Below the pieces are notes generated by a model, which did no database searches, had not been told where the DNA came from, and saw only the letters and a program-made list of their open reading frames with translations. Made by a program: the position numbers and the translations under genes. From positions 12,454 to 76,453 of the forward strand of contig CAZJQD010000013.1 of NCBI GenBank assembly GCA_964548165.1: DNA of 64,000 nt, read 5' to 3'. This document shows positions 1 to 64,000 of the stretch, one piece after another. Positions within the stretch are counted from its first letter, which is position 1; every line of letters begins with the position of its first letter. The stretch comes from an uncultured bacterium. Its GTDB lineage: Bacteria > UBA8481.

Positions 1-1006
1 GCCCCGCGAGGAGAACGAGATCGTGGCGGGCACGGCGATGAGCGCGTTCGACAGCCTGGGCAACGAGCACAGCCTCGGCTTCTCGTTCCAGCGCCTCTCG
101 ACCAACCGCTGGCTCTGGGAGGCGCGGCCGACCTATCGCGTCGAGAATCTCCCGGCCGCCGTGATCGACGATCCGGCGGGCGGCGGGACCACGGCGGACG
201 GCATGCTCGTCCAGCCGAACACGCTCATCCAGAACCCCGACGGCACCTACAAGCTCAAGGTCGTCGTCGACGAGGGCATGGGGTCGACCGAGTGGATCCA
301 GGTTCCCCCGGGCGCGGCCTGGCCCTCCACGTCCGCGGTCGCCGGTTACTTCCAGGTCACGGACGCCACCACCGGCGCCGTCGCCTTCTCGCGCGACATC
401 AATACCACGGGCCCCAACTTCCGGCTCTACACCGAGTATCCCGGGTCCGCGGCGGTCGGCAACGGCATCATCGCCTTCGACGACCTCGGGAACTACGACG
501 CCACCGAGTCGAGCGTACTGAGCCCCCTGACCTTCACGCCGCCCGGCGCCAACGCGATCGCGTTCACGCCGGATTTCACCGGCATCAAGGGTCAGCGCCG
601 GCAGTCCGATGTGACCGTCGTCGCGTCCGATGGCTTCAAGGCGGGAACGCTCAGGAAATGGGGCTTCGACACGGAAGGCCGGATCGTCGCCGACTACACG
701 AACGGGATGCAGCAGTACCTGGCCCGGGCCACCCTGGCGCGGTTCACCAACCCGGAGGGAATGCTCTCGCACGGGGAGAACATGTTCCAGGTGTCGGCCA
801 ACTCCGGCGCGCGGACGCTGATCCTCGGCGGCACGATGCAGGACGTCGGGGTCTCCTTCATCTCCGGCGCGCTCGAATCGTCCAACGTCGATATCAGCGA
901 GGAGTTCGCCAACATGATCGTGTTCCAGAGGGCGTACCAATTCAACTCGAGGATCGTCACGACCTCGGATGAGCTGACCAGGGAAGCGATCCAGATGAAG
1001 CGGTAA
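1..1006 (+). CDS. flgE: Flagellar hook protein FlgE-like, C-terminal part; the gene begins upstream of the window
   Basis: The ORF ends with GALESSNVDISEEFANMIVFQRAYQFNSRIVTTSDELTREAIQMKR, the conserved rod/hook C-terminal domain. The region upstream of it (SDGFKAGTL...ATLARFTNPEGM...) matches the FlgE C-terminal half. Confidence 0.75.
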   Translation, partial: PREENEIVAGTAMSAFDSLGNEHSLGFSFQRLSTNRWLWEARPTYRVENLPAAVIDDPAGGGTTADGMLVQPNTLIQNPDGTYKLKVVVDEGMGSTEWIQVPPGAAWPSTSAVAGYFQVTDATTGAVAFSRDINTTGPNFRLYTEYPGSAAVGNGIIAFDDLGNYDATESSVLSPLTFTPPGANAIAFTPDFTGIKGQRRQSDVTVVASDGFKAGTLRKWGFDTEGRIVADYTNGMQQYLARATLARFTNPEGMLSHGENMFQVSANSGARTLILGGTMQDVGVSFISGALESSNVDISEEFANMIVFQRAYQFNSRIVTTSDELTREAIQMKR

Positions 1007-1066
1007 GGACGGAGTGGTAGCGATTTAGCGGTGTAGCGGTACTGCGAGCCGGCACGGGCCGGCCCG

Positions 1067-2863
1067 GTGATGCAGGGCATTGACATGTTGAGCGAGGAGG
1101 CAGGAGCCATGAACCAGCAGCGACAGCAGGTGGAGGTCAACGTCGGGGTCGATGTTGGAGCGAAGGGACAGAAGGGATCCGAGGCCCAGAAGACCCAGCA
1201 CCTCGCCCGCGCTCTCGGCGGCAAGGCGCTCAAGGAGTCCTTCTCGCTGAACTTCGAATCGCTCTTTCTCGACATGTTCACCGAGGTCCCGGTGAAGGCG
1301 TCGACCAAGGCTCCCGAGCCCACGCGCTCGATGATCGATGTGGCCCCGCTCCCGGCGCGCGCCGAAGCGCCCCAGGCCGCGCCGAAAGCGTACGCGGATG
1401 CGCCGGCGCCGCAGGCCGCCGTCGAGCCCGCACCGGTTCGTAACGATCAGCCCGCGCCCGCCCGCAACCAGGAAGTGAAGCCGGTCGAGCGCCAGGAGGT
1501 CGCGACATCGGGCGAGGAGGCGCCGGCCGAGACGACGGCCGCGCTCGTCGAGGCGCCGAAGGGCGAGATGGTCGTCACGCATGTCAAGATGGTGAAGATC
1601 GAGCTTCACGCCCACCTGCAGAAGGCGCTCTCCGCCGAGGAAGTCCAGGAAGTGGGCGACAAGCTCAAGAAGCTCGTGAGCGACGAGGACCTGGAGCCCG
1701 CCGAGCTGTACGCGGGCGTGCTCGAGATCGTCGCCGGCCTCCTGAATCCCAGCCAGCCCGTCGATGCTCCGCAGATCGCCGAAGCGGCGGAGGTCGTTCC
1801 CGAGCAAGAGGGCGAGGAACTGCCGGCGTTCCAGAAGTTCCTGCGACGGTTCATGGTGGAGGTCCAGGAGGCCCTGCCGGAGGGCCAGGTTGAGCAGGTA
1901 TCCGGCGCCGCCATCGAGACCCCGGCCTCCATCCAGCAGCAGGTGGACGAGGCCCTCTCCAAGCTCGTGGCGAAGATGGATCGCCGCTTGACGCCGGAGG
2001 ATCGCCGCGACGTCGCCGAACTCATCCAGAAGCTCCAGGCCGATGCCGTCGCGGCCCCCGAGGAGAAGAAGGCGGTCGCCGTCGAGGCGCCCCGGACGAT
2101 CGAGTTCAAGCGCGAGGCGGTGCGCGTGCAGGCGCTCGACGTGAAGACCGATGACGGGCAGAAGACGTCGATCCGGATGGAAGCGGTTGCCGAGTCCGTC
2201 GTCGTCGATATCAGCCGCTTGAAGAACCGGGCCAATCAGAACACGCCCCTGCCGACCGCGGGCTCCGGCGCGGTCGCCGGGATCGAGGGCGCGGCGAAGG
2301 CGGGACGACCCGACGGGCAGTCCCAGACCTCCTGGCAGAATTCCTACAGCCAGAACTCGGCGCTGAGGAATGCCGAGCGAACGCAGGCGCCGGCGCGCAG
2401 CGAGGCGCCTCGCCCCGTCCAGCACCCGCCCGTCTTCGACCAGATCGTGCAGAGCGCGCGGATTCTCGTGACGGAAGGGAAGAGCGAAGCCGTCATCAAG
2501 CTCAACCCCGAGCAGCTCGGCAAGGTCGAGATGAAGGTCACGGTCGAGGACGGCAAGGTCTCGGTGAAGTTCACGGCGGAGAACCAGGCGGTTCGTGCCG
2601 CGATCACGGAGAACCTGCAGGAGCTCCGCAAGAGCCTCGCCGAGCTGGGCCTTGACGTCGAGAACGTCCTCGTGGCCCTCGCCGGGCAGTTCCAGAACGG
2701 CGAGCAGCAGGAGGAGGAACGGCAGGCGGAGGCGAACGCGGGTCGACGGCGCGGCGGGGTCGGCGGCGTCGACGATGCGGATGACGAGGCCGACGAGTTC
2801 GCGGGCGCGGTGACGCACGCGGTCGCCGTGGCCGACGGGTCCACCGTCCGGTACGTGGCCTAG
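1067..2863 (+). CDS. fliK: Flagellar hook-length control protein FliK
   Basis: Pro/Ala/Glu-rich low-complexity N-terminal and central region. The C-terminus carries a Flg_hook domain (ILVTEGKSEAVIKLNPEQLGKVEMKVTVEDGKVSVKFTAENQAVRAAITENLQELRKSL). It lies between two hook genes. Confidence 0.7.
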   Translation: MMQGIDMLSEEAGAMNQQRQQVEVNVGVDVGAKGQKGSEAQKTQHLARALGGKALKESFSLNFESLFLDMFTEVPVKASTKAPEPTRSMIDVAPLPARAEAPQAAPKAYADAPAPQAAVEPAPVRNDQPAPARNQEVKPVERQEVATSGEEAPAETTAALVEAPKGEMVVTHVKMVKIELHAHLQKALSAEEVQEVGDKLKKLVSDEDLEPAELYAGVLEIVAGLLNPSQPVDAPQIAEAAEVVPEQEGEELPAFQKFLRRFMVEVQEALPEGQVEQVSGAAIETPASIQQQVDEALSKLVAKMDRRLTPEDRRDVAELIQKLQADAVAAPEEKKAVAVEAPRTIEFKREAVRVQALDVKTDDGQKTSIRMEAVAESVVVDISRLKNRANQNTPLPTAGSGAVAGIEGAAKAGRPDGQSQTSWQNSYSQNSALRNAERTQAPARSEAPRPVQHPPVFDQIVQSARILVTEGKSEAVIKLNPEQLGKVEMKVTVEDGKVSVKFTAENQAVRAAITENLQELRKSLAELGLDVENVLVALAGQFQNGEQQEEERQAEANAGRRRGGVGGVDDADDEADEFAGAVTHAVAVADGSTVRYVA

Positions 2864-2865
2864 AC

Positions 2866-3258
2866 ATGGCCGCCGACCGCATCGATCCCTCGAGGCTCCC
2901 CCTCGAGGGCCTCAACCGGACGGGGGAGACTCCCGCCGTTCGCAAGCCCGAGGAAGGCGCGGCGGCGGCCGAGGGATTCGACCGGGTTCTGCGCGAGCGG
3001 CTCTCGGGCCTCAAGTTCTCGGCTCATGCCGAGGAGCGGCTGAAGCGGCGAAACATCGCCCTGGCGCCCGGGGAGCTGGAGCGGTTGAAGGGCGCCGTGG
3101 ACCGGGCCGCGGCGAAGGGTTGCTGCGACTCGCTGGTACTGATGGATGACAAGGCGTTCGTGGTCTCGGTCAAGAATCGCACCGTGATCACGGCCGTGGA
3201 TGGACAGAGCGTCAAAGAAGGAGTGTTCACCAACATCGATTCCGCCGTCGTCAGTTGA
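2866..3258 (+). CDS. Small flagellar operon protein (TIGR02530-like, found between fliK/flgD and flgE in Firmicutes-type fla operons)
   Basis: 130 aa, motif FSAHAEERLKRRNIALAPGELERLKGAVDRAAAKG, immediately upstream of flgE. Family assignment is from memory. Confidence 0.5.
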   Translation: MAADRIDPSRLPLEGLNRTGETPAVRKPEEGAAAAEGFDRVLRERLSGLKFSAHAEERLKRRNIALAPGELERLKGAVDRAAAKGCCDSLVLMDDKAFVVSVKNRTVITAVDGQSVKEGVFTNIDSAVVS

Positions 3259-3390
3259 CGGTGGGGCGAAGGCCCAGGCCCGGGCCCTCGCACGGCAACG
3301 AAAACGGGCCGCCGCAAGGATGCGGCGTCATTGATGGCCAGGGATGGCGGATTCGGTCCCCTAGTCGGGGCTCACGAGGAGTGATACGCC

Positions 3391-6300
3391 ATGTTGAGGT
3401 CATTGTTCACCGGTGTCACCGGTCTGAAGGCGCACCAGGTCCGACTCGATGTCGTGTCCAACAACATCGCCAACGTCAATACGACGGGATTCAAGGCGTC
3501 CCGTGTCCGCTTTGACGACGTCCTGTCGCAGACGATCGAGATCGCCACGGCCCCGGAATCCGGGCGTGGCGGACAGAATCCCAAGCAGATCGGCCTGGGA
3601 GTCCTGGGAACAACCATCTCCCGGGACATGGGCCAGGGCGCGGTCGAGATCACCAACAAGACGACCGACCTCGCGATCCAGGGCAACGGCTTTTTCGTCG
3701 TTCGCGACGGTGAGACCGTGGCCGAGTGGTACACGCGAGACGGCAACTTCGCCATCGACCGCGACGGCAGTCTCGTCATGGCCTCGAATGGCTTTCGCGT
3801 CCAGGGGTGGAATGGCTACCTCGACACGCAGTCCCAGACCTGGACCATCAACTCCTCGAATCCCGTGGAAGACATCGAGCTGAACCTGACCCAGCAGATG
3901 GATCCGGTCGCCACCTCGACGATCACGCTCTCCGGGAACCTCGACTCGCGCCTCTCGTCCGCCATTGATCCGGTTCGCGTGAGCTGGACGAAGAACGGGA
4001 CGACGCGCGAGGTGGAGATGCGCTTCACGCACGTCCACCCGACCGAGAACCTCTACAAGTGGAGCGTGTTCGACCCTTCCGTGATCGATCCCGCCACCGG
4101 CGACTTCACGCTCATCCCGACCGACATGAACGGCATGGAGGCCTCGGGCATCATCCAGCTCGATGAGAACGGCCGCGTCATGAGGCACTTCGTCAATACG
4201 GCCGATGACAATGCGGCCGATCCGGCGGCGTATTTCATCGACGGGAGCGCCCTGGAGATGCCCGACGACAACGACGTATGGGCCATCGCGAACCCGACCC
4301 GCACGTTCAATGGCTATGATTACTTCTCGCTCGATTCCAACGGCGACGGCGACGCGATCCAGGTGGAGACCAACTCGGCCGCCTCGACGGTCTCCTCGGC
4401 CCAGTCCACGGTGGCGGGCATCTTCGATGTCACGCTCCGCGTGCCCAACGCCCCGCTCTCGTCGACCGCGGTCGCGAACGGCACCTACCCGAACGGGTTC
4501 ACCAACGACGCCATCTACCAGACGGGCGTCGGCGCCGCGGGCAACCTGGCGATGCCGGGCGAGGGCCTGGGCGTGCCGGTCCAGTTCATCCAGTCCGTCT
4601 CGAACGAGGTCGTGAGCCGGATCTCGGCGGACCGCACGACGCTCCAACTGGCCAACGCCCTGGTCGTCGGCACCGGGCGCGAGAATCCCAACGCCGCGGG
4701 CCAGATCGTCAGCGGTACCGCGGGCGGTACCGACACGGACAGCATCCAGCTCATCATCGACGGCGTGCAGTGGACGCGGATCGCGAACTCGGCCGCATTC
4801 ACGCCTGGCGCGAGCCAGTTCAAGATCAACGAGGAACTGGGCATCATCACGCTGGGATCCGCGTTGCCCGTGGGCGTCAATGCCATCGCCAACTACGCCT
4901 ACGAGGTTCGTCCGACCAACACGCGGTCGATCCCCGCCGGGCGCACGGTCGCGCTCGAGTTTGGCGGCGTTCCCGGCAACGTCTCGACATCGACCGTGGA
5001 CCAGTCCACGTTTTACGTCCCGGGCTCCATGACGCTCACCATTACCGATGTCTCGGCCATTCCGCCGACCGCGGAGACCTTCACGGAGGTTGCCTTCGGG
5101 CAGGCGCCGGGCGCCAACCAGTACGTGGTCGATCCCGTGGTCGGAACGGTCACGTTCGGCACGTTCTCCAACGCGCAGGCCGTCGCTGCGGCAGACACGC
5201 TCTCCGGGTCCTACCGCACCTTCCGTAACTGGGCGGGCGAGCAGACGGTGACGGTCGCCGTCGGGACTACCGTGGACGCCGCGGAAGCCGCGTTCCTGGC
5301 GCTCGCGGATTCGGGCGGCCAGAATCCCCCGTACGTTCCCAACTCGGTCGGCACCATCCAGCTCACCAACACGTCCGCCGCGACGACGGAACCCTTCACG
5401 GAGGTCGCCTTCGGCAACACGCTCGGCATCCGCCAGTTCTCCGTCAACCCGGCAACGGGCGACATCTCGTTCGGCACCTTCTTCAACGGGGAGGCCGTCG
5501 ATGAGGCCGCCGACACCTTCGCGACCGTCGCTCATGAATTCGACTTCTTCGAGAAGCGCATCGGCATCACGGACGGAGCGGCGACCGCGCACGGCCAGTT
5601 CGCCAACACGCAGAACGCCCTGGGCTGGAACGATCTCTGGCGCGTCCAGACCATCGCCGCCGGCGGCGCGGAGACCGGCGACGTCCGTCTTTGGCTCCAA
5701 GGAGACGGGTTCGCCGCCGTCAATGACCCGAACGAGCCGACGCAGGCTTCGCTCGCCTACCTCCCCACGATCTCCTCGACGCTGAGGGCGGAGATGAACT
5801 ACCAGTCGGATGATCGCGTCAACATCATCATCCCGAACGGCCTCACGAAGACGCCGAACGTCAACCCCCTGACGGACCTCACGAGCGAGTCCTTCGCGAT
5901 CACGCCCAACACCTCGCAGATTACCGGCAACAACGGGAACAACAACCAGGCGGACACGGGCGACACCAACACCGTCTCGGTGAATACGCCCGAGGATTAC
6001 ACCTACGCGACCGCGGTGGAGGTTTTCGACTCGCTCGGCACGCCCTGGAATGTCCCGATCCGCTACGAGAAGATCGATACCAACCGGTGGGTCATGTATG
6101 CCATCGATCCGACCGACCCGGATGGCCAGCGCATCGCCGGCTTCCGCCTCCTGGGCTTCGACGCCAACGGGCGCTTCAACACGACGTCGACGGTCCCCTA
6201 CGAATCGCCGACCGCGAACGGCACGACCAACGACGGCTTCCTCGGCATCTACTTCGATCCGCCGCGGGCGGGCGGAGCGCCTCCGACCGAGGAGGGCGCG

Positions 6301-6753
6301 GACCCGGTCCAGATCAACCTGAACCTGGACGACCTGGTGCAGACCGCGCGGCGCACCAATGCCGTCGTCTCCGAGCAGAACGGATTCCCTCCCGGCAAGC
6401 TCGAGAGCTTCTCGTTCAATGACCAGGGCTTCATGGTCGGGCTCTTCGACAACGGCCGCAGTCTCAACCTCGCCCGCGTCGCCCTCCAGGGCTTCGTCAA
6501 CCCCGCCGGCCTCATCGCCGTCGGTGGCAACATGTTCAAGAACACGGTCAACGCCGGAAAGTTCGGCAGCCCGCAGCGACCGGGATTCGACGGCGTGGGC
6601 ACGATCGTGCCGGGCGCCCTGGAGAGCTCGAACGTCGATCTCTCCGTCGAGTTCGTCGACCTCATCATTACCCAGCGCGGTTTCCAGGCCCAGTCCCGCA
6701 CGATCACCACGGCGGACCAGGTCCTCCAGGAAGTGCTCTCGCTGAAGAGGTAA
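3391..6753 (+). CDS. flgE: Giant flagellar hook protein FlgE (1120 aa) with an expanded central region
   Basis: N-terminus MLRSLFTGVTGLKAHQVRLDVVSNNIANVNTTGFKASRV (Flg_bb_rod). C-terminus GALESSNVDLSVEFVDLIITQRGFQAQSRTITTADQVLQEVLSLKR. AGGAG ribosome-binding site upstream. Confidence 0.85.
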   Translation: MLRSLFTGVTGLKAHQVRLDVVSNNIANVNTTGFKASRVRFDDVLSQTIEIATAPESGRGGQNPKQIGLGVLGTTISRDMGQGAVEITNKTTDLAIQGNGFFVVRDGETVAEWYTRDGNFAIDRDGSLVMASNGFRVQGWNGYLDTQSQTWTINSSNPVEDIELNLTQQMDPVATSTITLSGNLDSRLSSAIDPVRVSWTKNGTTREVEMRFTHVHPTENLYKWSVFDPSVIDPATGDFTLIPTDMNGMEASGIIQLDENGRVMRHFVNTADDNAADPAAYFIDGSALEMPDDNDVWAIANPTRTFNGYDYFSLDSNGDGDAIQVETNSAASTVSSAQSTVAGIFDVTLRVPNAPLSSTAVANGTYPNGFTNDAIYQTGVGAAGNLAMPGEGLGVPVQFIQSVSNEVVSRISADRTTLQLANALVVGTGRENPNAAGQIVSGTAGGTDTDSIQLIIDGVQWTRIANSAAFTPGASQFKINEELGIITLGSALPVGVNAIANYAYEVRPTNTRSIPAGRTVALEFGGVPGNVSTSTVDQSTFYVPGSMTLTITDVSAIPPTAETFTEVAFGQAPGANQYVVDPVVGTVTFGTFSNAQAVAAADTLSGSYRTFRNWAGEQTVTVAVGTTVDAAEAAFLALADSGGQNPPYVPNSVGTIQLTNTSAATTEPFTEVAFGNTLGIRQFSVNPATGDISFGTFFNGEAVDEAADTFATVAHEFDFFEKRIGITDGAATAHGQFANTQNALGWNDLWRVQTIAAGGAETGDVRLWLQGDGFAAVNDPNEPTQASLAYLPTISSTLRAEMNYQSDDRVNIIIPNGLTKTPNVNPLTDLTSESFAITPNTSQITGNNGNNNQADTGDTNTVSVNTPEDYTYATAVEVFDSLGTPWNVPIRYEKIDTNRWVMYAIDPTDPDGQRIAGFRLLGFDANGRFNTTSTVPYESPTANGTTNDGFLGIYFDPPRAGGAPPTEEGADPVQINLNLDDLVQTARRTNAVVSEQNGFPPGKLESFSFNDQGFMVGLFDNGRSLNLARVALQGFVNPAGLIAVGGNMFKNTVNAGKFGSPQRPGFDGVGTIVPGALESSNVDLSVEFVDLIITQRGFQAQSRTITTADQVLQEVLSLKR
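5065..5540 (+). repeat. Internal tandem duplication (about 100 aa per unit) inside the giant flgE
   Basis: The protein repeats E(T/P)FTEVAFG(Q/N)...V(D/N)P..G..(T/S)FGTF.N..AV..AAD. The DNA repeats ccttcacggaggt(t/c)gccttcgg at about 5077 and 5392. Confidence 0.6.
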
Positions 6754-6778
6754 GCCGACCGGTAACCAGGCGTCGTAA

Positions 6779-6816
6779 GGAGCGCCTCCCCCCGGGGAGG
6801 CGCTCTTCTTTTTTAT
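6779..6816 (+). terminator. Rho-independent terminator after flgE
   Basis: GGAGCGCCTCCCC-CC-GGGGAGGCGCTC stem followed by a TTCTTTTTTAT tract. Confidence 0.8.
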
Positions 6817-6843
6817 GGAGCCTTCATCGCCTATACTGGCTCC

Positions 6844-8049
6844 GTGACTGACCGCATCTATCTCGACCACAACGCCTCCATGCCCCTGCGCGGCGAGGTT
6901 GCCGCGTTCCTGGGCGGGCTGGGGGCGCTCGGGAATCCCTCGTCCGTGCACGCGGAGGGGAGGCGGGCCCGGTATCTTCTCGAGACGGCGCGCCAGCAGG
7001 TCGCCGACTGGGCGGGCGTCGATCCTGCGGGCGTCATCTTCACCTCCGGGGGGACGGAGGCGAACGCGCTGGCCGCGCATGCCCTGGCGCGGCGCGCGGA
7101 GTCCGAGGGGCGCGCGCGGGTGGCGTGGCTGGAGGCGGGCTCTCACCCGTCGGTGACCGCCAACGTGGAGGCTCTTCTCGCGGGATGGGAGCTCGTCCGG
7201 GAGACCGCATGTCCCCCGCATGTCTGCGGCTGCCCTCGGGCCGGCGCCTCCTGCCTGGCGGCCAGCATCCGGTTCGTGCTGGCCGCGCACAACGAGACCG
7301 GGGAGCTGACGGACCTGGAGGCCGCGGTCGCGGCGGCGCGGCGGGACGGAGCGTTTCTTCACGTCGACGCCGTCCAGTGGCCGGGCAAGATGCCCTTCCA
7401 TCCTGCGCTGCGGGAGTGCGACGCCTTCACGCTCTCGGGACACAAGATCGGCGCGCCGATGGGCGGAGGCGCACTCGTCCTGCCGCGCCCGTTCGAGGTC
7501 GCGCCGATGCTCTCGGGGGGCGGCCAGGAGTCAGGGCGCCGTAGCGGCACGCCGTCGCTCGCGGCCATCCTGGGCTTCGGTCACGCCCTGGCCCTGCCTT
7601 TCGACGCCGACCACTGCCGACGTCTCGCCGTGCGCCTGCGGGATCGACTCGCGGAGGGCCTGGGATCGCGGTTCGCCGAGGTTTCGCGGTGCGACATCGG
7701 CCTCCCCGGGACGCTGTTGGCGGCCTTTCCCGGCCTCCCGGGCGACGTCGTGGCGGCCGCGATCGACGCCTCCGGCGTGGCGGTCTCCTTCGGATCGGCC
7801 TGCAGTTCGGGAACACCGCGACCGTCAGCCGCGCTCCTCGGTTGCGGTGTCGATTATCCCACGGCGTGCTGTGCCGTTCGCTTCAGCGTGGGTCCGGGCA
7901 ATACCGAGGCCGAGATCGAGGAGGCCGCGCGGCGAACGCGCGTGGCCGTGGAGTGCGTGCAGAACGCGATGGGAAGCGGGGCTGTCGTGCGCTCGTCGGA
8001 CGTGAGCGCGACGAACCGCGAAGAATTTCCGGACATGGTGCTGGCCTGA
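6844..8049 (+). CDS. iscS: Cysteine desulfurase (class V aminotransferase, IscS/NifS family)
   Basis: N-terminus IYLDHNASMPL...VHAEGRRAR...IFTSGGTEANALA. Has the SGHKIGAP PLP-lysine motif. GTG start. Confidence 0.85.
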   Translation: MTDRIYLDHNASMPLRGEVAAFLGGLGALGNPSSVHAEGRRARYLLETARQQVADWAGVDPAGVIFTSGGTEANALAAHALARRAESEGRARVAWLEAGSHPSVTANVEALLAGWELVRETACPPHVCGCPRAGASCLAASIRFVLAAHNETGELTDLEAAVAAARRDGAFLHVDAVQWPGKMPFHPALRECDAFTLSGHKIGAPMGGGALVLPRPFEVAPMLSGGGQESGRRSGTPSLAAILGFGHALALPFDADHCRRLAVRLRDRLAEGLGSRFAEVSRCDIGLPGTLLAAFPGLPGDVVAAAIDASGVAVSFGSACSSGTPRPSAALLGCGVDYPTACCAVRFSVGPGNTEAEIEEAARRTRVAVECVQNAMGSGAVVRSSDVSATNREEFPDMVLA

Positions 8050-8414
8050 GCTCACCCTACGGCGACGCGGTGCGCGCGCGTGTCGCCGCCGCGGAGTGGC
8101 AGGGCGAGCTGGAGGGCGCCACGCATCATGCGCGCGCGAGCAACCCGGTTTGCGGCGATGACGCGGAGATCTGGCTCCGCGTGAAGGACGCCACGATCGA
8201 GGATGTCCGCTGGAAGGCGAGGGGATGTCCGCCCACGCTCGCCGCGCTCGACCTCCTGGCCGAACGCGTCGCGGGCAGCGCCGTCACCGCGGCGCTCGGT
8301 GTTACCGTCGACGACCTTGTTGCCGCTCTCCCTGGTCTTCCCGCGACGAGCCGGCACGCCTGCGCGTTGGCCATCGGCGTCCTGAAGTCCGCCCTGGCCC
8401 CACTGCGCGGCTAG
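8046..8414 (+). CDS. iscU: Fe-S cluster scaffold, IscU/NifU N-terminal-domain family
   Basis: Three conserved Cys in NPVCGD, ARGCPPTLAA and RHACALA. No ATG/GTG start; the frame is open from upstream and offset 1 nt from the iscS stop. Confidence 0.65.
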   Translation: MSSPYGDAVRARVAAAEWQGELEGATHHARASNPVCGDDAEIWLRVKDATIEDVRWKARGCPPTLAALDLLAERVAGSAVTAALGVTVDDLVAALPGLPATSRHACALAIGVLKSALAPLRG

Positions 8415-8725
8415 CGCGGAGCCTCTCCGTAGAGATACCTCGTAGAACAATACATAGCAATACGATGTAACTAACCGCGATGGACGTTCCTGTGACGCGC
8501 GTACGGGACGAGGCGGGCGGCGTGCTGCGGCCCGAATTCCGGTGGATCTTCGGACCTGGTAAGGATCACCTCTGGAATTCCTGGCCGCTCCCGGGGCAAG
8601 AGGTCCAGTTGCAACCAGTGGAGTTACGCCTTTTCAGGCTGAAAATAGACGAGATAGAGCGATTTCCACACCTTTTCCTATGCTTTCAGATCATTGCAAA
8701 AAGGTGCGCAAATCTGTTTGACCTG

Positions 8726-8783
8726 GTGGAGAAGGCGTGGGATATTCCGCTTGTCTGTGGAGCCGAGTGGAGCTGAGTGGAGG
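8726..8783 (+). promoter_or_regulatory. Phased GTGGAG direct repeats upstream of mraZ (candidate MraZ operator / dcw promoter region)
   Basis: GTGGAG at 8726, 8758, 8768 and 8778, and GTGGGA at 8737. Ten-bp phasing, ending at the mraZ ribosome-binding site. Confidence 0.45.
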
Positions 8784-9221
8784 ATGTACACAGGAATCTA
8801 CGAGCAGCTCATTGACGCAAAGGGACGCATCTTCCTACCGGGGGCCTTTCGGCAGGAATTCGGCAGTTCCTTCACCATCTCCCTCGGCTTCGACGGATGC
8901 CTCTGCCTCTGGAAAACGGAGGATTGGCAGGCATTCGTCGAGCAGGAAATTCACCAGCGGACCCAGCTCTCCCGCTCTGCCCGCGACGTCAGTCGCTGGC
9001 TCTTGAACAACGCCTTCCAGGGCGAGTTCGACTCCCAGTTCCGCTTCACCGTGCCCCAGGCCCTGAGGGCACGGGTGAAGGTGGAACGCGAGATTATCCT
9101 CGCGGGCAGTGGCCGTCGCCTCGAGATCTGGCCGCGCCCAGCCTGGAACGACTATCAAGCGCGAATCGCTGGAAATATAGAAGATATAGCCGATTCCCTG
9201 GCCAAGGAGTTCCGCATCTAG
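8784..9221 (+). CDS. mraZ: Transcriptional regulator MraZ
   Basis: MYTGIYEQLIDAKGRIFLPGAFRQEF..., two MraZ half-domains, first gene of the dcw cluster. Confidence 0.9.
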   Translation: MYTGIYEQLIDAKGRIFLPGAFRQEFGSSFTISLGFDGCLCLWKTEDWQAFVEQEIHQRTQLSRSARDVSRWLLNNAFQGEFDSQFRFTVPQALRARVKVEREIILAGSGRRLEIWPRPAWNDYQARIAGNIEDIADSLAKEFRI

Positions 9222-9304
9222 CTGTGTCGTGTCAGACTGCGGAAATGCGGATCTGGAAATGCGCGACTTGCGTTTGTGACGCGAATCAGTGACTTGCAAC
9301 TATA

Positions 9305-10228
9305 GTGAAATCAATGCCGCAATTCCGCAGTCTGACACCTAGCGTGATTTCGACCGTCCACCGTCCCGTTCTCATGGATGCCGTGCGGGAAGCTTTCACC
9401 ATGGCTCCTGGTACCGTCATCGACGCCACCGGGGGCGGGGGCGGGCACAGCGCCCTGCTCCTGGAACTCGGCCATACCGTCATCGCCTGCGACCGCGATC
9501 CCGCCGCCTGTGCCCGCCTGGAGGCCCGTTTCCAGGGCCATCCGCGGCTACGCGTTCATGCCGGCGACTTCCGGTCCTTGCCCCCCGGCCCCGTCCAGGG
9601 ACTCCTCGCCGATCTCGGACTCTCCTCCGACCAGCTCGACTCCGCCGATCGTGGCTTCTCGTTCCAGAACGACGCCTATCCGGACATGCGCATGGATCCT
9701 GCCCTCCCGCAATCCGCCGCTGACCTGATCGCGACCTCCGATCTCTCCACCCTGGCCCGCATCCTCAAGGTCTACGGCGAGGAACCACGGGCGGCCCGCA
9801 TTGCCCGTGCCCTCGTCGGCCGCTCGTTCGCATCCTGCAAGGAACTGGCCGCGATCATCCAGGCCGCGTCGGGCTACCATGGATCCCGAACGCACCCGGC
9901 CACGCGCACCTTCCAGGCCCTCCGGATCGCCGTGAACGACGAGCTGGGACAGCTCGAGGCCCTGCTCGATGCCGCGCCGCGCGTGGTGGAGCCCGGCGGC
10001 AGGATCGCGATCATCTCCTTCCACTCCCTCGAAGATCGGATGGTCAAGCGGGCGATGGCGGCGTGGTGCGGGGTCTGTCGCTGTCCGCCGGGCCTTCCGG
10101 TCTGTGCCTGCGGCGTTAAACCTTGCGCAAAGCCTCTATGGAAAGGCTTTCGAGGTGCCGATGACAGGGAAGTAGCCGACAATCCGCGCTCACGAAGTGC
10201 CCATATCCGGGGTGTCGTTCGCGTCTAG
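9305..10228 (+). CDS. rsmH: 16S rRNA (cytosine1402-N4)-methyltransferase RsmH/MraW
   Basis: HRPVLMDAV...VIDATGGGGGHS...; the start may instead be the GTG at 9344. Confidence 0.85.
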   Translation: MKSMPQFRSLTPSVISTVHRPVLMDAVREAFTMAPGTVIDATGGGGGHSALLLELGHTVIACDRDPAACARLEARFQGHPRLRVHAGDFRSLPPGPVQGLLADLGLSSDQLDSADRGFSFQNDAYPDMRMDPALPQSAADLIATSDLSTLARILKVYGEEPRAARIARALVGRSFASCKELAAIIQAASGYHGSRTHPATRTFQALRIAVNDELGQLEALLDAAPRVVEPGGRIAIISFHSLEDRMVKRAMAAWCGVCRCPPGLPVCACGVKPCAKPLWKGFRGADDREVADNPRSRSAHIRGVVRV

Positions 10229-10248
10229 TCGGCTCAACACACCATGCC

Positions 10249-10614
10249 ATGAAGCCTACGACGCTGAACATGCAGGAAGCCGAGACCTGGAAGCGCACCA
10301 AGGTCCACTTTGCCGTCATCGGTGCGCTCATGCTCTTCGCGCTCGCCATCCTGACCCAGGAGAACACCTTTCATGGCATGACGCGAGAGCTTCTGAAGCT
10401 CGAGCGATCCCGGCGCGATCTCGTCGAGGAGCGCGATCGCCTGACGCTGACCGTCGAGCAGTATCGGCATCCCGCCCGGATCCGCACGCTGGCCACCGAG
10501 CACTATGGGCTGGCCGTACCGGCGCCGGACAATGTCCAGGATGTTCCCGCTGCTCCTCCATCCCGGAGGGAACCGGGGCTCGAGGCGCGCGAGCGAGAGG
10601 CCGCGAGGCCATGA
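10249..10614 (+). CDS. ftsL: Cell division protein FtsL (septum formation initiator family)
   Basis: 121 aa with one transmembrane helix (VHFAVIGALMLFALAIL) followed by a coiled-coil. Sits between rsmH and murE. Confidence 0.7.
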   Translation: MKPTTLNMQEAETWKRTKVHFAVIGALMLFALAILTQENTFHGMTRELLKLERSRRDLVEERDRLTLTVEQYRHPARIRTLATEHYGLAVPAPDNVQDVPAAPPSRREPGLEAREREAARP

Positions 10615-12104
10615 CCGCGGGGGGAGGGGCGAGACCGGTGGTGACCATGCCCTCCATGCCGCTCGACGAGCTCCTCGACGGGTTGCCCGTCCCGCCCCTG
10701 TCCTCGACGTCCATCCCGATCGCCGACGTGGTGACCGATTCCCGCGACGTCACCCCTGGAGCGCTCTTCGTGGCGATCAAGGGGAGCGTGACCGACGGAC
10801 ATGACCACGCGGAGGATGCCGCTCGCCGCGGCGCCGTGGCCGTCATCGCCGCACGCCCCATCGCCGCGCTCTCCAGCTCCTCGAAGCCCATTCCGGTTCT
10901 CGTCCTTCCTGATCCCGCCGCCGCGCTCCCCACGCTCGCCGTTCGCTTCTTTCGCGATCCCTCGTCGACGCTCACCGTCCTCGGCGTCACCGGCACGAAC
11001 GGCAAGTCGACGACGACCTACCTCCTGCAGTCCGTGCTCGCGGCCGCCGGCTCCCGGTGCGCCGTTCTCGGCACCCTCGGCTACGCCATCGGCCATCACG
11101 TCTACGAGGCTCCCAACACCACGCCCGACGCGCTCCTCCTCCAGCGGCTCTTCGCGTCCTGCCGCGCCGAGGGCCTCAGCCACGTCGCGATGGAAATTTC
11201 CTCGCATGCCCTCGCGCTCGATCGGATCGCAGGAACGCGGGTGACGACCGCCGCCTTCACCAACTTCACGCAGGACCACCTGGATTTCCACGGCACCATG
11301 GACGCGTACTTCGCGGCCAAGGCGAGAGTGTTCGCGCTCACGGGCGGCCGCGGCGCCGTCAATGCCGAGGATGAGCGCGTTCGTGGACTGACCCGCCGCT
11401 ATCCCGGCCTCGTGACCTTCGGCACCGGAGGTCGCGTCCAGGCCACGAACATCCGCCTCGGGCTCAAAGAGACCCACTTCACCCTCACCCACGACGATCG
11501 CGCGCGGACGGTCACGACGAGCCTGGTGGGAGAACCTAACATCCAGAATGCCCTGGCGACCGCGGCCCTGGCGCTCGATCTTGGAATCGAGGACGAGGTG
11601 ATCGTCCGGGGCCTGACCGCGGCCCGCGCCCCGCGCGGGCGCTTCGAGCTGGTGCCGACCGCGGGAAATTATGCGGTCGCCGTCGATTACGCGCACACGC
11701 CCGACGCGCTCGAACGGCTCCTGGGAGCCGCGAGGGCCCTCAAGCCGCGCCGCGTGCTCCTCGTCTTCGGTTGCGGCGGCGATCGCGATCGCACGAAGCG
11801 GCCGCGCATGGGCGCGCTCGCGGCCTCGCTGGCGGACGAGTCCTGGCTGACATCCGACAACCCGCGGACCGAGGACCCGGGCAGCATCCTCGACGAGATC
11901 GAGGCCGGCATGGCCGGCGGCCGCTGGCGCCGAGAGCCCGATCGCCGAGCGGCGATCCGCGACGCGGTCGCCGCCCTTCGGGAGGGCGACCTTCTTCTCG
12001 TGGCGGGCAAGGGGCACGAGGACTACCAGATCATCGGGCGCGAGAAGCGCCCATTCGACGACCGCGCCGAGCTCATGACGGCGCTGAAGGAGCAGGGGAG
12101 ATGA
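10611..12104 (+). CDS. murE: UDP-N-acetylmuramoyl-L-alanyl-D-glutamate--2,6-diaminopimelate ligase MurE
   Basis: GVTGTNGKSTT P-loop and DYAHTPDAL; ATGA overlap with the ftsL stop. Confidence 0.9.
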   Translation: MTAGGGARPVVTMPSMPLDELLDGLPVPPLSSTSIPIADVVTDSRDVTPGALFVAIKGSVTDGHDHAEDAARRGAVAVIAARPIAALSSSSKPIPVLVLPDPAAALPTLAVRFFRDPSSTLTVLGVTGTNGKSTTTYLLQSVLAAAGSRCAVLGTLGYAIGHHVYEAPNTTPDALLLQRLFASCRAEGLSHVAMEISSHALALDRIAGTRVTTAAFTNFTQDHLDFHGTMDAYFAAKARVFALTGGRGAVNAEDERVRGLTRRYPGLVTFGTGGRVQATNIRLGLKETHFTLTHDDRARTVTTSLVGEPNIQNALATAALALDLGIEDEVIVRGLTAARAPRGRFELVPTAGNYAVAVDYAHTPDALERLLGAARALKPRRVLLVFGCGGDRDRTKRPRMGALAASLADESWLTSDNPRTEDPGSILDEIEAGMAGGRWRREPDRRAAIRDAVAALREGDLLLVAGKGHEDYQIIGREKRPFDDRAELMTALKEQGR

Positions 12105-13126
12105 ACCGTATCGTTCACTGGAATGCCACGACGCTGGGCGAACTCGCCGCCGCCGCGGGCGCGGCCCTGGAGCGCGGTGCCGCGACACGGCGCATTTGCG
12201 CCTTCTCCGTGCCCGCCGACTCGTCGTCCGCGCTCGTGGAGAAGATCGACGGACCCGGCATGGACCGGTTCACCGTGGTCGCCGTACCCCAGGGAGCCGG
12301 GGCCGCTGCGGCCCTGTCGGCGATCGCGGCCGCCGGCGCGGTCGCCCTGGTGGAACGGGAACTGCCCGTTCCTGCCGCGATGGCCGTCCTGCGCGTCCCC
12401 GTCCTGGCCGACGCCATCGCTCGCCTGGCCTCGGCGCGCCGCGCCGCCTCGCGAGCGCGCGTCCTTGCCGTCGTCGGCGCCGACGCCGCCGCGATCGCGG
12501 TGCCGCTGGCCGCCACCTGCAAGCGCCGCTGGCGAACGGTCAGCGCCATGGTGCCCGGCGACCTCGACGCGGCCCTTCTGGCCCTCACTCCGTCGACCGA
12601 TCGCGCCGTCGTCGTCCTGGACGCTGCGAATCTCGTCTCCTTCGTCGCCGACATGTCCCTGGCCGCACCGGCGCTTGTCGTCGCCGCTCTTCCGCGCCCC
12701 GGGGATCCCGCACCCCTGGACTTCGCCGCGGCCCTGCCCTCGACCTCGGTCCTGATCCTCGATGATGCCGATCCCCGCGCCGGTCTCATCCGGCAGTCTG
12801 CGTCCTGCCGCGTCCTGGCGCCCTCCGCGCTCCTGGGATCCGCCGGCGATCCGGCAGGTGCCGCGCACGGCGGCCCTTACCAGGGGCCCGTCGTCGTTCC
12901 CGCTCGAGGTCGCTTTACCTGTCGCGGCCTCGTCGTGCACACCTCCCTGCCTCCCGCCGCGGTCTCCGCGTCCCGGCTCGCCGCGGCTGCCGCGCTCTTC
13001 ACCGGCACCGACGCCCTCGACATCGCGGACGCGTTCGCGCGGCTCCTGCCGGCCGCGATGCCCCATCCCGTCCCCGCCGCTTCTGCGTTCGTGGAAGCGG
13101 CTTCGACCCTGGCCCGCGCCGTCTGA
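12101..13126 (+). CDS. Ala-rich ORF in the syntenic murF position; possible degenerate MurF-like protein lacking the P-loop
   Basis: ATGA overlap with murE and TGAcATG junction with mraY. Weak MurF-like segments: N-terminus TTLGELAAAAGAAL, VPVLADAIARLASARR (compare MurF VDDTLKALQDLA), and VLAVVGADAAAIA where GSNGKTT would be expected. Confidence 0.4.
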   Translation: MNRIVHWNATTLGELAAAAGAALERGAATRRICAFSVPADSSSALVEKIDGPGMDRFTVVAVPQGAGAAAALSAIAAAGAVALVERELPVPAAMAVLRVPVLADAIARLASARRAASRARVLAVVGADAAAIAVPLAATCKRRWRTVSAMVPGDLDAALLALTPSTDRAVVVLDAANLVSFVADMSLAAPALVVAALPRPGDPAPLDFAAALPSTSVLILDDADPRAGLIRQSASCRVLAPSALLGSAGDPAGAAHGGPYQGPVVVPARGRFTCRGLVVHTSLPPAAVSASRLAAAAALFTGTDALDIADAFARLLPAAMPHPVPAASAFVEAASTLARAV

Positions 13127-13127
13127 C

Positions 13128-14243
13128 ATGCTCTATCATCTCGCGACGCTGGCCGATGTCTTCGGGCCCTTGCGGCTCTTCCAGTACATCACCTTCCGCG
13201 CCGCGTTCGCGACCGTCTTCGCCCTGTTGCTCTCCGTAGCACTGGGCCCCGCCTTCATTCGGGCCCTGGGCGCCCTGAGGATGGCTCACCTCAAGGATCG
13301 CGAGGAGCTCGACTTTCACGCTCACAAGCTGGGAACGCCGACGATGGGCGGGCTCCTGATGATCGGCTCCGTCTCGGCCTCCATGATCCTCTTCGGCAAC
13401 TTCACCAACCGCTACGTCCCGCTCCTCCTTCTCGTCACTATTGGCCTCGCGTCGCTCGGCTTCATCGACGACTACCTGAAGATGACCAAGAAGAACACCA
13501 AGGGTCTCCCCGGCCGCTACAAGCTCCTCGGCCAGGGCTTCCTCTCGCTCATGCTCGGTCTTTCCCTCTTCATCCTCCCCACCGAGGCGGGCCGCCTCTG
13601 GCTCGGCGAGGCCGTCACCATCGACTATGCCTCCACGCTCACCGTTCCCTTCCTCAAGAACCTCCTCATCCCCCTGGGCCTGCTCTACATTCCCTTCATC
13701 ATGCTCGTTGTCACCGGGGCCTCGAACGCGGTCAACCTCACCGATGGCCTGGACGGCCTGGCCGCCGGTTCCACGATCGCGTGCGCGGGCGCCCTCGCCG
13801 GGCTCACGTACATCACCGGCCACTCCAACTTCTCCACCTACCTCAATGTCCTCTACATCCGCGATGTCGGCGAGATCACCGTCTTTCTCGGGGCCCTCAT
13901 CGGCGCGCTCCTGGGGTTCCTCTGGTTCAACGCCTATCCCGCCCAGGTCTTCATGGGCGACACCGGATCGCTCGCGCTCGGCGGCGCGCTCGGCACCGTG
14001 GCCGTCTTCATCAAGCAGGAACTGCTCCTCGTGATCATCGGCGGCGTCTTCGTCGCGGAGGCGCTCTCCGTCATCATCCAGGTCTTCTCGTTCAAGACGA
14101 CGGGCCGGCGCGTCTTCCGCATGGCGCCCCTGCATCATCACTTCGAGAAGCAGGGATGGCCGGAGCCGAAAGTCATCGTGCGATTCTGGATCGTTTCCTT
14201 CATATTGACCCTGGTCGCGCTCGCGACGCTGAAATTGAGGTAG
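13128..14243 (+). CDS. mraY: Phospho-N-acetylmuramoyl-pentapeptide transferase MraY
   Basis: MLYHLATLADVFGPLRLFQYITFRAAFA... and a polytopic membrane profile. Confidence 0.9.
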   Translation: MLYHLATLADVFGPLRLFQYITFRAAFATVFALLLSVALGPAFIRALGALRMAHLKDREELDFHAHKLGTPTMGGLLMIGSVSASMILFGNFTNRYVPLLLLVTIGLASLGFIDDYLKMTKKNTKGLPGRYKLLGQGFLSLMLGLSLFILPTEAGRLWLGEAVTIDYASTLTVPFLKNLLIPLGLLYIPFIMLVVTGASNAVNLTDGLDGLAAGSTIACAGALAGLTYITGHSNFSTYLNVLYIRDVGEITVFLGALIGALLGFLWFNAYPAQVFMGDTGSLALGGALGTVAVFIKQELLLVIIGGVFVAEALSVIIQVFSFKTTGRRVFRMAPLHHHFEKQGWPEPKVIVRFWIVSFILTLVALATLKLR

Positions 14244-14250
14244 ATTTCCC

Positions 14251-15630
14251 GTGTTCTCGTTGAATGGACAGAAGGTGACCATCCTCGGATGGGCCCGATC
14301 GGGACGCGCCAGCGCGCGCCTGGCCGCCTCCCTGGGCGCCCGCGTCTTCGTCTCCGACAATCGACCCGCATCCGCATTCGACGCCGAGTCACTGGCCGAG
14401 TTGAAGAACTATGACCACGAGCTCGGCGCCCATACCGATCGCGCCCGCGACGCCGCCCTCATCGTGCTCTCGCCCGGCATCCCGCCTGAGATCCCCTTCC
14501 TGGCCGATTTCAAGGGAGAGGTCTGGAGCGAGCTGGAGCTGGCCACGCGCGTGATGCCTTGCCGCATCGTCGCCGTCACCGGTACCAACGGCAAGACGAC
14601 GACGACGACGCTCATCGGCAAGATACTCGAGGAGGCTTACACCGGAGGGCGCACCTGGATTGGCGGCAACATCGGCGTCGCCGTCGCGGGATTTGCCGCC
14701 GCGGTGCGCGAGGAGGACGTCTGTGTCCTCGAGCTCTCCTCGTTCCAGCTCGAGACCATCCGCGCCTTCCATCCCCGGATCGCCGTCTACCTGAATCTTC
14801 GCTCGGACCATCTCGATCGCTACCCTGACTTCGCCGCCTACGCCGCCGCCAAGGATCGCATCCTGGCGAACATGACCGCGAACGATGTCGTCATCCTCAA
14901 CCTCGACAACGCTCACACGCGAGCCCTGGCGGAGCGGCTGAAGGGCACCGAGGGTGCGCCGCGGGTGGTGACCGTCTCCGCCGCCGGCCCCGCCGACTAC
15001 ACGCTGACACCGGCCTACGACGAGCGCCTGCTGGAGGCGGTCAAGTCGCCCGAGAACCTCCTCTCCGCCGTCGCCGTTGCGTCCCTCCTCGAGCTTGATC
15101 CCGCCCGCGTCGCGTCCGCCTTGTCCGCGTTCCAGGGGCTCCCGCACCGGATCGAACCCGTGGGCGTGGTGGACGGGGCGACGTGGTACAACGATTCCAA
15201 GGCCACGAACGTGCACTCCGTCGAGGCCGCCCTCCTGCGCGTTCCCGCCCCCGTCGTCCTCGTCATGGGAGGGAGAGACAAGGGCGAGAACTACGCCGAG
15301 CTTCGCGAGCTGGTCGCCGCGCGGTGCCGACGTGTCATCGCCTACGGCGAGGCCGGGCCGCGGATCGCCGCGCTCCTGGAGTCCGCTGGCGTTCCCGTCG
15401 ACGTCATCCCATCCTTCGACGCCGCCGTCACGGCCGCGCGATCGGCGTCGCCGGGCTGTGCGAGCGTGCTCCTCTCGCCGGCCTGCTCGTCCTACGATCA
15501 GTTCAAGGACTACGTCGCCCGCGGCGATCGCTTCCGTGCCCTGGTCACCGCGATGGCCTCCGCCGCGCCTTCCTCCGTCGCGGTTGAGCCCGGCCTGGTC
15601 CGCGCCGTCCCGGCCGGAGGGCGTCGATGA
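14251..15630 (+). CDS. murD: UDP-N-acetylmuramoylalanine--D-glutamate ligase MurD
   Basis: VAVTGTNGKTTTTTLIG P-loop, GTG start. Confidence 0.9.
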   Translation: MFSLNGQKVTILGWARSGRASARLAASLGARVFVSDNRPASAFDAESLAELKNYDHELGAHTDRARDAALIVLSPGIPPEIPFLADFKGEVWSELELATRVMPCRIVAVTGTNGKTTTTTLIGKILEEAYTGGRTWIGGNIGVAVAGFAAAVREEDVCVLELSSFQLETIRAFHPRIAVYLNLRSDHLDRYPDFAAYAAAKDRILANMTANDVVILNLDNAHTRALAERLKGTEGAPRVVTVSAAGPADYTLTPAYDERLLEAVKSPENLLSAVAVASLLELDPARVASALSAFQGLPHRIEPVGVVDGATWYNDSKATNVHSVEAALLRVPAPVVLVMGGRDKGENYAELRELVAARCRRVIAYGEAGPRIAALLESAGVPVDVIPSFDAAVTAARSASPGCASVLLSPACSSYDQFKDYVARGDRFRALVTAMASAAPSSVAVEPGLVRAVPAGGRR

Positions 15631-16829
15631 GCGTCGTTCGTCGGCGGTCCGCCGGCCGCATTCCTCCGCGTCGTCCCGCGACGACGCCGTTCTCGTTCTT
15701 CGCCCGCAAGCGCGCCCCCGCTCCGGCCGACTACGACGCCACCCTGAACACCCCGCCCGACGCCCGGCTCGCCACGGCGACCGTTCTCCTGATGGCGATC
15801 GGCATGGTCGCCGTCTACTCCGCCGGTCCCGCGCGCGCCGCGGACGGGAGCATGGCGGGCAACATGCTCGTGCGCCAACTCATCGCCGGGATCATCGGGT
15901 GCGTGGCCATGTACGGCTGTTCGCGTCTCTCCTTGAAGCACATCGATCGCTTCACGCTCGTGGTTGTCGGGCTAGCCATCATCGCCCAGTTCCTCGTCTT
16001 CATTCCCGGCATCGGCGCCACGGTCAAGGGGGCGACGCGGTGGGTGAGGCTCGGTCCCATCTCGTTCCAGCCCTCCGAACTGGCGCGACTGGCGAGTGTC
16101 CTCTACGCGGCGCGCTTCGCCGCGCGATACCCCGAGATCGTCACCGACTGGAAGCAAGTCTGGCAGGCCTTCCTGGTCCCCGCGATCTTCACCGTCCTCG
16201 TCTATTTCCAGCGCGACCTCGATACCGCGCTCTTCATGCTCTTCTACGCCGGCATCGTCTACTTCGTCGCGGGTATGCCTCTCGTTGCCCTCGGCGGCGG
16301 CGCGGTGCTCGCCGTGGCCGGCGGCGCCTACAAGGTCTGGACCGAGCCTTACCGCATGCAGCGCATGACCGCCTTCATGAATCCCGAGGCTCATACCCAG
16401 GACGCGGGCTACCAGGTCTGGCAGGGCCTGATCGGCATGGGGAGCGGCGGGTGGTTCGGCCGGGGGCTCGGGGGATCGGTGCAGAAGTTCGGATTCCTGC
16501 CGGAGGCTCACACGGACTTCATCTTCGCCGTGATCGGCGAGGAGGGCGGCCTCCTGGCGACCCTCGTCGTCGTCGCGCTCTTCGCCACGATCGCCTGGCG
16601 CGGCTACGGGATCGCGCTCGGTCAGCCCATTCCCTACGCGCGGTACCTGGCCGTCGGCATCACGGCGATGGTGACGATCCAGGCGCTCGTGAATTTGCTC
16701 GTGGTCACGAGCTGTATTCCCGTCGCCGGAATTCCCCTGCCCCTGGTCTCGTCCGGCGGCACCAGTGTCGTCTTCATCGCGGCCGCGCTCGGAATTCTCT
16801 GGGGGCTCTCGCGCCGGCGAGACGCCTGA
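15627..16829 (+). CDS. ftsW: Cell division / peptidoglycan glycosyltransferase, FtsW/RodA (SEDS) family
   Basis: Polytopic membrane protein with the ISFQPSELARLA SEDS motif; ATGA overlap with murD. Confidence 0.85.
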   Translation: MSVVRRRSAGRIPPRRPATTPFSFFARKRAPAPADYDATLNTPPDARLATATVLLMAIGMVAVYSAGPARAADGSMAGNMLVRQLIAGIIGCVAMYGCSRLSLKHIDRFTLVVVGLAIIAQFLVFIPGIGATVKGATRWVRLGPISFQPSELARLASVLYAARFAARYPEIVTDWKQVWQAFLVPAIFTVLVYFQRDLDTALFMLFYAGIVYFVAGMPLVALGGGAVLAVAGGAYKVWTEPYRMQRMTAFMNPEAHTQDAGYQVWQGLIGMGSGGWFGRGLGGSVQKFGFLPEAHTDFIFAVIGEEGGLLATLVVVALFATIAWRGYGIALGQPIPYARYLAVGITAMVTIQALVNLLVVTSCIPVAGIPLPLVSSGGTSVVFIAAALGILWGLSRRRDA

Positions 16830-16833
16830 CCGC

Positions 16834-17982
16834 ATGAAGCTCGTCATCGCCGGCGGCGGGACCGGTGGGCACGTCTATCCCGGCATCGCCGTTGCGGAGG
16901 AAGTGCGCTCGCGGGGCGGAGACGTCGTCTTCGTGGGCACGGAGCGCGGGCTTGAATCGCGCATCGTTCCCGCGGCCGGTTTTCCGCTCCTCATCGTGCC
17001 CGCGTGCGGCTTCCTCCGTCGCCGTCCCATCCAGAACGCCGGCGCCGTCATCGAGAATGGGCGAGGCGTCTTCGCGGCGCGACGCCACCTGCTGGATTTT
17101 CGGCCCGACGTGGTCCTGGGGATGGGGGGGTTTGCCAGCTTCGCGGCGGGCGCGGCGGCGCGCCACCTGGGGATCCCACTGGTCATCCACGAGCAGAACG
17201 CGGTGCCGGGACTTGCCAATCGCGTCCTCGCGCGGATGGCCACCCGCATCCTGACGTCCTGGACCGGCGCCGTTCCGGGCGGGACGAGGGGCACGACCCG
17301 CGTCGGGCTCCCCGTTCGCGCCGCATTCCGAACGCTTGATTCCTCCGCAACCCGTGCGAGGGCTCGCATCGCCCTCGAGCTGGCCGAGGACGACCTCCTG
17401 GTCGTGATCTTCGGCGGATCCCGCGGCGCTCGATCGCTCAACGAGGCCGTCGCGGCCTGGATTTCTTCACCGTCCTTCACCGGCACCGCCGGCATTCGCG
17501 TCCTCTGGGCGACGGGAAGCGATCACGTGGACGCCTTCCGCGCGGCCGCCGCCGCCGCGGGCCCTCGCGTTCGCGTGGTGCCCTATATCGAGCGCATGCC
17601 GGAGGTGCTCCCGGCCGCCGACCTGGCCGTGACGCGATCGGGCGCCATGACGCTGGCCGAGCTTGCGGCCTGCGGGGTTCCCTCGATCCTCGTGCCGTAT
17701 CCCTACGCCACCGGCGACCACCAGACCGCGAACGCGCGCTCCTTCGTGAACGCGGGCGCGGCCATCCTCGTGCCGGACGCCGCGCTCTCCGCGCGCCTCG
17801 GCGACGCGATCGCGGACCTCGTGGCCCATCCCGAACGTCGCCGGGCGATGGCGGAGGCCGCCGGGACGCAGGGAAATCCGCAAGCCGCCGCCGAAATTGC
17901 CGATATACTGGAGACGCTCGCAATCATGTCCCACACCCCGCCGCCAGCGACGCCGCCCGTGCCGTCGCCCCGCTCACTATGA
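16834..17982 (+). CDS. murG: UDP-GlcNAc--undecaprenyl-PP-MurNAc-pentapeptide GlcNAc transferase MurG
   Basis: MKLVIAGGGTGGHVYPGIAVAEE... Confidence 0.9.
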   Translation: MKLVIAGGGTGGHVYPGIAVAEEVRSRGGDVVFVGTERGLESRIVPAAGFPLLIVPACGFLRRRPIQNAGAVIENGRGVFAARRHLLDFRPDVVLGMGGFASFAAGAAARHLGIPLVIHEQNAVPGLANRVLARMATRILTSWTGAVPGGTRGTTRVGLPVRAAFRTLDSSATRARARIALELAEDDLLVVIFGGSRGARSLNEAVAAWISSPSFTGTAGIRVLWATGSDHVDAFRAAAAAAGPRVRVVPYIERMPEVLPAADLAVTRSGAMTLAELAACGVPSILVPYPYATGDHQTANARSFVNAGAAILVPDAALSARLGDAIADLVAHPERRRAMAEAAGTQGNPQAAAEIADILETLAIMSHTPPPATPPVPSPRSL

Positions 17983-19343
17983 TCCGGCTACAGCGCATTC
18001 ACTTCATCGGTATCGGCGGCACCGGCATGTCCGGCATCGCCGAGATCCTGATGTCGGCGGGCTACAAGGTCTCCGGTTCCGACCTCAAGGAGACGCCCGT
18101 CACGACGCGCCTGGCCCAGCTCGGCGCCCGCGTCTGCCTGGGGCACAAGGCCGATCACGTCGGCGACGCCGATGCAGTCGTCGTGTCATCCGCGGTCGGG
18201 AGAGAAAATCCCGAGGTGCGCGCCGCTCGCGAGCGCGGCCTGCCCGTGGTTCCGCGCGCGGAGATGCTCGCGGAGCTGATGCGGCTCAAGTACGGCATCG
18301 CCATCGCGGGCACGCACGGCAAGACCACGACGACATCGTTGACCGCCATGGTCCTGACGGCGGGCGGCCTTGATCCCACGGTCGTCATCGGTGGCCGGCT
18401 CGAACAGCTCGGGAGCGGCGCCAAGAGCGGGGCCGGCGATTACTTTGTGGCCGAGGCCGACGAATCGGACGGGTCGTTCCTGAAGCTCTCGCCCACGGTC
18501 TCCGTCGTGACCAACATCGACGACGATCACCTCGATTACTACGGGGACATGGGGCGGTTGACCGCCACGTTCAGCGAGTTCGCCAACAAGGTGCCGTTCT
18601 ACGGTTTCGGCGTCCTCTGCCTCGACGATCCGCGCATCCGCGGCATCGCGGCGATGGCCAGTCGTCGCATGGTCACCTACGGCCAGCACGCGGACGCCGA
18701 TGTCCGCGCGGAGGATGTCACGCTCTCCTCGACCGGCAGCAGTTATCGGCTGGTCCTGCGCGGCGTATCTCTCGGCTCGGTCTCGCTCACCGTCACCGGC
18801 GTGCACAACGTCGTCAACAGCCTGGCCGCCGCCGCGGTGGGCCTGGAGCTCGGCATTCCCGCCGCCGACGTCATCCGCGGCCTGGCCGCCTTCACCGGCG
18901 TCGACCGCCGTCTCCAGCTCAAGGGCCGCCATCCCGCCGGCTGGGCCGTCTACGACGACTATGGCCACCACCCGACCGAGATCACGGCCACGATCGCGGC
19001 CGCGCGTTCCCTGGCCGCCGGTGGCCGGGTCATCATCCTCTTCCAGCCCCATCGCTATTCGCGCACCGCGCTCCTCTTTGACAAGTTCGCCTCCGCTCTC
19101 GCCGCCGCCGACCGCGTCGCGCTCCTGCCGATCTACCCGGCCGGCGAGCCCCAGCGCGACGGCGTCTCCAGCGAGCTCATCACCGAGTCGCTGATGCTCA
19201 AGGGCTACAGCGCCTTCGAGATCGTGACGGCCGTCGATATCCCGCGCCTGGCCGCGACCTTCCGCGCCGGCGACGTGATCCTCACGATGGGCGCCGGCGA
19301 CATCACGAGCTGGGGCGATCAGCTCCTGGCGGTCGGCGCCTGA
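17979..19343 (+). CDS. murC: UDP-N-acetylmuramate--L-alanine ligase MurC
   Basis: IHFIGIGGTGMSGIAEIL and GTHGKTTTTSL. Confidence 0.9.
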   Translation: MIRLQRIHFIGIGGTGMSGIAEILMSAGYKVSGSDLKETPVTTRLAQLGARVCLGHKADHVGDADAVVVSSAVGRENPEVRAARERGLPVVPRAEMLAELMRLKYGIAIAGTHGKTTTTSLTAMVLTAGGLDPTVVIGGRLEQLGSGAKSGAGDYFVAEADESDGSFLKLSPTVSVVTNIDDDHLDYYGDMGRLTATFSEFANKVPFYGFGVLCLDDPRIRGIAAMASRRMVTYGQHADADVRAEDVTLSSTGSSYRLVLRGVSLGSVSLTVTGVHNVVNSLAAAAVGLELGIPAADVIRGLAAFTGVDRRLQLKGRHPAGWAVYDDYGHHPTEITATIAAARSLAAGGRVIILFQPHRYSRTALLFDKFASALAAADRVALLPIYPAGEPQRDGVSSELITESLMLKGYSAFEIVTAVDIPRLAATFRAGDVILTMGAGDITSWGDQLLAVGA

Positions 19344-20329
19344 TGGCTGCCGGCGACGCGAAGAACCCGGCGCCCTCCGAGGCGACCGTGGAGGATGTCG
19401 TGGTCCGGACCTCCGAGAGCACGCTGGTGAGGAACCGGACGGTCGAGGAGGTCATGCTCGCGCTGGGCGCGGTGCGAAGCGAGCCGATGAGCCGGCACAC
19501 GACGCTCCACGTGGGTGGCCCGGCGGAGTGGTACCTGGAGGCGGAGAACTTCGATGACATCGCGGTCGCCCGCATCGTGGCGCGCAGTCGTCGGCTCCCG
19601 GTCACCTTCATCGGCAATGGATCCAACCTGCTGGTTGCCGACGCCGGCATCCGGGGCCTCGTGATCAAGGCCACGTCCGCGCTCGCCACCATCACCGACC
19701 TCGGGATGGGCCTCCTCCGGGTCGGCGCCGGCGTGCGCCTGCCCGAGCTCGCGCGCTACTTCCGGGATTCCGGGGTGGGCGGCTTCGAGTGGGGGTTCGG
19801 CGTGCCGGGATCCGTGGGCGGCGCCATCTACATGAACGCGGGAACGCGGGACGGCGAGATGAAGGACGTGATCGAGCGGGTCATCATCGTCGGCAGGGGA
19901 GGCGGGCTCGAGGAGCTCCTGCCCGCGGACTGCCAGTTCGCGTACCGCTCGTCGCGGTTCCAGCGCACCAACGAGCTGATCGTCGCTGCCATCGTCCGGC
20001 TCCCGGAGAAGCCCTACAACACCGACGCCGCGCGGCGCGCGCTCGAGGATCGCAAGCGCACCCAGCCGTTGCAGCTCCCCAACTGCGGCTCGGTCTTCAC
20101 CAATCCCAAGGGCGACTACGCCGCCCGGCTCATCGAGGAGTGCGGGCTGAAGGGGCGCAAGGTCGGGGGCGCGGAGATATCCACGCTGCACGCCAACTTC
20201 ATCGTCAACCGCGGCGGCGCCACGGCTTCCGATGTCCTCGCGCTCATCCGTCTCGCTCAGCAGGAGGTGAAGGCCAAGTTCGGCGTGGACCTGCACACCG
20301 AGGTCAAGATGCTGGGAGAATGGCCGTGA
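19343..20329 (+). CDS. murB: UDP-N-acetylenolpyruvoylglucosamine reductase MurB
   Basis: FAD-binding type: HTTLHVGGPAEW...FIGNGSNLLVADAGIRG. Confidence 0.85.
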   Translation: MAAGDAKNPAPSEATVEDVVVRTSESTLVRNRTVEEVMLALGAVRSEPMSRHTTLHVGGPAEWYLEAENFDDIAVARIVARSRRLPVTFIGNGSNLLVADAGIRGLVIKATSALATITDLGMGLLRVGAGVRLPELARYFRDSGVGGFEWGFGVPGSVGGAIYMNAGTRDGEMKDVIERVIIVGRGGGLEELLPADCQFAYRSSRFQRTNELIVAAIVRLPEKPYNTDAARRALEDRKRTQPLQLPNCGSVFTNPKGDYAARLIEECGLKGRKVGGAEISTLHANFIVNRGGATASDVLALIRLAQQEVKAKFGVDLHTEVKMLGEWP

Positions 20330-21261
20330 AGGTCGCCGTTCTCATGGGCGGGCTCTCGCGCGAGCGCGATGTCTCGCTGAGGACCGGCGCGGCGGTGGTG
20401 GCCGCGGTCGAGAAGCTGGGGCACGAGGTCGTGCCCGTCGATGTCGGCCCCGATGTGGCCACGGTGCTTGCCCAGGCGCGCCCCGACGTCGCGTTCATCG
20501 CCCTGCACGGCCGTGGCGGCGAGGACGGGACCATGCAGGGGCTCCTCACGATCCTCGGCATTCCTTTCACGGGTTCCGGCGTTCTCGCCTCGGCGGCCGC
20601 CATGGACAAGGCTTTCTCCAAGAGGCTCTTTCGCGCCGCCGGGCTCCCGGTCGCCGATGGTCTCGTCGTCCAGGCTGGGGATCCGGTGCCCGAACCCTCG
20701 TTCCCTCTTCCCTGGATCGTGAAGCCCTCGAACGAGGGGTCGTCGGTGGGCCTCGTCATCGTGCGCCGCCGGGAGGATCTCGCCCCCGCCCTCGGGGAGG
20801 CCGCTCTTCACGATCGCGATATCCTCGTGGAGCGCTTCATCGAAGGCGTGGAGATCACGGTCGGGATCCTGGGGGGCGATGAGCCGTTTGCCCTGCCTGC
20901 CATCGAGATCGCGCCGAAATCGGGCGTCTACGACTACGCGTCCAAGTACACCAAGGGCGCCACCGAGTACATCATCCCGCCGCGCCTGCCGGCCGGCGAG
21001 ATCGCCCGCTGCCAGGCCCTCGCTCTCGCCGCGCACCAGGTGCTCGGCTGCCGCGGCGTGAGTCGCGTCGACCTGCTCGTCAATTCCGACGGCCCGGTCA
21101 TCCTGGAGGTCAACACGATCCCGGGCATGACCGAGACGTCGCTCCTGCCCAAGGCCGCGGCCGCGCATGGCCTTCCTTTCCACGAGATGATCGGGCGCAT
21201 CATCGGCTGGGCGTTGGAGGGGCGAGAGCGGTCCGCATCGGAACCGGGGCGAGAACGATGA
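20320..21261 (+). CDS. ddl: D-alanine--D-alanine ligase
   Basis: MAVKVAVLMGGLSRERDVSLRTG...ALHGRGGEDGTMQGLL... Confidence 0.9.
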   Translation: MAVKVAVLMGGLSRERDVSLRTGAAVVAAVEKLGHEVVPVDVGPDVATVLAQARPDVAFIALHGRGGEDGTMQGLLTILGIPFTGSGVLASAAAMDKAFSKRLFRAAGLPVADGLVVQAGDPVPEPSFPLPWIVKPSNEGSSVGLVIVRRREDLAPALGEAALHDRDILVERFIEGVEITVGILGGDEPFALPAIEIAPKSGVYDYASKYTKGATEYIIPPRLPAGEIARCQALALAAHQVLGCRGVSRVDLLVNSDGPVILEVNTIPGMTETSLLPKAAAAHGLPFHEMIGRIIGWALEGRERSASEPGRER

Positions 21262-22097
21262 GCGCTCGGGAGTCGGGCGGCGGGGCCGTCAGGGGGCAGA
21301 AGGTCGCCGGGCGGGGCCGCCGATCGTCGGCAGTGGCGTCGACCTCGGGCGGGGGAGGCGGGGTCTCGCGTGAGACCACCGAGAAGCTGGCCACCGTGAT
21401 CGCCGGCGCCATCCTCCTGGCCGTGATCGCGGGCGCCGGAATTCTCCTCGTGGCGATGGGCGGCAAGGCGTATCGCTACGTGGTCGCCACCGACCGGCTC
21501 CTCGTGGAGGAGCTCGAGGTCGAGGGCCTGGCCGCGTTGACGCCGGAGGAGATCATTCGCCTCGCCGGGATACAGAAGCGCGTCTCGATCCTCGACGTGG
21601 ATCTCGCCGCCGCCGCCGCGCGCGTGAGAACTCACCCCCGGGTGGCGACGGCCGTCGTGGAACGACACCTGCCGCGCCGGATCGTGATCCGGGTCTCCGA
21701 GCGCGTCCCGGTTGCTCTCATCCAGCAGGACGGCGTCATCAAGGGCATCGACGTCTCCGGGACGGTCGTCCCGCTGATCCCGACCCGGGAGAACGTCAAG
21801 GGCCCCATCCTCACCGGCAGCATCACCCAGGCCTCGCCCGAGCTCCTCCAGGACGCCCTGACCGTGCTGGACCTCCTGCGTCCCGACCTGGTGCCCCGCA
21901 TCTCCGAGCTCCGCATGGACAACACCGGCGGCGTCACGCTCCTGACGACCGGCACCCCCATCGTCATTCGGCTGGGCCGCGGTGAGATGCCCGGGAAGGT
22001 GGAGCGCCTGCGCGCCGCTCTCAAGCTCTTCGAGGAGCGCAACGAGCAGAAGGAATACATCGATCTCCGCTTCCAGGACATCGTCACTCGTCCCTAG
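21258..22097 (+). CDS. ftsQ: Cell division protein FtsQ/DivIB (POTRA domain)
   Basis: Transmembrane helix followed by a POTRA domain; last gene of the dcw run. The next gene is convergent. Confidence 0.75.
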   Translation: MSARESGGGAVRGQKVAGRGRRSSAVASTSGGGGGVSRETTEKLATVIAGAILLAVIAGAGILLVAMGGKAYRYVVATDRLLVEELEVEGLAALTPEEIIRLAGIQKRVSILDVDLAAAAARVRTHPRVATAVVERHLPRRIVIRVSERVPVALIQQDGVIKGIDVSGTVVPLIPTRENVKGPILTGSITQASPELLQDALTVLDLLRPDLVPRISELRMDNTGGVTLLTTGTPIVIRLGRGEMPGKVERLRAALKLFEERNEQKEYIDLRFQDIVTRP

Positions 22098-22295
22098 CAG
22101 TCTTCTCAGAATTGAACCACGGAAACACGGCGAGCGTCACGGTTCGGCATCGAAACCCTTGAGGAGAGAGCGTGCCACCTGGGTTCCACGAGGCGTGCAA
22201 TCTCGCCGAAGGGCCAGCGCACAGCACCTGCCTCCAGGCCGGCCTCGTCCGTGTCGCTGTGACTCTCTACCAGGAATTTCCCTGGAGGGTCCGGG

Positions 22296-23393
22296 CTATT
22301 GGGCGGCCTTCGAGACGACGCGCGCGACCTCGGCAATCTGATCCGGCGTCAGCTCCGGGAATATCGGGATCGAGAGCACCTCGGCGGCCGCGGACTCGGC
22401 GACCGGGAAGTCACCGGCCTTGTAACCGAGATCGCTGTGGGCCTTCTGGAGGTGAACGGGGATGGGGTAGTGAATGCCGTGCTGGATCTCGGCGGCCGTC
22501 AGCGCTGCCGAGACCTGTTCGCGGTTCTTCACGCGGATGGCATAGACGTGGAAGACGTGGCGCGCCCAGCTCTGTACCGTCGGCACCCGTACCTTGGAAT
22601 TCTTGAAGGCCTCCGCGTAGAGCCCCGCATTCCTGATCCGCGACTCCGTCCAGGCTTCGATGTATTTCATCTTCACGCCGAGGACAGCTCCCTGGAGACC
22701 TTCCAGCCTGTAATTGAAGCCCTTGAGATCGTGGTAGTATTTCTTCTCCTGGCCCCAGTCGCGGAGCATGCGCATGATCTTGACGTAGTCAGGATTGGAC
22801 GTCGTGACGGCGCCGCCCTCGCCGTAGGCGCCGAGGTTCTTGCCGGGGTAGAAGCTGAAGCATCCCATGTTGCCGATGGAGCCGACGGGGCGGCCCTTGT
22901 ACCGTGCTCCGTGCGCCTGCGCCGCATCCTCGATGACGACGAGGTTGTGCTTCTTCGCGATCGCGAGAATGGGATCCATGTCTGCGGGGTGACCGTAGAG
23001 ATGGATGGGCATGATGGCCTTGGTGCGAGGCGTGATCGCGGCCTCGACCTTGGCGGGATCCATGCAGAACGAGGCATCATCGATATCAACGAAGACGGGC
23101 CTGGCGCCCGTGTAGCAGATGGCGGAGACCGTCGCGACGAACGTGAACGGGGCCGTGATGACCTCGTCGCCGGCCCCGACGCCGGCCGCGAGGAGGGCCA
23201 GGTGGAGGGCGCTGGTGCCCGAGTTGGAACCGACGGCCTCCGTGGTGCCCGCGTACTGGGCGAACTGCTTCTCGAAAGCGGCGACCTTGGGACCGAGGAT
23301 GTAGGCGGTCATGCCGAGCGTCTCGAGGACGGCGGCGTCGATCTCGGGCTTGATCGAGAGGTACTGGGCCTTGAGGTCAACGAACGGGATCAT
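22296..23393 (-). CDS. DegT/DnrJ/EryC1/StrS-family PLP-dependent sugar aminotransferase
   Basis: Full-length match: N-terminus MIPFVDLKAQY..., motifs DEVITAPFTFVAT and FSFYPGKNLGAYGEGGAV. Confidence 0.9.
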   Translation of the reverse strand: MIPFVDLKAQYLSIKPEIDAAVLETLGMTAYILGPKVAAFEKQFAQYAGTTEAVGSNSGTSALHLALLAAGVGAGDEVITAPFTFVATVSAICYTGARPVFVDIDDASFCMDPAKVEAAITPRTKAIMPIHLYGHPADMDPILAIAKKHNLVVIEDAAQAHGARYKGRPVGSIGNMGCFSFYPGKNLGAYGEGGAVTTSNPDYVKIMRMLRDWGQEKKYYHDLKGFNYRLEGLQGAVLGVKMKYIEAWTESRIRNAGLYAEAFKNSKVRVPTVQSWARHVFHVYAIRVKNREQVSAALTAAEIQHGIHYPIPVHLQKAHSDLGYKAGDFPVAESAAAEVLSIPIFPELTPDQIAEVARVVSKAAQ

Positions 23394-23648
23394 GAGGGTC
23401 TCCTTGGCGAGCTACGACGGTCGGATCGGACGTAGCCGATGGGGCAACGGGACGGGTTTTCGAGATCCTCCCGGGGGATGACGACGTCCTGGCCGAGCCG
23501 GACGGATGGGGCGATGGGCATTGCGACCTCGATGCGATCTCTGACAGCGGCTATCGTAGTGCCCACCGCCTTGCAGTCAAGTTTCTCCGCCCCCCGCGAT
23601 CGCGCGGAGGATGGACTCGCGCGTCCTCGACCGGGATAATGCGAGACC

Positions 23649-25586
23649 ATGAAGACCAAGACTCCTGTCCTTGATTCGCTTCACCTCCCCCCCGATGCCC
23701 GCGCCGTCCTCGACGCTGCTCCCTACGTCGTCATGCCGGCGACTCTTGCCGAGATGGTCGACATCGCCTGCGGTGGGCCCGGGAGCAACACGTTCGAGGT
23801 GGCCTACGAGGTTCCGGGACGGGGCAAGGTTGTCGAGGCCGTCGTGGCGCGGGTCCGCAACGGCGTCGCCGCCAACTATCCCGAGCCCTACATGCGGCGG
23901 CGCGACGCGGACTGCATGGTCATCGCCGACGTCCTGCCGACCAACAAGAAGCTCTACAAGGATCGCTACGGGTCTGATTTCGCCTCGACCAGGACGGAGA
24001 CCCTGGAGTGGCTCAAGACCCAGCCCCTGGCCGTCGTTCCCTACACCGCAGGGCGCAAGAAGATGGGCGTGGACTCCGTCGTCATCGCGCCCGCCAATGC
24101 CGGCTTCTTCCTCTTCGGCCTCGCGCTCCTGCAGGGCTACCTGACCTCGGAAGAGCTCGGGCCGGACTTCGATCCGCGCGCCGTCATCTACATTGCCCCG
24201 CCGTTCCGCCACACGCACTTCGGCGGGAAGCAGGTGGTCGTGCACAACCGCGGCGACCGCGTGCACGAGATGTTCGCCTACAACCTCTACCCGGGCCCCA
24301 GCGCGAAGAAGGGCGTCTACGGGATGCTCCTGTCCCTGGGCGAGCTGGAGGGATGGGTGACCACGCACTGCTCGACCGTCCAGGTCGTCACGCCGTATGA
24401 CAACGCCGTGACGCTCATGCACGAGGGCGCCTCGGGTGGCGGCAAGAGCGAGATGCTGCAGCAGGCTCACCGGCAGGCCGACGGCCGACTGCTCCTGGGG
24501 GAGAACCTCAAGACGGGCGAGCGCCGCTACCTCCAGATCCCGCGCACCTGCGAACTGCGCCCCGTGACCGACGACATGGCGCTCTGCCATCCCTCGCTCC
24601 AGACCGGCGACGGCAAGCTGACCGTCGTGGACGCCGAGGACGCGTGGTTCGTCCGGGTCGATCACATCGACGATTACGGGATCGATCCCCAGCTGGAGAA
24701 GCTCTGCGCGAAGCCGCCCGAGCCCCTGCTCTTCCTCAATATCGACGCGGTCCCGGATGGCCGCGCGATGATCTGGGAGCACATTCTCGACTCGCCCGGC
24801 AAGCCCTGCCCGAATCCGCGCGTCGTCCTGCCGCGCCGCATCGTGCCGCAGATCGTCAGCGATCCGGTCGCCGTCGACATCCGGTCGATGGGCGTGCGCG
24901 TTCCCCCGTGCACGCGCGAGAATCCCAGCTACGGCATTCTCGGGCTCTTCCACGTCCTGCCGCCCGCGCTCGCCTGGCTCTGGCGGCTCGTGGCGCCCCG
25001 CGGCCACGCCAACCCGTCGATCGTCGGCAGTGACGCGATGGGGAGCGAGGGCGTGGGATCGTACTGGCCGTTCGCGACGGGACGGCGCGTGGACCAGGCG
25101 AACCTCCTCTTGAAGCAGATCCTCGAGACGCCACGTGTCCGCTACATCCTGGCGCCCAACCAGCACATCGGCGCCTGGAAGACGGGGTTCATGCCCCAGT
25201 GGGTGGCCCGCGAGTACCTGGCGCGGCGCGGCAGCGCGCGCTTCAAGCCTCACCAGCTTCGCGCCGCGCGTTGCCCCCTGCTCGGGTATGCCATCTACCA
25301 CATGCAGGTGGAAGGAGCGACGATCCCGCACTGGTTCCTGCAGGTCGAGACCCAGCCGGAGGTCGGCAAGACCGGCTACGACGCCGGCGCCGTGATCCTC
25401 ACGGAGTTCTTCCGGAAGCAATTGGCGAAGTTCCAGGAGCCCGATCTCCTGCCCGAGGGCCGGCGCATCATCGATTGCATGATCGACGGCGGCACGCTGG
25501 GAGATTTCATCCGGCTCGCGCCCCAGGACGACCTGCCGATGCCGGAGGACCTCCCGGCGGACACGCCGCCCACCATGGAGTTCTGA
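23649..25586 (+). CDS. Hypothetical 645-aa protein with an HprK/PEPCK-like Walker A motif (GASGGGKSE); possibly DUF4914-like
   Basis: Long ORF with coherent coding composition and a HEGASGGGKSEMLQQ P-loop; I recognise no family with certainty. Confidence 0.6.
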   Translation: MKTKTPVLDSLHLPPDARAVLDAAPYVVMPATLAEMVDIACGGPGSNTFEVAYEVPGRGKVVEAVVARVRNGVAANYPEPYMRRRDADCMVIADVLPTNKKLYKDRYGSDFASTRTETLEWLKTQPLAVVPYTAGRKKMGVDSVVIAPANAGFFLFGLALLQGYLTSEELGPDFDPRAVIYIAPPFRHTHFGGKQVVVHNRGDRVHEMFAYNLYPGPSAKKGVYGMLLSLGELEGWVTTHCSTVQVVTPYDNAVTLMHEGASGGGKSEMLQQAHRQADGRLLLGENLKTGERRYLQIPRTCELRPVTDDMALCHPSLQTGDGKLTVVDAEDAWFVRVDHIDDYGIDPQLEKLCAKPPEPLLFLNIDAVPDGRAMIWEHILDSPGKPCPNPRVVLPRRIVPQIVSDPVAVDIRSMGVRVPPCTRENPSYGILGLFHVLPPALAWLWRLVAPRGHANPSIVGSDAMGSEGVGSYWPFATGRRVDQANLLLKQILETPRVRYILAPNQHIGAWKTGFMPQWVAREYLARRGSARFKPHQLRAARCPLLGYAIYHMQVEGATIPHWFLQVETQPEVGKTGYDAGAVILTEFFRKQLAKFQEPDLLPEGRRIIDCMIDGGTLGDFIRLAPQDDLPMPEDLPADTPPTMEF

Positions 25587-25644
25587 TCGTCCAGGGGCCC
25601 TGGCGATGCTGGCGGGAAACGGCGCGTTCTGCTAAGTTCGCGCC

Positions 25645-26820
25645 ATGACTGACAACCGCACCGGAGTGACGTTTCCCGAGGGATTTCGAGCCGTGGCCGT
25701 GGAGGCCGCCATCAAGAAGCCTGGTCGCGATGACCTCATGCTGCTCGTTTCCGAGCGTGCCTCGACCGCGGCGGCGGTCTTCACGACCAACCAGTTCGCG
25801 GCGGCGCCCGTAGTCCTGGATCGCGAGATCATGACGCATGGAACCTCCATCCGCGCCGTCGTCTGCAACGCGGGCAACGCCAACGCCGGGACCGGAGCGA
25901 CCGGGCTCGCCGACGCGCGCCGCATGAGCGCGCTCGTGGCGGAGGCCCTGGGAGTACCGATGGGCGCCGTCCTGGTGTCTTCCACGGGCGTCATTGGTCG
26001 GCCGCTCCCGATGGATCGCATGGAGAAGGGGATCCGGGCGGCGGCGGCGAAGGTGAGGATGGAGTCCGACGGGGCCGCGGCCGCGCGCGCGATCATGACG
26101 ACGGACACGGTGCCGAAGACGGCCGAGCGGACGGTCGGGGACGCGAAGATCGGCGGGATGTGCAAGGGCGCCGGCATGATCCATCCCGGCATGGCCACGA
26201 TGCTCGGGTTCATCACCACCGACGCGCAGGTGCCTCGCAAGGAATTGCAGGCCATGCTGGCTCATGCCGTCGAGCGCACGTTCAACTGCATCAGTATCGA
26301 CAACGACATGTCGACGAACGACTCGGTCTTTCTCCTCGCCAACGGCGCCGCAGGCCCCGTCGATCACGGCGCGTTTCAAACCGCGCTCGAGGACCTCTGC
26401 CGCGAGCTCGCGCTCAAGATCGTCGCCGACGGCGAGGGCGCCACGAAGATCGTCACCATCGCGGTCACGGGCGCGCGCAGTGACGCCGACGCGATCATGG
26501 CCGCCGACGCCGTGGCGACCTCGATGCTGGTGAAGACCGCGCTCCACGGCAACGATCCCAACTGGGGGCGGATCCTTGCGGCGGTGGGACGCAGCGGGGC
26601 CGCGATTGACACGGAACGTATCCGCATCATCCAGCAGGGGGTCGTCCTTTTCGAATCGGGTCTCCCGACGGTCGTGGACATGCCGGCCCTGGAGGCGAAG
26701 GTTCGCGAGCGCGAGATCGAGATCCGCGTCGAGATCGGGCTGGGTTCTCATGACCGCACCGTCTGGACCAGCGATCTCTCCAAGGAATACGTCGCCATCA
26801 ACGCCGAATACACGACCTGA
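25645..26820 (+). CDS. argJ: Bifunctional ornithine acetyltransferase / N-acetylglutamate synthase ArgJ
   Basis: ATML|GFITTDA autoproteolytic site and ArgJ-wide similarity. Confidence 0.9.
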   Translation: MTDNRTGVTFPEGFRAVAVEAAIKKPGRDDLMLLVSERASTAAAVFTTNQFAAAPVVLDREIMTHGTSIRAVVCNAGNANAGTGATGLADARRMSALVAEALGVPMGAVLVSSTGVIGRPLPMDRMEKGIRAAAAKVRMESDGAAAARAIMTTDTVPKTAERTVGDAKIGGMCKGAGMIHPGMATMLGFITTDAQVPRKELQAMLAHAVERTFNCISIDNDMSTNDSVFLLANGAAGPVDHGAFQTALEDLCRELALKIVADGEGATKIVTIAVTGARSDADAIMAADAVATSMLVKTALHGNDPNWGRILAAVGRSGAAIDTERIRIIQQGVVLFESGLPTVVDMPALEAKVREREIEIRVEIGLGSHDRTVWTSDLSKEYVAINAEYTT

Positions 26821-26950
26821 CCGCTTCCGGGGTCGGGTTGCCACATGGTCCCATCCGACGATCCTGTTGCGACCGCTCGAAAATAATTACGCTACCAGGA
26901 TTGGACTCCCGGAGTGGGAATCGAGGCCATGTGGCAGCCTGACACCATGA

Positions 26951-28162
26951 CTACTGCAAGGAGTCGTGGATCTGCCGGATATCGGTGGGCGAAAACTGGA
27001 TCCAGCTGATCGTTCCACCATTGATGGGATGGGCGCTGTCCAGGTTTGAATACGTGACGAATCCCGACAGGAAGCTGGAGAGCGATGAGGAGAGCGTGTT
27101 GAAATTTCCAATAGAGAAATTCGAAAGGCTGAAGAGGGAGGCGCGTGTGCCTTCGCTGACCCGGTCGATGGCGCTCCCGAAGATGCCGCCCTGCAGGTTA
27201 TGAACCTGGTGAGTGACGGTCCGGTTCTGGTCGTGGAGGGCACCCGCCAGGCCGCCAGGCCCACCCGGTAACCCGCCCGGACCTCCCAGGAACTGTCCGC
27301 CGCCCAGGGGGCCAAAGCCCCCGCCCGCGGGATTGATCAGCGCGGATGTCGGCACCTGGAAGCTCCAGGTCTGGCCACCGGTGATGAGGGCGGCCGGAGA
27401 GTTAAGGTTATCCAGAGTCACGGCCTCGACGTCGCCCTGCGAGACGCCGATGACGCCGTCCACGTTCGTTACCCCGGAGTTCACCGTGAAGATCTGGCCC
27501 GTCGATCGCAACTGGAAGCCGGTCGCTCCCGTCCGGTCGGCGGGAGGAATTCCCACCTGGAACGTTCCGACCGGTTGGTCGTTGGGGCCCAGGAACTGGA
27601 GATTCACGAGGGGCCCTCCATTCGGTGAGGGCAGGACTTCCACGGCGAAGCGATCGACCGGCTGGACCTGCCCCGCGCCGAACGCGGAGAACCACTCGGT
27701 GCCGCGGACCGCGGTGACGGCGACCGGGGTGACGAGGCGATACGAGGAGGTCGCGCGCACGCGGTGGTTGATGCTATGCACGACCCCGGCCAACTGGATG
27801 ATCGTGATGTTCTCGGCCTGCCCGCGCGAAGGAATGACGCCCGCGAATCGACCCGTCGTGCTTCGGCGCTCGGCGTGGGCCACGACGATGGTCGTGTTGC
27901 TGCCCAGGAGCGCATGATTGTCGCGCGAGACGCGGATGATGCAGGAGGAGTTCGCCGCGGTACGGACGGAGTCGCCCACGCGTAACGGCATGCGCTCATG
28001 GGCGATCGTCCATTCCCGCGCACCCGCCGCCTTGTACTGGACCGTGCCCCGCGCGTTCAGGATGCTGAAGGTCATCGGCGTCTCTGCGCCGACGTACTGG
28101 CCCAGGCTGCAGGCGACCAGGACGACCGCGAGGATGCGCAGGATTGCCAGCGAGCGATTCAT
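26951..28162 (-). CDS. Secreted FecR-domain-like protein with Gly-rich segments
   Basis: Signal peptide MNRSLAILRILAVVLVACSLG, FecR-like LRVGDSVRTAANSSCIIRV, and a GGxGGxPGG tract. Confidence 0.6.
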   Translation of the reverse strand: MNRSLAILRILAVVLVACSLGQYVGAETPMTFSILNARGTVQYKAAGAREWTIAHERMPLRVGDSVRTAANSSCIIRVSRDNHALLGSNTTIVVAHAERRSTTGRFAGVIPSRGQAENITIIQLAGVVHSINHRVRATSSYRLVTPVAVTAVRGTEWFSAFGAGQVQPVDRFAVEVLPSPNGGPLVNLQFLGPNDQPVGTFQVGIPPADRTGATGFQLRSTGQIFTVNSGVTNVDGVIGVSQGDVEAVTLDNLNSPAALITGGQTWSFQVPTSALINPAGGGFGPLGGGQFLGGPGGLPGGPGGLAGALHDQNRTVTHQVHNLQGGIFGSAIDRVSEGTRASLFSLSNFSIGNFNTLSSSLSSFLSGFVTYSNLDSAHPINGGTISWIQFSPTDIRQIHDSLQ

Positions 28163-29238
28163 CAGAAGTAGGCCACCGTTTGGAAGACGACCCCGTCATT
28201 GGGGATGCCGCGCTTGGATGGAGCACCGTTGAAGGTTTCCTGGTTGAACTCGTACAACAATCGAAACTCGAGGGACGAGGCCGGGGTGTAGGTTCCGCCC
28301 AGGGCGATCCGATTCCTCTGCCATGACATCGGCACGTAGAGCGTGCGATTCAGGGGCGGAATGTTGTTGTTGAGCTGATCGTAGGTCGCCTGGACTTCGA
28401 GCTTGTCGCTGAGCCGGTAGGCGCCACCCGCGTTCCAGGCGACGAGGTGAAGCTCTCCCTCGAAACTGCTCCCGTACTCCCCGAAGGCTCGCCACGGTCC
28501 GTAGGTGTAGTCGGCCGCGATCGTGCCGACGCGGCGGTTCTTGTCCTGGAACGTCGGCATGATGGCCAGCGAGTTGAGGTATCGACGGTCCAGGGCGGTG
28601 AGCTGGCCGAACGAGAGCATGCCGTCCAGTACCAGGCTTCCCCAATCGCCGCCCGTTGACCACCCCAGGTTCACGTAGACCTCCCGCAGGTGCGAGGAGA
28701 GGAGACCGGGTGGATTCATCGGCCGCGTGAAGACCGCGGAGTTGGAGAGCGTGGATCCGGTTCCGGACAGGTCGTTCTGGTTGACGATGCCGACCTCCCC
28801 GTTCCAGGTGTTCTGCTCCATGTTGATCTTGAGCCCGTTGTGTACGGCGGAATGAAAAAGAACCTGCGGATAGGAAGAACCCGCGGTCAGGATGGGAGCG
28901 CCGCCCGGCTTCTGAAAGCGTCCCAGGGTGACCGTTCCGTCCCAGGGCAGGCCTTCCGCCCGGATCCAGGCCTCGTTGATGTCGATACGTCCCGGGTTCA
29001 GGGTCAGCACCGATCGCGTGTGCAAGTCGTCGCTCAGCCGCTGGCTCAACGCCAGCACGCCCGTCACCACGCGGAATTGCCCGTGCTGGGTTCCCGGAGT
29101 CAATTGCGTGCCGCCTTCGTAGTCGGTGTAATCCCAGACGAAGGCCCCGCCGATGTCGAGCGCGAGCGCGGGCGGCGTGGACAGGCAGGCCAGGACGGCG
29201 ACGAAAAGCGCGATGCGCGAGCGCAGTGAATCCCCCAT
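28162..29238 (-). CDS. Outer-membrane beta-barrel (porin-like) protein
   Basis: Signal peptide MGDSLRSRIALFVAVLACLSTPPALA, alternating amphipathic strands, C-terminal ...FQTVAYF. Confidence 0.6.
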   Translation of the reverse strand: MGDSLRSRIALFVAVLACLSTPPALALDIGGAFVWDYTDYEGGTQLTPGTQHGQFRVVTGVLALSQRLSDDLHTRSVLTLNPGRIDINEAWIRAEGLPWDGTVTLGRFQKPGGAPILTAGSSYPQVLFHSAVHNGLKINMEQNTWNGEVGIVNQNDLSGTGSTLSNSAVFTRPMNPPGLLSSHLREVYVNLGWSTGGDWGSLVLDGMLSFGQLTALDRRYLNSLAIMPTFQDKNRRVGTIAADYTYGPWRAFGEYGSSFEGELHLVAWNAGGAYRLSDKLEVQATYDQLNNNIPPLNRTLYVPMSWQRNRIALGGTYTPASSLEFRLLYEFNQETFNGAPSKRGIPNDGVVFQTVAYF

Positions 29239-29305
29239 GACGCGGCGATTTTCCCCGTCCAGGCCTGGCCGGGCAAGATCAATTTGCCGGGGGAATACGT
29301 GGGGC

Positions 29306-29920
29306 ATGGGCGCACTTTCGCGACGGAGGTATCATCCCTCCGTGACCACGTTCGTCCGACCAGCTCTCTTCCTGTTCACAGGCATGGTCCTGGTCCTATT
29401 CGCCTACCAGGCGATCGCCATCGAGGACTTCGGGTCACGAGCACTTCCGGAGCCGGCGGATGTCATCATCGTGCTGGGGCCACGTCTCAGCGGCGAGCGA
29501 TTGGACGCGCTCGGCGCCGCGCGCGCTGCAGCCGCTGCCCGCTGCTGGCACGACGGCCGCGCTCCCGTCATCCTGGCTACCGGTGGCACGGTTTCACCGG
29601 GAACGATTCCCGAAGGAGAAGCCCTGCGGAGGGAACTCGTGGGCCTGGGAGTTCAGGGCGAGTCGATCCTCGTCGAGGTGGGATCTCACAGCACGCTCGA
29701 GAACCTCAGGGCGGCGCACGCGATCATGCGAACCCGGGGGTGGCAGCGCGCCCTCGTCGTTTCCAATCGGTTTCATCTTCGCCGCGCCTCCAAGCTGGCG
29801 GAGCGGATCGGCATGGTCGCCACGGTTACCGGAGAGGACCCGCAGGATCCGTCGTGGTCGCTCTATGCCTGGTGGCTGCCGCGGGAGGTTGCGGCCAGCC
29901 TCTATTACGGCATCTGGTAG
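29306..29920 (+). CDS. DUF218 / YdcF (SanA-ElyC) family protein
   Basis: IIVLGPRL...LVEVGSHSTLENLRAAHAIM...ALVVSNRFHLRRA; start ambiguous (ATG 29306, GTG 29342 or ATG 29384). Confidence 0.65.
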   Translation: MGALSRRRYHPSVTTFVRPALFLFTGMVLVLFAYQAIAIEDFGSRALPEPADVIIVLGPRLSGERLDALGAARAAAAARCWHDGRAPVILATGGTVSPGTIPEGEALRRELVGLGVQGESILVEVGSHSTLENLRAAHAIMRTRGWQRALVVSNRFHLRRASKLAERIGMVATVTGEDPQDPSWSLYAWWLPREVAASLYYGIW

Positions 29921-30071
29921 CCGGGGTTAGAAACACGCCCCGTAACACCAAATATTTCAGATGCTGGCGTCTTGGACGTGGGCGCAAACGGCTGGTCAAG
30001 GATTCCAATTTACTCCTGAACGCTACGAACCCTTCATTTTTTAGGCATTTATACCGAAATACCGAGAGATC

Positions 30072-30917
30072 GTGCCCAGTCTCCTCCATCACTATCTCCG
30101 CGCCCGGCGACGGCCGCTCCTTGAGGGGATCGAGACCGTGGCCCTGGCTCTCCTGCTCTCCTGGGTGCTCAGGCTCGTGGCCTTCCAGGCCTTCTACATT
30201 CCTTCGCGTTCCATGGCGGAGACGTTGATGCCCTTCGACCACATTGTCGCCGAGAAGATCACTTACCGCCTGCGGGAGCCTCGGCGCGGCGAGATCGTGA
30301 TCTTCGATTTCAGTCTCTCGGCTTCCGGGGGCCTGCTTCCTGGCGCGGTGCCGGCCGAGGCCACCGGGTCCGACGATGAGGACCGCCACCTGGCGAAACC
30401 CGAGGAGTCGGGTTGGTTCGAGCGCATGGCGGGCTCGCGCGGAGCCCGCGACCGGCGGGAATTCGTCAAGCGCGTCATCGGCGTGGCCGGGGATGAGATC
30501 GATTACCGGGACGGCATCCTCCGCGTGAACGGGATCCGCCAGCGCGAGACCTATCTCGGTTCGGCCGGAGCGGACGGCGCTGACCGCGGCGCCTGGGCTG
30601 CGCGCGTGCCGGGCCGGCGACTCTCCTTCACGGAGAGCGGCGTGAAGATCGACGGGCGCGCGCTCGATGCGGTTCTGCCGCCCGAGATTCCCCCGTCCTC
30701 GATCGTGGACCGATCGCCGGCCAACTTCGTCCGCCTGCGGGGAGGCGGTATCGGGATCCTGCGCATCCATGTGCCTGCCGGCCACCTGTACGTGATGGGC
30801 GACAATCGCCCCGAGAGCGCCGATTCGCGCTGGTTCGGCTTTCTGCCCGTGGCCGCCGTTCATGGTCGCGCTCTCTTCACCTACTGGCCGCTGTCGCGGC
30901 TCTCGTCGCTCTCTTGA
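30072..30917 (+). CDS. lepB: Signal peptidase I
   Basis: IPSRSMAETL (box B), KRVIGVAGDEI (box D), GDNRPESADSRWFG (box E). Confidence 0.85.
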   Translation: MPSLLHHYLRARRRPLLEGIETVALALLLSWVLRLVAFQAFYIPSRSMAETLMPFDHIVAEKITYRLREPRRGEIVIFDFSLSASGGLLPGAVPAEATGSDDEDRHLAKPEESGWFERMAGSRGARDRREFVKRVIGVAGDEIDYRDGILRVNGIRQRETYLGSAGADGADRGAWAARVPGRRLSFTESGVKIDGRALDAVLPPEIPPSSIVDRSPANFVRLRGGGIGILRIHVPAGHLYVMGDNRPESADSRWFGFLPVAAVHGRALFTYWPLSRLSSLS

Positions 30918-32947
30918 GCGTCCGCCCGGGCAGCGCCTCGCCGCCGCCCTCGCCCGCTTCCCCACCGGCCGGCAGCTGGCGCATTCTCCTCCTGCTTGTC
31001 CTGACGCTCGTCGGTCTCCTCGTCGTGGCGCGTGCCCTGTATACCATCCAGGTAACCCAGCACGAGGCCTACCTGGAGAGGGCGATGAACCAGTGGACGA
31101 GCGATCGCAAGATCGAGCGCCAGCGGGGCACCATCTACGATCGCCGGGGCAAGGAACTGGCGATCTCGCTGCGCCGCTGGTCCTTGTCCTTCAATCCGAG
31201 CCTGGCGGAAACTCCAGAGGAACGGCGCGAGATCGCGCGAAAGCTCGCGCCGATCCTTGACCTCAAGACCACGGAAATCATGGAAAAGATGGATCGCGGC
31301 GGTCGCCAGTTCGCCTGGATTGCCCGGCGACTCGAGGAGGGCCCGAAGCGGCGCATCGAGGACCTGCGCATCGACGGCGCCCGCATCAAGGCGCTCCATT
31401 TGTCGCCGGAATACCAGCGCTACTACCCTCACGACAGCACGGCCGCTCACATCCTGGGCTTCGTCGGATCCGACGACATGGGCCTGGAAGGCGTGGAGAG
31501 GGCCCAGAACGCGATCCTGGCCGGGCCTCCGGTCGAAGGCGAGTTCTTCAGCGATAACCTGGGCAATCCGATCCCCGTGGATGGGATCATCCGCTATCCC
31601 CAGTTCGACGGTCGCAACGTGCACCTGACGATCGACCTGGTGATCCAGGCGTCCCTGGAGCAGGCCCTGGAAGCGGCGGTCACGCAATACAACGCCAAGA
31701 GCGCCTCAGGAGTCGTCGTCGACCCGCAGACCGGCGAGGTCCTCGCCCTGGCGAATCTTCCGACGTACGACCTGAACGAGGCGCGCAGAGTCGAGCCCGA
31801 TGTGCGGCGCAACCGCGCCATCACGGACGTCTTCGAGCCGGGATCGACCTTCAAGATCTTCTCGGGCGCGCTGGGCCTGGCTAACGGCCTGGTGACGGCC
31901 AGCGAGATGTTCACATGTCCCGGCTCCTTCGCGCTCCCGGGCCATCCCGTGAAGTGCCACCACGCTCACGGCGCCATCGATTACCGCCGCGCGATCGAGG
32001 TCTCCTGCAACGTCGTGGCGATCACGGTCTGCCAGCGCCTGACCCCCGGCGTGCTCTACGAGGGGCTCCGGGCCTACGGATTCGGCGCCCGAACCGGCAT
32101 CGATCTCCCGGGCGAGGCCGCGGGCGTCGTGAGGGCGCCCGGCGCCTGGTCGGGTCTCTCGCAGGGCATGATCGCGATTGGTCACGAGGTCTCGGTCTCC
32201 ACGATCCAGCTCGCGATGGCGACCGCGGCGATGTCCAACGGCGGAAGGCTCCTGGTGCCCCGCATTGTGCAGAGCATCCGGGACCAGGAGGGAAGGGCGC
32301 TCGCTACCTTCGCGCCCGAGGTACGCGCCCACCCGGTCGACCCTTCGACCTCCCGCCTCATGGGCCAGATCATGAGCGGCTCCGTGCGGCAAGGCACGGG
32401 CCAGCGCGCCACCGTGGCCGGGTTCATGGTCTCGGGCAAGACGGGCACGGCCCAGATCTCGGGCCCCCAGGGCGGCTACATCCGCGGCCGGTACAACGCG
32501 GTCTTCATCGGGTGGACGCCGACGGACGCGCCCGTCCTGGCGATGGCCATTGTCGTCCGCGATCCCGATCCCTCGAAGGGGTATTACGGCGGCGAGGTGG
32601 CGGCGCCTGTCTTCGGCCGCGTGGGCACGGAAGTGATGCGCTACCTGAGGATCGCCGCGGCGGGCGGACGGGACACGCACTTCGCGCGACCCGTGCCCGC
32701 CCCGATGGCGCGTCGCGAGGGCGCCGTGCGCGGTCGTTTCGTCGAGGCCCCCGACTTCATCGGCCTGACGCTGCGCGAGGCCCACGAGCTGGCGGGTCGG
32801 CTACCCATCACCCTTTCGCCTGCGGGCTCGGGCGTGGCCTCCTCGCAGTCGGTTCCGCCGGGAACGCTCGTGCCTCTCGACGCCGCGATCAAGGTCCAGT
32901 TCAGCCCGCCGGGCGAAGCGTCGTCGCTGGCCGATATCGCGCCGTGA
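30914..32947 (+). CDS. Class B penicillin-binding protein (peptidoglycan D,D-transpeptidase, PBP2/FtsI-like) with a C-terminal PASTA-like domain
   Basis: STFK, SCN and KTGTA motifs. Located outside the dcw cluster. Confidence 0.85.
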   Translation: MSVRPGSASPPPSPASPPAGSWRILLLLVLTLVGLLVVARALYTIQVTQHEAYLERAMNQWTSDRKIERQRGTIYDRRGKELAISLRRWSLSFNPSLAETPEERREIARKLAPILDLKTTEIMEKMDRGGRQFAWIARRLEEGPKRRIEDLRIDGARIKALHLSPEYQRYYPHDSTAAHILGFVGSDDMGLEGVERAQNAILAGPPVEGEFFSDNLGNPIPVDGIIRYPQFDGRNVHLTIDLVIQASLEQALEAAVTQYNAKSASGVVVDPQTGEVLALANLPTYDLNEARRVEPDVRRNRAITDVFEPGSTFKIFSGALGLANGLVTASEMFTCPGSFALPGHPVKCHHAHGAIDYRRAIEVSCNVVAITVCQRLTPGVLYEGLRAYGFGARTGIDLPGEAAGVVRAPGAWSGLSQGMIAIGHEVSVSTIQLAMATAAMSNGGRLLVPRIVQSIRDQEGRALATFAPEVRAHPVDPSTSRLMGQIMSGSVRQGTGQRATVAGFMVSGKTGTAQISGPQGGYIRGRYNAVFIGWTPTDAPVLAMAIVVRDPDPSKGYYGGEVAAPVFGRVGTEVMRYLRIAAAGGRDTHFARPVPAPMARREGAVRGRFVEAPDFIGLTLREAHELAGRLPITLSPAGSGVASSQSVPPGTLVPLDAAIKVQFSPPGEASSLADIAP

Positions 32948-32969
32948 CGCGCGGGGGCTCACGGCCGGC

Positions 32970-34367
32970 ATGACGACGCCGCCGAGCGTCGCCTGGCGCG
33001 TGGACGTCGCGCGCAATGGGCGCGTCGCCTTGCGCCGGCCGGACGGTTCCTGGGCGGAGAGTCGCTTTGCTCCGGACATCGACGCCGCGCGCCGGATCGC
33101 CGAGGCCGGGGTCGCCCCGGGTGAACGCGTGCTGGTCCTGGGATGCGGGGCCGGCGAGCTCCCGGCGGCGGCGGCGCGCGCGGCGGCGCCTGGGGGAACG
33201 GTGATTGCCGCGGAACCTCACCCGGAAATTCGCGAGGCTCTCGTCGCGGCGCGGAGCCGAGCGGGGGCCGGCGATCTCCTGGCGGCGTGCTGGGCGTCGC
33301 CGGGCCTCTCCCAGCTGCCGGGCTCGCCGGAAACCCTGTCCGATTTCCTCTCGGCCGTCGCGGCCGCCGGTCCCTATGACCGGGTCGTCGTGCACCCGCA
33401 CCTGGAGCTCCCCGCCGGCTTCGAGATGCTGGAGCAGAGGCTGGCGGATATCGAGGTGCGTCGCCGCTCCGGCTACCGGTTCCAGGCCTTCCTGGCGGCG
33501 AACGTCGCGACGAACCGCGAGCGGTTTCTCGCGGCGCCCGGCGTGCGCGAGCTCGCCGGCCTCCTGGCGGGGGAGGACGTCGTCATCGCCGGCGGCGGAC
33601 CGAGCCTGTCGCCGTTGGCGGAAGCGATCGGAACGGGGGCCCACTGGATCGCCGTCGGGACCGCGCTGGCGCCCTTGGCCGCCGCAGGGATTGCGCCGCA
33701 TCTCGTCGTCATCACCGATCCCCAGCCGCGCGTGGCCGCCTCGCTGACGGCGCTCGACGAGCGCCGGCGCCCGCCGCTCGTCTGCTTCCCCACGACGTCG
33801 GCCGTGGCCGTGGCGGCGGCGCCGCGCCTGATCGCGGCCTTCCCCGAGGGAGACGGCGATCGCCAGCTGGCGCCCTTACGCGAGGAGATCGGCGAGCTCC
33901 CGGCCGGGGGCACGGTCGTCACTTCCGCGATCGGCCTGGCCTGGATCCTCGGCGCCGCGCGCATATTCCTCGCGGGCGTCGACCTCGTCGAGACGGCGAC
34001 GCGCTCGCACGCCGACGCGTCGCCCCATGCCGCGGAACGACTCGCAGGCCTCATGCGCTTCGCGTCCCTGGAGGAACGAGCCCGGGGGCGGGAGGCGCGC
34101 CTGGGGGAGTCGGGGGACCGGATCGAGGTGGCGACGGCCGAGGGCGGTCGCGCCCACTCGCGGAGGAACCTGGCGCTCTATGCGCGAGCCATCGCCGACC
34201 TCGCTCGCCGCCGTCCCGACGTCGCCGTGATCCAGTTGAATCCCGGCGCGATCGCGATGCCCGGGGTATCGCTCGATCCGGCCGCGCGCCCCGCGGTCTC
34301 GGTGCGCCAGTTCCTCGTTCCCACGGGAGCGCGAACCCGTGAGAATGGCGGCCTGCTATGCGCGTAG
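32970..34367 (+). CDS. Motility accessory factor (Maf)-like protein, MptE-like / DUF115 domain
   Basis: VVIAGGGPSLSPLAEAIGTGAHWIAVGTALAPLAAAGIAPHLVVITDPQ. Confidence 0.6.
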   Translation: MTTPPSVAWRVDVARNGRVALRRPDGSWAESRFAPDIDAARRIAEAGVAPGERVLVLGCGAGELPAAAARAAAPGGTVIAAEPHPEIREALVAARSRAGAGDLLAACWASPGLSQLPGSPETLSDFLSAVAAAGPYDRVVVHPHLELPAGFEMLEQRLADIEVRRRSGYRFQAFLAANVATNRERFLAAPGVRELAGLLAGEDVVIAGGGPSLSPLAEAIGTGAHWIAVGTALAPLAAAGIAPHLVVITDPQPRVAASLTALDERRRPPLVCFPTTSAVAVAAAPRLIAAFPEGDGDRQLAPLREEIGELPAGGTVVTSAIGLAWILGAARIFLAGVDLVETATRSHADASPHAAERLAGLMRFASLEERARGREARLGESGDRIEVATAEGGRAHSRRNLALYARAIADLARRRPDVAVIQLNPGAIAMPGVSLDPAARPAVSVRQFLVPTGARTRENGGLLCA

Positions 34368-35920
34368 TTGTCTCGAAGAGCGGAGCGCCGACCCTGGCCC
34401 TCGGGGATCGGTATCTTCATTCCGCGTATGATCCCGTGCGCGAGGCGCGACGCGAGGTCGAGGCCCTCGTGCCCGACAACCCGTCGCTAGTCGTCATTCT
34501 CGGCATGGGGCTTGCGTACGCCGTCGACGCCGCGCTGGAGCTCATGCCCGGCGCGCAGATTCTCGTCATCGAGTCGAGCGAGGAGATCCACCGGCTGGCG
34601 GCAGAGACGCGAGCGCTCCCGGACGACCCCCGGGTCACCTGGATCATCGGGAAGCATGCCGACGCCAACTTCGAGGCCCTGACGTACACGATCGACGCCG
34701 TGGCCGCCGTCGGGACGCGCTACCTGACGCGGCTGGCCGCGCTGAATGACGATCCCGATGCGGCCGCCTACTACGCGCGGGTGGTCGACACGATCGGCCG
34801 GATCGCGGCCATGCACGTGGAGGGATTGCGATCGATGGCCCAATGGGGGCCCCTCTGGTGGGAAAACTCCGTGCGTAACGCGCGCGAGTGGGCGACGCGC
34901 CCCGATGTCGGCGGCTGGTTCGGACCCGCCCTGGGGAAGGGCCAGGCCGTCTTTGTCTTCGCCGCCGGTCCCACGCTTTCCGATCACCTCGATCGATTCG
35001 TCGGACAGGAAGGCGGCATCCGGTTCGTCGTCGACACCGCCTACGAGACGGTGCGCCGGGCGGGGGTGCGCGTCGACGTCGTCTTTGCCGTCGACGCCCA
35101 GGCCCAGACGCTGGCGCATTTTGCGCATGCGCGCCCCGCCTGCCTTGTCGCCGCGCCCGTCGTCCCGCCGTCTCTCTGGGGCATGGCCGGGGATGCGCTT
35201 CTCACGTCCCTCGACGGGCCTCACTTCGCCTGGTGGGATCGCGCTCTCGGTCGCCCCGTCGCCCGCCTGAAGTCCGGCGGATCCGTGACCACCTTCGCCT
35301 TCGACCTGGCGCGCCGCATGAATCCCGACGCCGTGGTCCTCGTCGGCGCCGATTTTGCGCATCGCGGGTCCCGCCGTCACGTCGGGGGAACCGCCTACGA
35401 GACGGGGGACGTGGCCCGCGTCGCGCGGTTCCTCCCGCTGGAGCGCCTGGCCCGGCGCGAGGCGTTTCGGCACGCGGGTCACGCGACGGAGCCGGTGCTG
35501 GCGCAATACGCGCAGTGGATGCTCTGGGAGATCCACGCCACGCGTTGTCCCGTCTACCGGATGAGCGACTTCGGCCTGCTTGCCGGCGTCCCCGTGGCCG
35601 CGCCCTCGAACCTCGATCCGTGGCTGGCCGCGCCCGCGCCGTCGCTCAGGGTTCCCCGGTCGAGGCTCGGCGACATCAAGCCTCTCTGGTCCGCGCTCGC
35701 GGACGAGCGTCGCGCACTCGGAAAGGCCCTGGAGGGATCGGACGAGCACCTGGCGGCCCTGTCGGGATTTTTCGATCTCCTCGTCCGGCCCTGGGCGGTC
35801 GCCTCCATGCGCGAAGGCTTCAGCGGCGAGGCCCGCGATGCCCTGCGCGGCGCGCTCGCGACAGCGGCCTCCGTGCTTGACGACGTCCTCGACCGACGAG
35901 ACGGTCCCGAACGCGCTTGA
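34358..35920 (+). CDS. Motility accessory factor (Maf)-like protein, MptE-like / DUF115 domain
   Basis: N-terminus SKSGAPTLALGDRYLHSAYDPVREA, core VFVFAAGPTLSDHLDRFVGQEGGIRFVVDTAYETVRRAGVRVDVVFAVDAQ. Confidence 0.7.
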   Translation: MRVVVSKSGAPTLALGDRYLHSAYDPVREARREVEALVPDNPSLVVILGMGLAYAVDAALELMPGAQILVIESSEEIHRLAAETRALPDDPRVTWIIGKHADANFEALTYTIDAVAAVGTRYLTRLAALNDDPDAAAYYARVVDTIGRIAAMHVEGLRSMAQWGPLWWENSVRNAREWATRPDVGGWFGPALGKGQAVFVFAAGPTLSDHLDRFVGQEGGIRFVVDTAYETVRRAGVRVDVVFAVDAQAQTLAHFAHARPACLVAAPVVPPSLWGMAGDALLTSLDGPHFAWWDRALGRPVARLKSGGSVTTFAFDLARRMNPDAVVLVGADFAHRGSRRHVGGTAYETGDVARVARFLPLERLARREAFRHAGHATEPVLAQYAQWMLWEIHATRCPVYRMSDFGLLAGVPVAAPSNLDPWLAAPAPSLRVPRSRLGDIKPLWSALADERRALGKALEGSDEHLAALSGFFDLLVRPWAVASMREGFSGEARDALRGALATAASVLDDVLDRRDGPERA

Positions 35921-36054
35921 ACGCGGCGCTGTTGGCCCTGCTCATGGGCGCGCTGTCGTTTCTTGCCTTATGATCGCTGACTGCCTATGGTCATCCCTGA
36001 TGCATCCAGGTTCGCGCATGTCACTGCCAGGCGCGTCGCTCAACCGAGGAATCC

Positions 36055-36585
36055 ATGCAGTGTCCTGACTGCAAGGTGATCTTGTCTTGTCACAAGATTG
36101 GCAGCCACGCGCTTCAATCCTGCGGGGCATGCCGTGGGGTTTGGATCGACCATGATGAGGCATTGTCCTTGTCTCGGTCCATCCGGAGGGGGGCTTCGTA
36201 TGCCCGCCTTGAGCGGCAGCGTGTCGTCTCTGGTATTCGCCGCTGCGGGCGTTGTGCTGACGCCCCGATGTCGGTGGTGCGCTATCGCAATCATGAAGTC
36301 GATATATGCTCATCCTGCAAGGGCATATGGATCGACGCGGACGAGATCAAACCCATTATCCATCGCTTCTCGGCGCAGCCTGATGACAAGGGCAAAAGAG
36401 CGGATGTCGCCGCCTCGTCCGCGCAAGCGCCTTCCGCATGGCAAACGGTGGGTGATGGCACCCTGTGGTTTCCCTATGAACTTCTCGATGGTGTCGGAGA
36501 GATCGTGTACTACGGGGCGGATGCCGCTGCGGATATTGGCGGTGCGATTTTGGAGATCATCGTCGGCGTGGTTTCGTCATCGTGA
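36055..36585 (+). CDS. Tandem zinc-ribbon protein (two CPxC...CxxCxGxWID motifs, zf-TFIIB-like bacterial zinc ribbon)
   Basis: CPDCK...CGACRGVWIDHDE and CGRC...CSSCKGIWIDADE. Confidence 0.55.
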   Translation: MQCPDCKVILSCHKIGSHALQSCGACRGVWIDHDEALSLSRSIRRGASYARLERQRVVSGIRRCGRCADAPMSVVRYRNHEVDICSSCKGIWIDADEIKPIIHRFSAQPDDKGKRADVAASSAQAPSAWQTVGDGTLWFPYELLDGVGEIVYYGADAAADIGGAILEIIVGVVSSS

Positions 36586-36619
36586 TGCTTGTTGCAGCGA
36601 TGTCGCCGGGGACTCGCGC

Positions 36620-36967
36620 GTGAAGTGGTACTGCCCGAATTGCGTCAACGAAGACGCGTCCGGGTATACGCATTGCTTGGATTGCGGCACGGAATTGACG
36701 ACGGAGAAGCCCGTCGCTCCGCCCCCGCAAGAGCCCGAAACCGCCCTTGCCGGCGTGTTTTACATGCCGCTTGATGCCGACATCGCGAAAGGCATTCTGG
36801 ACGCCGAAGACATTCCTTGCATCTTGTGCGACGACAACACGATCGCGGCCAACAACTTGCTGGGCATGGCGCTCGGGGGAATTAAGCTCCTGGTCCACCG
36901 GGACAACCTGGATTTCGCCGTGCAGCTTCTCCGTGAACGTCATCCTGCGAGTTTTCGAGACCAGTAG
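36620..36967 (+). CDS. Small zinc-ribbon protein with a DUF2007-like C-terminal domain
   Basis: VKWYCPNCVNEDASGYTHCLDCGTEL followed by DADIAKGILDAEDIPCILCDD...KLLVHRDNLDFAVQLL. GTG start. Confidence 0.45.
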   Translation: MKWYCPNCVNEDASGYTHCLDCGTELTTEKPVAPPPQEPETALAGVFYMPLDADIAKGILDAEDIPCILCDDNTIAANNLLGMALGGIKLLVHRDNLDFAVQLLRERHPASFRDQ

Positions 36968-36968
36968 G

Positions 36969-39900
36969 GTGACCATTCATCCGGCCAACGAGCGGCATTT
37001 CGTGTCGCGCCCGCAATTCCGCGCCGCGCTGGCCGCCGCGGCCGGAACCTGGTCGCTCGAATCTTCCCGCCATGGCGCACCCGTACCCGTTCGCGTCGCC
37101 GACGGGCGGTGGCTCCTGTCGCGCTATGACCCCGAGAAGGAGACGGCGCGGTGGCTGGCGACCCAGAATATCGCTCCCGACGAGCTTCCCGTCTTCATCG
37201 GGTTCAATCCATACATCCCGGGCGCCCTGGTGAACCGGCCGATCGTCATGGTGGAGAAGGACGCGGGGCTCGTCGCCGCCTGCCTCGCGGGGATGGACCT
37301 GGGAGTCGCGCTCGAAGGCGTCTCGATCGTCCTCGATGAGAGCGGCTACCAGATGATGTCGGCCGTCCGCAATGCCAACGACGTCTTCCGCCATCGCCGC
37401 CTCCGGCTCCTGCCTCTGCCCACGGCGGAGGACACGGCGTGGGTGAAGTCGGTGCTCGAACATGGCGTGAAGATCCAGCGCGAGCTCAGCCTCAACGCCA
37501 TCTCCTATTCCTGCCAGCTCCCCAAGTGGATCTCGACCGTGCGCGCCAACCTGGCGACGATGATGAACGGGCCGGACGGGCGCTCGGTGTACGGGAGCCT
37601 CAACGGGGCGACTGCCATCCTGGTGGGGGCCGGCCCCTCGCTCGAGAAGAACATCGATCAACTCGCCGCCTGCCGCGGCCGCGCGCTCATCATCGCCGTG
37701 GACACGGCCTTGAGGCGCCTGGACCGCGCCGGGATCATTCCCGACGTCACGGTCGCCGTCGACGCGAACGACGCGAACGCGCGGGACGTCGACGGGCTGG
37801 GGGAGCGCCTGCTGGAAGAGAGCATCCTGGCGGCCGATCCGATCGTGGCGCCGGCGGTCGTCAGGGCCTTTCGCGGCCCGCGCACCTTCTTCCGGTCGAT
37901 CAACTTCACGTTCGACCTGGAGGGCAACGCGGTCCCGATGGTCGAGCCGCTGGATTTTCTTCTTCATGAGATAGCCGGCCGGAACGTGATCGCGGCCTGG
38001 CAGAGCGGGGGGTCGGTCTCCACGAACGCCTTCAACCTCTGCCACCTGCTCGGCGTCTCCCGCGTGGTCCTGGTGGGGCAGGATCTTGCGTTCACGGAGG
38101 GGCGGGCGCATTCGTCCGGCGTCGGTCACGAGGACGAGCACGCCGGCCGCATGCTCGGCCGGTTCCGATCGCGCGAGATGCTGGTGCGCATGGCCACGCG
38201 GGATGGGGACTTTCTCGTTCCGGGCTGGAATGGCGGCATGGTACGGACCAACGAGGTCCTCAGGGAGTATCTCAACTGGTTCGAGATGACGATGGAGCAT
38301 GGATTCGGGCGCGTCTTCGCCGAGGTCATCGACGCGTCTGAGGGAGGCGCTTCCAAGAAGGGCATGACTCGGTCCACGCTCGCGGACGCCCTGAAGCGGC
38401 TGCCGGAAACGGGCGATCCGGCGGTGGCCCTGAGGCGGGCCCTGGCCGGCGCCGAGCCGGCCGGGGCTCCGGGCTGGGAGCGGCGCGTGGTGGCGTTCGT
38501 CGAGAAACTGCGGCGGCTGGCCGGCGCATCGCCCGAGGCCGTGACGCGCGAGCTGCCCCTGGCCCCTTGGCTTGTCCTGCCCGCGTGGATCGGGAGCTTC
38601 GACATGGATCCCGAGGATCGGCGGGCCGTGCAGAGCGGGGGCATCTCCAGTGCCGTGGACTTTCTCCTGAAGGTCTTCTCCGGGATGGCGGCAGAGTTCG
38701 AAGCGTCCGCCAGGTTCGCGTCATCCGCGGGCGGTCCCGCACCGGCGTCGCCGCGCTCAGCGACCACCGCGGCGGCCACTGCGCCGCGCGCTCCCTCGCC
38801 ATTGCCGCCCGAGCCCGCCACGCCCGCGGGCCTTCACGTGACCGCGGCTGCCGACGGCTCGCCCATCCTCGCGCTGGCGACGGGAACCGGAGTTCGGCAT
38901 TTGGACGCAAGCGATCGACCCGCGGCGACGGCGCAGCAGCGAGTCGACCAGCTCGTGGCGGGCGGCCTCGATGGCGCGGGCCCGGAGGGGGCGCGCCCCG
39001 AGATGCTCGTGATCGTGGGCGTCGGCCTGGGGTATGAGCTGGAGGCCGCGGTCGCTCGGCGCGAGCTGACCGCGATCGTCCTGGTGGAGCCCGACGCGGG
39101 TGCGATCCGTCGTGCCCGGAAGATCAGGAACCTGGAGCACGCGCTCGCGGATCCGCGCGTGACGACCTTCATCGCTGAGAAGCCGCGGGCGATCTTCGAG
39201 CAACTGGCCGCGCGATTCGATCATGGCATGGAGTCGGGCCGGCACCTCGTGGTTCTGCCGCGCGCGCGGCGCATCGTTCACCCCTCGTGCGGCTTGGATC
39301 CCTCGGCCCTTGCCGCCGTCGAGGAACAGCTCGACGCGCTCCTCGTGGTCTCCGAGAGGAATCGCCGGACGCTGGCGCGTTTCGCCGAGCCCTGGCGGCG
39401 CAACATCCTCGCCAACATCCCCGCGATCCTGGCGGGAGGACGCCTGGCGGACCTGGAGGGCGCGGCGAAAGGGGTCCCCGCCGTCCTCCTCGCCGCCGGC
39501 CCCTCGCTCGACGGAGTCCTGGGCGAGCTCCGGCTGGAACTGGAGAAGCGAGGGGCCGCGCGACCGCTCGTCGTCGTCGTGGACACGGCGCTCAGAGCGG
39601 TGGCGAGGGCGGGGATCACGCCCGATCTCGTCGTGGCCGTCGACGCGTCCGACGAGAACCTGGGAGACTTCGAAGGCGTCTCGATCGACCAGGATCGGAC
39701 GGCGCTCGTCTACGTGCCGGTGGTGCATCCCGCGATCCCCGCGTTGTTCGCGCGCCGTTTCGCGACCAGCTATGGGCATCCGGTGCAGGTCTGGCTGGAG
39801 GAAGCGACGGGCCGCGCCTTCGGATCGCTCTCGATCTCGGGGAGCGTGGCCACGCTGGCTTATGATCTCCTGCGCTACCTGGGCGCCAAGCCCATCATCC

Positions 39901-40496
39901 TCGCGGGGCTCGACCTTGCCGTCGGAGTGACCGGCCACACGCGGGGGGCCTTGACCGGGCAAGGCGAGGGGAGATTCGCCACGACCGAGACGCGTACCTG
40001 GAAGCATGCGCGCGGCGCGACGGTGCGTCGTCCGGGCTGGGGCGGCGGGAACGCCCGCACGACCGAGCAGATGCTCCGGTGGATCGAGTGGTTCGAGGGA
40101 GAACTGCTGCGCCGGCCCTGGCCGACGATCAACGCGACCGGCGGCGGGGCGAGGCTGGAGGGCGCGCAGGAGATGGGGCTCGTGGAGGCCCTGAAGCGGC
40201 ACCCCGCGAAGCCCTGGTCGCTTCCGGCGCCGCGGCCGTTCACGGAGCGCGCCCAGGAGCGGGTGCGTCGGTCGCTTGCGGCGATTCGCGACGGGGTGCC
40301 CGACGCCGAGCCGCTCCTGTCCATCCTCCTGCGCTGGGACCTCTGCGTCTCAGGCGCGGTCCCGGCCCAGGCGGAATCCTCCCGGGTCCGGGGCTCAGCC
40401 GAGCAGACCTTGTGCGATGACCTCCGCCGGCAGGTCGCGGGGGTCCTGGCCGGGGAGGCCCGGCGCGAGTCGCGCCGGGGCGAAGCCCGGAAATAA
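36969..40496 (+). CDS. Giant tandem Maf-like protein (two MptE-like / DUF115 modules fused, about 1175 aa)
   Basis: Two copies each of the Maf N-terminal motif (LLSRYDPEKETARW; RHLDASDRPAATAQQRV) and of the GxGPSL...DTALR...GI.PD..VAVDA. core (ILVGAGPSL...IAVDTALRRLDRAGIIPDVTVAVDAN; VLLAAGPSL...VVVDTALRAVARAGITPDLVVAVDAS). Confidence 0.7.
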   Translation: MTIHPANERHFVSRPQFRAALAAAAGTWSLESSRHGAPVPVRVADGRWLLSRYDPEKETARWLATQNIAPDELPVFIGFNPYIPGALVNRPIVMVEKDAGLVAACLAGMDLGVALEGVSIVLDESGYQMMSAVRNANDVFRHRRLRLLPLPTAEDTAWVKSVLEHGVKIQRELSLNAISYSCQLPKWISTVRANLATMMNGPDGRSVYGSLNGATAILVGAGPSLEKNIDQLAACRGRALIIAVDTALRRLDRAGIIPDVTVAVDANDANARDVDGLGERLLEESILAADPIVAPAVVRAFRGPRTFFRSINFTFDLEGNAVPMVEPLDFLLHEIAGRNVIAAWQSGGSVSTNAFNLCHLLGVSRVVLVGQDLAFTEGRAHSSGVGHEDEHAGRMLGRFRSREMLVRMATRDGDFLVPGWNGGMVRTNEVLREYLNWFEMTMEHGFGRVFAEVIDASEGGASKKGMTRSTLADALKRLPETGDPAVALRRALAGAEPAGAPGWERRVVAFVEKLRRLAGASPEAVTRELPLAPWLVLPAWIGSFDMDPEDRRAVQSGGISSAVDFLLKVFSGMAAEFEASARFASSAGGPAPASPRSATTAAATAPRAPSPLPPEPATPAGLHVTAAADGSPILALATGTGVRHLDASDRPAATAQQRVDQLVAGGLDGAGPEGARPEMLVIVGVGLGYELEAAVARRELTAIVLVEPDAGAIRRARKIRNLEHALADPRVTTFIAEKPRAIFEQLAARFDHGMESGRHLVVLPRARRIVHPSCGLDPSALAAVEEQLDALLVVSERNRRTLARFAEPWRRNILANIPAILAGGRLADLEGAAKGVPAVLLAAGPSLDGVLGELRLELEKRGAARPLVVVVDTALRAVARAGITPDLVVAVDASDENLGDFEGVSIDQDRTALVYVPVVHPAIPALFARRFATSYGHPVQVWLEEATGRAFGSLSISGSVATLAYDLLRYLGAKPIILAGLDLAVGVTGHTRGALTGQGEGRFATTETRTWKHARGATVRRPGWGGGNARTTEQMLRWIEWFEGELLRRPWPTINATGGGARLEGAQEMGLVEALKRHPAKPWSLPAPRPFTERAQERVRRSLAAIRDGVPDAEPLLSILLRWDLCVSGAVPAQAESSRVRGSAEQTLCDDLRRQVAGVLAGEARRESRRGEARK

Positions 40497-40580
40497 TCCC
40501 ACCAACCCGTCGCATTTCAAACCCCGGTCGTACTATAGTGAATGTGGTGGACGTCGCCAGGGGGCGGCAGGGGGGGACGC

Positions 40581-41243
40581 ATGCCGATACATGACGCCAA
40601 TTTCAAGGAACCGACGGTGACCGAGCAGGTCATGATCGTCACGCTCCGGGAAGTGATCGAGGGGCTGATGTATCACAACGAGAATGTCCGCATGAGCGAC
40701 GCGTTGAACGCCGAGGCCAAGCAGCATAGCCGCTACGTCTCGTTGAAGGACGCCGTGGTCTACTCCATCGCCACCGGCCGCGAGATCCTGCGAACCGCCT
40801 TTCTCGTGGTCTCGCACAGCCACATCATCTACATGACGCCGAAAGCGGCGGTGCGCGTTGCCGTCCACCCGGGCCTCGAGGAGGAGAACGGCAAGGGCGA
40901 AGCGGGCGCCGATGTCGGTTCGGACGATCTGCTCCCGGATACGCCCGAGATTCACTGGCACTCCGTGGCGCCGGCCGGGGTGCCGATGAGCCCCCAGGCG
41001 GGTCGGGGAGCGTCGGCCTCGGCCGTCGCGGCCGCCACGGTGGGAGCAACCAGCACGGCAGGCGCCACCAGGAACATGGACGCGTCCGCCAAGGTCTCCG
41101 CCGAGCCTTCGCCGATGGTGCACGCGCCGAGCGATCAGCACCTGGCATCCCGCCAGGCCATGCTCAAGACGCTCGCCGCGATCCGCGCTCACGCGGAGGA
41201 TCACAAGGCCGTGATGGGCGCGGCCGGTCGGGACCTGGACTGA
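40581..41243 (+). CDS. Hypothetical protein: a globular N-terminal domain of about 95 aa followed by an Ala/Ser-rich low-complexity tail
   Basis: Coding-like composition (VMIVTLREVIEGLMYHNENVRMSDALNAEAKQHSRYVSLKDAVVYSIATG...); the opposite-strand ORF is Arg-rich shadow. Confidence 0.5.
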   Translation: MPIHDANFKEPTVTEQVMIVTLREVIEGLMYHNENVRMSDALNAEAKQHSRYVSLKDAVVYSIATGREILRTAFLVVSHSHIIYMTPKAAVRVAVHPGLEEENGKGEAGADVGSDDLLPDTPEIHWHSVAPAGVPMSPQAGRGASASAVAAATVGATSTAGATRNMDASAKVSAEPSPMVHAPSDQHLASRQAMLKTLAAIRAHAEDHKAVMGAAGRDLD

Positions 41244-41251
41244 GGGGATAG

Positions 41252-42670
41252 TTGCCGGTGGCCACCGCGACCCCTGCTCCACCGCTTGCCGCAGAAGATT
41301 CGGTGGCGATGGCCGGCGAAGAGCGCCGCGCGATCCTGAGCCGGCTCCTCGTAAGGCTCCTCAAGCTCGTGTCGCAGGACGAACGAGGGCAGACGATCGC
41401 GCGGTCCGCTCACCCCGACGAGGTCGCCAGCGAGCTGGCCGCGATGGGCGAGCGCGCGCTCGATAATCTCCCGCTTCCTGAGGGCTTTTTTCTGACCAAG
41501 GCCTGCCGCCAGCAGTTGCTCGTCATGCTCCATAACGAGATCCTCGGCTTTGGACCGATCCAGGATCTCCTGGACGACAATAACATCGAGGAGATCATGG
41601 TGAACGGCCCGGACAGGGTCTTCGTGGAGCGAAGGGGAAAGATTCAACCTGTTACTGTCCACTTTCGCGATCGCGACCACCTGATGAACCTGATCCAGCG
41701 CATCGTCTGGAGATTGGGGCGCCGGATCGACGAGGCCTCGCCGCTCGTGGACGCCCGTTTGCCCGACGGCTCGCGCGTCCACGCCGCGATCGCGCCCGTT
41801 GCGCTTCGCGGCCCCTACCTCACGATTCGCAAGTTCGCGGCCACGGCGATGACGTTGAATGGCCTGGTGGAGCGCCATTGCCTGAACGCGGCCATGGCCG
41901 AGTTTCTCCGCAATGCCGTGGAGGCCCGGCTCAACATCATCGTCTCCGGTGGTACGAGCTCGGGAAAGACGACGTTCCTGAACGTGCTGGCCTCGCTGAC
42001 GCCGCCGCAAGAGCGGTTGGTCACGATCGAGGACGCGGCGGAACTGCAGATGGGCACGCACGAGAACGTCTGCGCGTTCGAGGCTCGGCCGGCCAACATC
42101 GAGGGGAGAGGGGCCATCACGATCCGTGACCTCATCCGTAACGCCCTCAGGATGCGGCCGGATCGGTTGATCGTGGGGGAAGTGCGCGGCGCCGAGTCGC
42201 TCGACATGCTCCAGGCCATGAACACGGGGCACGAGGGCTCCTTCACGACCGTGCACGCCAACTCGGCCCAGGACCTCTTTTCGCGCCTGGAGACCATGGT
42301 CTGCATGGGCGCCACCGAGCTCCCGGTCACGGCGATCCGCGACATCATCGCCTCCGCCGTGCACCTCGTGGTGCAGGTCGCCCGGCGGCCGGACGGTCAG
42401 CGCCAGGTCGTGGAGATCGCCGAGGTCTGCGGCGTCGGCGAGGACGGGCGCATCGCGGTGAATCCCATCTGGACGTGGGACGTGGTCGGTTACGGCGCGG
42501 ACGGGACGGTGGAGAGCGCCTTCCGGTGGCACGGGGTGCCGCTCAGGACGCGCGCGCGCTTCGAGGCGCATGGCCGTCGCTGGCTTCCGCCGACAGCGGC
42601 GGCGGCTCGCGCCACCCAGGACGGCGAGGTCGTCAACAGCTTCCTGGATCGCCTCCAGAAGGACCTGTGA
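41252..42670 (+). CDS. CpaF/TadA-family secretion ATPase (type II/IV secretion NTPase)
   Basis: Walker A IIVSGGTSSGKTTFLN, Asp box, MNTGHEGSFTTVHANSA, and CpaF-like N-terminal region. Confidence 0.85.
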   Translation: MPVATATPAPPLAAEDSVAMAGEERRAILSRLLVRLLKLVSQDERGQTIARSAHPDEVASELAAMGERALDNLPLPEGFFLTKACRQQLLVMLHNEILGFGPIQDLLDDNNIEEIMVNGPDRVFVERRGKIQPVTVHFRDRDHLMNLIQRIVWRLGRRIDEASPLVDARLPDGSRVHAAIAPVALRGPYLTIRKFAATAMTLNGLVERHCLNAAMAEFLRNAVEARLNIIVSGGTSSGKTTFLNVLASLTPPQERLVTIEDAAELQMGTHENVCAFEARPANIEGRGAITIRDLIRNALRMRPDRLIVGEVRGAESLDMLQAMNTGHEGSFTTVHANSAQDLFSRLETMVCMGATELPVTAIRDIIASAVHLVVQVARRPDGQRQVVEIAEVCGVGEDGRIAVNPIWTWDVVGYGADGTVESAFRWHGVPLRTRARFEAHGRRWLPPTAAAARATQDGEVVNSFLDRLQKDL

Positions 42671-42676
42671 GCGGCC

Positions 42677-43360
42677 TCAGGCCGCGGCTGATCCGGCTGA
42701 TCTTTCCTTGTAGACCGTCCAGGCAATGGGCAGGAGCGAGAGGAAAACGATGGCGAGCGCGATCTTGTCGATGTGAAGTTCGAGCGGGAAGCCGAGCGTC
42801 GTGCGGGTCCATCCACCGAGAAAATAGCCTGCCAGGACCATGCTCCAGACCCAGGTGAAGGCGCCCAGGATGTTGAAGGTCATGAAGACGGGAAATCGCA
42901 TCTTGACGATCCCCGCGACGATGGGCGCAAAGGTTCGGACGAACGGAACCCACCGTCCGGCTACGATGAAGAAGGTGCCCCAGCGCCCGTAGAATTCTTC
43001 GGTCTTCCTCAGCCAGGCCTTCTTGAAGAGCGGGATACCGAGGATCGATCGGTCGGGCCACGAGTAAAGCGCGCGTCCGAAGAATGTGCCGATCCAGTAG
43101 CCGACCTGGTCGCCCATGATTCCGCAGGCAGGCACGATGACGAGGAGTTGCCAGAGTGGCAGCAGCGCGTGTCCGTCAGGTCCGGGCGTGGCCGCGAAGA
43201 TGCCGCAGAGCACGAGGAGCGAATCGCCCGGGAGCAGTGCGAAGAAACCCGTCTCGGCGAAGATGATGAGACAGATGACAGGGATGCCTCCGGTCTGGAT
43301 GAGCCAGGTAATTCCCTCGGGCGAGAAAAGCCAGACGAACTGGTGGATGAGGTCAATCAT
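42677..43360 (-). CDS. DedA-family (VTT / SNARE-associated domain) membrane protein
   Basis: LPGDSLLVLCGIFAA...GRWVPFVRTFAPIVAGIVKMRF. Confidence 0.85.
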   Translation of the reverse strand: MIDLIHQFVWLFSPEGITWLIQTGGIPVICLIIFAETGFFALLPGDSLLVLCGIFAATPGPDGHALLPLWQLLVIVPACGIMGDQVGYWIGTFFGRALYSWPDRSILGIPLFKKAWLRKTEEFYGRWGTFFIVAGRWVPFVRTFAPIVAGIVKMRFPVFMTFNILGAFTWVWSMVLAGYFLGGWTRTTLGFPLELHIDKIALAIVFLSLLPIAWTVYKERSAGSAAA

Positions 43361-43531
43361 GGTGCCAAGGAGAATATCGGCGCGCGGACAGACTGCAAGC
43401 CAACGGTGTCAGGCTAGCAGTTTCGCGGCTTCATCGGGGCAATCCGAACTCATCTAGTTGCAGGGTGGTGTCATCGAGTGGCACGCTGTCTGGCGGAACT
43501 TCGAGACTGCTAGCCTGACCCTCTTTGTCGG

Positions 43532-44761
43532 TCAACCCGGGAGGATACCGGCGTCGTCGGTAGGTGGCTCGTGCAGGTCGCGCGCGTCCGGAGAGGGGGA
43601 CGGGGCGACGGGACCGGGGTGCAGGCCGAGCAGGAGGAGGCTGGCAAGGACCGTGACGATGCCGGCGCCGAGCCCGGTGGCGGAGTAGCCGCCGCGCGCA
43701 TAGAGCCATCCGCCTGCGGCGGCCCCGGTCGCCATGCCGGTGAGGATGGCCGTGTTGTTGACCAGGAGCAGGGGACCGCGACTCGCGGCCGGCACGAGCT
43801 CGCCGAGAGCGGCCATGGTCGCGGTGAAGCGCCACGAGGCCAAGGGACTGCAGAGCGCGTAGGCGACGGCGGCGGCGCCGAGTGCGCCGATATGCGGGAG
43901 CCCGACGAAGAGGGCGGCCATCGCCGTGTTCGCGAGAAACGCGATCGGGCGGCGACCGAAGCGATCAGAGACGCGACCCGCCAGGGGCGCGGCGAAGAAG
44001 GCGGCGATACCGGAAGAGAGGAAGATGAATCCGACGACGGAGGTCGAGACGCCGAAACGGGTCTCGATCCAGGGGGCGAGGTAGGTCGAGCTGGCCGTGA
44101 AGCCGGCGCCGTATCCGAAGTACGTGAGGAGTCCCCACGGGACGCCGCGCGTGGTCAAGAGCGGCGCGTAATCCCGGAGCGTGAAGACGCCTCCCTGTTC
44201 GCCCTCGGGCACGCGCCTCACGAACCAGGCGGCGGACGCGACGGCCGCGCCCGTCGTGGCGAAAGCGAGGCGCCAGGAGATGCGGTCGGCCAGGACGGTG
44301 TTGAGCGGAAGAAAGAGGATCGTGGCCAGGAAGAATCCCGCGGTCAGCCAGCCGATGGCGCCGGCGCGTTCCTCCCGGGGCAGGACCTGGAGCACGTGGA
44401 CGTGGCAGAGCGTCATGGCCACGCCGCCCCCGACGCCACAGGCGGCGCGCGCGATGACGAGCCCCGGAAGCCCCGGGGCGAGGGCGGCGATCGCGTTGCC
44501 CGCGGCCAGCACCAGGAGTCCTGCCCTCAGCGAAGCAATCGTGCCGCGGCGGACGACGAGCGGCGCCAGGAACGGGGTGGCCAGGGCGGAGGCGAGTGCG
44601 TACGAGGTGACGAGCCAGCCGATGGCATCGGGCGTGGTCGCGAAGGCGCGCGCGAGCAGGGCCGTGAGCGGCGTGACGAGCTGCATGTCCACGGCGCCCA
44701 CGGCGATGGTGACCATCATGGGGATGACGACGCGGCGTCGGGTGTCGCCGGTGGTGTTCAT
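43532..44761 (-). CDS. MFS transporter
   Basis: Twelve predicted transmembrane helices, MFS-like loop motifs. Confidence 0.75.
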   Translation of the reverse strand: MNTTGDTRRRVVIPMMVTIAVGAVDMQLVTPLTALLARAFATTPDAIGWLVTSYALASALATPFLAPLVVRRGTIASLRAGLLVLAAGNAIAALAPGLPGLVIARAACGVGGGVAMTLCHVHVLQVLPREERAGAIGWLTAGFFLATILFLPLNTVLADRISWRLAFATTGAAVASAAWFVRRVPEGEQGGVFTLRDYAPLLTTRGVPWGLLTYFGYGAGFTASSTYLAPWIETRFGVSTSVVGFIFLSSGIAAFFAAPLAGRVSDRFGRRPIAFLANTAMAALFVGLPHIGALGAAAVAYALCSPLASWRFTATMAALGELVPAASRGPLLLVNNTAILTGMATGAAAGGWLYARGGYSATGLGAGIVTVLASLLLLGLHPGPVAPSPSPDARDLHEPPTDDAGILPG

Positions 44762-44809
44762 GAGACGACGGCGCTCTGCGTTCCTGGCATCACGAAGGAG
44801 AGAGAATAA

Positions 44810-46303
44810 TCAGGGGGTGGCGGCGAGCGGAGAGTCCGTCGGGTTCTTCGCGGAAGGATCGCCCGCGGGCTTGGCGAGCTCGGGTCCAGGCGCCTGGCTG
44901 CCAGCTACCTGCTCCTGCGCCGACCGGGTCTCCATCAGCGCCGCATGCTCCGTCTCGATCGTCCCCGCGACGGCGGCCGTCATGAAGCACGCGAGCGTGC
45001 CCGCGATCATGGCGCGCAGGCCGATGCGCGCGAGGTCGTGCCGCCGCTCGGGCGCCAGGGCGCTGATGCCGCCGATCTGGATCCCGATGGAGGCAAAGTT
45101 CGAGAAGCCGCAGAGCGCGTAGATGGCGATGATCGTCGAGCGGGGGCTCATCTTGTCCACCAGGCTCACCATGTCCAGGTAGGCCACGAACTCGTTCACC
45201 ACCGTCTTCGTGCCCATCAACTGGCCCACGAGGCGGCAGTCCTCGGCGCGGACACCCATGATCCAGGCGAGGGGCGCCATCACCACCCCGAAGATCTCCT
45301 TCAAGGTGGTGGGGAAGGGCGTGACGCCGAGGGCGGCCAGCGGACCGCCGAGGACGGGTTCGATCCAGGGAGCGGCCAGCCCGACGGCGGCGTCGATGAG
45401 CGCGATGAGCGCGATGAAGGCGATGAGCATGGCGGCGACGTTGAGGGAGAGCTGGAGGCCCTCGGTGGCGCCGCGGGAGGCGGCATCGATGCCGTTGGTG
45501 TCGACGCGCGGGATGGCGACCTTGGCCCCCGTGGCTGTCTCCGGCGTTCCCTCCTCGGGGCACATGATCTTGGCCATGACGAGGGCGGCGGGCGCCGACA
45601 TCACGGAGGCGGCCATGAGGTGCCCGGCGATCTGGGGGAACTCGTGCATGAGGAACCCGACGTAGGCGGCCATGACGCCGCCGGCAACCGTGGCGAATCC
45701 GCCGGTCATGACGCAGAAGAGCTCGGAGGTCGTCATCTTCAGGAGATAGGGGCGGACGATGAGCGGCGCCTCGGTCTGCCCCACGAAGATGTTGGCGGAG
45801 GCCGAGAGCGTCTCGGCGCCGGAGGTCTTGAGCGTCTTCTCCATCACCCAGGAGAAGGCCTTCACGACATGTTGCATGACGCCGTAGTGGTAGAGCACGG
45901 CCATGAGCGCGGAGAAGAAGATGATCGTCGGGAGGACCGAGAAGGCGAAGAAGGCGCCGGCGTTGGCCATGCCCGTGATCGCGCCCGGGAGGACGGGACC
46001 CATGACGTCCTCGATGCCTCCGACGGGAACGCCGACCGGGACGTTGTTGTCGACGAGGTTGCCGAAGACGAACCGGGAGCCGGCCTTGGCGAATCCGAGG
46101 AGCGCGACGATGACGTCGTTGAAGAAGAAGAAGAAGTTCCGCCCGGGCTCGGTCTTCAAGACGAGGAACGCGAAACCGACCTGGAGGGCGGTTCCGCCGA
46201 TCACGATCCGCCACGAGATGGCCCGGCGATTCGTGGAGAGCGCCCAGGCGATCCCGATGAGAACGAGCATGCCGACGAGGGAGCGGAGTTCCAGGAGGCC
46301 CAT
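44810..46303 (-). CDS. Concentrative nucleoside transporter (NupC/CNT family)
   Basis: Polytopic; CNT-like N-terminal, gate and C-terminal domain signature. Confidence 0.65.
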   Translation of the reverse strand: MGLLELRSLVGMLVLIGIAWALSTNRRAISWRIVIGGTALQVGFAFLVLKTEPGRNFFFFFNDVIVALLGFAKAGSRFVFGNLVDNNVPVGVPVGGIEDVMGPVLPGAITGMANAGAFFAFSVLPTIIFFSALMAVLYHYGVMQHVVKAFSWVMEKTLKTSGAETLSASANIFVGQTEAPLIVRPYLLKMTTSELFCVMTGGFATVAGGVMAAYVGFLMHEFPQIAGHLMAASVMSAPAALVMAKIMCPEEGTPETATGAKVAIPRVDTNGIDAASRGATEGLQLSLNVAAMLIAFIALIALIDAAVGLAAPWIEPVLGGPLAALGVTPFPTTLKEIFGVVMAPLAWIMGVRAEDCRLVGQLMGTKTVVNEFVAYLDMVSLVDKMSPRSTIIAIYALCGFSNFASIGIQIGGISALAPERRHDLARIGLRAMIAGTLACFMTAAVAGTIETEHAALMETRSAQEQVAGSQAPGPELAKPAGDPSAKNPTDSPLAATP

Positions 46304-46315
46304 GGGCTCGCCGCT

Positions 46316-47341
46316 TTAGAGCAGGGTCTGCTGGGTCATCGTCTGGACGGAGGTCGGCTGGGCGATGCAGGTCGTGTCGGCTTCCGGGGGCGAGTGGACG
46401 GCCGCGATGTGGGGAAAGAAGGTGGCCAGGTGCTTGGCCATCGTCACGAAGGTAGGCCCGAAGCCGTCCGAGTAGATGGCCTGCTCCAGGGCGTCCGCGA
46501 AGAGGCCCGTGTGCAGGAACCGTTCCGAGGGATGCTGTCTCAGGGCCCGCGTCAGGATCGTGGCGACGCGGTCCGGGACCTCGGGGCGGAAGTCCTTCAC
46601 GTTGGGGATGGGCCGCGTCCGGAGGTTCTCGAGGATGACGCTCGTGGAGTCCCCGTCGATGCAGTGGCGCCCGGTCAGCATCTCCCAGAGAACGATACCG
46701 AGGGAGAAGATGTCGGAGCGCGGATCGGTCGGGCGTCCCTCCGCGTGCTCGGGCGCCATGTAGCGCGCCTTGCCGACGAGCATGTGGTCGTCGGCCTCGC
46801 CCGCCGTCACGACCTTGGCGACGCCGAAGTCGGCGAGCTTGACGACGCCCTCCCCGGCGATGAGCACGTTGGAGGGGGAGACGTCGCGGTGGACGATCCC
46901 GAGAAGTTGACCGTTGCGGTCGCGCTTGCGGTGAGCGTATTCCAGGCCGCGGGCGACGCGGGAGGCGATGTAGACCGCGAGGTCGACGGGCATCGGCAGG
47001 TTCTGCTCGTGGTGGGCGGCCATGAGCGCGCGCAGGTCGGAGCCGTGCACGTACTCCATCTCGATGTAGAGCCGCCCGTCCGTCTGACCGAAGTGGTAGA
47101 TCTGGACGATGTGCACGTGGACGAGATCGGCGACGAGCTTGGCCTCGCGGACGAACCGATCGATGAACTCCGGGTCCCGCGACAGCTCCTCGCGGAGCAC
47201 CTTCAACGCGACGATCTTCTCGAACCCGTTGGTGCCGTAGGAGGTCGCCTCGAAGACGGCGCCCATGCCTCCTTCGTCGATCTTGCGGACAATGCGGTAC
47301 TTGCGAACGTCGGTGAAGTCGAAATCGTCCTCGTCGGCCAT
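46316..47341 (-). CDS. Serine/threonine protein kinase (Hanks type)
   Basis: GGMGAVFEA, VALKVL, HRDVSPSNVLI, DFGVAK. Confidence 0.9.
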   Translation of the reverse strand: MADEDDFDFTDVRKYRIVRKIDEGGMGAVFEATSYGTNGFEKIVALKVLREELSRDPEFIDRFVREAKLVADLVHVHIVQIYHFGQTDGRLYIEMEYVHGSDLRALMAAHHEQNLPMPVDLAVYIASRVARGLEYAHRKRDRNGQLLGIVHRDVSPSNVLIAGEGVVKLADFGVAKVVTAGEADDHMLVGKARYMAPEHAEGRPTDPRSDIFSLGIVLWEMLTGRHCIDGDSTSVILENLRTRPIPNVKDFRPEVPDRVATILTRALRQHPSERFLHTGLFADALEQAIYSDGFGPTFVTMAKHLATFFPHIAAVHSPPEADTTCIAQPTSVQTMTQQTLL

Positions 47342-47345
47342 GGGG

Positions 47346-48362
47346 TCAGTCCAGCGAGTCGAGGTGAGCGTGGGCGAGCGAAGCCGCGGCGACCAGGGAA
47401 CCGAGGATGGCGAGGAACTCGAGGTCGTGGGCCTCGATCACCGAGTGGTGCTGGCGACTGCCGCAGTAGAGGACGCCGATGGTGTTGCGCCGGGCCGTGA
47501 TGGGCGAGGCAACGACGGACCCGATGCGGCTCTGGACCACCGACTGACCCTCCTGGAACCGGGCGTCCTTCAGGGCGGCCTCCGTGACAACCGCCTCGCC
47601 GGTCGTGTAAACGTGCTGGCTGATCGTCATGGAGACCATCAGGTTTCCGCTGGCGGCGGCCGTGGACTTGGAGGCGACGAGCTCCAGGGTGCCGCGCGTC
47701 GGATTCCTCAGGAGGACAGCGGCGCGGTCGACGCCCGGAAGGGTATCGAGCGCGGCCTGGAGGAAGAGGTTGAGGATCTCGTCGAGGTGGTCGGCCGTGG
47801 AGAGGGCATTGGCGAGCTCGCCGAGGAGGCCGAGGCGGTGCAGGGCGCGGCGGCCCTCCTCCCCGGCCTTGTCGCCGCCGATGCGAACGAGCAACCCCGA
47901 CTTGCCCTCGCCGGATCCGGCGGCGGCGCCGTCGCTGGGCTGGGAGCTGAGCGCGAACTTCTTGAGGACGTCGAGCTGGCGCGCGCCCGTGTCCTCGTCG
48001 AGCTTGACCTCCATCTCTTTCATCGAGAGCTCGATCGTGCTCCCGCCGATCTTGACGCGGTCGCCCGCCGTCAGCGGAGTCTGCATGGAGAGCCGTCGGC
48101 CGTTCAGGAAGGTTCCGTTGGCAGACCCGAGATCGGTGATGCGCAACTGGCCCCCGACCTCATCGATCTGCGCATGCTTGCGCGACGCCTCGGAGTCCTC
48201 GAGTGCGATGGAGGCCATGGGGTCGCGCCCGATGCTCACGGGAAAATGCGTCAGCACCTGCTGGCGACCTTTTCCGTCTCGATTGATGATATTCGCGCTC
48301 CAAGCCATCTTGACCTCACCTCGTTGCAGGATCCCCCGTCGGGCAGGCGGGGAGGATAGCAA
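47346..48362 (-). CDS. FHA-domain protein with a C-terminal GAF domain
   Basis: FHA segment VSIGRD...SRKHAQI...SANGTFLNGRRL, followed by a GAF-like C-terminal half. The start may be the internal Met MAWSAN. Confidence 0.75.
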   Translation of the reverse strand: MLSSPPARRGILQRGEVKMAWSANIINRDGKGRQQVLTHFPVSIGRDPMASIALEDSEASRKHAQIDEVGGQLRITDLGSANGTFLNGRRLSMQTPLTAGDRVKIGGSTIELSMKEMEVKLDEDTGARQLDVLKKFALSSQPSDGAAAGSGEGKSGLLVRIGGDKAGEEGRRALHRLGLLGELANALSTADHLDEILNLFLQAALDTLPGVDRAAVLLRNPTRGTLELVASKSTAAASGNLMVSMTISQHVYTTGEAVVTEAALKDARFQEGQSVVQSRIGSVVASPITARRNTIGVLYCGSRQHHSVIEAHDLEFLAILGSLVAAASLAHAHLDSLD

Positions 48363-48407
48363 GCAAGCGAAGGGACGGCAACGATCCCGTCCTCGGGCTT
48401 GTGTACT

Positions 48408-49340
48408 TTAGCGCAAGCCTTCGTCCCGGTAGGCGGCCTCGACGGCGGAAAGATCGCGGGGGGTCGGATCGGCGAAGACCGACCGGAAGAAGACGCTCAG
48501 CGTGCGCTCGAAGCTCGCGGGGTTGTGCCCCCACGATCCGGCATGGCCGTTGCCGCCCGTTTCCAGGAAGAGCTTGGGCCCGGAGGCGGCCTCAAAGAGA
48601 GCCCGGGACCGGGCGATCGGGATCGTCATGTCTTCGGAGACGTGAAAGAAGAGGCACGGTATGGGGTGACGCGCGAGCTGGGCCGCGTTATCGACGGCCG
48701 ACGCCGGGCTCCCTGTCAGCAGGCGATAAGCCCACGTGCCGAGGATGCCGAAGGGGCGGGGAAGCTTGTAGTAGCTGACGCCGAGGTCGACGAGGAGGGT
48801 GTCGAGACGATCGAAGGAGGAGTCGAGGACCATGCCTCGCAGGGCGGGATGGCCGGCGATTCCCTGGATGGCGGCGGCCGATCCCATCGATTGGGCATAG
48901 ACGCCGAGGCGCGACGCGTCGACGGCGGGTCGCCGCTTGAGGGCGTCGATCGCGATCTGCAGGTCGAGCTTCTCGCGCAGGCCGAACGTGATCGGCGCAT
49001 CGCCGCTCTCGCCGTGGCCCCTGAGGTCGGGCATGAGGACGTGATAGCCGTCGCGGTGAAGCGCGGCCGCGAGGGACAGGAGTCCATGCTTGGCCCCGCC
49101 CTTGCCGTGGACGAGCACGATGCACGGCGCTCCGGTCTCGCCCGCGATCAGCCAGGCGCGGATGTGGACCCCGTCCACGGTCACGAGGTAGAGGGTCTCG
49201 GAGGTCATGCCGAAGTCCTCGGGGCGCGGGGACGTGTCCTCGCTGCCTCGTACCGGTCTCATGTTGAGCCAGGTGAGGTAGAAGGGCACGAATACGACGA
49301 GGGCCGCCATCGACGCGGCGAAAAGGACGACAAGCTTCAC
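48408..49340 (-). CDS. Alpha/beta hydrolase-fold protein with an N-terminal transmembrane anchor
   Basis: LVHGKGGAKH and the GVYAQSMGSAAA nucleophile elbow. Confidence 0.8.
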   Translation of the reverse strand: MKLVVLFAASMAALVVFVPFYLTWLNMRPVRGSEDTSPRPEDFGMTSETLYLVTVDGVHIRAWLIAGETGAPCIVLVHGKGGAKHGLLSLAAALHRDGYHVLMPDLRGHGESGDAPITFGLREKLDLQIAIDALKRRPAVDASRLGVYAQSMGSAAAIQGIAGHPALRGMVLDSSFDRLDTLLVDLGVSYYKLPRPFGILGTWAYRLLTGSPASAVDNAAQLARHPIPCLFFHVSEDMTIPIARSRALFEAASGPKLFLETGGNGHAGSWGHNPASFERTLSVFFRSVFADPTPRDLSAVEAAYRDEGLR

Positions 49341-49429
49341 GGCGCGAGTGTAGCAGAGGCCATGGCCGGTTAGAACCCGGGCCTGTGACAGCCGGTTGAC
49401 ATTATCGGCGGGCGATCTAGGCTCTGGGC

Positions 49430-50080
49430 ATGGATGACGCCGGGTTGAGCCGCATGGTGGACGAGATTGTCCGCAACATTGCCGGCACCCCGCTCGTCAA
49501 CCCCGCTCCCACGCGCATGGTCGTCGTGGGTGTCTCCAATCGGCACGGTCACCTCACCCGGGAGCACACGGAGATCCTCTTCGGCCCCGGCAAGCGGTTG
49601 ACCTCCTTGCGGCCGCTCTTGCAGCCCGGCCAGTTCGCCTGCAACGAGACGCTGACGGTCGTCACGGCCAAGGGGCAGATCCAGCGCGTCCGGCTCATCG
49701 GCCCCGAGCGCAAGTATACCCAGGTGGAGCTTTCGCGGACGGAGGCCATCCAGCTGGGGCTGGATCCGCCGGTCCGGCAGTCCGGCGAACTCGAGGGCAC
49801 CCCCGGATGCACGCTGATCGGTCCGGCGGGCACGGTCGTGATTCCGAGGGGCGTCATCATCGCGGGGCGGCACATCCACTGCCATACGTCGGAAGCGGAG
49901 GCGCTCCGGCTGAAGGATCGCCAACTGGTCCGGGTGCGCGTCGCGGGCGAGCGCGGCGCTGTCCTGGAGCAGGTGCTGGTCCGGGTTCACCCGGAGTTCA
50001 AGCTGGAGATCCACGTGGATACCGACGAGGCCAACGCACTGGGGCTTCACAACGGCGACCACGTGGAGATCCAGAGGTAG
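49430..50080 (+). CDS. pduL: Phosphate propanoyl/acetyl-transferase PduL (BMC phosphotransacylase)
   Basis: Two PduL repeats (VVGVSNRHGHLTREHTEILFG...; IIAGRHIHCHTSEAEAL...HVDTDEANALGL) and an N-terminal amphipathic LSRMVDEIVRNIAG encapsulation-peptide-like helix. Confidence 0.85.
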   Translation: MDDAGLSRMVDEIVRNIAGTPLVNPAPTRMVVVGVSNRHGHLTREHTEILFGPGKRLTSLRPLLQPGQFACNETLTVVTAKGQIQRVRLIGPERKYTQVELSRTEAIQLGLDPPVRQSGELEGTPGCTLIGPAGTVVIPRGVIIAGRHIHCHTSEAEALRLKDRQLVRVRVAGERGAVLEQVLVRVHPEFKLEIHVDTDEANALGLHNGDHVEIQR

Positions 50081-50216
50081 GAGTGCGAGCGGAAACGCAC
50101 AGGATGGTGGCTTCCGGCCGTGAATCGGTTTGCATCGGTCGGACGGATGGAGGATATTGCCAGCGTCGTCGTCAGGCGGTAGTCTGGCAGGCTTCAATTT
50201 TCTGGAGGAGGTTCTT

Positions 50217-50507
<291 letters not shown>

Positions 50508-50514
50508 TCCATCG

Positions 50515-50823
50515 GTGAAGCTGGGTCGCGTCGTCGGCACGGTCGTCGCCACCCGCAAGTCTCCCAAGCTTCAGGGCACCAAGCTCCTGGTGGTGGAGGA
50601 ATGCGATATGGCCGGCAAGCCGAAGGGAACGTTCGTCGTCGCGGCGGACACGGTGGGCGCGGGCGCCAATGAAGTGGTGCTCCTCGTCGCCGGATCCTCC
50701 GCGCGCCTGGCGTATCCCAAGGAAGGCACGCCCATCGACGCGGCCGTCTCCGCGATCATCGATTCCGTCGATATCGCCGGAAAGGAACTGCACCCCAACG
50801 CCTGGCAGCCCGGCGAAGGCTGA
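50515..50823 (+). CDS. Bacterial microcompartment vertex protein, BMC-P (EutN/CcmL/PduN family)
   Basis: [15 protein letters not shown]...KLLVVEE...[23 protein letters not shown]. Confidence 0.85.
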
Positions 50824-50909
50824 GCGGCCCGGCGGGACAGGATACTGTCCTGCCGGGCAGTGCGCGGTCGAACCGGGCAGGGTGAGGGGACCGTCTTGAG
50901 GAATCAGCT

Positions 50910-52337
50910 ATGGCAATTGATGACGCACAGATAGCGGCGATCACGCGCAAGGTGATGACGCGCCTCGGCGCCGAGGCCCCGGCGGCGACGCTTCCGGAGG
51001 CTTCGGACGGCGTCTTCACGCGCATGGAAGACGCCATCGCCGCCGCGGCCGCGGCCCAGAAGCAGTGGGTGTCTCTCACGATCGAGAAGCGCAACCTCAT
51101 CATCGCCGCCATGCGCAAGGTCATCGTCGACGCCGCGCGCGAGCTGGCCGAGCTCGCCGTCCAGGAGACGGGGATGGGCCGGGTCGAGCACAAGGTGAAG
51201 AAGAACATCCTCGCCGCGACCCGCACGCCCGGTACCGAAGAACTGCCGCACGTCGCGTACTCGGGCGATCACGGCGTCACGCTCGAGGAATACACCCCGT
51301 TCGGCGTCGTCGGATCGATCACGCCTTCGACGAACCCGTCGGAGACCATCACCAACAACGCCATCCTCGCGGTGGCGGCCGGCAACAGCATCGTCTACAA
51401 CACGCACCCCGGCGCCAAGCGCGTCTCGATCCGCTGCCTGACGCTCCTGAACCGCGCCATCATCGACAACGGCGGACCCCGCAACCTGCTGGCCACCGTC
51501 GCCAACCCGACCCTGGAAGCGGCCCAGGTCATGTTCACATCCCCGACCATCCGCCTTCTCTGCGTTACCGGCGGCGGCGGCGTGATCAAGGACGCCCTGA
51601 AGTCAGGGAAGAGGTGCCTGGCTGCCGGGCCCGGCAACCCGCCCGTCATCGTCGACGAGACCGCCGACCTCGCGAAGGCGGGTCAGAAGATCGTCGACGG
51701 CTGCTCGCTCGACAACAACATCGTCTGCATCGCCGAGAAAGAAGTGTTCGTCGTCGAGAGCGTGGCCGACGGGCTGAAGGCCGAGATGAAGAAGGCGGGC
51801 GGCTACGAGCTTCGCCCGTTCGAACTCGACAAGCTCCTCAAGACCTGCCTCGACGGCTACGAGGGCCCCCACGGCCCGCGCGCGCGCGCTCGCAAGGATT
51901 CCGTCGGACGCGACGCCTCCGTCCTCGCGGCCCGGATCGGCCTGACCATCCCCGCCGCCACGAAGGTGCTCTTCTGCGACGTCGGCAACAACCCGAAGCA
52001 CCCCCTGGTGCAGACCGAGCAGCTGATGCCGATCCTGCCGGTGGTCCGCGTTCCTGATTTCGACGCCGCCTTCGCGGCCGCGCTCGACGCCGAGCACGGG
52101 TATTCACACACCGCGATGATGCACTCGACGAACCTCGACCGCATCACGAACTTCGGTCGCGCCGCGAATTGCTCGATCTTCATCGTCAACGGCTCCTGCT
52201 ACAACGGTCTCGGGCTGGAGGGAGAGGGCCCGACGGCCTGGAGCATCACGACGCCGACGGGCGAGGGTTGCACCACGCCGCGCAACTTCGCGCGCAAGCG
52301 CCGCCTGGCGCTCGTCGGGGCGCTTAGGATCTACTAG
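50910..52337 (+). CDS. CoA-acylating aldehyde dehydrogenase (PduP/EutE-like) with an N-terminal encapsulation peptide
   Basis: Aldehyde dehydrogenase fold with catalytic Cys (IVCIAEKE) and an N-terminal IAAITRKVMTRL helix plus Ala/Pro linker. Confidence 0.85.
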   Translation: MAIDDAQIAAITRKVMTRLGAEAPAATLPEASDGVFTRMEDAIAAAAAAQKQWVSLTIEKRNLIIAAMRKVIVDAARELAELAVQETGMGRVEHKVKKNILAATRTPGTEELPHVAYSGDHGVTLEEYTPFGVVGSITPSTNPSETITNNAILAVAAGNSIVYNTHPGAKRVSIRCLTLLNRAIIDNGGPRNLLATVANPTLEAAQVMFTSPTIRLLCVTGGGGVIKDALKSGKRCLAAGPGNPPVIVDETADLAKAGQKIVDGCSLDNNIVCIAEKEVFVVESVADGLKAEMKKAGGYELRPFELDKLLKTCLDGYEGPHGPRARARKDSVGRDASVLAARIGLTIPAATKVLFCDVGNNPKHPLVQTEQLMPILPVVRVPDFDAAFAAALDAEHGYSHTAMMHSTNLDRITNFGRAANCSIFIVNGSCYNGLGLEGEGPTAWSITTPTGEGCTTPRNFARKRRLALVGALRIY

Positions 52338-53722
52338 TGGTCGTCCCCCACGCGTCGCCGGCGGGGCCGGGCGGCGCGCCGAAGGGGGAGGGCGTACGCT
52401 CGTCCTCGCTTGCCGATTGTGCGCGCCTCGCCGGAGTCGTCGGCGGCGGAGGCGCCGGCTTTCCCACCCACGTCAAGGCAGCCAGCTCCGTCGAGATCGT
52501 CATCGCGAACGGGGCGGAGTGCGAACCACTGCTCCGCGTCGACCAGCAGTTGATGGCGCGTTATCCCGAGAAGCTCGTCGCCGGCCTCAAGCGCCTCCAG
52601 GCGGCGACCGGGGCGAAGCGAGCCGTCATCGGCCTGAAGGAGAAGTACAAGGACGCGATCAAGGCCTTGTCCCCGGTGGCGGCCGCCCAGGGCGTCGAGC
52701 TGCACACGCTCGGGGCCTTCTACCCGGCCGGCGACGAGGTGACGCTCGTCTTCGAGGTCACGGGCCGGATCATTCCCGAGGGCGGACTGCCCCTGAACGT
52801 CGGGTGCGTGGTCCAGAACATCCAGACGCTCCTCTGGATCGAGGACGCCGCGGCCGGCAACCCGGTCACGTCGCGCCACATCACGGTCGGCGGGGCGGTG
52901 CGGAGCCCCGGCACGTTCCAGGTACCCGTCGGGCTTCCGGTTGCCGACGCGCTGGAGCTTGCCGGCGGCGCGCTCGACGACGAGTTCGTGGTTGTCGACG
53001 GCGGGCCGATGATGGGGCGATTCGTGCCCGTCGAGGCCAGCGTCACCAAGAAGACCTCGGGTCTCCTCGTCTTCCCGGCGGACCATCCGTACGTTCTCAA
53101 GCGGACGGAGAACGTGCGGATTTCCTGGAAGCGCGCGGCCTCGGCCTGCACGGTCTGCGAGGACTGCACCAAGTACTGCCCGCGCTTCGTCCTGGGTCAC
53201 CGCGTCCTCCCTCACCGCGCCATGCGCCAGACGGCGATGACGCCGGATCCGCCGCCGATGGAAGGCTACGCGTTGACGGGCGCCATCTGCTGCGAGTGCG
53301 GGATCTGCACGCTCTGGTCCTGCCCGATGGACCTGAGGCCGCGCGAGGTGATGCAGTTCATCAAGCGCAAGATGATCGCGACGAAGACGCCGAACCCCTT
53401 CAAGGGCCAGGACGGGCCCCTGCACCCGGCCTACGAGGATCGCAAGATCCCCGTGGACCGGCTCATCAAGGGCCTTCAGCTCGGCGCCTGGGACGTGCCC
53501 GCCCCGCTGGCGACCGGCCTCGTTGCGGCGAAGCTGGTGCGCCTTCCGCTCTCCCAGCACGTGGGCGCGCCCGCCCGGGCGGTCGTGAAGGCCGGCGATC
53601 TCGTGAAGCCCGGGGACCTCGTGGGCGAGATTCCCGAGGGCGTCCTGGGCGCGCGCGTGCACGCGTCGATCGGCGGGAGAGTCAGCGCCGTAGGCGAATA
53701 CGTGGAGATCAGGAGTGAATGA
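52337..53722 (+). CDS. PduS-like RnfC-family Fe-S flavoprotein
   Basis: GGGGAGFPTHVK NADH/FMN motif and two 4Fe-4S ferredoxin motifs (CTVCEDCTKYCP; CCECGICTLWSCP). Confidence 0.8.
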   Translation: MVVPHASPAGPGGAPKGEGVRSSSLADCARLAGVVGGGGAGFPTHVKAASSVEIVIANGAECEPLLRVDQQLMARYPEKLVAGLKRLQAATGAKRAVIGLKEKYKDAIKALSPVAAAQGVELHTLGAFYPAGDEVTLVFEVTGRIIPEGGLPLNVGCVVQNIQTLLWIEDAAAGNPVTSRHITVGGAVRSPGTFQVPVGLPVADALELAGGALDDEFVVVDGGPMMGRFVPVEASVTKKTSGLLVFPADHPYVLKRTENVRISWKRAASACTVCEDCTKYCPRFVLGHRVLPHRAMRQTAMTPDPPPMEGYALTGAICCECGICTLWSCPMDLRPREVMQFIKRKMIATKTPNPFKGQDGPLHPAYEDRKIPVDRLIKGLQLGAWDVPAPLATGLVAAKLVRLPLSQHVGAPARAVVKAGDLVKPGDLVGEIPEGVLGARVHASIGGRVSAVGEYVEIRSE

Positions 53723-53738
53723 AAATGAGGTGTTGGTC

Positions 53739-54308
53739 ATGAAGAAGGAACAAGCGCGTCCCGAATGGGCGATCGGCATGCTGGAGACGAACTCGATCGC
53801 CCTGGGCATCGAGGGCGCCGACACGATGCTCAAGGCCGCCCAGGTGACGCTCATCGACGCGCACCCGATCTGCCCGGGCAAGTACCTGAGCGTCTGGCGC
53901 GGCGAGGTCGGGTCGATCGAGACGGCGCTGGCGGCGGGAAAGAAGAAGGTCGGCTCCACGCTCGTCGACACCACCATCATCCCGCGCGTCCACGAGGACG
54001 TCTTTGCCGCGCTCGCGGGCGCGGTCACCGTCGACGAGCTCGACGCGGTCGGCGTCCTGGAATCGTTCTCGGTCTCCTGCCTCATCCGCGCCGCCGACGC
54101 GGCGGTGAAGACGGCCGAGGTGAAGCTCGTGGAGGCCCGCCTCGCGACCGGCATCGGCGGCAAGGGCTTCTTCGTTCTCACGGGCGCCGTTGGCCCCGTC
54201 AACGACGCGATGGCCGCCGCGACCGCGGTCGCGAAGACGCACGGCCTCCTTCATTCCTCGATCGTCATCCCGCAACCGCACCCCGAGCTCATGAAGGCGA
54301 TCTTCTAA
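53739..54308 (+). CDS. Tandem-domain BMC shell protein, BMC-T (PduT-like)
   Basis: Two BMC domains (AIGMLETNSIALGIEGADTMLKAA...; VLESFSVSCLIRAADAAVKTA...). Cys in HPICPGK could be a cluster ligand. Confidence 0.8.
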   Translation: MKKEQARPEWAIGMLETNSIALGIEGADTMLKAAQVTLIDAHPICPGKYLSVWRGEVGSIETALAAGKKKVGSTLVDTTIIPRVHEDVFAALAGAVTVDELDAVGVLESFSVSCLIRAADAAVKTAEVKLVEARLATGIGGKGFFVLTGAVGPVNDAMAAATAVAKTHGLLHSSIVIPQPHPELMKAIF

Positions 54309-54479
54309 TGGTTGAAACTTCACTGGCCGGTCACAAGTCGTGTCTTGCCCAGTGAACGCGATGGGGGGAATCCGCAACGATCGGCGCTCGCGGATGCGAG
54401 AAAGCCGTGGGGGGAGATCGTCGCTCGCCCCCCTCGGCGACCGGCCCGGCTTTGCCGGGACGGTCGTGAGTGATCGCCC

Positions 54480-54965
54480 GTGAATTACGAGGAGATTCGG
54501 AGGTTCGTCGAGGAGGAGGTCCTGCGCTCGCTCTCCTCGGCCCGGTCCGGCGTTCGGATCCGCCGCTCCGTCCTCTCCGAGTCCCAGGTCGTCGCCGCCT
54601 GGCGCCGCGGATCACGAACCCTTGCCGTCGCGGCGGGCGGGATTATTACGCCGGCCGCGCGCGAACGCGCCGCGCATCTCGGCGTCTCGCTCCAGGAGAC
54701 CGTCGTTCCCCCGCGGCGCCCCAAGGACGTCGAGGCCGTCGTCGAGGCCGTGCTGGCCCAAGTGATCGCTTCCCTGGACGGTCGGCCGCGCGCCGAGCGA
54801 CCGGCCCCGACCGGGGCGGTCTCGGTCCGCCGCCTGGTCACCGCCGCTGATGTCGAGCAGGCGCGGTTTCGCGACAACGTGCTACGCGTCGGCAAGCGCG
54901 CGCGCGTCACGCCCTTGGCCTGGGATGTCGCGGAGAAGTACGGCGTGAGGATCGTCCGTGAGTAG
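54480..54965 (+). CDS. Hypothetical BMC-associated protein (161 aa; PduM-like?) with an N-terminal encapsulation-peptide-like helix
   Basis: N-terminus NYEEIRRFVEEEVLRSL; internal repeat IITPAARERAAHLGVSL / RVTPLAWDVAEKYGVRI; GTG start. Confidence 0.45.
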   Translation: MNYEEIRRFVEEEVLRSLSSARSGVRIRRSVLSESQVVAAWRRGSRTLAVAAGGIITPAARERAAHLGVSLQETVVPPRRPKDVEAVVEAVLAQVIASLDGRPRAERPAPTGAVSVRRLVTAADVEQARFRDNVLRVGKRARVTPLAWDVAEKYGVRIVRE

Positions 54966-56559
54966 GCGCCCCCCGATCAAACCATTCGAGGGCAGGCTTC
55001 GATCCGTTCTCTCGCTCTTCTTTCTTCTCGCCGCCGGGTGCGCGAGCCTGCCGGCGTCGCGGGGTGGAACGGTGGAGCTGGTCATCCTGCATACGAACGA
55101 TTGCCACGGCGGCCATCGCCCGGTGCGCGCTCCCGGATCGGCGCCCGACGCCCCGCCCCGCCTCGGCGGCGCCGCCGCGCTCATGACCTTCGTCGACGGC
55201 TGGCGGCGAACCGCCGGCGACTCGGCGGTGTTGCTCCTGGATGCCGGCGACATCTACCAGGGGACGCCGGAGGGAACGGAGACGAAAGGCAAGCTCTCGA
55301 TCGCGCTGATGAACCTGCTCGGCTACGACGCCGGCGCCATCGGCAACCACGAGTTCGATCATGGGGTCGACAACCTGCGAGGACTCCTCGCGGATGCGCG
55401 CTTTCCCCTGATGGCCGAGAACGTCGTGGACGCGCGGGCGGGGGGGCGCCCTCGCGAGATTCCCGCGCCCGTGATCCTGGTGCGCCAGGGCGTCCGCATC
55501 GGCATCGCGGGGCTCGTGACGGAGGATCTCGCGAAGGTTGCGCTCGTCGATCCCGTGAACGGGTGGGTGGCTGAGCGAGAACTACCCCCGGCCATCGCCG
55601 CCGTCCGCCAGCTCCGCGACTCCGGCGCCCAGGTCATCATCCTCGTCACGCACGTCGGCACCGAGCACGACTCGCGCCTGGCCGCGGGCCTCGCGGCCGC
55701 GCTCCCAGCTCGCGCCGGCGGCCGTCCGCCCGTCGACCTCATCGTCGGCGGCCATTCGCACACCCGCCTCGACACGCCGCTCTGGGTCGCGGGCATTCCC
55801 ATCGTCCAGACCGGCGCCAACGGCCGCGCGGTCGGCGAGGTCCGGGTCCGGTGGGATCGCGGCGCCTCCCGCGTGACCGGGCTCGAGTACCGCGTCGTCG
55901 ATCTCAAGCTCGAGAACTACCCCGAGGACTCCCGCGTGACGACGTTCCTGGCGCCCTGGCTGGCCGACATCGACGAGCGGATGAACGTCGTGGTGGGGAC
56001 GGCCGCCGTTCTCATCGACCGCGGCGGCCGGGGTGGCGGATCGAGCCGGCTCGGCAACCTCCAGACCGATATCGTCCGCGAGGCGATGGGCACGCAGGTC
56101 TGCTTCCAGAACAAGGGCGGGATCCGGGCCAACCTGGCGGCGGGTCCGGTCCGCCTGCGCGATCTCTACACCGTCAGCCCGTTCGGCAACACGGTCGTGA
56201 CCCTGGAGCTTTCCGGCCGCGACCTCCGGACCATCCTCGAGGGGTCGCTCTCCGGGGCGATCACGGGGATCGAGTTCTCGGGCCTCCGCGCCTGGTACGA
56301 TCCGGATCGGGCCGTGGGCGACCGCGTGACCCGGATCGAGGTCGGGGGGCAGCCGCTCGAGGGCGATCGGTTCTACACCGTCGCCACCAACTCATTCCTG
56401 GGGTACGGCGGCGACGGGTACACGCAGTTCAAGGACGCGCGGAACTGGCGCGACACCGGCCGCATCTGGCTCGAGCTCGAGGTGGAGTGGTGGAAGCGCC
56501 AGGCGGGCCCGATCACGGGCACCGCCGAAGCCCGCTGGATCCGGGATGAAACCAGGTGA
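54958..56559 (+). CDS. Bifunctional metallophosphatase / 5'-nucleotidase family lipoprotein
   Basis: Lipobox LAAGCAS; metallophosphatase motifs HTNDCHG, GDIYQG, GNHEFD; 5'-nucleotidase C-terminal domain. Confidence 0.8.
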   Translation: MSRRPPIKPFEGRLRSVLSLFFLLAAGCASLPASRGGTVELVILHTNDCHGGHRPVRAPGSAPDAPPRLGGAAALMTFVDGWRRTAGDSAVLLLDAGDIYQGTPEGTETKGKLSIALMNLLGYDAGAIGNHEFDHGVDNLRGLLADARFPLMAENVVDARAGGRPREIPAPVILVRQGVRIGIAGLVTEDLAKVALVDPVNGWVAERELPPAIAAVRQLRDSGAQVIILVTHVGTEHDSRLAAGLAAALPARAGGRPPVDLIVGGHSHTRLDTPLWVAGIPIVQTGANGRAVGEVRVRWDRGASRVTGLEYRVVDLKLENYPEDSRVTTFLAPWLADIDERMNVVVGTAAVLIDRGGRGGGSSRLGNLQTDIVREAMGTQVCFQNKGGIRANLAAGPVRLRDLYTVSPFGNTVVTLELSGRDLRTILEGSLSGAITGIEFSGLRAWYDPDRAVGDRVTRIEVGGQPLEGDRFYTVATNSFLGYGGDGYTQFKDARNWRDTGRIWLELEVEWWKRQAGPITGTAEARWIRDETR

Positions 56560-56598
56560 GGATCGCGATCCTCGCCCTTCGCGTGGCCACCCTCTAGC

Positions 56599-58257
56599 AT
56601 GTCGCTAAGGAGCCGCCTCTCGTTCTTCATCGCCGGCCTCCTTGTGCTTGTTCTTGCCGCCAACCTCATCCTGGTCCGCATCGAGCATTCGCGGTCCCTG
56701 CAGGCGGACCTGGATCGCCGTGCCGCCACCATCACGAGCTCCATCGGGCTCATCGTCCTGCCCCACCTCCTGATGAGGACGGCGAACCTGCACCTGGGGG
56801 AGTTCAGCGGGCTTCTTCAACGGCTGGTGCACGCCCAGAACGATGTGGCGCACATCGTGATCCGGGACGCGGAGGATGCCGTGGTGGTCAGTTTCCCCTC
56901 GCCGCCTCCGACCGTTCCCGACCTGTACCGCTACGAGCGCACCGAGGAACTGACGACGATCGCCGGCGGCACCGTCCACGGAACGGTGACGGTCCTCTTC
57001 AACCTTTCCGACCACGAGACGGAGGTTCGCGGCATCCTGCTCCGGCTCAGCGTCATCGCCCTCAGCATCGCGCTCCTCGGCGTCGTCATCGCTTTCGCGC
57101 TCTCCCGCAAGATCACGCGCCCGCTGGAGCAGTTGCGCGACGGGGCGGTGCAGTTCGGCAAGCAGAACTTCGCCACCCGCGTCAGCGTGGACGCGTGGGG
57201 CGGCGAGGAGCTCGGGACCCTGGCCACCACGTTCAACGACATGGCCTCGCGCATCGAGCGGCAGATCGGCCGCATCCGGGCGCTTCAGGAATGGTCGCGC
57301 GAGGTGGCCTCGGAGCTCGATCGCGAGCGCGTCATCGACGTCGTCGTCCGGGCGTTCAGCGAGCTGGGGCGCGTGGGCAAGATGTCGCTGATGATCCTCA
57401 ACGCCGACACCGGCTTCATCGAGATCGTGGGCGGAAGAGGACTCCACCCGGACGTCCAGAACTTTCTCCGGCTGAAGGTGGGGGAGGGCATTGCCGGGAA
57501 GGTCATCGAGACCGGGAAGGTCATCCGCGTCGACTCGCTCGACGATTGCGCGGAGTACAAGACCCACACCGCGACCTCGGGCCTTCGCGGCGCGCTCCTC
57601 GCGCTCCCGCTCGTCGCGAAGGGGCGCTGTTTCGGCGTGGTCAACCTGCACGAGAAGAGCGACGGGACGAACTTCGATAATTCCGACGAGCCGATCCTCA
57701 AGACCCTGGCCGAGATCGCCGCGGTCGCCTTCGAGAACTCCCGCCTCTACGATCTCGCCATCACCGACGGGCTCACCAAGCTCTTCATCGTCCGGTATTT
57801 CCACCAGAGGTTGGAGGAGGAGATCGTCCGGACGCGGCGCACCAGCCAGCCCCTCTCCCTCCTGATGCTCGACATCGATCACTTCAAGGAAGTGAACGAC
57901 ACGTACGGGCACCAGGCCGGCGACTCGGTGCTCGTGACCCTGGCGCGCCTGGTCCGCCGCGTCTTCCGCGAGGTGGATATCCCGTGCCGCTACGGCGGCG
58001 AGGAGTTCGCCATCATCCTGCCCAACACGGACAAGGACGGGGCGCGCATCGTGGGGGATCGCTTCCGGGCGACCGTGGAGGGTTTCGCCTTCAGCACGCC
58101 GTCGGGCGAGATCCGGCTCTCCGTGAGCGTGGGGCTGGCGACCTACAGTTTCGGGAAGCGGCGCGAGGAGCTCATCCACGAGGCGGACTCGGCCTTGTAT
58201 CACTCCAAGCGCAACGGCAGGAACCAGACGACGCATTTCGCGGAGATGGGTTCGTGA
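56599..58257 (+). CDS. Diguanylate cyclase (transmembrane HAMP-GAF-GGDEF; active-site GGEEF)
   Basis: HAMP after the transmembrane segment, GAF in the middle, then GGDEF-domain motifs (RYGGEEF, DHFKEVND). Confidence 0.8.
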   Translation: MSLRSRLSFFIAGLLVLVLAANLILVRIEHSRSLQADLDRRAATITSSIGLIVLPHLLMRTANLHLGEFSGLLQRLVHAQNDVAHIVIRDAEDAVVVSFPSPPPTVPDLYRYERTEELTTIAGGTVHGTVTVLFNLSDHETEVRGILLRLSVIALSIALLGVVIAFALSRKITRPLEQLRDGAVQFGKQNFATRVSVDAWGGEELGTLATTFNDMASRIERQIGRIRALQEWSREVASELDRERVIDVVVRAFSELGRVGKMSLMILNADTGFIEIVGGRGLHPDVQNFLRLKVGEGIAGKVIETGKVIRVDSLDDCAEYKTHTATSGLRGALLALPLVAKGRCFGVVNLHEKSDGTNFDNSDEPILKTLAEIAAVAFENSRLYDLAITDGLTKLFIVRYFHQRLEEEIVRTRRTSQPLSLLMLDIDHFKEVNDTYGHQAGDSVLVTLARLVRRVFREVDIPCRYGGEEFAIILPNTDKDGARIVGDRFRATVEGFAFSTPSGEIRLSVSVGLATYSFGKRREELIHEADSALYHSKRNGRNQTTHFAEMGS

Positions 58258-58333
58258 TTTCGGCCGCTCCGTGGTCGGGTCGATCCGGCGGTTGCAATGG
58301 GGTACGAGGCGAACATAATGAACGGACAGGAGT

Positions 58334-59869
58334 GTGAGCACGGTGGAGATTGATCGCGAATTGGTGGAGCGCATCACGCGCGAGGTTGTCAGCAGGCTCT
58401 CGGGCCAGGCCACGGGGCCCCTCGTGGCGCCCCGCGCCGGCGGAGGGCTCCTGGCGGTCCTGACCGGCGGTCCCGCGGGGATCGACGAGGCCGTGACGCA
58501 GCTGCAGGAGGCGCGCGGCCGGTTCGGCTCGCTCACCGTCTACCTGACGCGGTGCGCGGACGGGCGCGTCGGCGACGAGATCACGCGCCGCGTCCGCCCC
58601 GACGCCGTGCTCCGCGAATCCGCGGGCGCCGGCACGGACCAGGCGCTCGCGACCGCGGGCGCCGTCGTCTACCCGGTCTGCACGATGACGACCGCGGCCA
58701 AGATCGGGCTTCTCATCGCCGACAACCCGGCCTCCGCGATCGCGATCGCGGCCCTCGTGCGCCGCATCCCCGTCGTGGTCGCCACCAACTCCATGCTGGC
58801 CTCCGTGACGCGGGGCGATCACCTGCCGCCGGAGTTCGCGGCCGTGGGCAGTGAGCACGTCCAGCGGCTTGGGCGCGTGGGCGTGCGCACGTGCGACATC
58901 CGCGAGCTCTCCGCGGCCTGCCTCGGTGGCGCGGTCTCCGGCGGATCGGTCACGGCCGCCTCGGCGGTCGCGGGCGCTTCCTGCGGGCGCCCGGCGCCGG
59001 CGGGAGCGACCTGGGCGCCATCGGCATCGATCGAGTGCGCGCCCGTCATCGAGAACCTCGGCGAGTTCATCAATTCCGCCCTGGCCGATGATCCTTCCTG
59101 CGCCCCGTGCGCGGCGAAGGTGAAGACGGCCATCGAGCAGTGTTTCGAGGCTGGAGCCTGCCGCATCGGCACGGCGGGGGCGCCGGAGTCCTCGCACGGG
59201 ACCAACAAGGTGGCCGGCATGATCGACCACACGCTCTTGAAGGCCACGGCGACACCGGCCGAGATCGAGAAGCTCTGCGCCGAGGCGCGCGAGTACAAGT
59301 TCAAGTCCGTCTGCGTCAACCCCGGCAACGTCGCGCTCTGCAAGCGGCTGCTTCGGGGTTCGGGCGTCCTCGTCTGCACCGTGGTGGGTTTTCCCCTGGG
59401 CGCCACGACGACGGGCGCGAAGGCGGCCGAGACGCGCGACGCCGTCGCCGATGGCGCCGACGAGATCGACATGGTCATCAACATCGGGGCCCTGAAGGCG
59501 GGCGAGTATGACAAGGTCAAGCATGACATCGAGGCCGTCGTGGAGGCGGCCAAGGGCCGGACGGTCAAGGTCATCTTCGAGACGCACCTGTTGACCGAGG
59601 AAGAGAAGGTTGTCGCCTGCCAGCTCTCGAAGTCGGGCGGCGCCCACTTCGTCAAGACCTCGACCGGATTCTCCGGCGGCGGCGCCACGGCCGAGGACAT
59701 CGCGCTCATGCGCAAGGTCGTCGGCCCGGGTTACGGCGTGAAGGCCTCGGGCGGAGTCCGGACCACGGAGGACGCTCAGAAGATGATCGCCGCAGGAGCC
59801 AACCGCATCGGCGCGTCCGCGTCGATCTCCATCGCGACGGGGAAGAAGTCGGAAAGCAAGGGCTACTGA
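58334..59869 (+). CDS. deoC: Deoxyribose-phosphate aldolase (DeoC) fused to an N-terminal extension of about 270 aa (encapsulation-peptide-like helix, flavoprotein-like segment, Cys-rich linker)
   Basis: C-terminal half is canonical DERA ([11 protein letters not shown]..., [50 protein letters not shown]). N-terminus [18 protein letters not shown]. Confidence 0.85.
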
Positions 59870-59871
59870 TC

Positions 59872-61059
59872 TTGCCCGCAGTATCGCCTCCTTTCTCCCG
59901 CGTTCTCCTGGTGGTTCTCGATTCGGTCGGCATCGGCGAGATGCCGGACGCGGCCGAATACGGCGACGCCGGTTCCAACACGCTCGCTCATACCGCGGCG
60001 GCGGTCGGCGGACTCCGGATGCCGAACATGGGCCGGCTGGGGCTCGGCAACCTCACGGATGTCGCCGGCGTGCCGCCGGTCGCGGTGCCGGAGGGCGTCA
60101 TCGGCAGGGCCGCCCTGGCGGCGCCGAACAAGGACACGACGTCCGGGCACTGGGAGATGATGACGTGCGTCCTTCCCACCAAGCTCAACACCTTCCCGGG
60201 GGGATTTCCGCCGGAGATCATCGAGGCCTTCTGCCGCGAGGCCGGAGTCGACGGGGTTCTTGGCAACAAGGTTGCCAGCGGCACCGACGTCATCACGGAA
60301 TTCGGCGACGAGCATTGCCGCACGGGCCGGCCCATCGTCTACACCAGCGCGGACTCCGTCTTCCAGGTTGCCGCTCACGAGGAGACCTTCGGGCTGGAGC
60401 GGCTCTACAAGGCCTGCGAGGCCGCTCGCAGGATCCTGGCGGGACCCTGGGAAGTCGGGCGCGTCATCGCGCGACCGTTCACGGGGAAGTCGGGCGCCTA
60501 CAAGCGCACATCGAATCGTCACGACTATTCGCTCTTCCCGCCGGTGCCCACGGTCTGCGACCGGTTGACCGAGGCCGGCATACCGGTCCTCGGAGTGGGA
60601 AAGATCCAGGACATCTTCGCGGGGCGCGGCATTCCCCGGAATCACAAGACCAAGGACAACGCCGACGGGATCGCCAAGACGCTCCTGGGTCTCTCCGAGG
60701 TGAAGACCGGGTTCGTCTTCGTCAACCTCGTCGACTTCGACATGGTCTATGGACACCGCCAGGATGCGCCCGGCTACGCGCGCTGCCTGGAGGAGTTCGA
60801 CGCGGCCCTGCCCTCGTTGATGGCCGCGCTTGGAGAGGGCGATCTCCTGATCCTCTGCGCCGACCATGGCAACGATCCCACCGACAGCCACACCGATCAC
60901 TGCCGCGAGTACTGCCCCATTCTCTGCTGGCACCCCCGCATCGCCAGCGGCCACCTCGGCACGCGGTCGTCCCTGGCCGACATCGGAGCGACCATCGCTG
61001 AGAATTTCGGCGTGACGCCCAGCGCCGGCACCTCGTTTCTCTCTCACCTGATCGCCTGA
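59872..61059 (+). CDS. deoB: Phosphopentomutase
   Basis: [17 protein letters not shown]...GSNTL...TSGHWEMM...ADHGNDPT. Confidence 0.85.
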
Positions 61060-61168
61060 CCCTCGCCCGCGTCTGACGCGCGCCCGCGCCGTAGTCGCGC
61101 AGTTTACTGTTCTTCTCCACAGCGTACCTTTTTTACGCAATTTTGGGCATCGAGCGGCCAGCGGGAGA

Positions 61169-61984
61169 ATGCCGATAGGGCGTATAGTGATCTTGGGCGC
61201 TGTGACGACAACCTGGACGCGGGGGCGCGGCCTCATCGCCGCCGGATTCCTCCTCCTGGGTGCGCTCTTTGCCGGTTGCTCCGGGAGTCGCACCCAGGTG
61301 ACCACCAGTTTCGGTCCGGCGCCCACCGGCGTCGAGACGCGGCTGACCCTGGCCTCGGCGACGAGCGCCCGCTACATGGAGCCGACCGAGGCTTCGCGGG
61401 TCAGCAGTTCCCTGGATGGCTATGATCCCGCCGCCGGCGAGCCGCGCAGTCGCCGCCTCGCCTTGCGCGCCCTGCAGAAGGTCACGTCCACCCTGCGCCG
61501 CCTCGAGGACCGCTCGCTCCAGGAACTTCTCGACGAGTACCAGGACCGTTTCGACGCGCTGGAGAAGCGCTATGACAGCGTCGAGGACTTCGTGACCCAT
61601 CTCGGCGTGGAACAGCAGGAGTTTCGCCAGGGGGTGGGCATCACGGCGGCGACCGCGGCCGCCACCATCGGGACGCTCCACGCGCTCAAGCCCGTCGCCG
61701 TCAGCCCGGGGCTCCTCGGCACCTCGGTGCGCGCCGGCTACGACCTCTCCCGGCTGGATGATCCTCGACTGATGCTGGGCTATTCCGATCGCCTCCGGGT
61801 GACCGTCAGCAAGAACGGGTTCGGGGGCACGATCACGGGTGAACGGCTCAGCTACACGGGAGACATCAACATCCAGAGGATGGAAGCCTCGGCGAACGTG
61901 ACCCTGGATCGCAACCTCATGGTCGGCACGCTCTATGCGCACAACGACCAGGCCGTCCAGGGGTTCGTCCGCGTGCAGTTCTAA
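61169..61984 (+). CDS. Hypothetical lipoprotein
   Basis: Signal peptide with lipobox LFAGCSG; no family recognised. Confidence 0.5.
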   Translation: MPIGRIVILGAVTTTWTRGRGLIAAGFLLLGALFAGCSGSRTQVTTSFGPAPTGVETRLTLASATSARYMEPTEASRVSSSLDGYDPAAGEPRSRRLALRALQKVTSTLRRLEDRSLQELLDEYQDRFDALEKRYDSVEDFVTHLGVEQQEFRQGVGITAATAAATIGTLHALKPVAVSPGLLGTSVRAGYDLSRLDDPRLMLGYSDRLRVTVSKNGFGGTITGERLSYTGDINIQRMEASANVTLDRNLMVGTLYAHNDQAVQGFVRVQF

Positions 61985-62078
61985 TCGTTCGCCCTCGTCC
62001 CCTGGCTTGCTCGCATCGCACTCCGGGTCGGGAAAATTTCCACAGGCCCGACGCTCTTCTGTTATTCTCGGGGTCGAT

Positions 62079-62816
62079 ATGGCGACAGGGCGGTTGGAGA
62101 TCGAGGCGGCGGCCGGCACCGACAAGGGTTGCGTCCGCTCGAATAACGAGGACAACTACCGTTTCCTGACGTGGCACGGCGACTTCTGGGCCGCGGTCGC
62201 GGATGGATGCGGCGGGGAGGCGGCCGGTGAGGTGGCGTCCCAGTTGGCCGTGGACGTCTTCGCCGAACAGCTCGAGGAGCAGGCCCAGGGGCAGAGGGAC
62301 CTGCCGTTCGTGCTCCGGGACGCCGTCGCGCGGGCCAACCAGGTGATCCTGGAGTACTCGCACAAGGACGGGCACGAGGGGATGGGCACGACCTTCTCCG
62401 CCGTGTACTGCCGCGGCGACCAGGCCATCACGATTCATGCCGGCGATTCCCGCATCTACCGGTTGCGGAACGGCGAGTTCGCTCAGTTGACCGAGGACCA
62501 CACGTGGGTCCAGGAACAGGTGAAGGCGGGACGGATGACGCCGGAGGCGGCCGAGCACGATCCGCGGGGGAGCGTCCTGATGAAGGCCCTGGGGTCGCCC
62601 GAGTTCCCGGCGCCCGACATGGACTTCCTCGACCTCCAGCCCGGCGACACGTTTCTCCTCTCCTCGGATGGCCTGCATCGCGTGGTGACGCTCCCCGAGA
62701 TCGCCGAGCAGATGAAGAAGGCGCCAGCCGATGCCGCCCGAGACCTCGTCGCGCTCTCGCTGGAGCGTGGGGCGCCCGACAACGTCACGGTCATCGCTTT
62801 CCGGGTGAAGGAGTAG
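62079..62816 (+). CDS. PP2C-family Ser/Thr protein phosphatase
   Basis: GCVRSNNEDN, AVADGCGG, SDGLH, GAPDNVTV. Confidence 0.85.
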   Translation: MATGRLEIEAAAGTDKGCVRSNNEDNYRFLTWHGDFWAAVADGCGGEAAGEVASQLAVDVFAEQLEEQAQGQRDLPFVLRDAVARANQVILEYSHKDGHEGMGTTFSAVYCRGDQAITIHAGDSRIYRLRNGEFAQLTEDHTWVQEQVKAGRMTPEAAEHDPRGSVLMKALGSPEFPAPDMDFLDLQPGDTFLLSSDGLHRVVTLPEIAEQMKKAPADAARDLVALSLERGAPDNVTVIAFRVKE

Positions 62817-64000
62817 TGCGGTACGACCCCAGGCAGAGCGAGGCCCGGATCCAGGAACGCTGGCTGAGCGAGGGCGTCTTTGACCGGGTGACGGGCGGCC
62901 CCAAGTACTACTGCCTCGAGATGTTCCCGTATCCCAGCGGCAAGCTCCACATGGGCCATGTCCGCAACTACACGATCGGCGATGCCATCGCCCGCTTCCA
63001 GCGGATGCAGGGCAAGGACGTCATCTACCCCATTGGCTTCGACGCCTTCGGGCTCCCGGCCGAGAACGCGGCGAACGCGGGCGGCCGTCATCCGCGCGAG
63101 TGGACGCTCGGGCGCATGGACGAGATGGTCGGCCAGATGAAGCGGATGGGGTTCTCCTACAACTGGCACCGCCTGACGCGCACCTGCATGCCCGACTACT
63201 ACCGGTGGAACCAGTGGTTCTTCCTGAAGTTCTGGGAGAAGGGCCTGGTGTATCGCAAGGCCGCGCCCGTGAACTGGTGCCCGAAGTGCGAGACGGTGCT
63301 GGCGAACGAACAGGTGCACGACGGCATGTGCTGGCGCCACGACGACACCCCCGTCGTCGTCCGCAACCTCGAGCAGTGGTTCCTCAAGACCACGGATTAC
63401 GCCGAGCGTCTCGTCGCCAACCTTGATGCGCTGACCGGGTGGCCCGATCACGTCAAGGAGATGCAGAGGCACTGGATCGGGCGCTCCGACGGGGCGATCC
63501 TCCGCTTCCCGGCCGCCGGCTCCGATCGCGTCATCGAGACCTTCACGACCCGCCCGGACACGGTCTATGGGATCACGTGCCTGGTGATGGCCCCGGAGCA
63601 TCCGCTCGTCGACGAGCTCGTGGCGCCGGATCGCGTGGAGGGACTGCGCGCGTTCCGCCTCCAGGTCTCCCGGCTCTCGTCCCAGGATCGCACCGACGCC
63701 ACCAAGCCCAAGCACGGCTTCGCGCTCGGGCGCAACTTCGTCAATCCCTTCACGGGAAGAGAGCACCCGCTCTTCGTGGCCGACTACGCGCTGATGGATT
63801 ACGGCACCGGCGCGGTGATGGCCGTCCCCGCCCATGATCAGCGCGACTTCGAGTTTGCCCGCGCTCATGGCCTGGATGTCGTCCCCGTCATCCATCCCGA
63901 GGGCGAGACCCTGGTCGCCGCCGCGATGAAGGGCGCATACGAGGGAGACGGCGTGATGCGCGGTTCGGGCGCCTTCGACGGCCAACCCAACAGGACGGCC
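62816..64000 (+). CDS. leuS: Leucyl-tRNA synthetase, N-terminal part; continues past the window end
   Basis: FPYPSGKLHMGHVRNYTIGDAIARFQRMQGKDV..., CP1 editing domain TRPDTVYG. GTG start overlapping the PP2C stop. Absent from the ORF track because it has no stop in the window. Confidence 0.85.
   Translation, partial: MRYDPRQSEARIQERWLSEGVFDRVTGGPKYYCLEMFPYPSGKLHMGHVRNYTIGDAIARFQRMQGKDVIYPIGFDAFGLPAENAANAGGRHPREWTLGRMDEMVGQMKRMGFSYNWHRLTRTCMPDYYRWNQWFFLKFWEKGLVYRKAAPVNWCPKCETVLANEQVHDGMCWRHDDTPVVVRNLEQWFLKTTDYAERLVANLDALTGWPDHVKEMQRHWIGRSDGAILRFPAAGSDRVIETFTTRPDTVYGITCLVMAPEHPLVDELVAPDRVEGLRAFRLQVSRLSSQDRTDATKPKHGFALGRNFVNPFTGREHPLFVADYALMDYGTGAVMAVPAHDQRDFEFARAHGLDVVPVIHPEGETLVAAAMKGAYEGDGVMRGSGAFDGQPNRTA

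Follow-up and report, generated by a model that had tools for sequence, protein, structure and literature searches.

MurF, the UDP-N-acetylmuramoyl-tripeptide--D-alanyl-D-alanine ligase (EC 6.3.2.10, TIGR01143; PDB 1GG4 for the E. coli protein), catalyses a step in the synthesis of peptidoglycan precursors that is considered essential and universally conserved, and it is seen as an antibiotic target. To our knowledge it is essential in all peptidoglycan-making bacteria that have been studied, and we know of no user of the Ddl product other than MurF activity. The catalytic roles of the central-domain residues of Mur ligases (the NNxxGxP motif and the Glu, His, Lys and Asn residues) are established, and the Mur_ligase_C domain (PF02875) of MurF binds the incoming D-Ala-D-Ala.

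In Bordetella pertussis, MurE and MurF occur as a natural chimera, in which association is through the C-terminus of MurE and the N-terminal domain of MurF, and a form of this chimera without the MurF C-terminal domain is a stable protein (PMC10214165). The stability of the shortened form implies that MurF reduced to two domains can still fold and pair with MurE. A nuclear-encoded eukaryotic protein derived from MurE provides another case, in which the Mur-ligase fold has been kept by selection for a role that is apparently structural and not peptidoglycan-synthetic. Pseudoenzymes generally show the same pattern, with fold-level residues kept, catalytic residues lost, and selection that is relaxed yet purifying; a full-text search of the literature found no paper linking Mur ligases with the word pseudoenzyme.

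The gene described here, ORF X, lies in a 64-kb stretch of DNA (the window) from the lineage Candidatus Hydrogenedentota and resembles each of these systems in part. It shares with MurF the operon slot between murE and mraY, aligns with it collinearly as a homologue through the N-terminal and central domains, and finds nearly all of its best matches among the MurFs of its own phylum. Unlike MurF, it has neither a P-loop nor any of the conserved Glu, His, Lys, Asn and Arg residues, it lacks the C-terminal domain, and it fails all curated MurF and Mur-ligase models; judged by its sequence, it cannot be classified as a MurF enzyme. Its two-domain extent is that of the shortened B. pertussis chimera and it is translationally coupled to murE, but the truncated chimera arose by proteolysis of an active enzyme in the laboratory, whereas ORF X is natural, separate and degenerate in its catalytic residues. 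The scaffold role that we suggest for it below is drawn by analogy with such cases. The eukaryotic protein differs in its MurE origin, in keeping all three domains and in working in an unrelated complex, and pseudoenzymes generally differ in that here it is the dead copy that would occupy the ancestral locus, while the active copy is presumed.

Organisation and conservation of the locus

The sequence-only reading had described a 341-residue, Ala-rich ORF in the murF slot, joined to its neighbours by ATGA and TGAcATG junctions, and the sequence confirms this description (Table 1). The composition is 26.6% Ala, and the GC content by codon position, 0.79/0.61/0.84, fits coding on the + strand. 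An antisense ORF of 368 residues (12023-13129) was rejected as the real gene, since composition and the phase of the substitutions both fit the + frame. No promoter-like site is found in or adjoining ORF X. The nearest terminator-like matches are at 11972 (+ strand, within the 3' end of murE) and 13514 (- strand, within mraY), and the nine such matches found, against 5.2 +/- 2.4 in shuffled sequences, are not a clear excess. Repeats in this region are short, GC-rich chance matches.

Table 1. Coordinates of ORF X, its junctions and remnants, and the surrounding cluster genes in the window.
Feature	Position	Strand	Evidence
mraW	9305-10228	+	Pfam; comparison with L082
ftsL-like gene	10249-10614	+	no ftsI after mraW and the ftsL-like gene
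murE, intact; GTNGKST P-loop, three Mur ligase domains	10617..12104	+	Mur_ligase_M 147 bits; 91/96 conserved columns kept
murE stop / X start: Shine-Dalgarno-like GAAGGAGCAGGGGAG, then ATGA overlap (ATGA 12101-12104; X ATG at 12101 overlaps the murE stop)	12086..12104	+	sequence
ORF X, 341 aa (pseudo-MurF: C-terminally truncated MurF relic without ligase residues)	12101..13126 including stop	+	ORF and translation; hhalign; dN/dS
MurF N-terminal domain remnant, about residues 1-105	12101..12415 (boundary approximate)	+	alignments; conserved-column table
MurF central (ATP-binding) domain remnant, about residues 106-326	12416..13078	+	hhalign
Former P-loop (by alignment), GADAAAIA, residues 126-133	12476..12499	+	sequence; alignments
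X tail, 15 aa, poorly conserved, in place of the entire C-terminal domain of MurF (about 140 aa)	13079..13123	+	alignment
X stop / mraY start, TGAcATG (stop TGA 13124-13126; mraY ATG at 13128)	13124..13130	+	sequence; TGAgATG in L082
mraY, intact	13128..14243	+	109/111 conserved columns kept
murD, ftsW, murG, murC, murB, all intact	14251..20329	+	Pfam; conserved columns
ddl (D-Ala-D-Ala ligase), intact, start approximate	20332..21261	+	Pfam 176 bits; 56/57 conserved columns kept

The other enzymes of the pathway are intact. MurE, MurD, MurC, MurB, MurG, MraY and Ddl each keep 91-100% of their conserved columns, and a class B PBP is present. The sequence-only reading had also proposed that orthologous clusters be compared, and that comparison is informative. 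In seven relatives, whose MraY proteins are 64-78% identical, the cluster is the same but an intact MurF of 465-490 residues is encoded between murE and mraY (L083, L084, L086/L087, L088, L091 and L092), and in an eighth contig (L090), which is cut inside the gene, an intact MurF C-terminal domain is visible. Its place between murE and mraY, in a cluster that is otherwise collinear with those of the relatives, marks ORF X as the positional orthologue of the dcw-cluster murF. No intact murF is present in the 64-kb window, where a six-frame scan for Mur-ligase P-loops finds only MurE, MurD and MurC and a tblastn search with the MurFs of the relatives gives no other MurF-like gene; the called genes of the 11.8-kb L082 locus likewise include no second murF.

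L082, from a second organism, encodes the only homologue of ORF X. This protein, P0002, has 333 residues, is about 52-53% identical and lies in the same synteny; the corresponding DNA is 57.5% identical and has the same architecture. The murE/X junction and its Shine-Dalgarno-like motif are also the same, with a single base differing just 5' of the ATG. When 5.8 billion proteins were searched by word index, first with ORF X and then with a profile of both proteins, only these two were returned, and an exhaustive phmmer search of 1.84 billion representatives gave one true homologue, a further match, P0003, being dismissed as a low-complexity repeat protein. A profile scan of JGI metagenomes confirmed no locus. 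Across about 15 billion proteins, the family consists of ORF X and P0002 alone. No paper was found that cites the two SRA runs, SRR15237813 and SRR18671895.

Relationship to MurF

Curated and general libraries do not recognise the protein. Pfam, including Mur_ligase_M (PF08245), gives no match for ORF X at E<=1 or for P0002 at E<=10; NCBIfam gives none for either at E<=10, so that the TIGR01143 cut-off of 288.6 bits, which the slot protein of L083 passes with 376 bits, is not reached; and a profile of the two proteins finds nothing at E<=10 among PDB sequences. A generic HMM built from the MurFs of other phyla scores ORF X at 12.6 bits and P0002 at 2.2 bits, inside the shuffle range.

Homology becomes decisive only when MurFs of the same phylum are used, the HMM from other phyla being insufficient. 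An hhalign comparison of ORF X and P0002 with five Hydrogenedentota MurFs gives a probability of 99.1%, an E-value of 1.4e-18 and a score of 135 over 302 collinear columns, in which residues 1-326 of ORF X correspond to MurF residues 1-330, that is, to the N-terminal and central domains. BLASTP against MurFs of the phylum gives 41-62 bits. Both results are supported by shuffle controls: over 60 column shuffles the hhalign scores average 14.6 +/- 1.9 and go no higher than 21.3, and 300 shuffles give a BLASTP maximum of 25.4 bits. The relationship is also specific, since the hhalign score falls to 44 against MurFs of other phyla and to 25, 15 and 16 against MurE, MurD and MurC; these outgroup sets came from an MraY-anchored genome scan, and the matches listed, from other phyla, are about 50% identical, with no close relatives among them. 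The best pairwise matches are Hydrogenedentota MurFs for all of the top seven with P0002 and for seven of the top eight with ORF X. In tblastn, ORF X is barely found by the MurFs of the relatives (23 residues, E 0.036), compared with 50-60 bits in BLASTP, a difference that we attribute to seeding thresholds. Taken as sequence comparisons, these results point clearly to a MurF-specific, collinear homologue by descent within the Mur ligase superfamily. They bear out the earlier suspicion of a degenerate MurF with faint MurF-like segments; ORF X is not a member of an unrelated family, which would have overturned that suspicion.

Domain remnants and loss of ligase residues

What, then, remains of MurF in this protein? 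The N-terminal and central domains can be recognised and the C-terminal domain is absent, which answers the question, raised with the first reading of the sequence, of which domains are kept. In the N-terminal remnant the TDSR and G-x-x-DGH motifs are gone and about 13 residues have been inserted. The central remnant is without NNxxGxP and without the Glu, His, conserved Lys and Asn residues, which are replaced or deleted in P0002 as well, and it has two internal deletions, of about 6 and about 11 residues. GADAAAIA, which had been read as a replacement for the P-loop, does align exactly with the GSSGKT[TS]T (GSSGKTTT) of related MurFs. The equivalent in P0002 is GISSRLLA, which suggests that the former P-loop site is unconstrained between the two relics as well. 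ORF X ends at about the equivalent of MurF residue 330, so that DxYNANP, DMLELG and KGSR are missing, and identity in the last block is 0.12. The protein had been thought about 110 residues short; a large piece is indeed missing, but the deficit is slightly larger, at 124-149 residues relative to the MurFs of the relatives, and reflects the absence of the complete C-terminal domain and of two stretches within the protein, partly offset by the N-terminal-domain insertion.

In the numbering of the L083 protein, the losses comprise the G-K-T of the P-loop, Glu166, His196, Lys210, Asn289, Arg320, DxYNANP and the entire C-terminal domain. Of the 47 columns conserved in 90% or more of 35 MurFs, ORF X keeps 8 and P0002 keeps 7. 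Since the ligase residues are missing, the protein is almost certainly unable to ligate D-Ala-D-Ala, as far as its sequence can tell. Other features persist: 31 residues that are invariant in Hydrogenedentota MurFs are retained in both relics, and conserved blocks shared by the two include IARLAxARRAASRARVLAV, RRWRT, PRPGD, ADPRAGL and RLAAAAAL..GTDxLDIAxAFAR. From the alignments we infer that a MurF fold is retained; AlphaFold2, run on a two-sequence alignment, gives no confident fold (pLDDT 33).

Selection on ORF X

Comparison of the window with L082 gives dN/dS values of 0.40 for ORF X, 0.29 for murE, 0.27 for mraW and 0.09 for mraY. Within ORF X the value lies between 0.31 and 0.49 in every segment, substitutions show a third-position bias (0.37/0.25/0.56 by codon position), and each of the five nucleotide-level indels has a length divisible by three. 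ORF X is nevertheless the fastest-evolving gene of the cluster, with 53% identity as against 69-90% in its neighbours, mraY being the 90% case. Because the family has only two members, this evidence is a single pairwise comparison with dS near 1, and it supports with moderate confidence a purifying selection on ORF X that would be weaker than that on its neighbours. With catalytic residues lost and the coding sequence constrained, ORF X has, at the same moderate level of confidence, the apparent character of a pseudoenzyme.

Why is the gene retained?

The explanation that we favour, and consider reasonably probable, is that ORF X is a MurF relic, dead as an ATP-dependent ligase, that is kept for a non-catalytic role while an active MurF is encoded elsewhere in the genome. 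The gene would be the vertically inherited murF of the Hydrogenedentota lineage, decayed in place, and its degeneration would date to the ancestor that the window and L082 organisms share. In this process the C-terminal domain, the P-loop and the other ligase residues would have been lost and the N-terminal and central domains retained as a recognisable scaffold, presumably still translated within the dcw operon and under purifying selection. A competent MurF could have arisen elsewhere by duplication, relocation or horizontal acquisition, and it is this second copy that would have freed ORF X from catalytic constraint. A non-catalytic role would be the most likely reason for its retention; by analogy, the protein may play a structural part beside MurE and/or MraY in a cytoplasmic assembly line for peptidoglycan precursors, or, alternatively, it may bind UDP-MurNAc-tripeptide. 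That a MurF is encoded elsewhere is favoured over an atypical precursor synthesis because Ddl and the rest of the pathway are intact.

Could the protein instead be idle, its frame kept only so that translation runs uninterrupted, or coupled, to mraY and the genes downstream? Such a functionless relic would suit the fastest evolution and highest dN/dS in the cluster, the conservation on both sides of stop and start codons that overlap or adjoin, and the lack of a confident AlphaFold2 fold, and DNA of 68% GC easily keeps long ORFs open, as even the antisense strand shows. The dN/dS of all segments is, however, well removed from about 1, the amino-acid identity has been held despite a dS of about 1, and blocks such as RRWRT, PRPGD and ADPRAGL are strongly conserved between the two proteins, which also share the 31 residues invariant in Hydrogenedentota MurFs. 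A mere spacer could shrink, yet some 330 codons remain in both lineages, and we regard an idle protein as unlikely. Still less likely, in our estimate, is that the protein is MurF by ancestry only and has taken on an unrelated function, for example in regulation or sensing, through the binding of a nucleotide-sugar-peptide and a coupling to cell-wall synthesis. Purifying selection that persists without catalytic residues would be expected of such a protein, as would blocks peculiar to the lineage and absent from MurF (PRPGD and ADPRAGL again), but neither Pfam, NCBIfam nor PDB recognised a new domain or motif, and the gene still occupies its ancestral operon position. At present nothing separates a new function of this kind from the scaffold role. 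That a sequencing or assembly error (a frameshift or a collapsed region) hides a normal murF is effectively refuted. GC-rich, Ala-rich regions can be error-prone, but no error that would restore a full MurF was found here: the NCBI record and an independent Logan assembly give an identical protein, the second organism has the same architecture in 333 residues, no frame of the region carries P-loop or C-terminal-domain motifs, and the single base between the stop of ORF X and the start of mraY leaves no room for a C-terminal domain.

It is also improbable that the genome has no active MurF and that the precursor is finished in another way, through a tripeptide-only lipid II, an enzyme that is not a Mur ligase, or an altered MurE, MurD or MurC that adds D-Ala-D-Ala. 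The only gene in the murF slot is without ligase residues, neither the window nor the set of genes called at L082 contains another, and a loss common to two diverged organisms would be a stable one. In its fullest form, to which we likewise give only a small probability, this would be a sublineage without any competent MurF that still makes peptidoglycan, with D-Ala-D-Ala attached by a different kind of enzyme or the stem completed in an unprecedented manner, and with the relic as an adaptor for the new step; the remaining pathway (MurA-to-E-type steps, Ddl, MraY, MurG, FtsW and PBP) would be intact. Several observations weigh against it. MurE, MurD and MurC are ordinary in length and motifs, and MurF is, as far as is known, essential in every peptidoglycan-making bacterium studied. 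Class B PBPs need donor stems ending in D-Ala-D-Ala, and one is present, as is an intact Ddl, whose product has no other known use than as a MurF substrate. Finally, the median genome size in Hydrogenedentota is 4.68 Mb (PMC11406978), and the sequence covered here is less than 2% of a genome of that size.

Implications

ORF X is, by these comparisons, an apparent orthologue of MurF from which every ligase residue and one entire domain have gone, but which seems to be kept by selection in its slot beside an otherwise intact pathway. It carries a lesson for annotation: neither Pfam nor NCBIfam detects the gene, and reconstructions of the pathway in these genomes would score murF as missing. If no active MurF exists in this organism, the pathway itself would be unconventional. 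If, as we favour, an active MurF is encoded elsewhere, ORF X would be a natural separation-of-function variant, one that argues for a non-catalytic role of the MurF body beside MurE and MraY. It would then bear on the long-debated cytoplasmic complex of Mur enzymes, for which it may serve as a ready-made probe.

The ORF in the murF position

The dcw cluster runs mraW, an ftsL-like gene, murE (with GTNGKST), the ORF studied here (X), mraY, murD, ftsW, murG, murC, murB, ddl and ftsQ, and the genes flanking X are ordinary. The sequence-only reading had described an Ala-rich, degenerate MurF-like ORF coupled to murE and mraY, and this observation is borne out in every detail: the ATG of X overlaps the murE stop codon (ATGA), the mraY ATG follows one base after its TGA, Ala makes up 26.6% of the protein, and the GADAAAIA sequence (nt 12476-12499) aligns exactly with the MurF P-loop. 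GC content at codon positions 1, 2 and 3 is 0.79, 0.61 and 0.84. A six-frame search of the window for Mur-ligase P-loops matched MurE, MurD and MurC only, and tblastn with related MurFs found no further MurF-like gene in these 64 kb. A 368-aa antisense ORF (24% Gly, 15% Arg) directly opposite the whole of X was rejected as a gene, since substitution phase and composition show that it results from the high Ala and GC content of the sense frame.

Features of the window and related loci; identity and dN/dS (NG86) compare the window with L082, the Logan contig locus encoding P0002
Feature	Position	Strand	Identity (%)	dN/dS	Remarks
FlgE	3385-6750; L082 980-4342		93		~1120 aa
NifS			76
MraW			74	0.27
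FtsL				0.15
MurE			69.5	0.29
X	12101-13126	+	53	0.40	341 codons + stop codon
Antisense ORF	12023-13129	-			Rejected
MraY			90	0.09
ftsW	15627-16829
ddl	20332-21261
DUF4914 protein	23640-25583				1026 bits
Class B PBP	30584-32944				Lone; ~9 kb downstream of dcw cluster, after signal peptidase gene
MptE-like proteins	34343-35917; 36699-40493				One of 1265 aa, double domain
Histone-fold ORF	L084 19831-20100	-			89 aa; PF00125, PF00808
ORFs across murE and murF	L004 6991-9996; L016 6723-9815; L027 6911-9994; L030 6844-9948				~1000 aa, stop to stop

A translated gene under selection

Identical copies of the X protein are known from NCBI and from SRR15237813 as assembled independently by Logan. 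When 1.84 billion representatives were searched exhaustively with phmmer, P0002 (333 aa, 52% identical) was the one homologue; the family comprises two sequences only. The contig that encodes P0002 (Logan, SRR18671895) shares with the window the order flgE, nifS, nifU, mraZ, mraW, ftsL, murE, X, mraY, and likewise has ATGA and TGA-N-ATG junctions, with an SD-like GAAGGAGCAGGGGA. An assembly error hiding a normal murF is excluded by the two assemblies, by the second organism and because the region offers neither the space nor the motifs that a C-terminal domain would need. Between window and L082, X differs at 0.37 of first, 0.25 of second and 0.56 of third codon positions, each of its five nucleotide-level indels (3, 3, 6, 9 and 27) has a length divisible by three, and dN/dS is 0.31-0.49 in every segment. 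Going by the dN/dS, the in-frame indels and the conserved junctions, X is a gene that is translated in the operon and subject to purifying selection, X being the least constrained gene of the cluster.

The hook protein FlgE, very large in both organisms, is 93% identical between them, whereas MurE, MraW and NifS reach only 70-76%; the relative L092 has a 741-aa FlgE at the corresponding place.

Descent from murF

Pfam and NCBIfam scans and a PDB profile search gave no match for X. The decisive step was identification of the lineage: through MraY homologues (named matches 70% and 64% identical) the window was assigned to Candidatus Hydrogenedentota, a phylum with GC contents of up to 69% (PMC11406978). 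In relatives with MraY 64-78% identical (L083, L084, L086/L087 (GCA_002780065.1), L088 (GCA_003697085.1), L091 and L092 (GCA_964637705.1)), the same cluster holds an intact MurF of 465-490 aa in the slot of X, that of L083 scoring 376 bits with TIGR01143; in a further relative, L090, the contig is cut inside murF, with the C-terminal domain seen intact. In other phyla, the ORF upstream of mraY was a MurF with GSxGKTT in nearly all of 43 loci checked, among the matches listed.

The relationship to MurF stands out clearly above shuffled controls. An HMM of MurFs from other phyla (31 mraY-anchored loci, among the matches listed) gave X 12.6 bits (shuffle maximum 4.2), and hhalign against them scored 44.3 over 284 collinear columns (column shuffles 14.5 +/- 2.2, maximum 20.4), compared with 25, 15 and 16 against MurE, MurD and MurC profiles. 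Against Hydrogenedentota MurFs, BLASTP gave 27-35% identity over 107-337 residues (41-62 bits; maximum of 300 shuffles 25.4), and hhalign a probability of 99.1%, E 1.4e-18 and a score of 135 over 302 columns (shuffles 14.6 +/- 1.9, maximum 21.3), with X 1-326 matching MurF 1-330 (of ~469). Pairwise, the strongest matches come almost entirely from Hydrogenedentota MurFs, which take the first seven places for P0002 and seven of the first eight for X. Given these MurF-specific matches and the intact MurF in the relatives' slot, X has, by homology and position, evolved in place from the murF of this cluster. In comparisons among relatives whose MurF is intact, identity of MurF follows that of MurE (50-62% and 52-64%), whereas X is only 30-34% identical to their MurFs with MurE at 49-62%; this indicates a burst of divergence on the branch to the ancestor that the window organism shares with that of L082.

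Across 35 MurFs, 47 columns show at least 90% conservation; X retains 8 of them and P0002 retains 7. Lost from X (L083 numbering) are the TDSR motif, the P-loop Gly118-Lys119-Thr120, NNxxGxP, Glu166, His196, Lys210, Asn289, Arg320 and DxYNANP, together with the whole C-terminal domain, including DMLELG, His376 and KGSR. Lys210 corresponds to the conserved Lys carbamylated in MurD, MurE and MurF. The former P-loop reads GADAAAI in X and GISSRLL in P0002, a difference that shows the site to be unconstrained. Six MurFs of the phylum share 137 invariant columns, of which both relics retain 31; these lie mostly at strand, helix and core positions (e.g. RV.AV.G, RR.RT, T.RAV, CR, F.RG, LAAAAA..D.LD). 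No confident structure model was obtained for X. The alignments show a MurF orthologue without ATP site, conserved central-domain residues or C-terminal domain, a pattern that fits pseudoenzymes. Since X lacks every defining feature of the enzyme family that was testable, MurF is not a suitable annotation for it.

Pathway and neighbouring genes

The other enzymes keep their conserved columns (MurE 95%, MurD 91%, MurC 99%, Ddl 98%, MraY 98%, MurB 100%, MurG 98%). A class B PBP is also present. Evidently the cell produces D-Ala-D-Ala along with a peptidoglycan dependent on it.

FtsW and Ddl have diverged from the relatives (53% and 60% identity, against 67% and 75% between L083 and L084) more than MraY and MurC predict, although Ddl retains 56 of its 57 conserved columns; a lineage GC shift or mildly relaxed constraint may underlie the divergence. 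ftsI is absent between ftsL and murE, and ftsA and ftsZ after ftsQ (9305-22097), as in junction-spanning contigs of L083, L084, L086/L087, L088 and L092; their absence from these junctions appears to characterize the phylum.

The two MptE-like proteins, presumably of motility-accessory-factor (Maf) type, suggest flagellin glycosylation together with the flagellar genes at the window start. The DUF4914 gene, a very strong match, lies ~1.5 kb beyond the cluster end, after an antisense DegT-family aminotransferase gene; none was called beside the cluster in the relatives examined. In L084 the histone-fold ORF directly downstream of the cluster is a candidate bacterial histone. In several Desulfobacterales-type loci, the ORFs across murE and murF probably encode natural chimeras of MurE and MurF of the type reported in PMC10214165.

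Possible roles of X

X is almost certainly incapable of ligase action. We propose that a different gene would supply MurF activity, that this copy was released once that gene had arrived or been duplicated, and that the relic may be retained for a non-catalytic role beside MurE and MraY. The last step draws on the Bordetella pertussis MurE-MurF structure: there a hydrophobic patch of the N-terminal domain of MurF is covered by the C-terminus of MurE, and the protein is stable even when it lacks the MurF C-terminal domain (PMC10214165). Retention of a Mur-ligase fold for structural reasons has a precedent in seed-plant PAP11, a MurE homologue which serves the plastid RNA polymerase as a structural subunit (PMC11561172).

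That X is a translated spacer, kept only for its coupling to mraY, is unlikely, since conserved blocks and a dN/dS far below 1 favour constraint on the protein. Less likely still is an atypical pathway with MurF absent from the whole genome: an intact Ddl and a PBP speak against it, although the MurF search covered less than 2% of a Hydrogenedentota genome (median 4.68 Mb; PMC11406978). We give equally little weight to a new, unrelated function for X, a reading at present indistinguishable from a scaffold role.

A full-text literature search found no paper on a Mur-ligase pseudoenzyme, and murF is not mentioned in the Hydrogenedentota genome survey (PMC11406978). A second murF elsewhere in the genome, the likeliest account, would be unremarkable in itself. 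A MurF in the dcw operon that is catalytically dead yet selected would be unusual, and would bear on the question of the Mur complex.

Follow-up and report, generated by a model that had tools for sequence, protein, structure and literature searches.

The presence of several Maf-like genes in one stretch of DNA from an uncultured bacterium raises the question of whether they form a flagellar glycosylation island, as the initial annotation had suggested, or belong to a different kind of system. The window, i.e. the whole 64,000-nucleotide stretch that was analysed, carries the three ORFs where they had first been placed (Table 1), and GC3 values of 0.85-0.88 support their coding status. These genes, here termed MafA, MafB and MafC, encode four complete Maf modules, two of them fused.

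Table 1. Features of the Maf locus and its surroundings, with window coordinates.
Feature	Position	Strand	Evidence
DegT-family sugar aminotransferase	22296..23393	-	PF01041, 1.4e-123
Signal peptidase I (S26, LepB-type), first gene of block	30072..30917	+	Pfam Peptidase_S26, 1.3e-39
Class B penicillin-binding protein (PBP), FtsI/SpoVD type	30914..32947	+	Pfam PBP_dimer, transpeptidase, PASTA; N-terminal membrane anchor
Maf paralog 1 (MafA, 465 aa)	32970..34367	+	core nt 33480-34022; methyltransferase-like N-domain; PF01973, hhalign, AF2/Foldseek
Maf paralog 2 (MafB, 520 aa)	34358..35920	+	core nt 34838-35398; PF01973, hhalign
Small protein, two TFIIB-type zinc ribbons	36055..36585	+	PF13453, 1.5e-16
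Small zinc-ribbon + DUF2007-like protein, second insert gene	36620..36967	+	weak Pfam matches, DUF2007 and DZR
MafC N-half, Maf paralog 3 (aa 1-575)	36969..38693	+	core nt 37515-38123; full three-domain Maf architecture
Ala/Pro/Ser-rich linker joining paralogs 3 and 4 (about aa 576-640)	38694..38888	+	low-complexity sequence
MafC C-half, Maf paralog 4 (aa 641-1175)	38889..40496	+	core nt 39378-39947
DUF6812 protein and TadA/CpaF-like secretion ATPase, downstream	40542..42670	+	Pfam, NCBIfam

All three ORFs exceed the gathering score of Pfam family PF01973 (MptE-like/Maf), the profile proposed as a check on their identity: MafA at 72.1 bits (E=6e-20), MafB at 57.2 bits (E=2e-15) and MafC at 201.8 bits (E=9e-60) over two stretches. 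A local HMM delimited MptE-like cores at residues 171-351 of MafA, 161-347 of MafB, and 183-385 and 804-993 of MafC. When aligned by hhalign to a canonical Maf of 647 aa, each module covered nearly the full template with a probability of 99.9-100 (MafA, 99.9, template positions 40-498; MafB, 100, positions 46-637; MafC C-half, 100). A profile search retrieved 5MU5, the one solved Maf, at E=1.3e-23. The same structure was the first Foldseek match of the AF2 models of the MafC N-half (pLDDT 85.1, pTM 0.84; E=6.8e-21) and MafA (pLDDT 82.7; E=1.4e-15). For the N-half, archaeal MptE/HPPK and then SteA (9hmy, E=4.5e-4) came next. Sequence, profile and predicted fold agree on the Maf/MptE-like assignment of all four modules, each of which combines the Maf N-terminal Rossmann-like domain with a GT-A-like MptE core. 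No transmembrane segments were predicted in the Maf proteins, and Pfam revealed no TPR domain in any window module. Among Maf-type NCBIfam models only PseD (NF050051) was matched, at 89.6 versus a cut-off of 670.

Residues 324 and 415 of 5MU5 are cited as critical for Maf activity (10.1101/2020.06.03.131540). An acidic residue occupies the equivalent positions in 4/4 orthogroups and 6/6 genomes compared, being Asp in all four window modules, and the G-P-[ST] and [ST]-V motifs are likewise kept in the four orthogroups across six genomes. Conservation of these residues in every module is what an active transferase would show, and all four modules are likely to function as enzymes.

The N-terminal motif SKSG.PTL...LHS.YDP..EA, initially assigned to all three ORFs, reads letter for letter in MafB alone; MafA and the two halves of MafC have degenerate forms, and the Pro of YDP is its sole invariant residue. 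N-terminal motifs vary among the paralogs and are conserved within each orthogroup. MafA lacks the C-terminal helical bundle and has an unusually methyltransferase-like N-domain; its orthologs in four other genomes are 39-61% identical, and those of MafB 52-59%. The MafA and MafB genes overlap by 10 nt.

MafC, at 1175 aa, is a genuine fusion of two modules, as the initial annotation had proposed, and was found in two independent assemblies. Unfused orthologs of paralog 3 (566-571 aa, 46-52% identity) align to MafC residues 3-573, and those of paralog 4 (531-566 aa, 38-47% identity) to residues 620-1130; catalytic positions are conserved in the C-half. C-terminal helices span residues 484-586 in the N-half model, whose last residues, 594-600, have a pLDDT under 50. 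The linker stands in place of the ∼30 first residues of unfused paralog 4, and its sequence is not conserved between MafC and P0002. Across 1.84 billion representatives searched exhaustively with HMMER, P0002 was the only full-length fused ortholog, and split orthologs were recovered for each half. Outside the fusion lineage, the genes for paralogs 3 and 4 overlap by 1-4 nt. MafC is a lineage-specific, end-to-end joining of paralogs 3 and 4. The change is recent and local: in the window lineage and its nearest relative the maf3/maf4 stop/start overlap of 4 nt was lost, leaving a single protein of 1175 aa whose linker is disordered.

The Maf genes had been described as one cluster; they are not contiguous. 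A lower-GC insert of ∼1 kb (35921-36968) with two small zinc-ribbon genes splits MafB from MafC, and GC3 of the first of these genes is 0.65 versus 0.85-0.88 in its neighbours. No match to the insert was found in the closest relative, L001; there the MafB gene runs 4 nt into that of MafC. The insert is lineage-specific and its genes are outside the conserved system; it came in later, parting maf2 from maf3-4.

Comparison with relatives places the Maf genes in a larger unit. A block consisting of a signal peptidase I, an FtsI-type PBP and four Maf paralogs was recovered on nine independent contigs, seven complete (the window, L001, L084/85, L086, L087/88, L091 and L095) and two partial (L093 and L096). 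Gene order is identical in all nine and the flanks differ in each. Block genes share a strand with short gaps or overlaps, the exception being a 400-nt gap in L091, where the Maf1 call is short. Orthology of the Mafs is 1:1, with 38-61% identity across genomes versus 25-33% between paralogs. The signal peptidase (NCBIfam sigpep_I_bact, 119.8 versus a cut-off of 47) lies directly 5' of the PBP in the six other complete contigs, and in the window the last 4 nt of its gene are shared with the start of the PBP gene. The window Mafs are the local form of an ancient fixed-order quartet that always lies directly behind lepB-ftsI in this clade. The clade, a poorly known one, is probably Hydrogenedentota-related, at odds with the Firmicutes-like organisation first suggested. 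The downstream DUF6812 and ATPase genes are present in L001, with other genes at that place in L084, L086, L087 and L091. Given also that 0/80 TadA/CpaF-like ATPase loci of reference genomes contained Maf genes, they are best regarded as neighbours in the window lineage only, outside the conserved block.

The PBP is the only one in the window. It has a hydrophobic anchor at residues 18-42, and its best NCBIfam match, spoVD_pbp, falls under the cut-off of that model. No PBP gene was found in the dcw cluster of the window, where the mraW ORF (9305-10228) is followed directly by a Mur-ligase ORF. An outgroup PBP, P0092 (40% identical), sits in a canonical mraZ-mraW-x-PBP-murE cluster, and FtsI has left the dcw cluster in the block clade.

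The surroundings of the Maf genes differ from the flagellar setting first described. The contig does carry the hook genes flgE and fliK (2-6753), with unrelated genes, including the whole dcw cluster, between them and the Mafs. The DegT gene named as an upstream sugar-pathway component exists; encoded on the opposite strand at a distance of 9.5 kb, with DUF4914, ArgJ and two unknown genes in between, it has PseC as its best NCBIfam match but under the cut-off (274.7 versus 423.5), was not found in the 10-kb flanks of relatives' loci and was judged unlinked. No flagellin, FliS, FliD, GlfM-like (DUF8042) or PseB-like gene was found in the window (tblastn with a PseB-like query included) or in the flanks, up to 10 kb, of the seven complete blocks. 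The proposed check for nonulosonic-acid biosynthesis was likewise negative, with no nonulosonic-acid synthase, CMP-sugar synthetase or other pse/leg/neu gene among the predicted window ORFs scanned against Pfam; no donor pathway is visible on the single contig available for this genome. Outgroup Mafs (about 26-36% identity) lie beside fliO (L092) or in flagellin-flaG-fliD-maf-DUF8042-fliS-pseB-like loci (L094), and flagellin genes occur at 19/80 metagenomic Maf loci.

The closest structural counterpart, the Magnetospirillum magneticum AMB-1 Maf (5MU5), is the only strong match in the PDB, as well as the best, and shares the degenerate Rossmann N-domain, GT-A-like MptE/Maf_flag10 core and helical C-domain. 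Identity to it is, however, only about 15-16%, the window modules are shorter (465-600 versus 666 aa), Maf1 lacks the terminal bundle, and the genes lie behind ftsI rather than in a flagellar locus. Campylobacter jejuni (Maf1-7/PseD/PseE) and Shewanella oneidensis (a TPR-fused Maf-1, and a Maf-2 accompanied by GlfM) also have several Maf paralogs per genome, presumably for different sugars or sites, and earlier examples exist of Maf systems being shaped by the joining and splitting of domains. By contrast, the present quartet has a fixed order and 1:1 orthologs clade-wide rather than forming a variable family, lies outside a flagellar glycosylation island, and shows a Maf-to-Maf rather than Maf-to-binding-domain fusion, without TPR or a GlfM-like gene. 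Two other tandem proteins, P0003 (1719 aa, with TPR) and P0012 (1239 aa, encoded beside sugar-modification genes), also have two MptE-like cores each; at 25-28% identity to MafC and in other lineages and contexts, they are independent fusions and not Maf3-Maf4 orthologs. In Brevinematia (Spirochaetota; e.g. L156, L171 and L114), a class B PBP lies immediately 5' of a Maf on the same strand, with an overlap or a gap of <20 nt. This pair has one Maf instead of four and no lepB; its PBP belongs to a different subgroup (30-35% identity, without PASTA), and a neighbour-joining tree, drawn without support values, sets its Mafs apart as a clade of their own.

We favour, with moderate confidence, a reading in which all four are active cytoplasmic protein O-glycosyltransferases with a CMP-ulosonic acid as donor, acting together as a set and probably modifying flagellin. 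Maf1-Maf4 would be soluble enzymes, their genes co-transcribed with ftsI, that modify a protein ahead of its export, O-glycosylating its Ser/Thr residues with a nonulosonic or octulosonic acid supplied in CMP-activated form. Flagellin would be the most likely acceptor, given flgE and fliK on the contig, the outgroup and metagenomic loci, and the fact that characterised Mafs all act on flagellin. The set would be non-redundant, its members serving different sites or sugars or forming a hetero-oligomer, and the fusion argues for joint action of Maf3 and Maf4 in a 1:1 ratio. Several observations run against flagellin glycosylation: lepB and ftsI, the partners that never vary, are not known to be connected with it; PBP and Maf are also paired, independently, in another lineage; Maf1 lacks its C-terminal helical bundle; the window modules have no TPR domain; no donor pathway is visible; and the PseD score is far under the cut-off, with flagellin, FliS, FliD, GlfM-like and PseB-like genes absent from the examined block flanks. 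That the cluster is a flagellar glycosylation island, with DegT supplying a nonulosonic-acid pathway and the hook genes marking a flagellar regulon, is very improbable. The PseC-like match and the presence of flgE and fliK are consistent with it, but the position of DegT, the intervening dcw cluster and the missing pathway genes are not, and the synteny comparison largely refutes it.

An unlikely alternative is that the quartet serves division or the biogenesis of the cell envelope alongside FtsI and LepB. What it glycosylates might then be an envelope precursor or a protein other than flagellin, or the quartet might be a nucleotide-sugar-binding divisome regulator like SteA. The lepB-ftsI-maf order kept in seven complete contigs amid reshuffled flanks, the position of FtsI outside the dcw cluster, and a class B PBP, of another PBP group, directly 5' of a single Maf in the Brevinematia-type contigs L114/L116, L135, L156 and L171 and in the GC-rich L111 all point this way. 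So does the fold match of the Maf core to SteA (Rv1697), a cell-division regulator that faces the cytoplasm, binds nucleotides and is linked to the enzymes of septal peptidoglycan, and whose pocket resembles TPPK and CstII nucleotide sites (PMC12977500). However, this match is remote and very weak (TM 0.16-0.27), Maf being far closer (E=1e-21 versus 4.5e-4), and the swivelling-domain N-terminus, transmembrane helix and SteB partner of SteA have no counterpart here. Moreover, the catalytic acidic residues have been kept, which fits an active transferase, the Mafs are soluble without a membrane anchor, and the PBP is a poor acceptor given cytoplasmic tails of only about 3-10 aa in relatives. Flagella are a feature of both lineages in which Maf is linked to a PBP, and in L156 the sheath gene flaA adjoins the pair. 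Given that the functionally unrelated ArgJ is likewise conserved beside the block, a conserved neighbourhood is no proof of common function, and synteny inside one clade may partly reflect shared ancestry, a caution that applies to the favoured reading as well. Quite improbable, too, is an arrangement in which only some modules are catalytic and the rest, the truncated Maf1 in particular, serve in a hetero-oligomer as adaptor or specificity subunits replacing GlfM/TPR flagellin binding. Characterised Maf-2 requires GlfM and Maf-1 its TPR, neither of which is present here; the architecture of Maf1, the paralog-specific N-terminal motifs and the Maf3-Maf4 fusion, which suggests physical association, would fit such subunits. 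Retention of every tested catalytic and nucleotide-site position in all orthogroups and genomes would be unexpected for pure adaptors.

The most informative feature of the locus, passed over in the initial annotation, is the conserved quartet locked behind lepB-ftsI, which ties Maf to FtsI, a link not described for the Maf enzyme family.

Three open reading frames, designated MafA, MafB and MafC, exceeded the gathering score of Pfam family PF01973 (MptE-like/Maf_flag10; 34.6 bits), with scores of 72.1, 57.2 and 201.8 bits, respectively, the last spread over two stretches. A local HMM constructed from the cores returned one domain in MafA, one in MafB and two in MafC, and four copies of the GxGPSL core motif were found across the three reading frames. 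The initial annotation had described Maf-like genes with four modules in three reading frames, an observation confirmed by the PF01973 search. The N-terminal SKSG.PTL/LHS.YDP signature that it had assigned to all three is present literally in MafB only and is degenerate elsewhere. The four modules (paralogs 1 and 2 in MafA and MafB, 3 and 4 in MafC) share 27-33% identity with one another. The GC content of the window ranges from 64 to 74%, and the third-position GC of the three maf reading frames (0.85-0.88) is on par with that of adjoining genes. No transmembrane segment was predicted in any Maf module, and no TPR domain was matched by Pfam in the Maf reading frames of the window. The NCBIfam PseD model (NF050051; cut-off of 670 bits) scored 89.6 bits with MafC and 12.1 bits with MafB, and did not match MafA.

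Coordinates of the Maf genes, their neighbours in the window and features of compared contigs
Feature	Contig	Coordinates	Strand	Length
flgE-like fragment, fliK, small flagellar gene, 1122-aa flgE	window	2-6753		
FlgE-like C-terminal fragment	window	2-1006		
FlgE	window	3385-6753		1122 aa
nifS/nifU-like genes	window	6766-8414		
dcw cluster: mraZ, mraW, Mur ligases, mraY, murD, ftsW, murG, murC, murB, ftsQ	window	8694-22097		
mraW	window	9305-10228		
Mur ligase after mraW	window	10197-12104		
Expected murF site	window	12104-13280		
DegT	window	22296-23393	minus	
DUF4914, ArgJ, two unknown genes (minus strand), DUF218	window	23640-29920		
DUF4914	window	23640-25586		
Signal peptidase I, class B PBP with PASTA, then Mafs	window	30072-40496		
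MafA	window	32970-34367	+	465 aa
MafB	window	34358-35920	+	520 aa
Insert of lower GC	window	35921-36968		~1 kb
MafC	window	36969-40496	+	1175 aa counted from GTG
DUF6812, TadA-like ATPase, transporters, kinase/FHA pair, microcompartment locus	window	40542 onward		
DUF6812 and TadA/CpaF-like ATPase	window	40542-42670		
Ser/Thr protein kinase and FHA-GAF protein	window	46316-48407	minus	
Microcompartment locus	window	49421-54308		
DUF6812-ATPase adjacency (Leptolinea MAG)	L008	9817-11245		
DUF4914	L086	19756-21636		
PBP-Maf pair	L156	705-5224		
PBP-Maf pair	L171	7915-11242		
PBP-Maf pair	L114	1870-5158		
PBP-Maf pair	L111	1-3052		
PBP-Maf pair	L135	1-1993		
DUF8042	L094	5278-5694		
DUF8042	L082	59-325		

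When compared by hhalign with a canonical 647-aa Maf, each module was aligned along nearly the whole of this template with a probability of 99.9-100, and the alignments of all four began within template positions 17-67. The Maf-type Rossmann-like N-domain (PF20157) was detected faintly, below its cut-off (E=0.013); the family profile matched the N-domain segment 117-174 of 5MU5, the Maf structure from Magnetospirillum magneticum AMB-1, and the AlphaFold2 models, which covered module 3 and MafA, show a beta-alpha-beta N-domain. These profile alignments and models support the presence of a Maf-type N-terminal Rossmann-like domain in all four modules. A C-terminal helical bundle is formed by helices 484-586 in the model of module 3; the corresponding region was aligned in MafB and, in part (to template position 542 of 647), in module 4. 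MafA lacks the terminal bundle, its model ending after residue 435 and its hhalign alignment at template position 498. The full-length alignment A2, which would have served to model the entire fusion, was left out because MAFFT had placed orthologs of the C-terminal half onto the N-terminal half.

A sequence search of the PDB returned 5MU5 as the only relative of MafC, no match for MafB and weak methyltransferase-like matches only for MafA. With the family profile, 5MU5 ranked first (E=1.3e-23) and the archaeal MptE kinase next. 5MU5 was also the top fold match of module 3 (pLDDT 85, pTM 0.84; E=6.8e-21 over 677 aligned columns) and of MafA (pLDDT 83; E=1.4e-15 over 510 aligned columns). Residues 324 and 415 of the M. 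magneticum Maf are reported to be critical for activity in a preprint (10.1101/2020.06.03.131540), where they are named 'Asp324 and Glu415'; the residues in chain 5MU5_A are Glu324 and Asp415. Asp is found at both aligned positions in all four orthogroups across six genomes, and G-P-[ST] and [ST]-V are likewise kept. Membership of the modules in the Maf family is well supported, as is the view that they are probably catalytically competent.

Two other identities were considered for these modules. Archaeal MptE (6-hydroxymethyl-7,8-dihydropterin pyrophosphokinase) would be a stand-alone kinase domain of ~215-240 aa, devoid of the Maf N- and C-domains. It was rejected on account of the Maf-specific flanking domains of all modules; the MptE structures 8sd5/8sbu match the core only, with E=8e-10 by profile (positions 215-287) and E=1e-4 by fold (189-300 aligned columns). 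A distinct, active methyltransferase in the N-domain of MafA was not supported either, as its GxGxG...EP pattern is family-wide. The annotation is corrected in two respects: none of the modules is a pterin kinase, and in the 1175-aa protein Maf3 and Maf4 are fused.

The protein collection contained a single close homolog of MafC besides MafC itself (P0002, 65% identity), and a scan of reference genomes with MafC gave no relative. Gene order and fusion on the contig encoding P0002 (L001) are as in the window. HMMER searching of 1.84 billion representatives retrieved 9174 relatives, among which P0002 was the only full-length fused ortholog, and split orthologs were found for either half of MafC. 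A search with the adjacent PBP identified a PBP clade at 49-88% identity; the taxonomy of the clade rests on one named member, Candidatus Hydrogenedentota, at 56% identity. In L084/L085, L086, L087/L088, L091 and L095, lepB and the PBP are followed by four separate Maf genes, and L093 and L096 represent partial instances of this block; the flanks differ in every contig. BLAST established 1:1 orthology of MafA with gene 1 and of MafB with gene 2, and of MafC residues 3-573 and 620-1130 with genes 3 and 4, respectively.

When unfused, genes 3 and 4 share a 4-nt overlap (1 nt in L091). The fusion is mechanistically ordinary, arising from loss of the overlapping stop/start between maf3 and maf4, and its linker is of low complexity and not conserved in sequence. 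What makes the fusion informative is its indication that Maf3 and Maf4 function together. Two other double-Maf proteins, P0003 and P0012, differ in that their fusions are independent of Maf3-Maf4. In summary, the Maf quartet keeps a fixed position after lepB-ftsI throughout the clade, and Maf3 and Maf4 have been fused locally; the synteny observed here, being within one clade, does not constitute independent evidence.

The maf cluster of the window is interrupted between maf2 and maf3-4 by an insert of lower GC content (about 0.6) with two small genes, one encoding two TFIIB-type zinc ribbons and the other a zinc ribbon and DUF2007. The insert is absent from L001, where maf2 runs into maf3-4 with a 4-nt overlap. 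Neither a target-site duplication nor terminal repeats were found around it.

The genes from lepB through the ATPase lie on a single strand and, this insert excepted, have overlaps or gaps of at most 45 nt. A promoter and terminator scan of 28500-43500 gave counts equal to shuffled expectation, the only notable site being one terminator-like hairpin just 3' of the ATPase gene, and neither an Rfam family nor a tRNA was detected in the window. A link of the Mafs to the downstream DUF6812 and TadA-like ATPase genes was rejected: no Maf gene occurs at any of 80 ATPase loci, and block instances beyond the window and L001 lack the pair. The pair is an orphan, with no other Tad/pilus genes nearby, and the same adjacency occurs in a Leptolinea MAG.

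Other features of the window were also recorded. FlgE is very large, its N-terminal rod/D1 and D2/C-terminal regions being separated by a long insertion, and the window begins with a second FlgE-like C-terminal fragment, followed by FliK. A DUF4914 protein of high conservation (Pfam score of 1026 bits) is found <10 kb from the Maf block in both the window (upstream, adjoining ArgJ) and L086 (downstream, after a PfkB kinase). The pair formed by the Ser/Thr protein kinase and the FHA-GAF protein is conserved at the same position in L001. The microcompartment locus comprises phosphate propanoyltransferase (PTAC), BMC-H, EutN/CcmL, aldehyde dehydrogenase, an RnfC/Nuo51-like flavoprotein and a tandem-BMC shell protein.

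The PBP beside the Mafs is the only one in the window. The dcw cluster lacks ftsI or any other PBP gene, the mraW reading frame running straight into that of a Mur ligase, and P0092, the nearest PBP outside the clade (40% identity), occupies the canonical mraZ-mraW-x-PBP-murE position. It follows from these two observations that the FtsI-type PBP of the clade has moved beside lepB and the Maf quartet. The translation of the expected murF site contains no obvious GxxGKT P-loop and could be placed in no family.

A metagenome scan with an alignment of gene 3 yielded 80 Maf loci, which were annotated locally; 19 of these have flagellin genes in the flank, and one (L095) is a further full block. 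A class B PBP lies directly upstream of a single Maf in six loci, namely the Brevinematia-type (Spirochaetota) contigs L114 (with its duplicate L116), L135, L156 and L171 and the GC-rich L111, the pair being confirmed by Pfam in L171 and L156. The pair of L156 adjoins flaA, a spirochaete gene for the flagellar sheath, and named relatives of the L156 Maf are Brevinematia, Brevinematales and Thermospira aquatica. The PBPs of these pairs belong to a different subgroup, 30-35% identical to that of the window, and the GC-rich contig L111 carries a PBP that is distinct again. The four orthogroups and the single Mafs paired with PBPs fell into separate clades in a neighbour-joining tree, which carries no support values. 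No PBP-Maf link was found in the literature on DUF115, Hydrogenedentes flagella or spirochaete Maf. Outgroup Mafs occur in classical surroundings and show linkage to flagellin/FliS and to sugar-pathway genes; that of L092 adjoins fliO, and that of L094 lies in the order flagellin-flaG-fliD-x-maf-DUF8042-fliS-pseB-like. The small DUF8042 protein between maf and fliS in L094 may, from its position, correspond to GlfM, a specificity factor described only recently; another is encoded upstream of the double-Maf P0012 in L082.

The initial annotation had interpreted the island, together with DegT, as a complex or unusual glycosylation system acting on flagellin or another protein, and this interpretation as a whole is partly supported. 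Every Maf characterised in the literature acts on flagellin, the organism is flagellated, and the nearest outgroup Mafs sit in flagellar loci. However, linkage to flagellin or Pse/Leg/Neu genes was found neither in the window nor in any other block instance, the flanks of which were covered to at most 10 kb. Searches of the window by tblastn revealed no flagellin, FliD, FliS, DUF8042 (putatively GlfM-like) or PseB-like gene, and the window reading frames scanned with Pfam matched neither a nonulosonic-acid synthase nor a CMP-sugar synthetase family; these searches covered a single contig of the genome. DegT is closest to PseC in NCBIfam, below the model cut-off. Given that Maf enzymes can use CMP-Kdo (10.1101/2020.06.03.131540), a dedicated nonulosonic-acid pathway may not be required. 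The block instances have neither a TPR domain nor a GlfM-like gene, and their invariable partners are lepB and ftsI. The identity of the acceptor is not well supported.

The main rival is a role of the quartet in division or the envelope, which we regard as improbable. The FtsI link recurs in a second lineage, and the divisome regulator SteA, which has a TPPK/CstII-like pocket (PMC12977500), is a remote fold match of the Maf core. This fold match is weak, however, and ArgJ is likewise conserved beside the block; moreover, the PBP cytoplasmic tails of relatives (only 3-10 aa) are too short for acceptors, and the Ser/Pro-rich tail of the window PBP was on these grounds rejected as a glycosylation target. 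It is from the weighing of the FtsI link with these points that a division or envelope role is kept as the main rival. SteA-type identity itself, which entails an N-terminal swivelling domain, a transmembrane helix at the C-terminus and steB as a neighbour (PMC12977500), was rejected: the modules have no transmembrane segment, their neighbours are lepB, ftsI and maf rather than steB, and the fold match is marginal. In its fullest form, the proposal would be that a Maf-like subfamily has been recruited to the division/peptidoglycan machinery independently in at least two lineages (the Hydrogenedentota-like clade and Brevinematia). There, the Maf quartet, or the single Maf, would be expressed together with a transpeptidase of the FtsI type, and its role would be the modification or regulation of an envelope or divisome component other than flagellin, possibly with CMP-Kdo. 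This too is considered unlikely.

Mafs represent the least understood step in the sialylation-like glycosylation of flagellin; a single structure is available, and the connection of acceptor recognition with TPR or GlfM was made only recently. The ideas that Mafs can work as hetero-oligomers and that paralogs can supply one another's acceptor-binding function find a natural test case in a quartet that is clade-wide, has intact catalytic residues, lacks TPR and GlfM and includes two fused members. The strict lepB-ftsI coupling, the relocation of FtsI out of dcw and the independent PBP-Maf pair in Brevinematia were unexpected. If the arrangement is merely an operon of convenience, it is still useful as an annotation correction. 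A functional coupling would connect the synthesis of septal peptidoglycan with protein glycosylation or with a regulator of the Maf fold, and recruitment to the division machinery, if true, would add a function so far new to the Maf/DUF115 fold.
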